DNA of 61,412 bases, filler included, from Sphacelaria rigidula (taxonomy: Eukaryota): assembly GCA_964200075.2 (NCBI GenBank). It is 9 parts of 9 records of this genome, joined end to end, with 100 filler letters (N's around TTAATTAATTAA, not from the genome) between each part and the next. Parts side by side here need not be neighbours in the genome. Positions count along the whole stretch, not along the records: positions 41,011 to 47,744 come from CAXNAA020018351.1; 8 more parts are not named here. One strand, written 5' to 3'. The position numbers and the translations under genes are program-made. Below the pieces are notes generated by a model. That model was not told the origin of the DNA. It ran no database searches and saw nothing but the letters and a program-made list of their open reading frames with translations. Below, piece after piece: positions 1-61,412 of the stretch. Every line of letters starts with the position of its first letter. The stretch's first letter is position 1.

Positions 1-60
1 ATGCGTGGTCAATGGTCAAACGACTAAGGCAAGCAACAAATGCGTACACCACCCCCCCCC
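1..60 (+). repeat. Dispersed repeat family A, fixed end followed by poly(C)
   Basis: atgcgtggtcaatggtcaaacgac...gtacaccaccccc aligns with the ends of the copies at 6300-6356 and 45797-45850. Confidence 0.75.
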
Positions 61-297
61 CCCCCTCTCCCCTCAAAGAGTATTATTGTGAACGGTCAAG
101 TCAGGAGACAGCACTTCAAAATTCGAAAGTGCAGACTTACAAAGTCCGAAAGTGCAGAAATATAAAATCCTCAAGAGCAGAAATACAAAATCCTCAAGTA
201 TTTTATTCACTTCGTCATGCTCCACGTCATCCCCAAACACTGCTTTCAGTCGTCACCACACTTGCCAACATTTTCGTATTACACAACCCAACCGCAG

Positions 298-575
298 CCG
301 GACAAAGATCGACAATTCAGGGTCTCGTGACGGGCGTCCATTGGGGCTTCGGCTTTGGCTTCGGGGCGATCGGGGGCGGGATGATGTACAAGGGTCTCGG
401 CGCCAAGAAATGCTTCCTTGTGAGCTCGGCCCTGCCAACCATGGCGCTCGTGCTGCTTTGCTTGCCTGCGGCGACCGCGCTGTGTAAGGGGCGGGGAAAG
501 CCGAGAAGAGATCGGCGGAAATGCGGTGGTGCATCGGGGGAGTACGAGCTCATCAGCAAGGTAAATTGCAGATAA
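298..575 (+). CDS. Terminal exon of an MFS transporter (MFSD6-like), partial gene
   Basis: Acceptor ccgcag| at 297. Translation STIQGLVTGVHWGFGFGFGAIGGGMMYKGLGAKKCFLVSSAL matches the C-terminal TM motif of the MFSD6/MFS_1_like family (T.QG....H.G.G.G.G...GG). Stop TAA at 573-575. Confidence 0.75.
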
Positions 576-1050
576 ACAGCAAGCAACAAAAAGCGTGATC
601 ATTCAGTTGACCATGTCGGATAGGATCCGAATTGCTATACTAATGTGGAGTTGACGTGCCACAAGCCGGTGGGGTTAGACTCCTGTATCTTGTATAGAAC
701 GATACTCGGAAGTTGACTTGCAATACTGCACGAGCCAGCTCTTCCGGTTATATTTTCGTTTTATTTTTATACACACAACACACACATGCACTCATCGTAA
801 GGTTTTTTTGGCTGATCGTCACGGGTTGACATGTACTGAGTTCAAGGTTGTTGGCTGATGAAAGACGCAGTTGTCGGGCAAAAATGCATATCTCCCAGCA
901 ACAAAACGGCAGCCAAATGATTTTGTTGCTCCGAGCCGGGAAAGGACACACGAGGAACTTTGCGGAGACGCTGGTGCAGTTTCTGTTTTTCTCAAATGTC
1001 GACAGCCAAATGATAAACCCCTAGAATTTTCTTCGTCATATACCTCTCTC

Positions 1051-1150
1051 GCGCCCCGGTGGTGTAATGGTCCGACTGTCGTCATTAGGGTGGAGAGAAC
1101 GAAGGTTCGATTCCCGACGCGAGGTTCGATTCCCGACGCGTTGGGTTTTT
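1051..1150 (+). mobile_element. tRNA-derived SINE head / tRNA pseudogene with duplicated B-box
   Basis: A-box TGGTGTAATGG (1060-1070). B-box GGTTCGATTCC occurs twice in a 19-bp tandem duplication (1103-1121, 1122-1140), followed by a T-run. No intact cloverleaf. Confidence 0.6.
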
Positions 1151-2000
1151 CCTTCTTAGTATCTGATTTGCACTGTGGAAAGCGTGAGAACGTGAGTAAA
1201 CAAAGTAGTCGACTGAGTTTGTTTGGCGTGATTTGACGCGGTGCGGTAGTGCTGACCCAACCCGCGAGACAAAAATGCAAGGCGTGTACCGGGGAGAGAT
1301 GGGTTAATCCCTTGAGACCACGGACTCGTTCCCGCGAAGGAAAGGGGTGTTATTCAAAGTGCGAAAAAAGAAGAAGGATTTTTTGGTTCCCATGTCAAGA
1401 GCTGGCAATGGCGCTTTTCCGAAGGCTGTTCGCATGACCAGTGTTACACGTGTCTCTATCACGCGTTCACGTTCCTGAACCGCTTCGAAGATAGTCGGTC
1501 ATGCGAAATTCGTGCCCAATTCAGAGATGGTCATGTGACACTTGTGCCTGGCTTAGAGATAGTCATGGCATATTTCCCTTTTATTCTGCCGTTTGGTTCG
1601 ACGATGGTCATTCGTCATTTTGTTCGGCAAAGCGGATCACGTGTACTGCCGTACCGACCGGGATAAATCCGCCAAACCGGGTTGCCGTGCGAAAACCCCT
1701 CAAGTCGGTGCAGCGTACGCGCCGTTTCGGGACAAAACGTGCTGGCTCGGGAAATAAAGTACCGGTTCACTGATTTTTGTGGAAGTTGAGGCTTCAGCAT
1801 CATTGTGTTACGTTTCGGGGAAATTCATGTTCCGGTTCGGGTAATTGAACGCATGTCCAGCAGTTCAAAGGATCCCGCGGAATACATGTGTGTTTTCCCG
1901 CTTCGAAGTGGTCAAGTGAGAGCTTGCTCTGCAGGTGAACAGCCTTGGCTTTTTCAGGCAGCAAGCACAGGGGGAGAGGTTGTTGAGGGGGTACGGGGGG

Positions 2001-2176
2001 AGGGGTGCACTCATGACCTTGCATGCCATAGTCATATGACCATTGACCTCGCATCCCTACGAAGCCGGGACGGAGCACGCCGGGTTTTCACCGGACCAGG
2101 CTCGGAATCAATCACCAAGCGCGTAAAAACCGAGATGTGTTCGGCGAGTCGCGAGAAGAGTGAGCTGCACCCTGCG
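2001..2176 (-). repeat. Dispersed repeat family A copy
   Basis: gaccattgacctcgcatccctacgaagccgggacggagcacgccgggttttc is the reverse complement of the family core. G-rich tracts flank both sides. Confidence 0.85.
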
Positions 2177-5100
2177 GTAGGGGGGAGGTGGAGGATGGAA
2201 GGAGGATAGGAAGGCAACGCTACTAAAATTATACGTCGCTTACACGCGACGATTTTCAGCGCAAGTTGTTGTTCTTGTTTTCATGTTAAAGACCGTTATA
2301 ATGTCTACGCAGTACCGCTTACTTCCGTACTGGGCGTCTAATGCGAACGCGTCCGTGATTACAGGCTAACTATTTTGGGTATATGGACATCAATAAAAGT
2401 AAATAGTGCAATACAACAGAAAGAAATGATGAGTACCCCCAAAATATCCGATGCCGCAGGCGACCATCAACACTCATGGAGAGCCCAACACTCCGCTTCA
2501 ACCCGCGAGGCCAAGCAGAAGTAAAACCACGATCAAGAACCAAACATCACTGACACCTTCTACGATAGCCCCCCCCCCCCCAAAAAAAGTGCCTGGTTAG
2601 GGGAGGCCAAATCTTCCGTGAATCGAAGTGGAAGAAGCCGAGGATAACGAGCAGCTGGGGCTTCCCACGCTTGGATTTGTTCTCGCCGATGTCGCCCATA
2701 TGAGGCGCTTCATGCAGCCTGAACCCAAACATCAGGGGCTGTATGACCATTTTTTCTCGAGACTTTTGGGCTGGTTTTCGGGGGGTGGTTATCGTATAAC
2801 ATGTCCACTAACCATATCAAGCATCTTTACCCAGCAAAACACGCCTCTATACAGTCATTATACTATAGCAGTACTCTTGTTTGTTGGCTGTTTAGTGTGC
2901 CCTTGCCCCAAACCCAAATACAACCCCAAAAAACCAAGTCCGAATTCATTCGTTCATTCTCAACCTTATGATCGCATATCGCACCCGCAACGCGTCTTTT
3001 CTTCACGACCCACAGGGCGAGGGCTGCACCGACCACTGCACGGATGAAGAGATGGCGGACGAGGGCGAAGATTTGGAAACCCTTACCATCGCGCTCAGCA
3101 TCAGCCATACCACGTCTGCATCGAGCATCGCAGACGACACGAGGGTCGTTTAAACATTTTTATTGTGGTACTCTGTGTATTTCGCATGCTACAGGTCGGG
3201 AAAAGGATCGGCGATCGGTAAATAAGTACGTACACATGTATATGCGCTATGCATGGTTTCTCTATCGGAGGAACGATCGAAAGGCCGTATTACTTATGCC
3301 GGATACGTGCAGTCATTTTCATGAAGAAGATACGGTATATATATGACGCGCGTGTTTTCCTCCATTTGAGGGTAGTGGAATCATGACGAGCGTTCTTGTC
3401 GGGAAAGATATCACTAGACCGAGGCGTTTGCGTTTTTCCCTAGGACAGGGCACTCTGAATCGAACTGTGTTTTTTGTTCACCCGTTGTAAACGTGATCAT
3501 GCTTCTTTGCGTCGGTGCTGGAGTACAAGCATCGGAAGCGTGCCATTTTTTTTCGCTGTGTGTGTTGGAGTATGTCCGTGTGTGTGCGGCTTTCACCTGG
3601 ATGTATTGAGCGGTTGGTATGTCGTTCTTCGACGCGATGTTCCCGTGTGTGTATGTATCAGAGAAATTATTGTAACCCCATCCAGAAGTTACCGTATATT
3701 TATTCCCAGAAATATGACCATTCGACGTAGTGCCGTTCAAAATTATTGGAATTGCCAGGTGTGCTGCATTTTTACAGCATATGAACCGATTTCATGAACA
3801 CCATAGATGTGAATGTTGAGGATTGCGCAGTCAGTTCATCCATTCGCCGTCAACTTGATCCGCAAAGTCGGTTACGCGCAGCCGCCAGGTGTGGAGATGA
3901 CCTCTGGATGAAGCTTTTTCCCCCAGAAGATAGCAGGGTCTCACCGGATGCCTACGCAGTACAGTGCTACCTTGCTGTTAATCGGTTCGGTTACTGCTGC
4001 TGATGATGATGATGCCCACCTACATTCAAGGCACCAAGCATCGTCTTATAATTGTGTTGTGTATTTACTGGCGGTACACCGTGTCCTTCGGTCGTCGATT
4101 TTCTCGGGCGTGGCCTTTTTGACAACACTAGTGTGCAGCGTGATTGATTTGGTGAAAAAGACACTGGAAAAACATGAAATCCTCATTGCGGCGCCACGCT
4201 CCATCTATGAGGTTGAATCATTGTTCGGATAACTGCCGGTTCCAGCTTGTATTCAAGGTAAGGAAACACCATTCTTACGTGGTTACCAGGAGCACAGAAA
4301 CGAAATCACCAAGTCAACAAGGAAGTGGGCAAGTTGTTGTCTACAGACAGTAGTGAGGCAGTCGCAAATTATGCTGGGGTGCGGCTTATCCACGCAGCTA
4401 ATTTTGCGTGCTTGGTCTGTATTTGAACTTGTGAACAAGATGTTTTTTTGACAGCGAGGGGGGGGGGAAATCGTGTGTGTGTAAACATGTGCGTATGTGA
4501 CTGTCATTGTTGCCGTGCAGGAAGGGCATGCGGTACTACTATACTACGGTAATCATGATGCGGTAGCAGTCAATTTGTATATTTTTTGTATATACTGTAC
4601 TAATTTCAAAAGGAAGGAACGTTTTAAAGGTTGACGCTCAATTATTACGCGCATCTCATTGTTTGTGGGGATAGGATCGGCTCATTTTGGTGGCTTTCTT
4701 GGCCTTCGACACACTTGACTTGCCACCGTTTTTCGCCCGAGAAAAGGGAATTGGTCCCGACGCGTTTCGGACGCTGTGGAATACCTCACTGAGAGGACTC
4801 TAGCCCGCTTGTGCGTTCGTTAGGCTCTAAGGTGGTGGGAGAGGTTGCTAAAAAAATACAGTCGGAACTAAAAACACGTGGTATTTACCACTCGTCGGAC
4901 GAGTCATTACTCGTCGAAACGAGTGCAACCGTGAATGTTTTTTGAAAACACACCGAGCATGACTCGTGAGCTCGAGTGATTTTTTTTTTTTTACAACGGG
5001 CAATGACTCGAGTGCTCGTCCTATTAGTTTATTCCACGATGCGCAATGACTCGAGTGCTCGCCCTGTTATTAATGTTTTTTCGCAACTAGCGATCAGTGT

Positions 5101-6059
5101 GATGATGGCGAGATGGACTTTGGCACCTTCCTGGTATATGCATAAACTCGTAGCCTGTACCGTTAGATACATGATATGAGAGAGCATGCACACACAAGAA
5201 AGCGGGCACGGGTAGCAGTATTCTCCGAGAGTGACTGTGCAGCTTGGAAGTGCTTTGATGTAAAACAAGACACGGGGATTGATGGTACCTTCAGGAGACC
5301 TTTGGAAATACACCTATAAAAAAAAATCTCGAGCTTGCACGTACTACGTACTCACTTGGCGGTACTCTAGTCTGGTGGTGCTCGACAGAATACGACGGAA
5401 TATTCCCCAGCAGCTGTGTTTGGTCCCCTCGCTCATGTGTCTTCTTATTTTCCGCTGCCATTATTTCCCCCCCTATCGTTTCCTCCTGTCTAGTTTTGCT
5501 TTTTTTCGCTGTAGGTGGGAGTTTTTTTTGTCTCAGTTTATCCGCCCTTCGCAAGTCCTCGTCGAGCACACGTTTATGCACGTGTGTCTTATCATAGCAA
5601 CATCTGCCACCTTTGAAAAGATAGACTGAACCTCAAAACTCACGTACGGACGAAAACGTGCGGGAAAATATCGGATTGCCGGTTTCACCGCCTCGCAAGG
5701 CGGGCGTGATCCATAATTTTGTCTCCCGCTTTTCGAATGAGAATACATCTCGCGTTCAGTAGCTGCGACAACGCAGTTTTAACTTCTGTCAACTGTTATC
5801 AAAATGGAGTGCGCTTGAGCCCTGTTTCGATTGGGCATCGTACACGGCTACACATACTCCGACGCACGTCACTGGTCGGTGAAGTGTTTTACTGACACGC
5901 ACCACGGCCTTTTGGAACATTGAGAATTCGCCCCCTCGTGAACATCAAATCAGGCACAAGCCCAAACGCAGCCAAAAATCAAACCGGAACAATTACAGTG
6001 CACACAAGCTCTACACCTCGCCCCTCCGCCCTCTCAATGGTATACCCTTTCCCTTCTCC

Positions 6060-6356
6060 CATGAAGCAGTGTGTGACCCGTGGCTGTCTCTGGAAGTGAC
6101 GATACCAGCAAAAGAAGCAACTCATTGGAGACTGCCATCCATATGCAAGGCAGTCAGTACCCTTCGGGCCAAAAAATCTCAGCAGGGCGCAGCTCACCAT
6201 TAATGCGACTCGCCGAACACATCACGGTGCTTCGCGCTTGGTGATTGAGTGCGAGCCTCGTCCTGCGAAAACCTGGCGTGCTCAGTCCCGGCTTTGGAAG
6301 GATGCGAGGTCAATGATTACATGACAACGGCATGCAAGATCACGACTACACCCCTT
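6060..6356 (+). repeat. Dispersed repeat family A copy
   Basis: ggctgtctctggaagtgacgataccag...gcgactcgccgaacac...gatgcgaggtcaatg aligns with 45575-45850 and 61225-61412. Confidence 0.85.
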
Positions 6357-6542
6357 CAGTGATCAAATACCTAAAGCAAGCAACGAATGAGCGCATCCGA
6401 TCCTCCCCCTGCCCCCCCCCCGCCACAGCCCCTGACAAATGACAAATACAGCACGCATACCTAAAAACAAGCAAAACCGACCATTGATTTTACGCCCGCT
6501 GGTGTAAATAGCACGTTGAATATGGCAGTCGTCCAGCACCAG

Positions 6543-6735
6543 CAGTGTTGTGAACCGAAGCTGAAAATGGTTCGGTCGGTTTTTCGGTTTTTCTCGAAAA
6601 AGTCGGTCGGTTTCGGTCGTTTTTTTTAAAAAAAAACGAAAAAAACCGAAACCGAAACCGAGCACTTCTCGGTCGGTTTTTCGGTCGGTTTTTCGACGAA
6701 ACGAAAAAACAAAAATATTTTTTCGAATTTTCGAA
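6543..6735 (+). mobile_element. Left end of a hAT-like DNA transposon/MITE, truncated by the contig end
   Basis: Starts CAGTGTTGTGAACCG and carries dense subterminal AACCG/CGGTT/TCGGTCGG repeats in both orientations, typical of hAT ends. Confidence 0.6.
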
Positions 6736-6835
6736 NNNNNNNNNNNNNNNNNNNNNNNNNNNNNNNNNNNNNNNNNNNNTTAATTAATTAANNNNNNNNN
6801 NNNNNNNNNNNNNNNNNNNNNNNNNNNNNNNNNNN
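6736..6835. other. Artificial contig spacer (N44-TTAATTAATTAA-N44). Identical spacers at 13571-13670, 20406-20505, 27241-27340, 34076-34175, 40911-41010, 47745-47844 and 54579-54678
   Basis: Identical 100-bp linker with stops in all six frames. The segments between linkers are 6735 or 6734 bp, as expected for length-sorted contigs concatenated together. Confidence 0.97.
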
Positions 6836-9479
6836 CGTGATCTGTATAGATGTGGAAAGGCACGTGGAACAAGTACTGTCGAAGCCGTTTAATAGCCCAA
6901 GTTATGACTCCGCCTTCGAGTTCGAGTGGACTCCAGTTTGCCTCGTTTGGGAGGGTTGCGTGGCTGATATACAAAATAGATCGGACAGAGCCATCCAATT
7001 GGGGCTGATTCAAAACTGCGCCGAACTCATCTGTGCTAGCATCGGTGTGTAGTTGGAAAAGACGTGAGCGGTCTTGTACCGCATCCCAATCCGGAAAACA
7101 AAGAACCGGTTTTTCGGTCAGTGTTTTGAGCAATTCGCGGACGGTAGCTTCCATTTCTTTAGTGAAGACAAACGGGACGTTCTTCTTCAATAAACCGGTG
7201 ATCGGCCGGATCCGCGTGGACAAGTTGGGCAAAAAATTGCGATAATAAGAAAGTCCGCCCAACAGCGAGCGAAGCTGTGGAATATTGGTGGGCATGGGCA
7301 TATCAGCCATAGCTTTGACCTTGTTCGTGTCTGGGTGCAATCCAGCAGGAGAGATAGAGTGTCCCAAAAAATCCAAATCAGTCGCTCCGAGTCGAGCTTT
7401 GGATGGAGAGAAATTCAAGGCGTGTGTACGCAAGCGGGAGAGGAATGCCCGTAGAGTGCGAACATGCGCCTTGGGGGAGGCATCAAAAGAGATAGCATCG
7501 TCTAGATACATGATAACATGCTCGAGACCGTCAGTAACGCGTTGCATGAGGCGTTGAAAGCAGCCAGGTACGGTGGCAGCGCCTTGTGGCATACGAAGCC
7601 ATTCATGAAGCCCTGAAGATGTGCAGAACGCTGCTAAGGGAACTGTATCGGTGTGAATTTCGTTTTGGAAAAATCCAGATGCGAGATCGAAAGTGCTGAA
7701 TATTTTCCTTCGCCGAGAGAGTCGAAGACTTCGTGGATGCGAGGTATGGGGATTTTTCCCACGACAGTGACTCGATTCAGCCGTTTGTAATTCACGGGAA
7801 TGCGTATGTTGCCATCTTTTTGGGGGACGACCACGAGGGGTGAGGCTCATGGCGAAGACGAGTGTTGAATCAGACCAGCTCCTAAGTATGCATCCAAAAT
7901 AGCATTGACTTTTTTGATGAGGAGGGGATTCGTTCGATATGATCGAGATGAGATGGGCGAAACGCCAGGTTGCAGGGTTATCTCGAATGGTAATGTTTTA
8001 CAATGCCCGAGATCCGTCTTGGATCGGGAAAACCTGTCCTGGTATTCCAGGAGAACATCGTGTAACTCTCGGATGACAGCGGGCTCCCAGCCCGGACCAT
8101 GTGGGTCGAAATGGATATCACGCAAGTGAGGTGGAAGTTGGCGCCACATTTGTAGGAAGTGTTCCCGAGACTCGATCGATAAGCGTTGAAGCACTTCATC
8201 AGGAGGTTCAGCAGGTGGTCGGTCGGATTCTACCGCAGAAATCCGAGTGGGGGGTGAGGGGGATAAATCAAAGTATGGCTCATCAACGCAGTGAACACAA
8301 CCATCAGTCGGCGGTGTGGGACCAGGCGCCGGAGGGTCGGCTACGCAGGTATCTAGAGGAAGGTGCATAAGAGGAGCCGCGGCGATGTCCAAGACATCGC
8401 CAGGTTCCAAATTAGCATGGCCTGTGAGAGGCAGGAGTTGTTCGCCGTTCGAGACAAGATGCTCAGTGCCAGCGGGCCCGCCAACTTTAGGCAGCAACTC
8501 CGCAAGGTAGTGGCCGGTGAGGGCAGGCATGCCGTTGCGGCGAACAAGTAAAACTTCCAAGAGTTGAGGCTCGTCGGAAAGGGTGGCGCCAGAACTGCCA
8601 TTGTATCGAAGGTGGTAAGCCGCTCCGATAGCCTGCTCATTCTTATTGTAGGCCAAGGCACCACTGAGGGTACCAAAGTGCTCTAGTTGGAGTTCTCCAC
8701 GAGGCGCCGACTAAGGCGATAATGGTGGTCGAACCGCATGTAGCTATCTCTGCTAAGAAGGAGAGCATGATGCATGGTGCTATCAGGGACGATGTAAGCC
8801 CAGACTGCGAGCCTAGCCGAACGTGTACCATTGTAGAAAAATTGCACACCAAGACGAACAGATTTTCGTGTCGTCAACGTTGTTTTGGAGTCGCCGAAAC
8901 CGCCCCAAACGCGAGGTTGGGTGGTGATTTCGCAGGCATCGGAAGCAGCGCTAGTCTGCTTCATGTTATTCCACATGGATTCTTTGATGAATGTCTGTGG
9001 ACTACCGCTGTCTAACAACGAGACGCACTTGGCACGCGTGGTGGCGTGAGGGCCGCAGTGTCATGCTACGCGGGTAGTGAAGGTGGCAGGATCAACGGAC
9101 ACCTTACCACCAACGAGGTCAGGGCCATGTTCAGATAATGTGAATTGGCCAGGACCGTGAAGACGGATGGCGGGTGATCCGCGGGGGGTTCAAAGGTATC
9201 GGTAGACAGGGTGGGGGCGTGATCCGATCGTGAAGGGCAGCGTGAATCAGGATTTTGATCAATCTCGTAGGTGACTGGCTTGGAAGTACAATGGTCATCA
9301 TTGAAGATAGATTGCCGCGAAGTGCCACGGGGGTCATCAGTGGAGGAAGCGGTACTGTCTGAAAGGTCCGATTTGGATTCCTCTTGGATGCCTGGCAATG
9401 TCCTCGAGCTCAAAGTCGCCGCTGTTTGTCCTACCGTCGGCGCCAGTGTAGTAAGGATAGGTATGGACAGGCTCCACAC
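6836..9479 (-). pseudogene. pol: Gypsy pol, 5' half: aspartic protease, reverse transcriptase and N-terminal RNase H (frameshifts and stops)
   Basis: Protease CVSLLDSGSPQTFI (~9000-9030). RT motifs FSTFDLASGFFQ, WLRMPQG, IMYLDD (~7500) and FLGHSIS. RNase H LHTDAS, LELE, IYTDH. Spread over several frames. Confidence 0.93.
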
Positions 9480-9498
9480 ACCTTCCTTGTATGATCAA

Positions 9499-9936
9499 TG
9501 TGCTGCAAGCTATGCACAAGGTACAATGATGTGTCCGAGAGATATATGTGTTTCCACACACAGGTTCACGTGACTGATGGTCAACAGTAGCAAACGAACA
9601 AAAGGAGCTCGTAGGCTTGATATCTTGTAATTCTCGCTTATTATTCTCTTGCTCGCCTAGCGTACTGTTCTCACCAAAGGTAAGCAGTAGGAGCAGATGG
9701 TCCAGCTCGGAGGGCAGCTCAAAGAGTGACCGAGGATGCATGCGACGCAACCTATCTGATCTAGGCCCGAAAAGGTGTTCCTTCTCCTCGGGGCTAGAGT
9801 ACACAAGTCTGTACGCCAACCTTCCTCAGAACGATGGGAGTATTCCCATGGACAGATCGGATGATCTGTAAGCCAACCTGCCCCAAAACTGTCTGAAGGG
9901 AAAAATAACGCCTCTCTATCTTCCTTCCTCATGACA
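9499..9936 (-). repeat. Putative LTR of the Gypsy element (~440 bp)
   Basis: On the minus strand, the purine tract GGGTGGGTGAG (9947-9937) is immediately followed by TGTCATGAGG. The 3' end at ...GCAGCACA (9499) is a best guess. No canonical TGG-PBS was recognised. Confidence 0.55.
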
Positions 9937-10536
9937 CTCACCCACCCAGACGAACCTCTATTTGAGTTGCGATGGAATCTCAAGAGCAACTAAAATTGAA
10001 GCTTGTCCCACCCATCAAGTCATGAGGAGACAACGCGAAAAAAAAACAAGAGGGCAATGACCAGCCCGGTGCCCGATCCCCCCACACCTCAAACAACAGA
10101 AACCAAAGGTGCCTCAAAAAACGCAATTACGCAATTGCGATTGACTGCGCAGTAGCACACAATGCTGCTGCAAGCTAGCGAACAGACGAAAAAAGCACAC
10201 AATGCTTTGACGCGCTAGCTAGATAAAAAACAAAGAAAAATCTCGCAACGGACACAGTGGCAATCTCAAGGAAGGAAGCAGAAAGTCAAAGACCCGAAAA
10301 GGGTAGTGCCAGCCGAACAAAGTGGTGGCAGCGTAGAAACCAATGGAAGGGGCGAAGGGGATTCAAAGGAAGGCGTCGAAGGGGTCGATGGGGGCAGAGA
10401 TGAGCCGTGACAGGAGAGCCATTGTTGGTGAAGCAGTGAAGAGGAGAGCGTACCTGAGTAGGGATAAGGGAAGTACCAGAACCAAACTGGGAGGGGAGAG
10501 AAAAATCGCAATAAAAGGAGTGCAAAGAGATAGGAC

Positions 10537-13500
10537 TCAAGATGGTACATTGACGTCGTGTGTACGATCGATATTGCGCTAAAGGCCTCGGCGTAGGCCG
10601 TGTGACTTGAAGCGTTGTAGGCACCAGGAATCGCGGGGTGCGGAGGGGCTAGTCGTGTTTCAATCGGAGCGGAGCTTGAGCTGAACGGGCCCAGCGTCGT
10701 CGAGGAAACGCACGATGTACGTGTCGGCCGCGGGGGCATCGACGGAGTGGATCTGACCTAGCTACCAGAGGTAATCGCTGCCCTTATACCACAAATAGGC
10801 ACATTTAGGGAGCGGTTGTTGTTTTGCGCGAATCTTTTCGTCCCATTGTTTGGTGGGTACGAGTTCGTAACCATCGGCTACAAACCGTAATCCTTTGTCG
10901 CGGTGGAGTTCGCGGGCTGCAGCACCGCGTTTCATGTTGCGATATCCCTTGTTGTCGGCGAGCTGTTGCTGTGGGGATTGCGTCCAATAAAGAAGGATAG
11001 CACGACGGTGCCGTTGACGGTCGGACTCGCGTTCCCAAGACGCACGCCGAAGACCTTGCCAGTGTGTCTTGTACATAACAGCAATTTTGCCGCCAGGACC
11101 TCGAGTGATTTGGTGGCCGGAAATGTGGGACACGGTCAAGCGGAGAGGTTGTTCAGTCACGTCATCGGTGGTAACGTGGTATGGGGGAGATTTTGTCGAG
11201 TAGCTGTTGAGCACGTATTGAGCAAGACCTGAAGGCAGGTATTGAGGCATGTCAGTAGTGTCATGCGGGTTCGTGCAAGGCTTGCAACGATACACAGAGA
11301 CGCGAGATTTAGCGTCATGTCCCTGGAGGTCACGAGGTAAATCGAGGTAGAGGAGTTTGTCGCCAACAGGCTTGCCATCTGGGGACGTTGGCGAGGGTCC
11401 TACTATGAGAATCTTGAACGGACCCGTCCAATTAAGGGACAGTTTGGTCTTCAAGACTGTTGCCTGGGCAGTGCGGTCAGCGCCTTGACGAATGGTGGAT
11501 AAACTGTTGTAGATCCAGACCCAATCGTCGATTTTCCAAGTAGGGCGTTTGTGCATCAAGTTGTAGAGGGTGGGACTGGATCTTTCAAGGCGTGAGACGT
11601 TGATAGCGTGTTGTTCGCGCACCAAAGTGAAAGCCTTGCGCTGACGAGCCCTGGCGAGGTCGTGGTAGGACATCTGATCCTGTTCCAGACCTTGGTGACC
11701 ATCGAAGGTATGTCTTTCGAAAACGGTGATGGGCAGACGAGGGTAGTGTCCAAGATGTAGCTCGTTGGGCGGAAGGCCTGTAGCCGCGTTGACCGAATTG
11801 TTATAAGACAGCATGACATGCGAAAGATAAAGGTCCCAGTCATTCTGGCGGTCGTTTACGACCATGGAGAACATTTGAGCCATAGTGTGGTTCACACGTT
11901 CAGTTCCACCGTTACCGTTAGGGTGGTAGGCGCTCGTGGCAATTTTGCGAATGCCAAGGAGCTTGTACAAAGCATCCGAGAGTTCGGAGCAAAATTGTTG
12001 ACCATTGTCGGAGAAGAGCCGTTTCGGGCAGCCATAGTGCTTAATGTAAATCATGGACGAGAATGTTCGCTGTGCCGGCAGCAGTGAAATCGCTAGCAGT
12101 AACAGCGTACGTAGCCGCGTGACGGCTGAAGCGATCGGTGAAGAGCAGAATGTAGGTATGACCACGGTCAGCGGTGGGTAAAGAGTCGAAGTAGTCAAAC
12201 GAAACGAAGTGACCAGGAGCGTTTGGAAGCTCCATGGAAATCACCGGCCATCGTATAGTCTGTCGAGAGGTTTTGCGAGCCTGACATTTGAAATATCGTC
12301 GGATCCAAAAACGCGTGGATGCTTCCATGCCAATCCACCAATAAAAACGTTCGAGGAGCGCAAACGTGCGTGTGACGCCTAAGTGGCAGGACAATTCAGA
12401 GTGATAGCCCTTCATGACCCACGGACGCATCATGATAGGGACATAGATGCGGATAGGGGCGTCATGACGCATATGTGCCGGAGTGGCAGTTCGTGCTCAA
12501 ATGGGAGTTGGGTCGGCGAACAAGCAAACGGACGTCGTCGTCAGTCGCGAAGATAGTACCTTTGCGTGCAAGCTCGAGCACGTCAGAGGCGATGGGGGCG
12601 GGTAGAGTGCCCACGGGAGTCAGGATCTCAGCCGGGAAAGGGACGGGGCAGTTAAGTCGTAAGTACCGCATTGTCGCGCGACAAAGCGGTTCCTGTTGTT
12701 GGTCGCGAGCCCAATCGCGGTGAGAGAAGCTAGCGAGAAAGTCTCGAAGTTGTCCTTCAGCCGGAGAGCCAGCCAAACATGGTGGCTCAGGAGGGGGTGG
12801 CACAGGTGAGGAAGCAGAGGTGCTGACGTCAAAATTTTGGTCCGGAAGCGGATCTGACGCATGCGGATCGCGAGTCGGAGGCGCAGGTGCAGGGAGATTC
12901 CCAGAAGGCTGCGTGGGGGTAGCGCAAACTGGTGAACGTGATCGGCGCGTTGGGCGCGCAAGGAGCGCGGACTTTGTCGGTACAACAGTGGGCGGGCGGC
13001 CGGTTGCGGTAGGTGTTGTACGGCTCGTGGGGGCACGAGGCGGCGGCGGCGGCGACGCATTGCTAGAATCGGCCGACGGCGGCGGTGGTATCACGGCACG
13101 TGAAGAATTTGCACGAGCTCCCGACCAAGAACGCGTGTTGTCGGAGATGAGGTGAGCGGTTGGTGGTGGCGGCGCCGAGACGTTCGCGCGAGGGCCGAAA
13201 GTGCGGAAGTCGGCAAAGTCAGTAGCTTTGGGCGCTAAGCCATCCAAAACTGTATCAGGGGGCAGAGGGCGGGGGCCCCCCATGTGCAGACCTGTTTCAG
13301 GGCATTGCAGGCTAAGCGCGTAGATGGGCTTAGAAAAACGCCGAATGGGGTAGACGCCTGGTTCATCAGGTTCAGTCAAGCGGCAGGCGGGACTGAAATC
13401 TACCGCTGTAGGGGGCAGAGGCAATCGCGAAAGAAGTCAGCATTGCCGTTGGTTCTGCCCGGACGGTGTTTAACAGTGTACTGGTAAGCAGTCAAGAACT

Positions 13501-13570
13501 CCAGCCACCGTTGTACGCGGGGGTTATGTTCTCCAACCTTAGCGAGTTGTTCAAGAGCTCCGTGATCTGT
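10537..13570 (-). pseudogene. pol: Gypsy pol, 3' half: RNase H end, Pro-rich linker, integrase (HHCC, DDE), chromo-like and Tudor-like C-terminus
   Basis: YQYTVKHRPGRTNGNADF; GYHSELSCHLGVTRT...KCQARK; FDYF...DRFSR; SDNGQQF; AYHPNGNGGTERVN; WTGPFKI; ISGHQ...YKTHWQG...SWERE. Reading continues past the stop at 10762 to 10537. Confidence 0.93.
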
Positions 13571-13670
13571 NNNNNNNNNNNNNNNNNNNNNNNNNNNNNN
13601 NNNNNNNNNNNNNNTTAATTAATTAANNNNNNNNNNNNNNNNNNNNNNNNNNNNNNNNNNNNNNNNNNNN

Positions 13671-14040
13671 TGTATGAGATTTTTGAGTTTTTCTTCTATT
13701 CTTTTTACATGTGTTCCTTCGATTATCCCGGGACGCGTCATTTTTTTTTTTTTGAGGCGTTCTGTGCCGCCTTCCGAGGGTCTTCACACTGGGACTCCCG
13801 GAAGCCGGTAGAGAACGGAGAAACTATGAAATATTGTCAAGAATACCATTTTCCCATTTGGAGCATCAGTACATACGGAACTGCTAAGTTTGAGGACGAT
13901 CTGAGCTTTTCTTCAACAGATACAGGGGACACCGTCACGAGGCTCCCTGGGTCTTTCGTGCGTGTCATTCGTGGAAACTAGACGACGCCAACACCCAACA
14001 TCACCGAAACATCACGGTTTCGGGTAGAACTCGACCTCCG
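13671..14040 (+). repeat. Dispersed repeat family C (related to 40300-40630)
   Basis: ccgggacgcgtcattttt..gaggcgttc..agggtcttcac..ttttcccatttggagcatca aligns with cgggacgacgacttctttt..gaggcattc..ggggtcttcac..ttttcccatttagaccatca. Confidence 0.6.
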
Positions 14041-14349
14041 TAGGAACCGTTTTCAAATATCTTCTTTTCGTTAGATTCCCGAGCCGATGACGGCTACTAC
14101 GCTTTGAAGCATGTGGAAATTGGGTCAAAATTGGGCTTGGAATTTGTGATTTCGATCTCGGAACAATTTGACGGGTGCTGATTGGTCAATGTACCTTTTC
14201 GCCCTTAGCGCTACTTCTATGGCCTTACACACAAATCCGGCTATGTCACGCTCTTCAGCTGTCTATGGCGGTCAGTATGACATCATATATGTAACTGTTG
14301 GGTAGGTATTACGAAAGGCATTATTTGCTGATGACACAATTTTGGGTGA

Positions 14350-15375
14350 TGAGCATGAACCAGCCTGTAGCTCTGTTTGAGCGTGGCTTCCTACTGGATT
14401 ATGAGAGCTGCATGAGCTGCACACGTTTGGCTGGAGGGTGGGCCACGGGCCTAGCTCATCCACGCATGTTTGCCCTGAGTGACCTACCGGATGTAGCACA
14501 TCCGCGCACGTTTCTGCACACGTGTGGGAGCTACACATGATTTGTCAAGGATGAGCGCTACGCGAGAGGAGCTCGTTCCGTTCCGATTCTCGTGGACGTT
14601 CATGTACAAGAACCGGGGCTACATTTTGTTGTTCCGAACATCTCGCGGTGTCACACATCTGTGTTCTGTGTTGTGGGTACGCGGACTTGCTTTGGAACAT
14701 CCACGGCTCTCCCCCCTCTAGCCACCACACACACACAACCTCTCTGCATGGCGACCGTCGGGGGTGGTGATTTATCACACATTAATCTCTAGAGTCCTTT
14801 CCCTTCTCCACCGCTCGATCTGTTCTGTCAAAAAAAGGTTTGAAAAAAATCTAGTGGAATGATGAACACAAGACGCCCAATATGTTTTTGCTTTGAACGC
14901 ATTACATGGCCAATTACCGAACATGATATTATTTTCAACGATTCAAGCGAGCGAACGGGGGGTTGATACTTGACTTTTTTTTCATCTCACCGCAAAACAA
15001 GGCAGAACGGGAAGATCTATGGATATGTCGAGCCACGCATTCGCATGTGCATACCACATCATGAGTGGCACGGGTTCCGCCAGCGGCGAGCTAGACGCAC
15101 TGCACGAGTGAGCTATAAATATGTTTCCCCGGGGTGGGCTATCGCGCGTTGCTCATCCGCGCATGTTTTCCCGGGGCGAGCTACGCCATTCGTACATATT
15201 CGCCCTGAGTGAGCTATCGATAGTAGCTCATACGTACATGTTCGCGCGGGCTGAGCTATGCACATGAGATGAGCTACGCATGTTTGGGTGCAAGGTGGGT
15301 TACGGGGGTAGTTCATCCCCACATGTTTGACCTCAAGGTGAGCCACGACCGGAGGATGACCAAGTCCATGAGCTG
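14350..15375. repeat. Two clusters of degenerate short repeats (GAGCT..ACGCATGTTT), probably subterminal arrays of a non-autonomous DNA transposon
   Basis: Recurrent gagctac/gagcta..cacatgttt/gcatgttt motifs at ~14350-14580 and ~15085-15375. Confidence 0.45.
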
Positions 15376-15866
15376 TCTATCCCATGTGTGGATATTTTGT
15401 ATCATGCCACTGAGGGGAGTTTAGCCCACTTTTTCGATTCACTCGGTTCCGAGGTTTCGAGGATGGCCTCCAAACAAAAACCCATCTAGACATAAAAACA
15501 ACGCGGAGGGGGTGGGGTGTACGAACGGGGCCAGCTGACAGTGATTCTTGTCGATAATGGGTTGAGGCGGCGCACAATTTGAGTAGTTAGGCGCTGAAAT
15601 TTTGACATGACATTTTCATCGTCAACACGCGCAACATTTTTCGGGATACCAAGAAAAAAAACAAAGGAAGAGAAAGTTAGAGCGCTTTGAAATTTCGGCA
15701 AAAAATGGAAAAATGTCACAACTCCATGAAAAATAAACGGCGGCGTCCCCAGAAATGTTGTACGTACTTGCGAGCAGGAGATTCAGGTAAAATTTCGGCC
15801 AAGATATCCTAAATTTGGGCGAAGCGTGGCACATTTTGTGTGACACCGCTGCGCTCCGGTTGTCCA

Positions 15867-15997
15867 CCTGATACAGGAGCCTCCAATTACACAGGCATAT
15901 CATCGCTGTAGACATATCATTGGCGCTCGAGCCTGATACAGGAGCCTCCAATTACACAGGCATATCATCGCTGTAGGCATATCATTGGCGCTCGAGC
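15867..15997 (+). repeat. 65-bp tandem duplication
   Basis: cctgatacaggagcctccaattacacaggcatatcatcgctgtag(a/g)catatcattggcgctcgag occurs twice. Confidence 0.9.
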
Positions 15998-17509
15998 CAG
16001 ATCCATTTTCTGCACCTTGCTGCGCTGAATTACACGGTGCTGTCTGGATTGTACTTTGCGGCTGTGATGAAGACACGCCGAGGGCAAGGAGCAACACAGG
16101 AGACAATATCTGCAATCTGTGCGGTACCATCACTCGGACATCGTGGGAGATTCGATGGCAAATCACTCGAAGATACTTCGCTCAGGATCCTGGACCCAAC
16201 CATGTTGACGATGATCACTGCCTCTACTTCTCCTGCACTGCACTCTCCTGAGTATCGGAAATAGAACACAAAATAACTGCACTACGCTATGAGACACTCT
16301 GGGAATGCAGAAATGAGGGAAGAGTTGATTTCTTCGTGTGCACAAAACTCAGTTTTCGTGACGACACAGCTACAACTTCGTAGGCACCATAATGTTATGT
16401 ATTGACTCCCCCTACTGTTGTGTTTAAACCGTGCATGACGAGGTATAACACCCCCCAGTTTAACGCAAAGTTGTCGGGTAAGCTCGACTCTCAATAACAC
16501 TGCGGCTATGTCATGGGTCACGTCGCTTGCATTTTCATCACTAGAAAAATGAAAGTGGTGCCTCTATGAATAAATAGGGGGTATCTCATGCGTACATCGC
16601 CTTCAATTCACATGAATGTCAAGGTTCTGAAAACTCCGCTACCGGCCGTCACCTTTCACGGTACTTCACCTAACCGTCAAAATGGTCTAGGACAGTCAGA
16701 AGTCCCGGTTTCTGCAGAAACACACGCTCACCTCCAGACGTTGCACCAGCGACAATATTATGCATATATCCAGGCACAACTGACGCCAATACGTTTTGCG
16801 GCGGTGCTCTCGTTGGCTCATGGTTAGCCTCACCATCAGGCATGCTATCTTGTTGTACGTTGCGAGAGTACAGGGAGGCACTACACATGTTTTTCGTTAA
16901 AACATTGGGGGTAGATCTTGGTCTAGTCCCGTTGGTCAGCGAGTGAATCGTCCCACATTCACCTTCGTGTCACGTGTAGAAGAAAAAAAATGACGAGCGT
17001 CGCGATGGGCTGCTGGAGTGCTGAACCAATCCGCAGAGCCAAACGATTAGAAAATTGATGGGGGAGAGATGGATTGATCCTTCTAGACTTCGGCCTCGTC
17101 CCGAGGAAGGGTGATCTTATACTCGTAGGGATAAAAAGTGTGATGAGCACACAACGACCTCCGCCATCATCTATGCGGTTCCTCGCAATGTATTGATCAT
17201 TTTTCTTCCTAGAGACGATCTTTTGTTCCAGAACAATGAAGAAACTGGAAATCCAACAGTGACAGGCTCTGGACATTTGAGCAACGGAGCTTACACGCTG
17301 GGCCGAGTTGGCGTGTGTCTATAGAATGTACACAGGCAGGTAGGTGGTTGTCGCATATAGCGTTAGCTCAGTACAGAGTTGCTGTTTCACCCTCTCCTTG
17401 TTACAGGTTGGACGGACGCTGTGTGTGTGGCTCAGGTCTAGTTCAATCGATATCTTGCTCTTGTCGCAGCCAAAAGTATACCCCCAATATCTTACGGGCC
17501 GACTGGCAG

Positions 17510-20166
17510 ATGGATCAAGGTCCTCTCCCCGCCCATGGTGCAAATAACCTGAAGGAGAAAAACAGCGGTGGCGGTGTTGTCAGGCGTTTCACCTCCCGAG
17601 CGCGACAGCTACCAAGACGAAGACGTAGCGGAACTCCGTCCCAGAGAGACGTGCCGCCAGCACCGACAACGTCAATCACAGTACCTACTACCAAGCGCGG
17701 GAACACCCCGCCGGACGGATCCTTGCTGGCTTCCGCTGCCATTGCTGCTGTTTTGTCCAACTCTCGCAACCCCGGCAAGGTCATCTCTGCCAAGGAGGGA
17801 ATCACAAGAGGGGAAGGTGGCGGTGTGAAAAAGATGATAAATAACAGCCAAGTGACCGCGGCGGCTGCGGCGGCGGCCCCTATCTCGTCAGTTGGAGCTT
17901 CTTCGCGTACAAGTTCATGGAAGCAGAATACGTCCGCGGTGGAGCAGGATTTGCCCGTGGATACGGATTCGACGAGTCCGCCGGTAGATGAGCAGCAGAA
18001 CAGCAGTAGCAGAGGGCAGGAGAGAGTTCAAAAGAGCGATCAAGGCAAGAACGCTGACGCACTAGACGCCCCGATAGTAGAGCAGGACAAGGGCGCGCCA
18101 TTGACGACTACAGCTACAGACAGCAGCTGCAGCCTACAGTGTGCATCTCAGCGTACATCAACTTTTGACCACGAGAACGTAAACCGGGCGGGGCAACCCT
18201 TTGCGGCAAAAAGCAAAGGAGTTGACGGCAGCAAGGGGCATAGCCTGTCCATCAACGCCAACAACATCAAAAGCAACGATCGTCGAGTCCACTTCCCAGA
18301 CGCTGCTGCGCATTCTACGCAATCTTCATCAGGAGACACCCAAGCAGGCGATCGTCACCACAGCTCGAATTCACCCAACCAACACTTTGGTCACGTACAC
18401 GGGAAGACAACTCAAAAAAGCACTGATCGGGTCCGGGATGATGTTGGTACCGATTCCGATAATCATAATTTGCTCAACAAATCAATAACTGGTGCATCAA
18501 ACGGCACTCCAATGCCCACCAGTAAGGACAAGGGAGTGGCGCCGGCACCGACAATAGACCGAGGTTTTCCCTCTCGCCCCGCTGCCGCGTCTGGAGTACC
18601 TGAGAGCGCAGCTACTCCTCTCGACAACCTCGAGGCTGGCACTACTGGCAGCTGCAAAATCAACAGTCAGTCATCTGATTTTACGTCTGTGGCTACCAAT
18701 AGCATTGAATCAAGCAAGCGACCAAAGAAAGGAAAGAAGCAGCAGCCCAACAAAAGCAACAGTAGTCGCCAACAGCAACACCGACCTATTTCCACCTCAA
18801 CTGTATGCCAACCCACATCCGCGCCCCCGACTGGCACGGTCACGCCGAGACCACAAAAGACACCACCCCCGCGAACATGTTCTCGTTCTCATGATCACAG
18901 CGTTCGAGGGCGCAGAGTCGAAAAAGCGTATAAACAACCATCTCCTCAGGAAGGAGGAACTGAGGTAATTGAAGACACGGATCCGCAAGGGCAACCGTTT
19001 TTTGCTAAGGGAACAGCGGACGCACCGAGCGATCGGAGCCAAACGATCCTCACCATACCGACAGCTATAATGCTGCCATATCCCCCTGTTACTGCGTCCG
19101 TATATTACTCTGCAGAGCAGCATGCTGTTGGTATTGCAGCGCCCAATGAGCGTGATATCCTCGATCACCAGCCGCATTTACACCGCCGTTCTGCAGTTTT
19201 GCGGGCAGATGCCGCTCCCTTCGAGCTACCTCTTTCCGAACAGAAAGCGATACCACCAAGAGTCAACGAGGGCGGGCCCGTTCGCTACGACTCTACAGAC
19301 GGCGCAAGCGTGGATGCAGACACCGTCAACACCGTGGGTTTTTCTAGGGGAGATCGGGAACAGCGATGCGGGACCGAGAGCGCGAAGACTTGTGATCGTC
19401 AGCTTCGCGAAAAGGATGGTTCGACGATGACCGGGAACGGCGGTGGTCATACCGACTATAACGATACTGGTACGACAAGAAATGGCATAGTCGGCCCTTC
19501 CGTTGTTGGAGAGCAGCACAAACCTGTGGGGGTGGTGAGCAGAAAGTCGTCGTCGGGTCAGGAACGGTCAGAGCGACGCCCCGAGGATATCGAATGCGAA
19601 AAACAGCAGGAAATGACATCGGCGAAGCATCAGTGTCGGCAAGGACAGCGACAACGCCCCAACCACAAGACTTCTACCTTTACTCCGCGGACAACTAATA
19701 AGCAGCACAAACGGGTCAACGAGAAGGCGCGACATAACCTCCAGGACAGCAGTCCTTCGGTACGCTCTTCTCCTCACCAACAATCAACAACCAATGCATC
19801 GTCTGAGACTAGCGCTCGTACGGCAACGGCGGCGAACAACGAGCTCGTGTCAGCTGTAAACGCCGCCGCCACCACCACCGACACAAGTAGTGTCAGTATT
19901 TGCAAAAATGACGGTGGTAGTCCACTCCATGATGTGGTGCATCTGGCTGCTGACTCTCTAGCACAATGGGCAGTAGGTGAAGGCAGAAATAAATGCGCGG
20001 GAGATGAGTGCCTCGAGATGCTCCGGGACATCAGACAGAGCTCTGGGGCGCTCAGTGTCGATCTGCGAGTCGAGAGCAGCAGAGGAGGCAAGCATAGCAA
20101 AGACGGAAAGGGTAGCAGTGACAATGATGGTGGTGATGACGATGATGGTGTGGAAAGCACCACAAG
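17510..20166 (+). CDS. Very large exon of a low-complexity, probably disordered protein (S/T/Q/G-rich) with a PAM2-like motif; partial gene
   Basis: Open frame of ~885 codons from ATG 17510 (or the acceptor ggcag| at the same site). Ends at the donor AG|GTAAGG at 20166. Contains SAVLRADAAPFELP. Confidence 0.75.
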
Positions 20167-20328
20167 GTAAGGACATTATTAGTACGACAAGGTTAGGGAA
20201 ACCTTTGTGTAAAACCTTTGTTTCTATTCAACTCACTTCCGATTCTGTCGGCGGTATTCATTTTACTGAAGAAATCGGGCCCAATCTCTGAACTCAAGCG
20301 CCTGACACAACCTGCTCGAAAAACCATC

Positions 20329-20361
<33 letters not shown>

Positions 20362-21209
20362 CCCGCAACCCAATTCTTCCCTGCATTCCGAGCAACCGAG
20401 CTATANNNNNNNNNNNNNNNNNNNNNNNNNNNNNNNNNNNNNNNNNNNNTTAATTAATTAANNNNNNNNNNNNNNNNNNNNNNNNNNNNNNNNNNNNNNN
20501 NNNNNGGAGCGCCCATCTCGTAAAATGTCCCCCGTCTAGTATTTTTTTCCCGAGAATCTCGTTAAATAACCAACCGTAAGTATCCATCTTGTATTTTTTC
20601 CTCGTTATTTGCAAATAACGAGGGGAAAAAACCAACCGCAAGAAACGACCTTATGCCCGTGAATGGGGCTCGAATTTGGGTACTCTATATCGGGAAAGTG
20701 GACCAACCAACTGAACAGTCAGTTAAACGCAGAAGAAATGAAACCTAGATGAGCCAATCGCCAGCAATCACAAGTACACGCGTCACTCGAAATGACGAGG
20801 ACGCTCATACAACATGCACTATTACTACAGTACATTTTAGAACAAACCGGTGACTGACGTTGCTGTACACCTGTAGACAGGGTTACGACAAAAGGAGGAC
20901 AGAAACTGCTGCTCTTGTTGTTGTGCCCCTCTTGCTGCAGTATGTTGCTGTGCCTATCTTTCAACGCAGTTCTCTCGGCAACGAACCAGAGGATTGGATT
21001 GCGGTTTAATGCGCGCGCTTTCCACACACCAGAACTAGTCAGTGTGGCGACGGAATTCCGTAACACGTGCTGCAGAGGCCGCAGCAGTCTGCAACCCGCG
21101 GCATCAAACACAAAGTGTACTTACAAACGCCTTTCCTCTAACGTTCTGGGGCTTTTCGGATCCGTTGTGGCGAATTGAGCAACCCCGCAGCCACACTGAC
21201 TAGGGGCCG

Positions 21210-21818
21210 TGTGTGTGCGGGGGACTGTGAAGTGCCACAGGCCGGTTTGCTTCCTGTCTCGAGGAAAAACTACAGCTATTACATACTAGACCTAGGTAAC
21301 TTGGGATAGAGCGTGTGTTCTATTCGGCAGAGGTTCGGCAGAGGTTCGACACAGGTCTGACCAACCCATGACGTCTTCATTGTTCCCTATTATTCTTCCG
21401 CCTTTCTTTATTATTGTTTATTGACCACGGATTTCTGCTCGCTAGGGCGTTTATTCACGGGCATATGTGAGGAGGGCGTATCGCTACAGTATTCAGAGAC
21501 CTACGGGGGGACACTGCCGTCCTGATGCCGAAGGAACTCCGAGGCTGGCGATGGTTTCCTCTTGTATATGTAGGCAAGAAGTGGGGTCAGACTAGGAGAG
21601 TGGTCCACGTGGGCGACCAGGGCCTCGGGGGATGTTGGACCGTCCTATATTAGGCTCTTCCTAGCATCACCCCGAATCATCCAGTTACGTCGGCATTATG
21701 AGGTCCTCGGTGATCTGGTCCTTCCGGAACGTTCCCACCTTGTCCCTGCTTGCGCTGGGTCTGCATACATGTGTGGCACCAGTCTCTGATATGTCACTGC
21801 AAAGAGATATCTCCCACA
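21210..21818 (-). repeat. Putative 3' LTR of a second Gypsy element
   Basis: Minus-strand PPT GGGGGGGGATA (21829-21819) is directly followed by TGTGGGAG, and it lies downstream of a decayed integrase. The end near 21210 (...CACACA) is approximate. Confidence 0.55.
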
Positions 21819-22084
21819 TATCCCCCCCCTTTATGCGCCTCTAGCCCATCGAGGCTATGGCTGGTGGGACGAGGCGATCATCAGCTTCGGCGATGATTTA
21901 ATCATGGAGGTTTCTTTGAGGGACAATCATTGATTGAGTCACGCCACCACTAATCGCAAAGGTAGCCCTTCTCTATATTGTGGTATTGAGTGAACACCCC
22001 CAGAAAAGTTCAGCTACATTTGGTCAGTACCAGTGCATGTGTTCGAAATCCTCTATTTTTTTTCTTCTGTCGTGCAGCTGTCAT

Positions 22085-22900
22085 GTGTGACATGTTTCCA
22101 TCAGAAGTATTTGCACTTGGGTGCTAGTTGCATCTGCTGGTATGCATAACTGGGCACTGGAACACTGATCGGTCCACAGGCGCCTGGGGTATTCCTGCCC
22201 GGGTTTGGGATGCCTTCGGTTCCGCCGACACCTAAGTAGGGTCAAGTCTCGGGTTAGAAACAAGGCGGTGTTGAAGATACATACATATATTTTGTTTTTC
22301 ACCTGGGAGCATCGTGCTGTTTTGGCTAAACACCGTCAAAACGACCTTCGCTTCTTGTATTGTGTCAAATAGATGCATCGTGAGTGACACATTTGTTATG
22401 GGATGCTTTTTGCACTTTGGTGCAGGCTGCATCAGTTAGGTATACCTGACTAGGCACTGGGACACGGACCCGGTCCACGGGCGCTTGGGGCATTCCTGCC
22501 TGGGTTCTGGGATACCTTTGGTTCCACTGACACCGGAGTACAGGACAAAGTCCTCGCGTTAGTACCAAAGCGGTGGGTCTGATGTTCATCGTGCGAGCAT
22601 TGTGCTTTTTGGTGAAACATCGACATGTTCTTCGCTTCGTATCATTTTGTGGCATATACGCGTGTCCCATGTGATAATCCACAAGATGCGGTGCACTTTG
22701 GTGCTGGATGCACCTGCTGTTTCTACATGCCTGGGCACTGGGACACTGATCGGTCCACGGGCGCCTGGGTTTTTCGTGTCCGGGTTCTGGGATTCCTTCG
22801 GTTCCGCTGACACCGAAATAGTACAGCGTCTTCGTGTTAGTAACAAAGCGGCGAATACGATGTTTTCGGCCTGTGAGCATCGTGCTTTTTTTGTCTTGAC
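22085..22900. repeat. Three ~290-bp tandem units in the retrotransposon 3' UTR
   Basis: ggcactgg(a/g)acac..cggtccac(a/g)ggcgc..gggtt..ggat.cct.cggttcc.c.gacacc recurs at ~22153, ~22453 and ~22733. Confidence 0.85.
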
Positions 22901-23059
22901 ATCGTCAAAATTATCAGCACCACCCCTATTGCTGAGAGGCTATCTTCCTTGGGAAGTTGCACTCCGGTCACCGTTGACATGTCAGATATGTTTCCGTTCG
23001 TGTCTGCATTGTTCTGGCATTTATTATTTTCATTTTCGTTTTCTACTCTTCTGACTCTC

Positions 23060-23420
23060 CTTGATCTCCGAACTGTGACCCCGGGCTACTGCTCAACCCT
23101 CGAGCGTGTTGCTAGTACGCTCGAACAGTCTGTTGAACAGTCACATCCGTTTCCGTTACCCGGTATTTTGGGGTTTCGACTCCGGATGTGAGCGCTTTGC
23201 TAACCCGTTGTCATGACGGTATATATCGCGGTGGTGCCTACCTTGTGTTGTTTCGTCAGCTCGATAGCTTAAGTCAACTGTTGAGTAGTAGCTTCTGAGT
23301 CTCATTGATCTCCGAATTTTGATATCAGGTTACTGCTCAATCTTTGAGCGTTTTGCTTGGACGCTCAAAAAGTCTGCTGAACAGTCACATCCGTTTCTGT
23401 GTCCTTGTAGTTGTGGATTC
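23060..23420. repeat. Local duplication of the integrase C-terminal region
   Basis: ttgatctccgaa...tactgctcaa...tgaacagtcacatccgtttc occurs at ~23061-23152 and ~23305-23398. Confidence 0.75.
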
Positions 23421-24900
23421 CAAATCTGGATGCGGGCATTCTGCTAACCCCTTGTCCGGTGCCGGCGCTGTTCCTCGCGGTTGATATTTTTTCAAGTGAG
23501 CGATATGTACTGACGTTTCTTTAGAGTCGTCGCCTGTTTTGATTATGTGCACCACCGGCGATCGTCTCTCGGTTACCATGAAAGGTCCGCTCGATGTAGA
23601 TTGGAGTTTCGGGCTCGGCCTTCCTGAGTCCTGTTTTGGAGGGTACACGAGTAACTTTTGGTCGGGTTTGAACGCCGTGGAAGATTTGAATTTGTTCTTG
23701 TTTTCTTGCTCGTTCGTTCTTCTCGTAGGGCTTATCCCGCAATTTCAAATTCAAACTATAGGTTTTCCCGTGTTTCCTTGGAAAATTCTTCGGGTGTCGC
23801 CGCTTGGCTCTCTTCCGGCATGCCTAGAATCATGTCAACTGGCAATCTGGGCTTCCTTCCGAACAATAAAAATATGGTATCTCCTGTGCTGTACTGTGAT
23901 AGGATGTGTTGTACACCATTTGGATGAACGGAGGTGTGGGTGCTCAATTTTTGTTTCCGATTGACCTAAGCCTAGCTAACATCGCGTGCACAGTGGAGTG
24001 GATCCGTTCTGACACTGAGTTACTATGCGGGTGTAAAAGTGCCGTGCGAGGTTTATTGAAACCTAGCCCCTGTTACCCTGCATATGTTAGCTTGTTCACG
24101 ATTCCGGTTCTTTAATTCGAACGCAGCTTTACCGGGATGCCAAATGCAGTCAAGACTTTGTCAATTATCGTTTTGGCTGTATTGATGTGGTCTGTTTTTT
24201 CGGCACCGGAATGGGACATGTTACGGTGAGGTGGTCCAATACGGACAATACATATTTAGTATTCCAGCTTTTGACATCGAAGTTGTTTTTCATTCGACCA
24301 GGTTTTCCGGCGCTCTTTCGTATAGCCGTCCTACCGTAACGTGTCCCATCGGCAATTTTTGGCCGGTTGTGAACCGTTTTCCCGGCGTTGGCAACCCTGA
24401 CATGGTATGCGCATTCCCGTCTTCGCTCTTTTTGCATTTGTTTCGCGGTTGACTGACAGCTCTCGGTCACTTCGCACTAGCTTCAAACGGTCGAGCTTCT
24501 CAGCTGATATTTGACGGTGGTATGTGGTTCGGCTATTTGCAACGCATGGTCTTTTGGCACGTTACGGCATAGCTGTTGTAGCGCAAACAGGCGTGAGAGG
24601 ATGTGCGGAATAACATGAAGTTTCTCCGGTTTTTGTCCCTCATCATTATCATGAAGTTTTACCGGGGTTTACATATCGGCCCAACGGGTTGGCGGTTTGT
24701 ACCATTCCCGTTTTATTCGTCGACTACATGCATGCTGTTCTTGAAGCGATGATGCGCGTGAATGCTTGAGGTACATAAGGCGATCAAGTGTCTTCATCGG
24801 TTATTATGTGCGGCTCCACGACAGCTGTTGTGAGGTGACTTTTACCATTCGGTAGTTGACAAATATTTTTTTCCGTTCCAACTAGTACTGCCATTTTATG
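23385..24900 (-). pseudogene. Heavily decayed Gypsy integrase (and RNase H end)
   Basis: Fragments NTKYVLSVLDHLT, LLFGRKPRLPVDMILG, KLQSTSSGPFMVTERRSPVV (GPF motif) and VHIAHLKKYQPR in shifting frames. Confidence 0.8.
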
Positions 24901-25370
24901 CGGGGAACCTCGGATTTTTTATGGGGGAACCACCCGCGCTTCTGAAAGCGATGGGACCCGGCGGTACTGGCTTTGTATCATCAGCAGCCATGGTGGCCTG
25001 TTGTTCATCTATGAACTTTTGCTGATACACGGTGCATCTGCTGCGGAATCGATTGTGATTGTTTCCAGCGAGGGTGCCGTTTACTCTGGCTGCGACTCTA
25101 ACGCCGGCTGGTGCACAGGATAGCCCTCGGGGCGCATCTGTATACCTGGCGGGTGATGATGCGTTGTTATGGGTCATAACAGTGACTGTCTAAGATCGGG
25201 TTGCAAAGGGGAGACTGGTGTTTCGATTTGGAATCAACAGCTCCTGCTTACAACGATAGAAAAATAATCCCTGAATCAGATATACTTGGTAAATGTTTGG
25301 CCTAGAGGGGAAGCGGTTTTCTGGAAGCGAGAGGTCCGTTTTCGCGAAGCCAGAAATCAATCAATCAATA

Positions 25371-27240
25371 ACAGTGGACCCTGGAAAATGGGGTCCATAT
25401 CAAAAATGAGTTTCAAGTGGCATTTTGTTTTTGCAGGGAAGACGCAAAACACATATGACCGAGCGAAGCCATCTTTCCGCCCAAATATCCGCAGCAGTTA
25501 AGCAGCTGTGGCTAGGTGCACCCAACGAATGCGGCGTACTGGCGTATCGATGGCGGTATCACCAGAGAGAGAAGCAACGACAGAGAGGAAGCTCCTCGCC
25601 CGTGTCTTTTGTGTGTCCCCGCTCGGCGATTGCCAATCGCTCGAGAGATTGGCATTATCAATGTTACCAGCACGTGCCCAATTTTTCATGTGCCAGAACA
25701 TCGAGCTGCGAAGAGATTTCCTCTCTTCTTACAATTGCCAGTCGAGCTCACCAATGCGAAGATCGATTTTCCTCTGCCTCTCTTTTTGGACAGGACACGC
25801 CTCTGTGCGCTGAAAAACATGTTGAAAAGGAGGCAATGTTCCCGTCACCGCTACTACTGTTCTCAGTCACAGACATGCCAGCAAGGGCGGTGGTGCGGCC
25901 ATCACAAATACATTCAATTTGAACTTGGGGGGGGGGGGTTATTCATCGTTGATTTTACCCACATCTGACCCTCTGGGTGCTCGACGACAACAGCATGCCA
26001 CACGCCAGTTGAGGGGGGTGTATGAGAGATCAAACACTTGTAGAGATCTTCTTGACATGCGGAGTGAAAAAAGATATTTATGATGGTAACCTAACTGTTG
26101 CTAGCGTGGCGCGTAGGAGTCCGTCCATGCTGCAATCTGGAGCACACGCTGGTCACGTGAACACCTCGGTACAGTACGAGTAGCTTTCCAGAATTATTCC
26201 GATGTGAGGAGGTCATGCATTACAAGCTGGGACGAGAGTGCTCTACGATCAACCACTTGTTGCATTTGAGACCCACGCCATCAACCGCCGACAGCAAAGG
26301 TCTTGTGGCTTTCACGCAACGCTGTCGGTAGGACCGCAGGCAAACCCGATCATAGCTAGCTTTCGTTGCTCTACCGTACTTACTCCCGACCGAAGTTCGC
26401 AACAGGTATAAAAGCTGAACAGTTGATTTTTCTCAACTACATCCACCCAATTTGAACGGCTCTCAAGACCTGAGGGAAGGTGGCCGCTTAGGTTCCGGTT
26501 AATCATGCGAAGATACCGTCGAACAGCAATACCAACCTTTTCTGGTATTGGCATCAGGCAGTCCGTGGAGAACGGAACAGAAATAAACAAGTTACCGTTC
26601 GTATTAGAAAACAAGGCGCATGAAACGCTTTGCAGGTTAGGAGACACGTATTTTCATGGAGAAGAAACTCTCCGTACCCCCATTAGTGTTGTATGCGCCT
26701 GTAAAAACTCAACCGTCGTTTATTAATACCTGGCGGGGGGACAGGGAAGCCGTCCTCCCTCAAAGAGCGTGCGGAACATGTTTTTTTTGGGGTAGCCGAA
26801 TGGCCGCGTGTGTACTGTACCGAGGTGTTCACGCAGCCAGCGCGTGCTCCAGATTGCAGCATGGACGCACCCCTCTGCACCACGCTCGCAACGGTTGGGT
26901 CAACACCATAGGTATCTTTTTTCACTCCGCATGTCAAGAAGGTTTGCACAAGTGTTTGATCTTCCATACACCCCCCCCAATTGGCCTCTCGCACGCTTTT
27001 GTCGTCGAGCACCCAGAGGGTCGCTCACATACATGTCGGGTAAAATCAACGATGAATAACACCCCCCAAGTTCAAATTGGATGTATCTGCTGTTTTCGCC
27101 GCACCACCACCCTTGCTGGCATGTCTGTGACAGAGAACAGTATCAGCGGTGACGGGAACATTGCCCTCTTTTTCAGCGACATGTTTTTCAGCGCACAGAG
27201 GCGCGTCCTGTCCAAAAAGAGAGGCAGAGAAAAATCGATC
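25371..27240. mobile_element. Long-TIR foldback DNA transposon remnant, right arm cut by the contig end
   Basis: 25761-26177 is the reverse complement of ~26812-27240 (e.g. gatcgattttcctctgcctctctttttggacagg / cctgtccaaaaagagaggcagagaaaaatcgatc). A possible left terminus CAGTGGACCC lies at ~25372. Confidence 0.75.
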
Positions 27241-27340
27241 NNNNNNNNNNNNNNNNNNNNNNNNNNNNNNNNNNNNNNNNNNNNTTAATTAATTAANNNN
27301 NNNNNNNNNNNNNNNNNNNNNNNNNNNNNNNNNNNNNNNN

Positions 27341-27698
27341 ATGCATACTTTTTTTCACTTGAAATTGATGCCGATTCAACAGAAGACTAATCTCGCGGTC
27401 TAAGCGTTAACCCTTAGGCCAACTCTTATGGGAGCGTTTATCATTTATTTTGCAATAATTTAAAACAACATTTTTTTTCTTTGCCGTAGTTGTGTATTTT
27501 GTGCCCGTTCACCATGATGACAAAAAAAGAAAAAAAAATCCTCTGAAATTGTTGCAAAATAAAAATTTCAAATGCTCCCATAAGAGTTGGCCTTAGACCG
27601 CGAGGGTAGGTCACCTGCTGAATCGGCATCAATTTTCACTTTTGAAAAAGTATGAGGAATTCAGATGGACTACTCGCACCGCGGTCTGAAAGGGTTAA
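27341..27698. mobile_element. piggyBac-like MITE (foldback), left end cut by the contig start
   Basis: Arms ~27343-27440 and ~27571-27656 are inverted (ggccaactcttatgggagc / gctcccataagagttggcc). The right end AAAGGG|TTAA is at 27689-27698. Confidence 0.65.
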
Positions 27699-28729
27699 AA
27701 GCGATGGAATTATCTGTACGTTGCGGTGGGGGGACGAGAGGGTCGCGGGCGGGGGGGCATGTTGATGCACGCCTGCTGGGTGACCAATGTGGCCTACGAT
27801 GGTGCAGGATGGTGGCCTTCTCTATCGGCGAAACCAGTTGCTTTGATTCTTCGAGAAAAAACAATAGCTATGCCTCTCACCCGTGACCTCCTGTCGATGG
27901 CATGTTTGACGTGGCTTCTCTGCAACGTCGTTGAACTGATGGCACGGTGCAGGGAAACCACGCGGTCGCCACCACATGAACAAATGAACAAGATGCTCCC
28001 CACGCAATCGGCAAGCCGGCAGATATTTAGAATAACAGGCAATCAATCCAGATAAGGCCGTACAACATACAGTAGCACCGCATGTGAGATCATGTTCGGA
28101 GATGAGGTTGAACCAAGGGTCTGTCGAGAGAAAAAAATCGGACACGAACCACCCCCCCCCCCCCCCCTCCCCCCTCCCGGAGGGCAATTTTTCAAAGATT
28201 ATCGTGATTTTTTTAATGAAAATGATGGACGAAATTGATCGACAAACACTGACAAAAAACGAAAAGTCTGGCGGGCTTTGCGAGGTTCGTATATTTTCTT
28301 CTGCTCCTTGCCCACCCTGTCCTGATGACCTCGGATGCCGGCAACGCTCACACGCATCTACAGTACAGTATGTACAATACACGAGCGTGCGGTAGCGACA
28401 GTCAGTAGCCAAAGTAGCAACATTATCTCGCGTCTCGCCAAATTTGCCCGCACTAGTGGTAAATAGTCGGGGCACACGACACGGAACATGATCCCATAGA
28501 TGGAATCGTGGTAGGTGATCAGCTTGGAGGGGCGGTGTGTCCGTCATCTCAGCGGTCTCCATGCCAAGGATATCTGTACACGGCAGCTGATCGCCTCCAC
28601 CAACGCCTCGGCAATTAACTAGGGGACAGCAGGCTGGGTGCCCCCCCCCCCCCCTCCCCCTCCCCCTCAAAAACTCGAATTTCCGATCTTGGGGCTTACG
28701 TGTCCCGAAATATATTTTTGAGAGACCCT

Positions 28730-29106
28730 TGGTTGAACATTTAAATGAGTTTCAACTCCAAAGCTTTCCTTCCCCTGACCGAAGTCATGATAAAAGACTT
28801 TCAAATGGACGACCTCGTGACCCCGACCTCCCTGAAACTGTTTTGGGCTGTTCCCGCCTTCTGTTCCCCCAAAGGGTGCATGTGCGAAGGCCCTTTTCGC
28901 ATCGATTTCGGGTTGAAGAGAGGGTCGCTCTGAGCCCAAGAATGGTGGTATCGCACACACTCTCTAGGTGAACGGAAGACGGGAAACTCCCAAAATGATT
29001 TCATGCAGGTCAAGGGGCATGAAGTCGTCCATATGAAAGCTTTGGTCATGACCTAAGGTCAGGAAAAATGCTGTTTTGGAGTTGAGACTTACTTGAATGT
29101 TCAACC
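28730..29106. mobile_element. Degenerate foldback MITE
   Basis: ggttgaacatttaaatgagtttcaactccaaa (28731) matches the reverse complement of ttttggagttgagacttacttgaatgttcaacc (29074-29106). Pairing continues inward. Confidence 0.7.
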
Positions 29107-29307
29107 TAATTTTCGAAGATTATATGTTAGTGCTACATTAGTGACCAACAAGAACGCCCGAAAGCCATCATTTTTTTGTCGTTTTGTGAGCTCCGCGGTT
29201 CTTAGGGGGCAATAAATACTGCGTGGTTCTGTCTGGTGATATATCGCGCTTCTATTATAGCTCATCAAGATTATTTTGTACGATTTCATCATGATTTTCT
29301 ACAGTAG

Positions 29308-32300
29308 CGATCGCGCTTCCATCTGCGGCAAACGCTCACGCAGGCAAGGGCACCGTTCCGTCGACATGCTACATCATATCTAGCGCGCTCGGACGTGTGC
29401 TCCTTCATCCTGTCCCAAAAGTCGTTCACCACCGATTTATTTGCGAAGTACGTTTGTGGTGAGTACACGGCTAGGGTTTACTCACATGGTACTGTATAGG
29501 TTGATCACCCTCCTCTGTGTGATGGTCTCCGTGTAAAGCTTTTTTCGGAGAGCAAGAAGAGTATCGCCGGTTCGACCACTTCTCGAGATGATTTAGCCCC
29601 ATTGCAATATGTGCAAGCGATGGGGGTAATATGTGGTGTGTAATTCGTTCCCAAAATTTGCGACATTCCCTTGAGTCTCTATGAATGACTGATAATAAAG
29701 AATCGCAGCCCATGCTTGTTCGCAGAGCGGTACCACTTGTACCGTGCGCGTTGCGGATCGTACCCATGGAGTTTTCTGTGCTTTCCTTGACCGTACCTCG
29801 ATTAGGTGACACGTCGTCAGCGCCTCAAGATCGCAACATGAACCAACCTGATGCCGCTACGTGGGAGGTTGCAGTGGCTGGCAACCGTTGTATGATGTGG
29901 GCCGACTTTCTCGCGATGGCTTCGGACCTGCAGGTAGTTCCCTACTTGATGGGCGTCGATATGCTAAAGGCTGCCATGAATCAAGTGTCTTCGGCACATC
30001 ATCGTGCGTGGGAGGGCGTTGGGTCGTCCCCCAACGATGACGAATCAAGCGCCGTCCCATCGCAAGGGCTACAATATCCGCAGTTTGTAGAGGCACTGAC
30101 TCTACTGTCAACCTACGCTGCCGGGCGCCTGCATCCGCTGTACCCAGACGCCGGTGGCCAGATGCCTGCTGCCCGTCCTGATTCTGGACCACAACGTCAG
30201 GAGCATGGAACCAGTGACTGTCCTCATGGGAGACATTACACAGTGGGTCATATACATCCCGTGGGTACAGGGGAAGACGCTACATGTGACGAGGAGACAG
30301 ATGGGAGGGAGGACGGATATAGCATGCGGGCGCGAGAACAGAGGGAGACGGTTGTGCCTGCTGTCGCAAAAACGAGACGTGGCGGGTGAGCTATGGCCAT
30401 TGCAGATGCGATAACTTGGTCTCTGCGTTGGACCAACCGATAGCCTACATACCTCTGCCTCACTTCGATGTGCTTCGAGCGTGCGTCAGACAGTAGTAGC
30501 GAGCATGATAAATGTCAAGCTAATATTTGCTTCCGGGCGTCATCGTTTCATGAACTGCAGGCCTATATCGACGCCCAGTCCGACCATCGCATCGACGAAC
30601 GACTCATCCACCGATCATCAGCCCAGCCCTTACGATCTGGGGGCTCTCAGAGCCCTGTTCCGTCACATCCGCGCCGCTTACGATGAACATCGCACGAGGA
30701 AGTACGATGGTATGCGAGTAATGTCAGCGCCAAGCTCTCGATCACAACCGGAGCAAGCCTTGCAAAGGAGAAGAGGCCCGTCTACCGCACGAGCAGAGAA
30801 CAGGTTGTACACGTCCGGAAGTGGGATCGACGCCTCTGTGGACTATCAAGGTGCAGTCGATGACACGAGATACGTGAAACGAGAGCTCGGGAAAGAAGAG
30901 GATCATGAAGGAGAGGGCACGGGGGGGGGCGTACGTGTGGAACAGAGGCCAGCAACGCCAAGGGCCGCCGTTTCACGGAAAATGCTCGATATGATCACTC
31001 GTTGGGTTTCGGAGCTTCAGCTCGAGATGCGCCCGCGAGACTTTCACGAAGACGGTGATATGATGAAGGGAAAGTTCCTCCAGCTGCTAGCCGTCCCTGC
31101 TGAAGTAGAGTCCGGAGCAGAGTCGTACGTGTCTATGGGTATGGGACAAGGAGGATGCTACGCGAGGCTCGTTATCATCAAGGAGCTCCAGCCCATTCCC
31201 AACCATGCGCCGCGAGACGTAGTTCCGTTACTGGAACTGGTGTTGGATCAACAACAGGTAAATGCATTGTTTACAATGTCAGCGCAAGGGTCAGTCCGTT
31301 GTTATATTAACATCGCATTCGGCTCCAAGATCCGGGTAAGTTTATCTAGATCAACCCCGCATATCACTCGTTGTCCGTTTTTTTTGCTTCACACTCCCTT
31401 GACGTAGACCGGGAAGTTCGCATCGGCGTTGGAGACCCTTGCACAGGCAGCGACGTTGTGGGGGCAGATATTGAAGTCGGGAACAGGTTCGACCATGCAA
31501 CTTCGGCCACCGGCGGAGAAAACGCGAGAGATCAGAGGACGAGGTGCCTGGCAATTGGATGCAGCTCATGAGGTGCAGGACTAGTACCTAGACCACTATA
31601 GGGTATCACGGAGAGTTGTTTTCCTCCACAAGCCTTACTCACCACGTCACTACCCACTCGTATGTAAAATATGTTCACGATCGTAAGCGGTCACGAGGAC
31701 AGACCATTGGCGAGGGAAAACACTATGCACTGGAAGCATTTGTCCCACAGACTTTTACTTATCGGTCGTCAAGGCATGACCATACTTTGTTGAAGGGTTC
31801 TCTAGACGATATAACCTGGTTGTGTTTGTCACACTGCTGTCAACTTGTCGTTCCTTCCTACCGTATAGACCGTCGTACTTCTCATGGAGGCCAGTATTCA
31901 CCAGGCGGCTGGGAATGATGTCGCTGCTCTCTCGACATTATTAGAGGCAAGAGCTGCTGTTGTCTCGGGAGCTGTCGTGGACCCATATCGGAAGGACACG
32001 CTGACGGCAGTGGTACTGAGCGAGATGGGGTAAGTGTCCACCAATGCATATTGCCTTTAGTTCATGTGGTACACATAAGTCAAAGGGCAAGCTGCGAGGA
32101 TATTACGAAAAAGAGATGGCGCAAGCCACAGAATACGAATCATTTGAGGGAAATAATCGACTCGATCACGAGAGCAACGAGTGACATCTGAGAAACGCGT
32201 TGCCACGTAACTTTTTGGCAATATCAAGGACCGTCCTCTACTACAACGGCCGATCGGCCATTGCACTCAACTGCTTCCGACTGGTTTTGATGCTTCGCCA

Positions 32301-33238
32301 CAAGCTACTACTACGGGGTGTGCCCGAAGAAGATACGGAATGCAGAGATTTTGAAGCGCCGAGTATGACGACACTCGAAGCGAGGCAAGATTCCAGCAGC
32401 ACGTGTAGCGCTCATATTGCGTTGTCCGAGGCGGCAGCCGCGCTAGCACTGAATAACGTGGGAGCTTGTCTGGCCACCGTCGGAGAGAAGAGATCCGCTG
32501 CTGAAGCGCTGACGATCGCTTCGAGTGTCACAACGTGAGCTTTCACCCTTCGATACTGTGGCGATCGCAAAGGGCGACGCAACAATGATGAACATCCCTC
32601 GAGGTTAGGGATCACCCCGCCTCGTACCCAGGTTACTCGTGCACCCGTGTCATCAAGAGTCAGAGAAATGATAAAAGCTCCACTAACCTCGGGGGGGAGC
32701 GAAGTGCGTTGTCAACACATGTTAATCAAGCTGCATTATCACTGCGGATCATTCTCAAGGAAATCTTTGTTTCTGCAATTGCCGTATCCTCGTGCGTCCG
32801 ATCGACAGCACCACGCTCGGTATTCAACACCCAAGATCTGCCGTGGTGGCGAGGAATCTTGCCCTTGTCCGGGCAAGCGCTGGAAACAACAGGGGCGCAA
32901 ATTACAGTAGACACCAAATTCGCACCAAGGACGGGAAATGTGCTGCAGTAGTAGACTCACGAGATCCCATCCTCACCAAAGCCGATTTCGAGTTGTGGGC
33001 TTCTCTGGGCAGCCGACGATGGGAGAATAGCAACATTAACGGGTTTCCACGCAAATCGAAACCGCAGCAGCTCGGTGGTATGGACATGCCGTACGTTATA
33101 ACTGGGGGCTTTTTCTTTTCGGGCAAGTTGCCGTCTAGCGTGGGAGGGGCGAATGTGTCCAGTGAAAAGAGACGAGAGAAGAGAGGGAGGGGGACCAGGA
33201 GCAGGAAATCACGCGGGAAGTCATCCACAAGACGTTGA
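29308..33238 (+). CDS. 3' part of a gene for an EF-hand-like/TPR-repeat protein. Exons ~29308-29458, 29806-30385, 30561-31257, 31408-31572, 31869-32029, 32229-32534, 32809-33238
   Basis: All introns are GT-AG with compatible phases (1,2,0,0,2,2). The N-part DLFAKY..MMWADFLAMASDLQVVP..LQYPQFVEAL is EF-hand/p25-like. The C-part has kinesin-light-chain-type TPR motifs (VLSEMGTVLYYNGRSAIALNCF; ALNNVGACLATVG; LGIQHPRSAVVARNLA). The start of the first exon is uncertain. Confidence 0.8.
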
Positions 33239-34233
33239 GGTTGACGAGACAAATCGGATGTTGAAATCAAGTACACGATTTTTTCACCCAGCCCACGTGA
33301 AGCAACAATCGTACGCACCAAGTCAAATCAACTTGACAGAAGCAAAGTGGGGCGCAGTTTTTTCGACTGACCAAAAAACAATTCGGGGAATCTGGTTGAT
33401 CGAAATCCGTGCGTAGTAGTAGAATCTACTGTTTGAACTGGATCATGACTGTCAGTCGCATGAAAGAAACGAGACAGCATTGAAACGAACGAACATCCTA
33501 GACCTGAGCATGCCCGTATAGAATGTGTAAGCAGAACCTCGCTGGTCAGCTATCACTTATCTACCTACAGCGCGGTCAGAAGTCTGTTGTGTGGTCCACC
33601 AAGGTGCGTCATGACCATCAGAAAGAGATACGCTGCGAGCTGGGCCAGCCAAAGATAGGTGTGACTCTCGCTCAGGCGACGCACGGCGTGATACCAGGAG
33701 TTGGACGCTGAATTTTTTACAGCAGTTTTTTTTTGTTATCGAAGTGCAGAAAATCACATGAGCAGCAAATAAAAAAATAGAAAAACGAGGAAGTTACGGG
33801 GATTCGAAATTTCAGCAAAAACAAGATAATGCCACAAGTCCAGTAAAAAAAAGAGAATCTGCAGCTGCTCAAGTGATGTATCATTTCCTTGGGTGCAGAA
33901 GGTCTTCCTGACATTTCAGCTCAAGAGTTGTCGAGTTGGGCCGTGCGTGCAACATTTTGCGTGACGCTGCTGCACCCCTATAATTCAAGTGATGGGAGAC
34001 TTCAAGTACGGAGGTCATGAGTTCGAATCCCGACATATCCTCTTTTATTTCTGCACTTCACAGTGTGATATGCTTNNNNNNNNNNNNNNNNNNNNNNNNN
34101 NNNNNNNNNNNNNNNNNNNTTAATTAATTAANNNNNNNNNNNNNNNNNNNNNNNNNNNNNNNNNNNNNNNNNNNNGGTTACTTGATTCCAGTATTGGAGC
34201 GGGGGATCATTTTGGTCATTAATAATATTGATG

Positions 34234-34245
34234 ATAATAATAATA

Positions 34246-34303
<58 letters not shown>

Positions 34304-34417
34304 GATAATGAATAATGAATAGTGAATAATGAATAATGAATAATGAACCACCCGACTGCATTGCACGGCAGAGATCCAAATAAACAGCACATGCCATCGA
34401 CAACTGCACGTGGTGTG

Positions 34418-34458
<41 letters not shown>

Positions 34459-34463
34459 TGTGT
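34234..34463. repeat. Microsatellites (AAT)n, (AATAATG)n and (GT)n
   Basis: Directly visible at ~34235-34302, ~34305-34348 and ~34419-34464. Confidence 0.95.
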
Positions 34464-34683
34464 GCTTATACATGACAGTGGGTACGCGTACTGCAGCATG
34501 CTTACCGCCTCGTGGGGCATATTCGCGTTCTGCCTTTCTCCTTCCGTATCTCAACATGGCGCGCGGTTTTTGTGTGATACGTTTCTCGTCTTCGGCGGGG
34601 GCGGGCTACCGTGTGTCGCTATTTTCCGAATCCAATGGGCAATACTCGATCCAACGGGCTTTCTCTGACTCGCCGGACAACAG

Positions 34684-37600
34684 GAGCCCGTGACTTTCTT
34701 CACGTGAGTTGGACCGTGCTTCTCGTCTTCTGATTGAGTGCCGTGGAGTGTGCGTATGCCTCCGAAGTTCTGTTTGTTGTACTATTGGTGGTTGTAGTAG
34801 TTGCGAGCACCGTACACTTGATTGGTTGGGAGCACTTGCCTGGCGCTGAAGCCGTTGGACTGAAGGAAATGGGCTACTCTGGTTGCTACGAACGCCCGCG
34901 AGTAAGTAAAACACGCACTACACGTATTTGTGATGAACGCTGGCTGCATAAAAAAGTTGGGCCGAATAATTCGGGCTGTTCTGTTGGCTGTACTCCACGG
35001 TAGTAGTCCATGTCCGGGTACCATCCACATGAAACGGAGATATTCCCATAGGTATCCGCCGAGAGAACAACCGCCTTTTCACATTGGCGACACCAAGAGA
35101 TAACTCGTGCGCTTCATGAACAGAAAGTCCCGGGTTCGAACCCCGCCTCCCAGCAATAAGACGAAAAATAGTCAGGTGCCCCCCCTCCCCCCCCTGAAGG
35201 TGAGCAGGCAGCAAATAGTCGTAAGAATGGCGGAGGAGTAGACAACTGGTGGGTGGCCTTCGAGCAGAGTGCACAGTCTCGCGGGAAGGTCTTCTGCGTA
35301 TGGCGATTGTTGATTTGGCAACCCAACACACATGGTAAAAGATAAGTGAAGAAAGGTGTGCATCTTCACCGCTAACCGGCGAAAATAGGTTACCTTGCGA
35401 ACTCTCCTCGTCAAAAGAACGCACGAATAGGCTCACAAGGAGGGGGGGGGGGGGATGATGTGGATGTACCACCACATAGAAGGGAAGAATTCCCGTTAGT
35501 GTGTCCGTTGAGGAAGCCACCTTTTTACACATATATATTAGTTAAATATATTATGGTCATCCCTGTCTCGCATTTCCTTCAGCTTTTAGCGAATGTTTCC
35601 GTTTTGTTTGCCTTGGGTGCGTGTATTGTAGCTTTTGATGTCGACTGAACGGATCCCTCGGGGGTGATTTAACGCTAACTTTCAACAATCAATCAATTAC
35701 TATTTTGGATGGCTGAGCACAAAACAGGGTTTTCTCAGCAGCGGATCGCCATCGCACTTGTTCACTTTGTCATGTGGAAAATGACTCACGCCGTTCAACA
35801 AATGGAACACGACCACTTCCGCGGTTCGCTGTGAAGATATTCCGCCAGGCGCACGACTCATTACCTTCCACAAGTGTGCTCGTTAAAGCCTGTCGCCTGC
35901 CTTGTACGAGGCGTACGTTCACTGCGTCGTTGCGTGCTTTTTCTCTTTGTTGGGGTCCACAGCTATACTGTGACGGAATATCTACTTGTTTCTAATTGTC
36001 CTGTTACAGAGCGCTAGGCGTGACGACTCTCAGCTACGCGTGGTGGATGATGACGAACGAGGAGTACCAGTACAGCAACATATTCGAGTTTTACAGAAGC
36101 AGGATGGAACGGCGCAAATTCGAGAGCGGGGGGTTGGACGAGGTTCGCTTGGCCCAGGCACTGGTAATACCCCCTCCACCCCCTTTTCAACACACTATTG
36201 GCGACTTTGTCGAGAGAAGCGCTCGGGGAAAATAGAAAGAGGCAGGAAAGGGTTGTTTTGACGTTGAAACCTAACGCCTGACCCTCGTGGGGTTTCGCGT
36301 TTGTAGTTGAGCCCCGGCATGGTTGAACGGGGAAGTAGAAGTACAACAACTTCTTCAACCATAGAAGATCCTGTATGATATGTTGTGATCTCTTTTAGGT
36401 CATTTTGCGTCTCATCATTGAGGGTGTCCACTTCTGCGTTTTATCGATGAGGATGTTTAGTTTCATGTTTCATCACTGCAGATCTTCAATTCCACGTTGT
36501 ACCGTCGCATCATACTGGGAGCACTGCCGTGAGTGCCACCGTATGAATCTGGTACGCAGTATACCACCCCATGAGTAGCAACACCTCTGGATGACGACTT
36601 TTTCGCTTTTTTTGCACGATACTAGCTCTGCAAAACCATATAGGGGCACCCAGTGTAGCAGCACTCCCAAATATCGCCCTGGGTTGGTTCGATGACGACT
36701 TTTTGTCCCGAAAACGTTCCACCCGAGGGGGTCGAATACGCCATCATCTGCGGTATGCGCTTACGCATAGACTGTCTTCCGCGGCGGGGCAGTTCTCGGC
36801 TCCTGGGGAGAGATTGGCCTATGGATGTAAAGCGGAGTGAATATGGATTAGTGTTCATGAGAAGGACTGACCCTTGGGGTGGACTGCAGGTGGAACGTTT
36901 TCCGAGATACATGACCTAAGATCCAATAGATGTGGTAGTTGTAGATCGGGGTTTAGAAACCCCAAGAACCTGAGGTGCGTGCCCAATATCATGTCAGAAA
37001 ATATGAGTTATCAAGGGGAAATAATTATGCAGGAGAGTCGACTAATTTGGTCCGCCGAAGACAAGGGGAGGGAAGGGGCATGGAGAAAGAGACGGGGGGA
37101 GGGGGGAGGGGGGAGGGGGGGTGGCACTCATGATCTTGCATGGCGTAGTCGTAAGACCACTGACCACGTATCCCTACAAACGCGGGACGGAGCACGCCGG
37201 GTTTTCGCTGGACCAGACTCGCAAACACCAAGCGCGAAGCGCCGCGGTTTGTTCGGCAAGTCGCATGAAGGGTGAGCTGCATCCTGCCAAGATTGTTCGG
37301 CCCGAAGCGTTTCGATTATCTCGCATGTGGATGACAAACTCTGATAATTTGCGTTATTTTCTGGTATTGCCACTTGCAGAGATACCCACGGGTTACACTT
37401 CTTCATGAGTATTTCACCAAATGAAACACGACGTCTAATATTGCGATCGTCTCCTTTGCACGGAGTTGAGGTTCTCCCACTCCGCACAACATGATCTAGC
37501 TCTACCACCATCATGGTTACCGCAGGAAAACGCAAGCGACTCCAACATGGTTACCTGGATGCCTAGCTTACGCAGTAAGCCACGTGTTTTACAGCGTCGC

Positions 37601-38173
37601 TGCCAACCGACGCCAACCCATAGAGGGAGCAAGGGAGCAAGGGGGGGGGGGTACCAAACACTCGAGATGGACATAGGGATACTTCACGATGGAGCATTAT
37701 GCGAAGACCATTGCACATCACAAGCCATGACGAGTTCCCGCCTGCGCGGGTAGTACGACTGCTGTACTGTACTAACGTGCAATGGCGCGTATCAGAGTAC
37801 GGTATGTCGGAAGAATAGGTTGAGGGTTCCCACACAACAGTACAAAGAGTTGCGACTGCCAACGCTGTATTTTATGTTTTGAAAAAAGTTGGCGAAAATG
37901 GCTCTGTGAAATAATGTGCATTTGCTGATGACGTCTAACCAAGAATCATGCCTTGTTGTGCGCGTATTTCGTGTTTCCCAGGCGGAACTGGAGAAACTAG
38001 ACGAGCAGAGGACATCACTCAGAGCGAGGATCTTCGAGCTGGAATGCATGCGCGACGGGAGCGTGAAACCAGCTCCTCTCGGTCCTTGTACCGACGCAGA
38101 AAGCGACGACGAGCGAGAACGAAGATTGTTCCCTAGGGTACTTCCGGCTGCGGAGGAAGTCAAGGCCAACTGA
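34684..38173 (+). CDS. MCU: Mitochondrial calcium uniporter, 3' part. Exons 34684-34703, 36010-36163, 37982-38173
   Basis: Spliced product EPVTFFTALGVTTLSYAWWMMTNEEYQYSNIFEFYRSRMERRKFESGGLDEVRLAQALAELEKLDEQR... matches the MCU (WDIM)EPVTYF pore motif, TM2, the EY.Y motif and the coiled coil. Canonical GT-AG sites with phases 2 and 0. Confidence 0.85.
35085..35156 (+). mobile_element. tRNA-derived SINE head / tRNA remnant in an MCU intron
   Basis: B-box GGGTTCGAACCCC at ~35131-35143, with a degenerate upstream A-box region. Confidence 0.4.
37120..37621 (-). repeat. Dispersed repeat family A, long copy (~500 bp) in an MCU intron
   Basis: Reverse complement of 60990-61412 plus the family end. 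G-rich tracts on both sides. Confidence 0.85.
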
Positions 38174-40727
38174 GTTGTACTTTTCCGATTACATGTGTGC
38201 CGTAAAGTTGTGGCAGTAGTTTTGTAGCTGCGATGATGTAAACAGGTGGATGGTTGTGTCTGCCTCTTGAGTTTTTTCTCGAAACTCGTGAAAGTACTCG
38301 CGGATGTGCTTTTTGCTTGTTCTGGAAGGATGGAACGAACATTTCGCATGGTGTTCGTGATACGCCAAGAGTTTACTCCTGTATCTTCTTGCTGTGGTTC
38401 CCGCGACGAGCGGCGGATGAATATGTTTGTGTATGACGATATTTGCCTACATTTGCGTGACTTAGTGTGGACTGCAGATGACTATTTGGCGATGTCGATA
38501 GACAATGTCGATACTGGCTCGTTCGTGCGATTGCCTGGAGAAGCAGATCGATACGTATCTTTTTAATACAGTATTTTTCTTGAGTTTGAGGTAGTAGCTG
38601 TAATTTTTGTGATACTAATCCCCCCCTTTTGCGCCTGTCGAATACGGGGAGCTTGGAGGTAATATCGGGGGGAAATATTTCGATGTGTTCATTGTTGCTG
38701 CGAAGCTCAGCAGCATGACCCACGAACTGCCTGTGTCGATGCCACCTCAAAGAGACAAGCCACTGCACTTTTTTTTCCTTGACGGGGGGGGAGGTGAACT
38801 GTCGAAGAAGTCTTACAGATGACGGAAGCAGGAGAGCGAATCACGCCAAATTCGCCGTTTCGACCCTGAGATTCGATTCTTGGGAGGAGGATGACAGTCC
38901 CCAGCTCTCGCTAGCGTGCGCACCACGCGCTTTTGCTCTAGTCGGCGCCGATTTGAGCTTTGCCAACGCACACTTTACCTTGGGTACCCTATGCACAACC
39001 CATGCCCGATTACCATAAGTCTGCGTGGGACTGGGGCCAGAGCTAGGGTTATGGTTGAGGCCAGGGTTGGGGCTAGGGTTACGGTTGAACAGTTTTGAGG
39101 AGTCGTCAATGTGAACTAGTTTGACGATGAACTAGGCTAAACCTGCCAATGTAGGGCTGTTGCTAGTCGGAAGTCGGGTGATGTGATACCGCGGTTCTTG
39201 GGGTGGCGTAACTTGTAACTGGGTAATTGGGCACGAGTTTGACGTTTTGAACGCCATGCGGTGCGTGTTTTCTCAGTTATTTTCATGATAGAGAATAGTT
39301 TAGGGTAGGGGGAGGGCAAGGGCAAAGCCGACAGGCATGTGACGAGGACAGGGGGTAGATTGGTGGAACGGACTTGCCTCCTCTCTAAATATGTATGTGG
39401 CTCCAGCACGGTATATTTGTGGTATGTTGTAGCCCCCCAGTGGGTGCACTTCAGGTATCTATTCAACGGCAAACAGGGTTTTCGCCAGATCGAGTCTAGC
39501 GTTCGGTTGAGTGAGAACCCAGAGAATTATGGGTTCCTACAGTAAACCATTCCTTGTCTCGTGTTTCTTGGGGAATAATTCGCCGAACCGGGCGAGGAAC
39601 GGCTTGAATGAAACCCTTTAGCCGTGGAATGAATCCAATGTAATTTTTTTTGCGTTGGCATCGTCAATCAGCAGGAAGCTGAAATTCTAGATTTCCAGAG
39701 TTGGTCGATTAATGCCTGGAACAGTTCTACCTCCGAAATGCCCCTCCAGGTCTTGTCCGAAGCCTCTCATATTCCCGAGTAGAATATCGACGTGTGTAGC
39801 AGCTGTAAGGATACAATAACAGTGTTACAGGCAAACACATACAGGCATGAAATGAAAAAATGGTCAAATTACAGACGGGTTTCACGCTTGTCGCCCCAAC
39901 CGTGCTTGTCCGCAAAACCTCACGCTGGTTGTTGGGGTTATACTAGGATTTTTCACGTGTGTACTAGAGATCAATACATTTTTTCTTCACGTGGAGTGTT
40001 CTCTTCATTTCGTCGAATATCGGGGAGTCCAGAGTTTTGGAGGGATTCGGGAGGATCACATGCCGTTCTGGGACCCCCGATAACCGACGAAAAAACTGAA
40101 AATGCCCTCGAAGAATATCGACATAACCCAATGAACATGAAGGCAAATTTTTAGAGTCTCTCCAAATACCGGCGTGAGGTTTGCGGATGAGAGCGCTGAA
40201 GTGTACCATTCCCGATCCGCCCTCCAAACCACTTGGTTTTGATATTATGATGCCTGTTGGGGGAATATTTGACAGGATAATGATACTCTTGCAACTGTTT
40301 TTTCGAGTTTTACCACGAAACTGTGTACACATATTTCTTGGACTGCCCCGGGACGACGACTTCTTTTTTTTGCTCTGAGGCATTCCGTACCAGCCTCCAG
40401 GGGTCTTCACAGCAGGAGGACCCCCCGAAATTTGTGACAGTTTTCGTTATTTTCCCATTTAGACCATCAACACGTAACGAAATGCCAAGTTTAAGATTGA
40501 CCTGTGCTTTTTTCACGACAGGTATGATGAGGGAAACCGGCCGGAGTGTTGCTGAGTCTTTCGTCCATGTCATCAGTGGAAATCCGACGATGCCAAATCC
40601 CACAACACCGAAATATAACGGTTTGGGGTATAATTCGATTCCATATTAACCGTTAATTGCTTTTGTCGTCGGTGAACACGTGCGCGCTGTAGCGCTGAAG
40701 CGTGAAACACTGAAGCATAAAAAAAAA

Positions 40728-40860
40728 CACGGAATTTTACGAATTGGGGATGGATATTTTTATTGAGGATGAGAACCCGGAGAATTTACATCTTCGTATC
40801 CACACCAAATCTTTGAAATATAGTTCCGCTCCTTCACCTACTGGTAGCTATTAACAGCCA
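40728..40860 (+). mobile_element. Left arm of a family B MITE, interrupted by another repeat
   Basis: cacggaattttacgaattggggatgga...atcttcgtatccacaccaaatct aligns with 56620-56710. It is followed by ttttatattttggggttca.acaaaatatggggctgaagtggcatatct, which also occurs at 54521-54568. Confidence 0.75.
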
Positions 40861-41297
40861 ATTTTATATTTTGGGGTTCATACAAAATATGGGGCTGAAG
40901 TGGCATATCTNNNNNNNNNNNNNNNNNNNNNNNNNNNNNNNNNNNNNNNNNNNNTTAATTAATTAANNNNNNNNNNNNNNNNNNNNNNNNNNNNNNNNNN
41001 NNNNNNNNNNCAGAAAAAAGGAAGACTACGAATTCTGAAAACTTCTGACGCTGACTACTATACGCCGCACACTGCTTCAGCCAACACAGGGACATCTCAA
41101 GGCACTCACACACGATGTACAAGTGCTATCCTGTTATTCGATTTTTTGTTCTGAAATAGGCAGTTTCTAATTTCAAAAACCGTCAGTCTTCCATCAAATA
41201 CAAAAGAAAATAGGTAACCTACCATGGCATTCGTCAACACGAAAAGAAAATGTAAATATCACGCATTTGACAGTATAGCGTAGCCAGTGAAAATGAG

Positions 41298-41495
41298 CAG
41301 GGTACTTATTGTTACACGTCAGAAGTTAAGCGACGTCGGGCCGGGGTAGTACTACGGTGTGGGACCACGTGGGGAGACCCAGGTACTTGATTTGAAGGAA
41401 CGGCACTAGGGCTCCCCACGTGGGCCCACCCCCCACCGTAGTACTCGTCGCCTGGCCCGACGCTTAACTTCTGACGTGTCACAAGAAGCACCCTG
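41298..41495. mobile_element. hAT-type MITE whose inverted arms are 5S rRNA-derived (box A/IE/box C)
   Basis: TIR CAGGGT...ACCCTG. 8-bp TSD AAAATGAG/AAAATAAG (1 mismatch). Arms contain GAAGTTAAGCG..GGCC.GG.TAGTACT..GGTG.GGGACCAC.TGGG.AG.CC, resembling the 3' half of 5S rRNA. Confidence 0.8.
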
Positions 41496-42325
41496 AAAAT
41501 AAGTTAGGTGAGTTGACTTGTCCTACGTGTGGACCATAACATGCGTAAGTTCAGGTAATCATGACTACATGAGTGATGGGAGCATCACACCCTGGGCAAT
41601 CGATTACATTGGTGAAAAAATGTACTGCGCACAGTATCGAATCTAGTGTTTACCGCAAGAAACCAGTAGGGCTAACGATGTTCGTACACAATGGTTGACA
41701 GGGATGACTACTACTTGATTTTAGACTCGAGAAACTTATGTGAGAATGTATGGTTTGGGGGCAGGTGATCAGTGGACACGGCTCGTCCATAATGTGTTCT
41801 TGTCGAAATCGGCGCCTTCGGCGACGATTCAAGGTCTGCCAACGCACACTTTGCCTCTGGGAATCTATGCACCCTCCTTGTCTGAGGGTCTTGTGCGCCT
41901 TGGGTCGGGGTTAGGGTTAGTATCGGGGTTACAGTTAGCTTCTAATATTCCATGATGTTTCCCACCAACCATTGTGTACGAACATTTTTCTAGGTCCCCT
42001 CCAGAAGACAAACTAGATCGGTTGCCGTACGCAGTACATCTTTTATTTATGTAATCCGTTGTCATTGCCAAGGATGTGCAAATAGCTACCAGTGCATTGG
42101 TGCAGCTGCTCACCAATTTCAACACATGTTAGAGTACATCGACGTCGAACAACAAGAGGCTTTCCCAACACACAACCCCGACGCCAGAAAATGAAACAAA
42201 AGTAGGTAACCAACAGGGGGGGAAAGTCACTGCGACACGAAAGCATCGCCGTTGTCGTGGTCAATCAGAACGAATACAATATATATATATATATATATAC
42301 ATCGTGGTTGGTACATGCTACATAC

Positions 42326-43341
42326 CTTATGCTGCTCTCGCTCGAGCTCGACCATCGTGGCCTTCGCTCTCTCTAGGTCCTTGCCAGTAGTGATTCCGGA
42401 CTGAGTACAGTTGGCGACGGCTGTCTTGATGCTCTCCAAGTGCCCCGATTTTACCGCGGTCCTAATTTTTCAGACGTCAAAATACATCCGAGTGATATCT
42501 TGTTTCACTTCATTACCATGTTTCTCGAGTCCTTCAGCTGTGTTGGCAGGTTGATTTGTTCATGTTCACCCAGCACCTCCGACCAGCTAGGGTGGAGAAT
42601 TTTCTTTGCTCTTCAATTCCACGTATCTTTCTTCTGTTTTTTTGTTGTTGTAGACTATGTCGTACCGGGTCTGTGTGGGTTGTTTCTGGGTCCGATTTTA
42701 TCTTATATTTGAATTTTACCCTCGCTTGGGGTAGTTGGCCTGCGACCACGGAAGGCGTACGCATCAGATGGCCAGTACAGTGTGTGTGTGTGTGTGTGTA
42801 TGTTATCGTCCCGTTTATTCTGGACCCCAGTCTACCCCTTTCGGGATATGTGGGCGCATCAGCCGGGGTCGCACAGGAGGAAGGTCAATACAGGGGCTTT
42901 TTCTTTGTTTCTTGTTTCTTAATGCTCCACCTTCCTTCCGCGGTGCTTGCCTTTCCTCTTTATCGCGAGAGGGGTTTAGCAGTCCCTTTCCCTCGTCGAC
43001 TATGAGGTCGAATTTGGTGTACCCACGACATAGTCGCTCTCCACTGCTTGGCGTGGTGTAAGAAAACATCCCAGATTGCCCCGGGGATCGAACCCCACAA
43101 CTCAATTATCAGAAGGTTACGAGGTTACCAACTGAGTCACCGGGGCGACCGGCTCAAGCACAGAGTACTGCCCAGATATCGGACTGGTTTTCAATAGAAG
43201 ACAATAACGACAAGAGTCGCTCAATAAGCGCTTCCATCTCATGTAAGGAATAGTAGCGACCATACTGGGGAGGCGGGCCTATGTCCGAGACCATGGGATC
43301 GGGGAACCGGGCTAATGGTAGTAGTCGCGTAGTAGTCGTAA

Positions 43342-43399
<58 letters not shown>

Positions 43400-46251
43400 T
43401 TTTTCTACTTTTACCACTACTACCACTAACGCAATTCGGCTTTGCGATGGGATACGTGCGCTCAAAGGTGGCTCTCGGGGAGGTGAACAAAATGTTGCGT
43501 TCAACCAAGACAAGGTAACGTCTTCTAATACGCGTTGATGCGCGTAAAATCGATGGACTGCATTAGTGGCTGCCGCACATTAACCGATACACTGGTAATC
43601 TGACCGTGGTAACAAATATATTATTTTGGATTTATTCTCACGAACGGTGCGTATAGTTCTGCGTATGTTTCATGTTTAGCCGTCGTGATTGTAGAAATGT
43701 TGCCATAAGTCGCCATGTCGCCATGTTCTTCATGCTCCATGATAATCATCTTGTATTATGTCTCTTTATGCTCTGGAAAATGGCTAGTGTGAGAAACAAC
43801 AAAAACAAGATACGCACGTCACCAGTTGGATCTCGATCGCACCGCGGTGGAACCCAGGCCGTACCTTAGAGCCTTGAGGGTGGTATGGGTCACGAGCAGC
43901 TCCTTTTGCAGTTGCTTTGCGGTCTCCACCTCTCCTCCTACCAGCCCCATCTCGCTCGCCTTCTGCAGGTGAATGTTAAGAGCGTCTAGGTCCTTGTCCA
44001 TTGCCGCATTCATCAATTCTTGGCGGCAGATCGACTCGCCCTGCGGATGCCACGAGCACATACACAGGCAAAAGTTATGAATAAAACGATGGGAGTGAAA
44101 AAGCGCGACTGCTTTTGTTTTGTTCGTTTCTTGTTCTAACCTCTAACCCATTCCCTTCCAAGGGACGAGTCCGTGGTGTCGAGAGATCGAGCCATCTCTA
44201 CCCCGGCACACGCGTTGAATTTTGGGATAGCGGATTGAATCATGGCCATCAGCTCTTCCACACCGTGCCGCCTGCCGTCTACCTACCTCAGTCCTACAGA
44301 TTCGTTTCGCTACTGAAGTCCTCACGCATTCACCAACGGTAATTAGATACTTGAACAGGGAAAACGTATTAGGAACTGACGAATATTGAACGCGCATCTT
44401 TCCCGCCCTAATGGCGTCAGTTATAGCATTACACCACAGGGGCGCGGCGGCGATGTCCTTGAAAAAAAAACGAGCTGCAGGGAAGGGAGGGCGCGGGGGT
44501 AAAGGACAAAGTAATAGGAATAAAATTTGACAAAAAAAAAGTGAACAGGAAACAAGAACAAGGAAAGAAAAGGAGAAAAAAGGCGTCCGCCATGCCACGG
44601 CAGGGGAGCACTTTTTTCCCCCTGAGACTCTTTATTGTAGGAGCCCTTTCGTAACGAAAATCTGGGCCATAGACATCGAAAATCCAACTCGCCTCGATCC
44701 GAAGACGCATGGCCTGCGCCTGTTTGACCTCTTCCCCGCCGAGGTTCATTTCCTCCGCCTGCGCAAGTAGATCCACGACCGACTCGTAGTCTTGACTCTC
44801 CACGGCCGTCCGAAGAGCCAGAATGACTCGCTTTTCGGCCTCCAATATTTCCTGTGGATGATGGAATATGCGGATCGATTTGAGGTCTCATCAATTAAAG
44901 GAAGGTAGCATAAGAATATGTTGAGGTACCTCGCCACCTTAATGAGAGTACAACAGGTGGATTCATCTTACAGCCGTAAAACATAACAATTTTGACAACT
45001 CGACCCACACACGCTATTTTTCCCCCCTACAATTCGACATTTTGTCACTTCCACATCAGTGACAGGGACCTTGAGGACGACCTATCCTGACTTATCCGAT
45101 CGGAGTTCTTTCTGCAGCACGTTTTCGATTATAAAAATCGTTACGATACGCCCTGAGCATATCCTAGGAATCCGCCAAGTTGGGTTCGTGAAACCCTTCA
45201 CCTCTGCTCTTGCTCTTCCTTGACTGAGGGTGTTGTATTGACTCTCCTGAAAATTTCCTCACTCAACACGTATTCCAATTCAGCCCAACCTTCCTAGGCG
45301 TGGGACTCATGAGCCGGATAAAACCGGTCAACATTCTGTTCCGCGATTCATAGTCGTTCGATATTGAGAACTGAAAAACTCTATCGTGCATCGATTTCTT
45401 GTCCAGAGCGATCTTGGTGCAAAAATCTCACAACATCACTACACGATACAGAAATTCAGTCATACCTCTAAGGGCGCAAAAATACAGAACATGGCCGTAT
45501 CTATACAGCTTCGACAACGGCCAAAACCACGCCTTAACCCCAAGCAAGAAATACACCTACGAGGCAGTGTATAAGCCGTGCCTGTGTCTGGAAGTGGCGA
45601 TACCAGAAATTGAAGCAACTCATTGTAGGCTGTCATCCAAATACAAGATAATCAGTACGCTTCGGGCAGAACAATCTTAGCAGGATACAGCTCAACCTTC
45701 ATGCGACCTGGGGAACAAATCACGGCACTTCACACTTGATTAATTGCGAGCCTGATCCGGCGGAACACGGCGTGCTCCGTCCCGGCTTTGTAGGGATGCG
45801 AGGTCAATGGTCATACGACCATGGCATGCAGGATTGTGAGTACACCCCCCTTCCGCCTCCCACCTGTTTTTGGCCCATTGTGATTATGTCGAGCAATTAT
45901 GCCCAAGGAACACGACTCTACGAGACCCTTCTGCCACCAAATATGGATTGCGAAAACTTTCGATTCGAACCCCGCAAACTCCGAAAACGAGAGAAAGAAA
46001 AACCCTCACGCCCGCACAGAACCAATATTTTTCACCTGCATCTGGCGGGCCTCGTCCACCTTGCGGTGCTTGTAGGGAGGATCCATGCGATCGCAGCCCG
46101 CGAGAGCATTGGCCAGCGCGTTGAGGTCGCGACGCTGCATTGCCTCCTCCAGCAAAGAGTACGCCTTCTGCTCCAACTCTAACCGACGCATCAGGGCCTC
46201 AGCTTGTTGAACAACGGGGATGTGGGCCCCGTTGTTCGGCAACTCGTTCAC
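42326..46251 (-). CDS. Internal exons of a helical ~55-70-aa repeat protein (myosin-tail-like). Exons 46251-46036, 44851-44693, 44040-43865, 42461-42326
   Basis: Each exon encodes about one repeat L..A....D...L...L..A..M.L.G.EV..A..L. Phases 0,0,2 are compatible. The second donor is GC (AG|GCGAGT). Myosin identity is only inferred. Confidence 0.75.
42781..43153 (-). mobile_element. tRNA-derived SINE with a (CA)n tail
   Basis: Minus-strand head gccggtcgccccggTGACTCAGTTGGt...GGTTCGATCCCcgg (A and B boxes), a ~280-bp body, and an end ...gataacatacacacacac. Confidence 0.75.
43318..43398. repeat. (AGT)n microsatellite
   Basis: Directly visible. Confidence 0.95.
45575..45850 (+). repeat. Dispersed repeat family A copy
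   Basis: Contains the family core and ends gagtacaCCCCCC. Confidence 0.85.
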
Positions 46252-46638
46252 CTGTTTTGTTACGCGTCGGTGTCATTTTCGGCATGTTGAAACAAGATGA
46301 AGGCAGGCAGGGACCAAGACAGATATGATACAACCACGAAATATCCAAAGGATAGGCGAACAAAGGAAAAAATCAAAGACAGGAAAAGAGCACATCGTGA
46401 AGAAAAGTATGCGAGTCTCAATGCAACAAGTCATCGTCAGTCTTATTTTCCTCCGACTTCCTAGTATCCGCAGCACTCCACCTCCCTCTTCTTACGAGCC
46501 TCTTCATACCTTCTTTGACGAGAAGAGGTCAGCAAAGGTTCAAAACTTTCCCGCCAGTAAGCGATGAGCACACTTCGTGACCTTGTAAACACTGCCTCAT
46601 TGTCGTCCACTTAATATCTGATCCTCCCCCATTCTCCC

Positions 46639-46834
46639 CAAGGGTTTACACGTTACACTCGTAAAGTTAAGCTAGGCTAGTAATACGGTGGTGGATAGAC
46701 GGACACCATGTGGGGAGCACTGTTCAAAATTCCAGTCGAATCAGGGCTCCCCACGTGGTGGGCTAGCTTGGCTCCACTTTCAACAACTGTTGACGTGAAA
46801 GATGAACGTAATGAGTGCAACGTGTAGACCCCTG
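46639..46834. mobile_element. Second, more diverged 5S-derived MITE copy
   Basis: TIR caagggtttacacgttacactc / gagtgcaacgtgtagacccctg. Contains aagttaagc..ggctagtaatacggtg..accatgtggggagc and gggctccccacgtgg. Length 196 bp versus 198 bp for the first copy. Confidence 0.6.
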
Positions 46835-47269
46835 AATTTCCAGACGCTTTGGTGACCGCTTGATCCGACCCAGGGACGTGCTGCTCACGAAGCCTACAAA
46901 GCCATCTCATCGCATCACCACACCGATGTCAAACTACGATCAAACCTCGACGGACACTTGTCGCAATCAGCTCCCTTCATGTGGCGTCAATCACGATACG
47001 CCCATGTCGTAGGGGCTTACACACTACTGAAGGCAGTATTTCCTCTCTCTCTGCCAATATATTTTGTCAAGCCAAACGGCGGGCGGCATGGGCGACAGCC
47101 CCTCCTGATAAAGATCCTCCCACCCCTACCCCACCACAAACCTTCGACTAGACAGAATACTGAAGTTACCGATTGCCATCAGGTATACTCTCGCGCGTGC
47201 AGCCTACAAACACGGGGCACCTCTCAATACAAGCACCTCAACGTCACTAACTCGCTCCCCCCCAGTTCG

Positions 47270-47530
47270 GCAGTGCAACCCGTGGCTGTCTCCGGAAGTT
47301 ACAATACCGGAAAAAATCAACTAATTCGAGGATGTCATCCAAATGCAATATAATCGGTACGCTTGGGCCGAAAAATCTCAACAGGATGCGGCTCACCCTT
47401 CATGCGACTCGCCGAACATATCGCATTTTGCGCTTGGTGATTGATTGCGAGCCTGGTCTGGCAAAGACTCCACGTTCTGTGTCTCGGCTTCGTAGGGATG
47501 TCAGTCATTAGTCTCACGACTGCGACATGC
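47270..47530 (+). repeat. Dispersed repeat family A copy (diverged)
   Basis: ccgtggctgtctccggaagt...ctcacccttcatgcgactcgccgaaca...cggcttcgtagggatg. Confidence 0.8.
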
Positions 47531-47844
47531 CGAAAAAAGAGCTCCTTCCCAACTCCCCGGATAAAACCAAGCAACGAACGATTAAGAGTCATGGCAAATC
47601 CAAAGCATCTACAGGCTGGGCCGCCCAAGAAGCAGACTTTCCTTCAGCCGGTTTTAACTGATGATCTATCGCGAGCTGTGCCTACCATGACACATCGTGA
47701 TAATCTGCAGATCAATGCGCGTCTTTCACTTCACGTAGCACTGCNNNNNNNNNNNNNNNNNNNNNNNNNNNNNNNNNNNNNNNNNNNNTTAATTAATTAA
47801 NNNNNNNNNNNNNNNNNNNNNNNNNNNNNNNNNNNNNNNNNNNN

Positions 47845-47912
47845 GACCATTGACCTCGTATCCCTACAAAGCCGGGACGGAGCACGCCGGGTTTTCGCCG
47901 GACCAGGCTCGA
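47845..47912 (-). repeat. Dispersed repeat family A fragment at a contig start
   Basis: gaccattgacctcgtatccctacaaagccgggacggagcacgccggg, followed by a G-rich tract. Confidence 0.8.
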
Positions 47913-48073
47913 GGGGGGTGGGGAAGGGGGGGGGGTATGGAGGGAGGGGGCTACGTTAGGTTTGACGCACGTGGCCAGTGTCTTCGGTGCCTGGTCAAGG
48001 TACGAAAAAATAAATGAAATAACTGGGCAAGATATTCTTGTTGGAAGAAAAACAACAACAGCGTGAGGCTTAC

Positions 48074-51000
48074 ATTGGACAACCTTCCGCCTTGACAGGT
48101 CAAACGTAAAGTCTCCCTCTCCCAGAGTCCCGTTTTCGTCCCGAAGGTATCCGCGCACCACGTTTCCACCGTCTTCACCTTCCGCAAAGTAGCACGATTC
48201 CTCCTGTATGCCAGTGTCAACAAACTGGAGTGGAATGGTTTGGTTCTGGTTGAGTTCCCAGTATTGGTTATGGGACGGGGTGCGCTTCGAATCAGTGGTT
48301 GCTTTTGGTTCGCGGCTTGGCTGCATCGCACGTTAGATTGACGCAGTCTCTGCGGTGTGCGTGGTATGCTGTATATTCTCATCCCTGGAGTGCCCAGCGT
48401 GTCCATGTGTTCAACCAGTATTTCGTCCACTTGAACCATCAGCGGCAGGCCTAGTTGTCTTTTGGAATACCTTCAAACGGTTGAAGGCTCCCCCGGTATG
48501 GTGCCTTTTCGTACAGTTTGCGCACTGGATCGGAGAGTGATCCAAAGATATCTGCAACATGTCACTGAATTGATTGGTTCTTCACGGCAAGCCTCCTGCT
48601 GTTGTACTCGAACTTGGTCCTGAATCATAATACCGAATGGGGGACGAAAGCTCCGCCCGAGGGTAGTGACGGCGTGGTGTTAACCCTTTTGGGACTGACC
48701 TTCACAAACAAGGAGTTCAACATGAATTCGTAAAATAAAAATAAACAAGCCTTGGAGCGATCTCCCCAATCACGGCGAGGCGGAATTTATCGACCAGTTC
48801 CGAACGACCAGTGGGGGCTGTCGCCGGGAGTGATGTCACTGCCAAGTTGGTATGTGTACCCTATCCCCGACCCACAAAAAGCCTTCGAAGCAAAAAAGAA
48901 ACCCAAGTGGTCGGGGATAGGCTTCCCCAGTTTTTTGTCATCATTTACTTGCATTCTATATAGGTTCGATCTCCACTCCCCCGATTGTTTGGGGTCACCA
49001 TCCTATAGTAAAACCTAGGTGGTTGCACTAACATAGGGTGCTCAGGGAAACTTCGGGAATAAATGTAGCCTACTCTATCTGTGGTCATGTTCACAAGGCG
49101 ACTGAATCTAGCAACGCTGTGGGACGAGAGACGGAGCTAGAGGCATGAGTCCTGCGTATCCCTTTGTCGAGGCGGTACAAGCGGCGATGAGGTCGTATGT
49201 AATCGACGGGAACGAACAAGCTGTGTACAGGGAGCTGATCTTCGTGGCGGAGAACTGCCCAGAACATGTCAGGGAGTATTCAGCGGCAGCTGCTGCTGCA
49301 TTCAAAGAGGCGTATTGTACTGTAGGTGCGGCGCAACGTCCACATCGTTCGAAGCAAATTTGCCGCTTGCAACGAAGAGGGAAACCACGACCCACCCCGA
49401 CCACTAAGGGCTGTGTGGTAAGGTGGTGGGGACAATATCCAAGGCCACAAGTGACGGGCGGTGGTCGCCACATCCTCTTCAAAGCTCTCCACGGCGACTC
49501 ATACTGCTTGATGTATCTATACATTACCTGATGCGCACAACACCCAAATTACAGTACAGTTTATACCTGCACCTGAACATAGGTTGGATGGAACTTTCGG
49601 TCTTTCTCTAGCCTTGCGGTTACATATGTACGAGGATTATTAGCAACATGAAGCCACTGTTTCATGCATATGCACTACACGTCATTCCTAACCAGCCTCA
49701 TCGGTCATTCTGGAGGCCCAGTCCCAAATGGACTAATGATGTTCCACATCCTGTACGAGTATGATTAGTGACGGGTTGCGTGCAAATGACTTTCGAGTGA
49801 ATATGCTGTGCTGCTACTCGTAGTTGTCTCCAAACAAGTATCGGACGAAGTACCTGTGTGACGAGTCGTCTCTGGACAACTACTGGATGAAAAATCTAGG
49901 CAGCTAGTAGCCTATGGACAACGAATCATAACCTTGTTCGACTAGTCGCCTGTACAGGACTGGACGAATGTTCGGCAACTAGGCGCCTATGGACGACTAC
50001 TGGACGAAATCCATGTGCGATGGGTTGCCTGTAGACGACTACTGAACGAGACGCGTGTGCAACTAGTCGCTAGTAGAGGACTATCGAAAGTGAAACCCGT
50101 ACAACTAGCCGCCTGAAGACGGCTACTCAATTATAATCTTGGGCGCTTGGGCAACTCGGGCTTTTTTGCCCCAGTCGTCTGTTATGTGTAGACGACTATG
50201 GGATGGACATGTGGGGCAAGTAGTGGCCGTCAGGTGATCATTGGATAAGACACTTGTGCAAGTATTTGTCTGTGGACAACTACCCGAAAATGATGTGAGG
50301 CAACCCGCCATCCGTAGACAACCACAACGTGGAAGAGCTGTGCGACTGTTACAGTCACTTGTAACTAATTTCCGATCCGAAATGTCCGGGAAACCAGTCG
50401 TACGTGAACACCCTTCATCCGAAACATGCGCGCGACTAAACATGCAACAACAATCATCGCTCGAAAACTACGCAAGTAAGCAAACAGGCGGCTCGATAGC
50501 CATCTCTCACACGGGGTGCGGCACGTCTGCCGGGACCTATCTTACCGACAACGTCTATGCTGCCACAGTCCGATGGTCTAATGATACAACTGGCACCATT
50601 GCGGCAGGGAATACGCCGTTCCAAGTCCAGCCAGGCGTGTCTATATTCAAATTTGTTTCGTGAGTATCTGATTTCCGTAGTTGAACACGAGAGGATGTGA
50701 GTGGAAAAGTATCCCTTTGCGTTCCTGCGTTTGACGACAATCGAAGCGGTGCGGCAGTGCCGATCAAGTCCGCAACATCAAACTGCAAGGTTTGTACCAG
50801 GGGACAGATGACTTAGACCCCTGCGACCATGAACTTGTCCTGACCTAATCACCTGAATAACTTGTCCTGACCCGTTGACCCCGCGATCCCAGAGCGGGCT
50901 GCCAGTTTCGGAGGCGCTTTGTACAATGCGCGACGCGATCGCGTTGGACATTTTCCCTCGCGGCAAGGGGGACACCCTGGCCACCTCGCTTCTAGATGCC

Positions 51001-52698
51001 AAGAACGACACCAGTCCCATAAGGCATGACGTACGCTCTCGGTCGGAGAGGACCAGCAGCCCCATAGAAGACGATGAAGTCGACGATTGCGGCGTTGGTG
51101 ATGACGTGTCATCGACGGAGTTTGCGGCTGACTGGTGCAACAGAAGGTGATCAATGCCTGTCGGTTCGTACCATAGACGAAGGGAACCCGCGAGGTGTGT
51201 AGTAGCAGACGGGAAAAAAGAAAAGGGCAGGAGGCTAGTACTCCCTTCAGCATTTGTCGTGTGTCTGGCAGTTCCCCACTTTGAGTATCAACAGACACGG
51301 CAACTGCCAATGATCGGAGTCGAACTCATGCCCCGAAGGTTTCGGTACTACACGAGAGCTCGCATGTACACGCTGTCATGCGGGCAACGACAAAGAGCGG
51401 CTGTCGCACAAAATATGGGTTGACACGCTACTCTTGATATGTGTAGTGTACTTGTATTCCGAACGCTTCCCGACATAAGGTGCACACGCGCATGCTGCAC
51501 TGCATTTTACCTCGGGAAACACTCACCTCTGACGGTCATGAAGCCAGTAGCTTCGGAGGCTACCCTGACATCGTCCCACCCACATGCACGAGCAAGAGAA
51601 ACGTCCGCGCTATCCGCCAGCGCATGCACTACTCTCGCAGCCCCGACCCACTCCCGCACGTGCATTGCCGCCGTCGCGTAGCTACCATCCTCTCCCCAGA
51701 CATCTCCCCCAACCCCGGCGCCCGAAGCACGACGGCTTCCAGCATCGCCTGCGCGCATGGGAGCTTGCTTCGCCGTCGCCACCGCCGCCGGCGCTGCTCC
51801 ATCCTGAGGGTCAGACCAAAACGAGAGCCTGTACAGGTCGAGTACCGGGGAATCCCATTCTCGACGCCGTCGCTCGGCCGCGACATGTTCGTCACCGGGT
51901 GTTACGGAGCCCGGAGAAAGGGAGACGATCAAGCCGCCTTTATTTATCGCCTTCCCGGGTACCGTTGTCAGTACATCCTCATGATCGCCATGTTGATCCG
52001 TCGGTCGATCTGAGCTACCGCTTTCCGTGTCGCGTTTAGTTTTGCGCGTCTCCGTGGTCGCGGAAGAACCCAAGTGGTCCAGCACAGTCGGAGCAATCTT
52101 GAGGGTAGGAGGAAGAGTCACGAACCCTTCCAAAAGCCGTGTCCCCCCGTCTCGGCTAGAGACTTCATTATCACCACCTACAGTGGCCGAATGATCTAGT
52201 GGAGCCTTCGGCAACCGCGAACCGTTATCTTCTGTCTCCACCCGTCTTTCTCCCTTTCCTTCTTCCGACACACCGAGTAGAAGGGAGTCCACTGCCGCCG
52301 CATTGGCGTGCACTAAGAAACACGTCCCATACCGCCGGCCGTGCGACAGGGTTGCTAAGGATGTTGCCGAAAACTTCTCCGCCAGGAAATCTCGAGCGGC
52401 GCGCGCATTGCTGTGGCTTGTAAAGGCTACATAGAGCCCCCAGCCTGCGCCTCTGGAACCGCCACCATCCGCACTCTCCTCCCCGATGGTATTGCCGGTA
52501 GATGCAGGTGCTTCACCGCCTTCGTGGGCAAGACGTCGATTTTTTCGTTCCGGATCGTTGATTTAAGTTGTCTGATGCCCCTCAGATGTACCCGAGCCCT
52601 CGGTTGTGGTTGATGATGCTGCTGCTTCTTCTAGTAGACGATTGTGTTGCCAGTCCACGGCAAGCTGAAATGCATTATCTTCGCCTTCGAATTCTCGT
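48074..52698 (-). CDS. Subtilisin-like serine protease (S8, Kp43-like), 5'/middle part. Exons ~52698-51527, 51157-50853, 48224-48074. In-frame TAA at 52563-52565 (possible pseudogene)
   Basis: Spliced product reads ...NAIASRIVQS...PLWDRGVNGSGQVIQ|FVDTGIQEESCYF...DLSRRKVVQ(Y), containing the catalytic-Asp DTG motif, after a long prodomain. GT-AG sites with phases 1,0,1. Confidence 0.85.
49820..50350 (+). repeat. Degenerate ~42-bp minisatellite in a subtilisin intron
   Basis: About 12 units resembling actagtcgcctgt(g/a)gacgactactggacgaaa..tgtgc(g/a). Confidence 0.75.
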
Positions 52699-53859
52699 CT
52701 GTCGCGTGTAACCAGCAAGTTTAAATTTCAGTTTTCAAGGTACTTTGGAGGTACTTGGGACAATGAAATGAACACTCAGTGACCGCGTGAGATGAGCTCA
52801 TCTGCAAGTTTACTCTCTCCTGCTTAAGGAAGGATGTCGCCTGTGGCATCTACTGATACTCCCCTGTATCTCAAGCCGCCACCTTCTATAAACAGGGAAC
52901 GTAATAGATGTATCATGTATTTAGAAGCAAATATTGGCACGTTGCAGGTCAACGACTGCCAAATCGTGGGGATTACGTATCAAGATTCGAGATGGCGCTG
53001 GCGCTTCGGCATTCAATGTCCGTGCACGACCTGATCGTCGCCCATACGTTCATCAAGGGGGTTGTCAGCCAGTTTCGCGCTGGCAATTTTCTTCTTGTCC
53101 TCATGCAGCTTTGAACGCCACCGTATTCGTAGATGACTGCCAACGTTGTGAGTTTGGCTGTTTCGCAATGCACACTTGACCCCAAGTTCTTCAGGGTAAA
53201 TTGCAGCACGCACCATTCATCACCGACCGTGAGAACGATTGAAACTGGTCGCATAGATAAGGGGCCAACTATAGGTGATGTTGTGGAGTAGGATAGGGCA
53301 ATGTGAGACTAGGGAGGGTGGAGTAGGTCGCTGCTTCGGTGTCCGCCACCACCTCGTGCGGATTGTTTTGTTGTGAGAGACTGTTCATCTCGCACTACGT
53401 CGCCCATAGCCTCGGGATTATAAGCACTACGGTACAAACGGTTCGACTTGACTTGTTCGCAAGAACCTTATCATCTGAAAGCCTTGAGTTAAGTCGGATA
53501 CCATGTGGAAAATACGTATCCTACTGTTGCATGATTGTGATTCCTTGCTCCAGCGAGCCCATTGGCCCAACCGTGCATTTTCTGGACCGGTGCTAACAAA
53601 CCTCAGGCATCATTTCTGACCAGATTTTCGGGGAGGCATAACCTGAAATCCGTAAGCTAGCCGGGAACTGCCCCGAAGGGGGGGGGGGGGGGGGGGGGGG
53701 GTGGAAATGCTGCTATGCTGCTGTCCGCCATATCCCAGTCGCATTAAGAGTCGCCGCACAAAAAGGTGAATTGCTTGTGAAGGGCTTTGCCATCTTGTAG
53801 CCGCCATATCAGCATGGTCATTTTGTTGTCATCAGCCTGGCCATCTGGTTAGGGTGGGA

Positions 53860-54240
53860 GTACAGCATAATATGTAAGGCTGCAAGGCATGGAAACCTTC
53901 TATGTTGCGCCGATCAACGTCTTGGTGTTTCCACCGATGATCAATGAACAACATACGTTCAAGGCAACCAGGAGTCCTGAGAAATGGGAACGAACCTTTT
54001 TTGTGGGAATGGCATATAAAAGCAACGATGGGGAGCGGGGAGGGTAGGGTTCTCAGTCAAGGAATATCTGTGTGACAGTGTAGATGTGATCAACGACACG
54101 AAATTGGACGAGATCATATGGCTAAGGGTACCAGGAGAGCGGGGAACGAAGGACTCCGTCCTAGGTAACGTCTACATGCTCTCAGAATCGAAGAGTAGGG
54201 TGAACGATATAGAAAGGAGGTTTGGAGAGATATGTGACGA
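53860..54240 (+). pseudogene. Decayed APE endonuclease domain of a non-LTR retrotransposon (LINE)
   Basis: VINDTKLDEIIWLRVPGERGTKDSVLGNVYM, preceded by degenerate QE(S)WE and G.GGVG motifs with stops. Confidence 0.7.
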
Positions 54241-54678
54241 AAATACGCCGTTACGTCGAGTTGGTGGTAATGATCTGGATTATGACTGGGGGCACGGGGG
54301 TTCTGCAGGATTCTGGGAGGATTCCGGATAATGACCGGGGACATGGGGATGATACCCTGCGTGTCTAGGAGGTTGGTGTCTGGAAGGGCACTCCTGATAA
54401 TGAGATGTTGTAAAGCCTGACAACTGAAACTGAGGCCAGCAAGGCAGGGGACTCCTTCAATAGCAGTGATCCACTAGCTCTTCTTCTGGCTGGCGTCACA
54501 AATAGCAGCAAACACCCGACTTTATATTTTGGGGTTCAAACAAAATATGGGGCTGAAGTGGCATATCTGTCTTGCACGNNNNNNNNNNNNNNNNNNNNNN
54601 NNNNNNNNNNNNNNNNNNNNNNTTAATTAATTAANNNNNNNNNNNNNNNNNNNNNNNNNNNNNNNNNNNNNNNNNNNN

Positions 54679-55019
54679 TATTTCTTCCCCTACTGATAGC
54701 AATTGACAACTGCTACACGCCATAGAAATTTGGATTTCGATCACCGAAATGTTGGGGTCCTACGTGAAAAACCCATTTCGGAACCATGTTGGCGTCCGTT
54801 CGGACATCCAGAATTCCACAAAATTGTTTTTTCACGTAGGACCCCAACATTTCGGTGATCGAAATCCAAATTTCTATGGCGTGTAGCAGTTGTCAATTGC
54901 TATCAGTAGGTGAAGAAATAGAACAGTATTTCGAAGATTTGGTGTGGATACGAAGATTTTAATTCACCGGGTTTCTCATCCCCAATAAAAGATCCATCCC
55001 CAATTTGTAAGATCCCGTG
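54679..55019. mobile_element. Family B foldback MITE (left end cut by the contig start)
   Basis: 54679-54771 is a near-perfect inverted match to 54828-54920. Right terminus ...GATCCCGTG. Confidence 0.85.
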
Positions 55020-55074
55020 CTAGTTAGTCGAATTTTTACCCGCAGCAGACACCACCTTAACTTCGTGAAATTGG

Positions 55075-55400
55075 AATACAAATCCAAATTTTCGAAATAT
55101 GGTTCCATTTCTTCACCTTCTGGTAGCTATTAACTGATACACGCCCTACAAATTTGGATTTCGATAACGGAAACGTTGGGGTCCTGGATGAAACAATTTT
55201 GGGAGATTCAGGTGATCCAATCGGATCGCCGAAATTCCCCGAAATTAGTTTTTCACCTAGGACCCCAACATTTCGGCTATCGAAATCCAAATTTGTATTA
55301 CGTGTAGTACTTGTCAATAGCGACCGGTAGGCGAAGGAACCGGAACCATATTTCAAAGATTTGGTGTGAACACGAAGATTTTAATACTCCGCGTTCTCAT
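55075..55400. mobile_element. Family B foldback MITE, termini eroded
   Basis: caaatttggatttcgata..gttggggtcct / aggaccccaaca..tatcgaaatccaaatttg. Confidence 0.8.
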
Positions 55401-56619
55401 CGTCAATGGAAAGCTCCATCCTCACTTTCGATGATCGGCTGTTGTGCTCTGCTGTACTGTCTTTTGAGCCTCCCTTGTTCTTCGTCCCTTTCCCCATATC
55501 TCTTCATGTCTGGGTATTTTTTGCTGCCGTCGTAAGTAGCAGTTTGGTGCCTCGCTTCCGCAGGCTTTACGGATGAGAGCTTCATATCCAAACAGTGACA
55601 TCGAAATAGCTGAGCCGCAATTTATTCCCACGGCCTTTTTTCCACGATTGAGAATAAGGGTGGTTTCGCCCAAGACCTCTTCGACGGAAGCCATGCTGCA
55701 GGGGGCTGCCATTTCTTGTTTTGCATTTCTGTTTTTTTCTTGTTATTGTCCTTCTTCAGTTTAGACTGTCGTTTCCACCTTTCTGTATTCTTCACTCTTC
55801 TTCAGCTAGTGTTTTGTTTCGTCTCGGGTAGGTGTTATCATGTGGCCGTGGCTGGATCCCCGGGGGATCAGGTAAGGTGCGACAATCAATCAAAATTAAA
55901 TCGAGCAACATGCAAATGTTACATGAAGAAGGATTCTACAAAAACGATCATGAACATGTTAATCATGGAACCTGTTGACCGGTTCGGTTACGGCAATCCA
56001 GTTTGTGGTGCGGGTGGAACACAAAAGGCGATCACCTGAAGGGACGAAATCGACGTGCACAAAACTTGCCATCCCACCCCCCAATATCCCTCTTCTTAGG
56101 ACTCGACCCTTATTTTGTTATCTTAATGTTGAACCCGCCTCTGCCTCGGGCCGAGCCCGCAGTCTTCGGGGATGAGTTCATCTTTTCCTCGGCACTAGTA
56201 CGGCAAGATGACGTTATCATTTTCACACCCAAAACCCATCCAGTAGAATGAAGACCCCACGGGCCCAAGCTATCGTGCACCAGTCACATCGAGGTTCGGG
56301 ACATAAACAGTTGGTAACGAAACTCCTTACATAGTTTCCAGAAGCGATAAATTAGGAAGAGACAAAGTACGGCTCGCGCATGTGTAGGGAGTTGCTTCAT
56401 ATACACCAAAGAAAAAAGTTCACCCCCTGAAAACGGAGAAAGATATCGTAGAAGTACGAGGAGACAAGTGAAGCTGGGTTGAAACAGCTCTTTACCTCCT
56501 CAAGGAAAGGTGTAATTGTGCGTTTCGACACAGCTTATCACAAAATGCCAACACTCCAGCATATTAAAAACAATGTATCCTTGACTCAATCAAACACTCA
56601 ACGTGAGCACTGCAGTAAG

Positions 56620-57044
56620 CACGGGATTTTACCTATTGGGGGTGGATTTTTTATTGGGGATGAGAACCCGGACAATTCAAATCTTCGTATTCACACCAAA
56701 TCTTCGAAACATGGTTGCATTTATTCACTTGCTGGTAGCTGTTGACAACTACTACACGCCATACAAATTTGAATTTCGATAGCCGGAATGCTGGGGTCCT
56801 AGGTGAAAAACCAATATTGGGTTCCAATCAGATCACCTGAGATCCCAAAATTGTTTCTTCAACTAGGAACCCAACATGTCGGTTATCAGGATCCAAATTT
56901 GTATGGTGTGTAGTAGTTGTCAATAGCCACCAATAGGTGAAGGAATTGAAGTACGCTTCGAAGATCTGGTGTGGATACGAAGGTTCTAATTTTCCGGGTT
57001 CTCATCCCCTCAAAAAAACCATGCCCAATTTGTAATATCCCGTG
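56620..57044. mobile_element. Family B foldback MITE, full length (425 bp)
   Basis: Termini CACGGGAT...ATCCCGTG. Arms pair almost to the centre (~56830). Confidence 0.85.
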
Positions 57045-57559
57045 TTAGTACATGCTAGCAATGTCCAATCCCTCTCCCCTTGCCGCTCTCCCCTCCCACT
57101 ACTCCCCCATTCGTTCATTGACACGATCGAAACATGCCTATTCAGACCGGCCCCTTTAGGTAGAGAGAATAATCAAGACCGACCATCGCGATGCAAAGCA
57201 ACGAATGACTCAACAACAAACCGGGAAGCGCCGACACGTGCGCAAAACTGAATTTGCATACTCGCAATCTCGGTAATCCTGTGATCGGTACCACATCCGC
57301 TACAAAAATACAAACGAGAAGATAGGGAACGTTAACTGGAGTATGGCACGTGAAGGTGGAGGCGGTGGAGTAGGGGGCACCAACATCCATCTCCAGCATA
57401 CGCCACTACGGTGGAATAATTCGCTGCGCGGGAGCACATCATTCGGGGATAACCCGCCTCTTCATCGTGGTGTAACAGCGGGCACAAGTCCGCTAAAATA
57501 CAGGGAAGAACTCATGTCCCAGTCCCTACAACATTGCAGAGACGGCCAGCTGGTAGGTA

Positions 57560-59230
57560 CTATGTATCTGGCGTGACATCGAGAATAGCGGTAACGATCC
57601 TCCCGAATGGTTTCGCTGCGGGGGAATCGGCGTAAACGGTGGTGAACGCCTCCCCCTCCTCGCAAGCCTTCAAGAGATTCGGGTCTAATGGCACCTGCCC
57701 CAGAAAGGGCACACCGTTAGCCTTCGCCATACCCCGGGGACCTTCTTTGTACGCAGCGAAAACGGGTGTCTATTCCCACAGCGAACATGTGAAATACGGC
57801 GAAATCATGAGCGAAAACGGAACGGGTGGAGAGGGCCGATGGAAGCCGTGAGTTAATCAAAACAAGGAAAGAAAAACTGTCGGAACGACGTGCACAAAAT
57901 GAAATTAAAATGAACCCACGCCTGACTCGCGAATTTGTGGGGGGCAATACAGAGCGAAAATCTGGATCCTCTGTAATAACGAAGTGCCCAGAAAAAACTC
58001 GTGCATAGGCTGACTTCCCCAGTGGCCATTCCTAGTGGGGTGTTTATGCCGTTAGCGTCCGTCTCTTTTCTTCCGCGTTTATTTGCCATGCCCCTCAGGA
58101 CTGCGTCGTGCGCCGCGCAAACGCAAGCATCGGAAACACGTAAGCGGCGAAACCATTCACTGGAGGGCGGTCAGGCCCAAGGGTACTACAACACTTCCGA
58201 AAAAAAAAGCGGAAATACTGAATGTATCTGAGTCGTGCAAGAGAGTGAGAAGATGTCAAGTTGCGCATGGCACGCGGGATTGGGTACGGGCGCCTGTACA
58301 AGCGAGCGAGGCCATAGTCGCAGGCTCATGTGCAATCCTTATTTTCATCAGGTGGTTGACGGAGCGCGCTACTCTCTCTGTATTTCGTAGTAACACACGA
58401 ACAAAATTCCAGCTTTATGGAAACCACACAAAACACATACGCACAAAAAGCTGCATCCACTCCCGTTCGTGAGAAATTCTGCAGTGGGGCGCCATTGAGA
58501 GCACGATTGGCGCGGGGCTCCCACGGAACACTTATGTCCAAGACCAGTTAGCCTGATGTGCAATCCATTTCGTTACACCACTTGATTTGAAGCGCATTCG
58601 TTCATATGATTACAAACAATCAGCCGGTCGACTAATCACGGCACATCTCTCTGTCTCTCTGTCTTTCTGTCCCTCTCGCTCTGTCGCATCTTCTTTCCTT
58701 GTCTTTACCATTATTTGCGCTTATTCCAGCGAGCGTTTCCGCTCTATTTACCTTGGATACGTATCTCACGTGGTTAACACTCGGGAACTCGTAGAGGATC
58801 AGTTGACGTGCGACATTCGAATCAATCAATCCATCTATCGAATCAGTCCACCAACCAAGGTCCGCCTCGAAAATGCGAACAAGAAGGTCTACAGTACGCG
58901 CTACCTTCATTTCCGCTGTCCCGCACAATCCTCAAGTCTGTCCTTTTTTCTGTCCATGTCTATTGTCTATCAACTCAATTACCGGCCTTCCCACCACCCC
59001 ACATGTACCACCTACCCATGCATTCGCCCATCTACCGACTATATCTATAGGTGCTATATCCAATCTGCGTACGCCCCAAGTGTGCTTCCTTCTCGGTACA
59101 TATCTCGAGCGCGTACCTGTGCCATGAGCTGCAGTAGTTCCGGTGCCTTCGCCCTTATGATCGCCCTCGCCTGCTCTGTCTTGTCTTCTCCACTCTTCGC
59201 GTCGCAAAAAGCCAGTTCGGAAACTGGGAC
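57560..59230 (-). CDS. NBP35: Cytosolic Fe-S cluster assembly P-loop NTPase NBP35 (NUBP1-like), last two exons 59230-59117 and 57769-57560
   Basis: VPVSELAFCDAKSGEDKTEQARAIIRAKAPELLQLMAQ|TPVFAAYKEGPRGMAKANGVPFLGQVPLDPNLLKACEEGEAFTTVYADSPAAKPFGRIV matches the plant-type NBP35 C-terminus (insert KAPELL; VPFLG.VPLDP). Phase-0 GT-AG intron. Stop TAG at 57560. Confidence 0.9.
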
Positions 59231-59329
59231 CTGTTCGAATGCCAGTAGACCAATCGATTGCACACTTGAAAAAATGGTGAGGAAAAAGAATGCTCGGGGG
59301 TGCCCCCCCGTGTACTCTGTGTATACCCG

Positions 59330-60700
59330 GGAAAAAATGGCTCTAGTGGTTGTCCACCCGATATGTACCCCGTGACCTCACGCTGGTGGATTGCTCGTCG
59401 ATCCGTAACAGATCCCCTACGAATCCACTTGCTGTAACACGATAAACGACATATACGTAAATCAAGAACGGAAGCACTCGCTAAAGGAAGCGAGAGGACT
59501 GGATAACGTGAAGATAGAGGACAGTACAACTGGAATGGAGAAAGACACAAGTGAAAAACTGACGAGAGAAAACTCACGAAGAGTATGAGGAAGTATAAGA
59601 AAGGAAACGAACACAAATGAATGAAACTGAAGGGAAAAAACGCCAAGATTGATCTGGTATCGGTTCTGCAAAAACCCAAACACACGTACAGATGATGGCC
59701 GGCCCCTGCTGCAAGGTTTCGCGGGAGGAGGCCGCACAAGATAACTCGAAAGAAGGAGGAAATATGAAGGCCGTGGACGCACGTCGCGACTCAGTCACAC
59801 TATTGCGACATGAAAGCTCACCCACGAGCACGCAAGGAGCAAAACACAACCACTGCTTACAGCATTGACGAAACAAAAACGGAACCAAATAAAGCAATGA
59901 TGGAGAAGGAAACACCGAGAAGAGAGGAGAGCAAGAGACGGCGAGAGAAGACGACCTACCGCTAGTCAGCGGACATAATTAACGTTCATTATAGACCTGT
60001 CACTCAAGATCAGACCGCCATGTGGACTCCTCCCATCACGGGCACATGGACTTCAGCAGCTTTAGTTATTCATGTATTAACCCTCAGCATAGTACACAGG
60101 AGAATAGGACCATATAGCCTCTCTCCACCAGAGTGGCAAAACCAAGCCTACTCGCCATGGAGGTCACCATCACAGAGTCCGGCAATCAGACCCGCAACTC
60201 CACCTACAATGTCCCTGACCTTAGGTGACAATGGTGGCTAGGTCTACAGAGACAACGGAAGATTAGAAGATGAAGAAGAGATGGAAAACCCACGAAGAAA
60301 AATGGGAGCCATCCTGGAGAACCGTTGATCAATATCGCTGTAGTTGCAACCCAAGGAAAGAAGTCAAAATCCGAGACAAACGGGGAGGCGTACATCAGTT
60401 TCGAGATACCCTCGCCTCTTCCACTCCTCCCTTATCGGCTACAAGACGCGTAACTCGCTTGGCCGTGTCCATTTTGGTTTCTCCGCGACCTGTTGCTGCC
60501 ATTGCGTTTGTCTTGGCGACTCTCCTGTTGGCGGCTCTCAAGGCAACAGCATTTTACTTGTGGCGTTGCTCGGTTTCTCGGAGGGTTTGGCGTCGCCACG
60601 TCCTCTCATACTCCTCCCTCCTCTACACCTTGAAGTGTCGTTCACCCGAGTTTTTCGCAGCATTGATGATTGTATTATTCTTCCGGGTTTTTTCGCGTCT
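59330..60700 (-). mobile_element. Probable non-autonomous LTR element remnant (gag/protease relic, PPT, LTR start) in an NBP35 intron
   Basis: Minus-strand GTAGGGGATC|TGTTACGG at 59410 resembles a PPT/LTR junction. E*AWFCHSG (~60135-60155) resembles the Copia protease WxxDSG motif. Boundaries are uncertain. Confidence 0.35.
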
Positions 60701-60954
60701 TAATCTACCCTGTCGTTCTGTTGGACTTTTTTTCTGTTCCTTTTTTTCTTCGGCGAGTGTTTCAGTTTTGGTTTTTTTGGGTACGTCCATCATGCGACCA
60801 CGGCTGGACCCATGGGGGATCAGTTGAAGTGCGACAGTCATTGATACAACCTTGTGAACTGACTTCGATACCGCTGACGGGCCGCTTCCATCGCTCTTCC
60901 TTGTGTGGGACAGCCCCTAGCTTCCAGCTGTTTCCTCTGAAGGTGGTCCCCGCA

Positions 60955-61412
60955 AGCGTGCTCCGTCCCGGCTTCGTAGGAGCAGACCCCCGATGGAGTT
61001 GGCGTCGGTTGGCGATGACGCTGTAAAACACGCCACTCACTACGTAAGCTGGGCAACCAGTTTTACCGCTTTGTTGCGCGCGCTCGCGTTTTTTTGCGAT
61101 GACCATGATGGTAGTCGAGCTAGATCATGTTGTATGGCGTGGGAGAACCTCAACTCCGCACAATGGGGATGATCGTTCCACGTAGTATTCAAATGTTGAG
61201 GCACCCATGAGGCAGGGTAAAGGCTGTGGCTGTCTCTGGAAGTGGCGATACCAGAAAATGAAGCCCTCATTGTTGGCTGTCATCCAAATCCAAGACAATT
61301 TGGACAATCAGTAGGCTTTGGGCCGAAGAATCCTAGCAGGATGCAGCTCACCCTTCATGCGACTCGCCGAACACACCACGGCGCTCTGCGCTCGGTGATT
61401 GAGTGCGAGCCT
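60955..61412 (+). repeat. Dispersed repeat family A, long copy cut by the window end
   Basis: Reverse complement of 37215-37621. Begins with an extra copy of cgtgctccgtcccggcttcgtagg. Confidence 0.85.

Follow-up and report, generated by a model that had tools for sequence, protein, structure and literature searches.

Copy 1, a foldback element of 198 bp, belongs to a repeated foldback family that has defined ends and occupies at least two loci with unrelated flanks. Our preferred reading, held with somewhat better than even confidence, is that it is a non-autonomous cut-and-paste foldback MITE with hAT-like hallmarks, the arms of which were derived from a fragment of a 5S rRNA gene. The family and its ends are a matter of direct comparison between copies. 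The origin of the arms and the assignment to a transposon superfamily are argued below.

The window (the whole stretch of DNA that was analyzed, 61,412 nt) is made of nine pieces of about 6.7 kb each, joined by N44-TTAATTAATTAA-N44 linkers. Pieces that lie side by side in it are not necessarily neighbors in the genome. Copy 1 starts 288 nt into the piece at 41011 to 47744 (Table 1). The DNA of the window is eukaryotic and repeat-rich. Remains of a gypsy-type retroelement occupy 6836 to 13436 on the minus strand, with RVT_1, RT_RNaseH, and RT_RNaseH_2 in 6836 to 7997 and Integrase_H2C2 in 12044 to 12496. The nearest named relatives of the RT/RNase H ORF (6836 to 7997) are from Ectocarpus sp., a brown alga, at 44 to 57% identity. 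Judging from this transposon protein, the host is probably a brown alga or something closely related, and one public run containing the stretch carries the label "algae metagenome." A 976-aa open frame without a Pfam family runs from 17240 to 20167 on the plus strand, and its sole relative among 5.8 billion proteins is one unnamed 952-aa protein that is 99% identical. Two more long hairpin-like stretches, at 27390 to 27607 and 56778 to 56887, gave chance-level matches to plant microRNA precursors (MIR2655/MIR5048 and MIR6450; E values of 0.4 to 0.8). They may be other foldback repeats.

Table 1. Features of the window discussed in the text (positions count along the whole window)
Feature	Position	Strand	Remarks
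Foldback element, copy 1	41298-41495		198 bp; ends CAGGG...CCCTG; filled site spanned by X1, X2, and X4 contigs
Target-site duplication, left copy	41290-41297		AAAATGAG; 7/8 identical to 41496-41503
Target-site duplication, right copy	41496-41503		AAAATAAG; 7/8 identical to 41290-41297
Outer inverted repeat, left arm	41298-41335	+	Pairs with 41458-41495; 38 nt, 89%
Outer inverted repeat, right arm	41458-41495	-	Pairs with 41298-41335
5S rRNA-like segment, left arm	41322-41387	+	RF00001 match, 29.5 bits, below the gathering score
Foldback center/loop	41388-41403		Unpaired or weakly paired in predicted folds
Mirror-image 5S-like segment, right arm	41404-41471	-	From the arm alignment; shifted by indels
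Foldback element, copy 2	46639-46834		196 bp, diverged; ends CAAGG...CCCTG; duplication ATTCTCCC/AATTTCCA, 5/8
Probable exon of an expressed gene	42326-42463	-	About 830 nt right of copy 1; exact match to a 6360-nt X6 contig
Linkers	6736-6835, 13571-13670, 20406-20505, 27241-27340, 34076-34175, 40911-41010, 47745-47844, 54579-54678

The initial annotation described copy 1 as a foldback with CAGGGT/ACCCTG termini and a near-perfect 8-bp target-site duplication, and both descriptions were borne out. The sequence reads CAGGGT at 41298 and ends with ACCCTG at 41495. A repeat search found inverted pairs of 38 nt (89%), 27 nt (85%), and 16 nt (94%), and the foldback extends along the entire element. 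Folded as DNA, the element reached -77.3 kcal/mol, compared with -31.3 ± 3.0 kcal/mol for 200 shuffled versions, none of which was as good (z, -15.6). Its minus strand folded as RNA gave -132.8 kcal/mol (z, -13.7). When the two arms were aligned to each other, 76 of 102 columns were identical and 16 columns were gaps. In that alignment, the right arm differs from the left by a 3-nt gap, insertions of 1 nt and 2 nt, and an insertion of 5 nt. The flanking 8-mers AAAATGAG and AAAATAAG agree at seven of eight positions, and 8 nt was the best register when registers of 2 to 12 nt were compared. Matches of at least 7/8 between 8-mers 206 nt apart occur at 30 of 59,560 window positions (0.05%).

A second copy was reached through a 16-nt exact match to copy 1. 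Aligned end to end, copies 1 and 2 are identical in 133 of 224 columns, with a score of 32. This score was not reached by any of 2000 random 196-nt windows (mean, 5.6; maximum, 22) or by any of 2000 artificial foldbacks (maximum, 23.5). Just inside the ends, the likeness of the two copies exceeded that of all 1000 controls over the first 60 nt and that of 966 of 1000 over the last 60 nt. All four comparisons of their 60-nt flanks were at control level, and the flanks are unrelated. Copy 2 also folds back on itself (-46.3 kcal/mol; z, -6.95). As in copy 1, the flanking duplication fits best at a register of 8 nt, here with a level of identity (5/8) that has a background rate of 3.1%. No ORF of at least 90 aa overlaps copy 1 or copy 2, so both are short elements without coding capacity. 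A profile built from the four arms and searched with nhmmer matched exactly those four arms in the 61 kb. The initial annotation had raised the possibility of two independent 5S-SINEs inserted tail to tail. We rejected it, since the entire foldback layout and the two outer ends recur in copy 2.

We also looked for relatives in other collections. An exact 32-nt stretch of the left arm had no locus in metagenome_contigs. A two-motif pattern did find 24 loci there, but all were judged to be chance matches: blastn of the element against these loci returned nothing at an E value of ≤1e-3. An Rfam scan of 20 of the 24 loci detected no 5S, and the same pattern had no locus in viral_contigs.

Contigs from four public runs were aligned to the region at a likeness of at least 80%. 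Contigs reaching across the filled copy 1 site were present in X1 (604 nt), X2 (604 nt), and X4 (610 nt). X4 is from a different study and its spanning contig differs by 7 letters, which places the filled site in two studies. Over the element, the contigs were far deeper than over the unique flanks, although the summed word-depth used here is not a copy number. In X1, it was 19.1 in the unique flanks, 6,806 to 7,390 across 41311 to 41410, and 89,212 across 41411 to 41460. The corresponding values were 8.6, 3,256 to 3,480, and 76,144 in X2 and 20.2, 6,510 to 3,243, and 99,466 in X4.

The contigs over the element also vary in sequence and structure. At 41343, there is an A instead of a G in 20, 17, and 21 contigs of X1, X2, and X4, and at 41346, there is a C in 17, 12, and 17 contigs of these runs. 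Some contigs resemble foldbacks shortened from within, connecting 41374 with 41453 (three runs) or 41376 with 41450 (X4), with the caveat that joints at a likeness below 95 are often repeat-derived. In six X4 contigs, a center like that of copy 2 is joined to a right arm like that of copy 1. Many related pieces exist elsewhere in the X1, X2, and X4 assemblies, and some of them may be true 5S genes. The counts refer to positions inside the element.

These observations bear on whether the element moved by cut and paste. A 5S pseudogene or a 5S-derived SINE could instead have been inverted locally, and the resulting palindrome could have been spread by segmental duplication or recombination. The two full copies that are readable would suit such a history, being no more than 5.3 kb apart in one 6.7-kb piece. 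So would the lack of an empty site (a joint of 41297 to 41496) among the joints listed for the contigs of the runs, together with the lack of a transposase in the window. However, local spreading does not fit with unrelated flanks and a likeness that begins exactly at the termini. It also fits poorly with an 8-nt flanking duplication at both copies and with the many further related contigs in three runs, and neither an A-rich nor a LINE-like tail is present. We regard this history as highly unlikely and prefer a MITE that moved by cut and paste.

Several other repeats were seen close to or within copy 1. About seven contigs per run, all of very high depth, match the right arm only from about 41433 to 41464, and the 3 nt at 41446 to 41448 are missing from them. 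Their abundance relative to the flanks is about 1.9 times higher in X2 than in X1, whereas the dispersed repeats near copy 1 have the same flank-relative ratio in both runs. This difference raised the idea of tandem 5S rDNA. The deep contigs may be that, a satellite, or members of the family, and they seem not to reach the universal 5S block next to them. An extremely abundant short repeat opens the piece (41011 to 41062). Its summed depth in X1 is 335,000, compared with 19 in unique flanks, and 41025 and 41062 are points at which many contigs diverge. Another small element, at 41678 to 41985, begins 180 nt to the right of copy 1. Its inverted ends (ATGTTCGTACACAATGGTTG and its complement) are perfect over 20 nt and lie about 308 bp apart, and it contains telomere-like GGTTAG units at 41905 to 41938. 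Very many related contigs cover it in all runs, with summed depths of thousands to tens of thousands, and no clear flanking duplication was seen around it.

The initial annotation placed copy 1 in the hAT group. An 8-bp target-site duplication and YARNG termini are given as typical of hAT elements (PMC3014272). All four termini of the two copies (CAGGG, CAGGG, CAAGG, and CAGGG) fit YARNG, and the 8-nt register was the best in both copies. By chance, about 1 in 64 termini would fit YARNG, and two ends in each of two copies are non-independent tests. A hAT-like MITE is the best structural reading. The structural half of the original claim was upheld, with hAT as the most likely superfamily. None of the 197 ORFs of at least 90 aa in the 61-kb window matched any transposase family. 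The only family matches among these ORFs were RVT_1, RT_RNaseH, RT_RNaseH_2, Integrase_H2C2, and MFS_1_like.

The same foldback family might instead have been moved by a different superfamily. Superfamilies other than hAT also make duplications of about 8 bp, and the hAT label derives solely from the duplication length and a 5-nt terminal motif, scored in tests that are not independent. The absence of a transposase match in the window would be consistent with such a mover. However, the combination of an 8-bp duplication with YARNG ends is the one quoted for hAT (PMC3014272), and every one of the four termini fits it. We therefore consider another superfamily unlikely and retain the hAT-like assignment.

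We then turn to the 5S likeness of the arms. At the Rfam gathering level, the whole window had no match. Once the thresholds were relaxed, copy 1 matched RF00001 by its left arm at 29.5 bits (gathering score, 38), with an E value of 3.2e-4 on 401 nt. When the entire window was scanned blind with 4227 families, this match had an E value of 0.049, the lowest of the eight matches listed, and RF00001 was the sole family named before the scan. The match covers model positions of about 50 to 110 and is gap-free from 51 to about 103 to 108. In the cmscan alignment, 44 of 61 consensus positions from 51 on are identical, including an identical run of 14 nt. In Xenopus coordinates (box A, 50 to 64; intermediate element, 67 to 72; box C, 80 to 97), the left-arm match corresponds to the internal control region. 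Upstream of position 51, the left arm lacks 16 nt and bears little resemblance to positions 1 to 29. What appears as helix I in the RF00001 alignment is flanking DNA (41289 to 41297) paired with the loop. This pairing is spurious, and the score is somewhat inflated by it. Therefore, the left arm matches a fragment of 5S and not the full molecule, which is about 120 nt long and includes helix I.

The other arms gave a different result. Neither the right arm alone nor copy 2 matched RF00001 at an E value of ≤10. The initial annotation had read the same string of 5S motifs on each arm. The left arm fits this string, including the N5 spacing, whereas the minus-strand arm has the same blocks shifted by indels. 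A search for the pattern GAAGTTAAGCGNNNNNGGGCC with up to two mismatches had a single match, at 41322. The two 5S-like segments do point toward each other, but the proposal of two convergent 5S promoters was not sustained, because the right arm is without a 5S match and has the 5-nt insertion inside its would-be promoter. What survives of the proposed match to the internal control region is the left-arm segment, at a score below gathering. Matches of MIR1858 (40.7 bits versus 137), mir-629, and other families over copy 1 were rejected, because any long G+C-rich hairpin yields such matches.

Could the 5S likeness be coincidental or convergent, with one arm of a G+C-rich palindromic MITE happening to resemble 5S? 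A score below gathering, part of it from the spurious pairing with flanking DNA, would be in keeping with coincidence, as would the silence of the right arm and copy 2. The left-arm stretch also draws chance-level matches to hairpin microRNA families. However, coincidence would have to produce some 55 to 60 gap-free nt in which the most conserved 5S blocks stand in the right order and at the right spacing. It would also have to account for the extent of identity to the consensus and for the lowest E value in a blind scan of 61 kb. We find coincidence very unlikely. As we read the left arm of copy 1 and the homology between the arms, the 5S likeness is real but weaker than was first claimed. 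The element is taken to be a mirror-image 5S-derived fragment and neither a gene nor two intact promoters.

Inverted duplication of an element end is the usual proposed route to foldback MITEs, and a history of this kind would suit copy 1. One end of an element, together with an adjoining 5S fragment, would have been duplicated in inverted orientation. The arms would then consist almost wholly of an inverted duplication of a 5S gene fragment (about positions 45 to 110), capped by about 24 nt ending in CAGGG. Its mobility would have come from a transposase acting in trans, with 8-bp staggered cuts and recognition of YARNG-type ends, most likely one of the hAT superfamily. The right arm of copy 1 and copy 2 keep the blocks AAGTTAAGC, TACGGTGG, and CCA(C/T)GTGGGGAG with their order unchanged. 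Because of this, the 5S piece would be ancestral to the family and now decaying, with detectable likeness already gone from the right arm of copy 1 and from copy 2. The 5S piece may be captured passenger DNA rather than a promoter that the element needs, because cut-and-paste movement requires no RNA intermediate or transcript.

The surroundings of copy 1 suggest how it now resides in the genome. Immediately left of the block at 42326 to 42463 is a minus-strand GT donor, and the block has a single open frame. There is no other exact match between this block and 41011. Because of the exact X6 match, the donor, the open frame, and this lack of any further exact match, copy 1 probably sits in an intron, and transcription of the gene would make it a hairpin in the pre-mRNA. 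Runs X6 to X9 were counted as RNA by guess only, and with this proviso, X6 has no cover over 41111 to 41360 and little over the rest of copy 1. An (AT)n run lies beside the probable exon, at about 42281 to 42300. Copy 1 would be an old, fixed intron insertion, probably with no function beyond a very stable pre-mRNA hairpin.

One could instead regard the element as a working RNA unit. Pol III would start in the control region of the left arm, or the pre-mRNA hairpin would be diced to small RNAs, some of them antisense to 5S. Some features are compatible with this idea, although each bears on it by inference only. The 5S internal region is preserved gap-free in the left arm, the predicted RNA hairpin is very stable, and copy 1 is probably in an intron of an expressed gene. 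The plus strand is without a four-T run until 41719, so that a transcript begun upstream would read through the entire hairpin. Both flanking duplications contain T4 runs on the minus strand, and the one at the right flank is upstream of the right arm, where it weighs against such a unit. The 5' third of 5S and helix I are missing. The 5-nt insertion in the right arm falls between conserved blocks, and the motif is lost in copy 2, with no sign of selection. Together, the insertion and the loss argue against selection for promoter function. We consider a working RNA unit extremely unlikely and keep to an intron insertion carrying passenger DNA.

A bolder version would be that this is the first class II family built from the 5S internal control region and that its better-kept arms recruit TFIIIA, TFIIIC, and Pol III. 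We give this little credence. If such recruitment did occur, the family could be a source of long hairpin RNAs, of small RNAs including some antisense to 5S, or of portable chromatin boundaries across a brown-alga genome.

5S-derived retroelements use the Pol III promoter to produce an RNA, which is later copied back to DNA. A cut-and-paste MITE needs no Pol III RNA. Therefore, a 5S control region in the arms of a MITE would mean either that DNA transposons capture such sequence as a neutral passenger or that it has another use, such as factor binding or hairpin RNA. A family of this kind scatters 5S-like sequence and can mislead the annotation of 5S genes, FISH counts of 5S loci, and the mapping of small RNAs. 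If the host assignment is right, 5S-derived repeats would extend to stramenopile algae.

The initial annotation had stated that 5S capture is known in retroelements and not as the arms of a MITE, and we found no contrary report. Section 11 and Table 2 of a 2024 review, the parts considered here, list SINEs and the Cassandra and Ajax TRIMs as the only 5S-derived elements (PMC10946416). Every 5S-derived mobile element in that table is a retroelement, and the one DNA transposon listed as derived from rDNA is Pokey/mPok, with spacer repeats (PMC10946416). A 5S-derived MITE was not found in the literature searched, a provisional result since most subscription journals, Repbase, and Dfam were outside the search.

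Compared with known systems, copy 1 is most like hAT-type MITEs in being short and non-coding and in having inverted ends, an 8-bp duplication, and YARNG termini. It differs from them in that its arms resemble a 5S fragment and not the deletion remnants of a known transposase-bearing element, and no autonomous partner was identified. The 5S-derived SINEs (SINE3/AmnSINE1, OS, MEG, Ped-1, 5S-Sauria, and HaSE3, as listed in PMC10946416) likewise place a 5S internal promoter region in a dispersed repeat. However, these SINEs move by way of RNA and consist of a single 5S head at the 5' end, a body, and a tail that is LINE-like or A-rich. Copy 1 is tailless and bounded by inverted repeats, with its 5S-like part in mirror image and a duplication of fixed length (8 bp).

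In the Cassandra and Ajax TRIMs, 5S promoter-like sequence also occurs twice per element, within the terminal repeats (PMC10946416, PMC10853983). Their LTRs are direct repeats around a primer-binding site and a polypurine tract, whereas the repeats of copy 1 are inverted with a loop of about 16 nt between them. Dada-5S DNA transposons also link class II elements with 5S rRNA genes, but these genes are the insertion targets of Dada elements and not the material from which they are built (PMC8869645). Targeting of a 5S gene in the Dada manner was rejected as an explanation of copy 1, because the halves of the target would flank the element in direct and not inverted order (PMC8869645). Closest in carrying rDNA-derived sequence internally are the Pokey/mPok piggyBac elements and MITEs of Daphnia, as summarized in PMC10946416. 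Their rDNA comes from the intergenic spacer of the large rDNA unit and not from 5S, and they belong to another superfamily (PMC10946416), whereas the arms of copy 1 would represent 5S sequence itself, carried by a hAT-like MITE.
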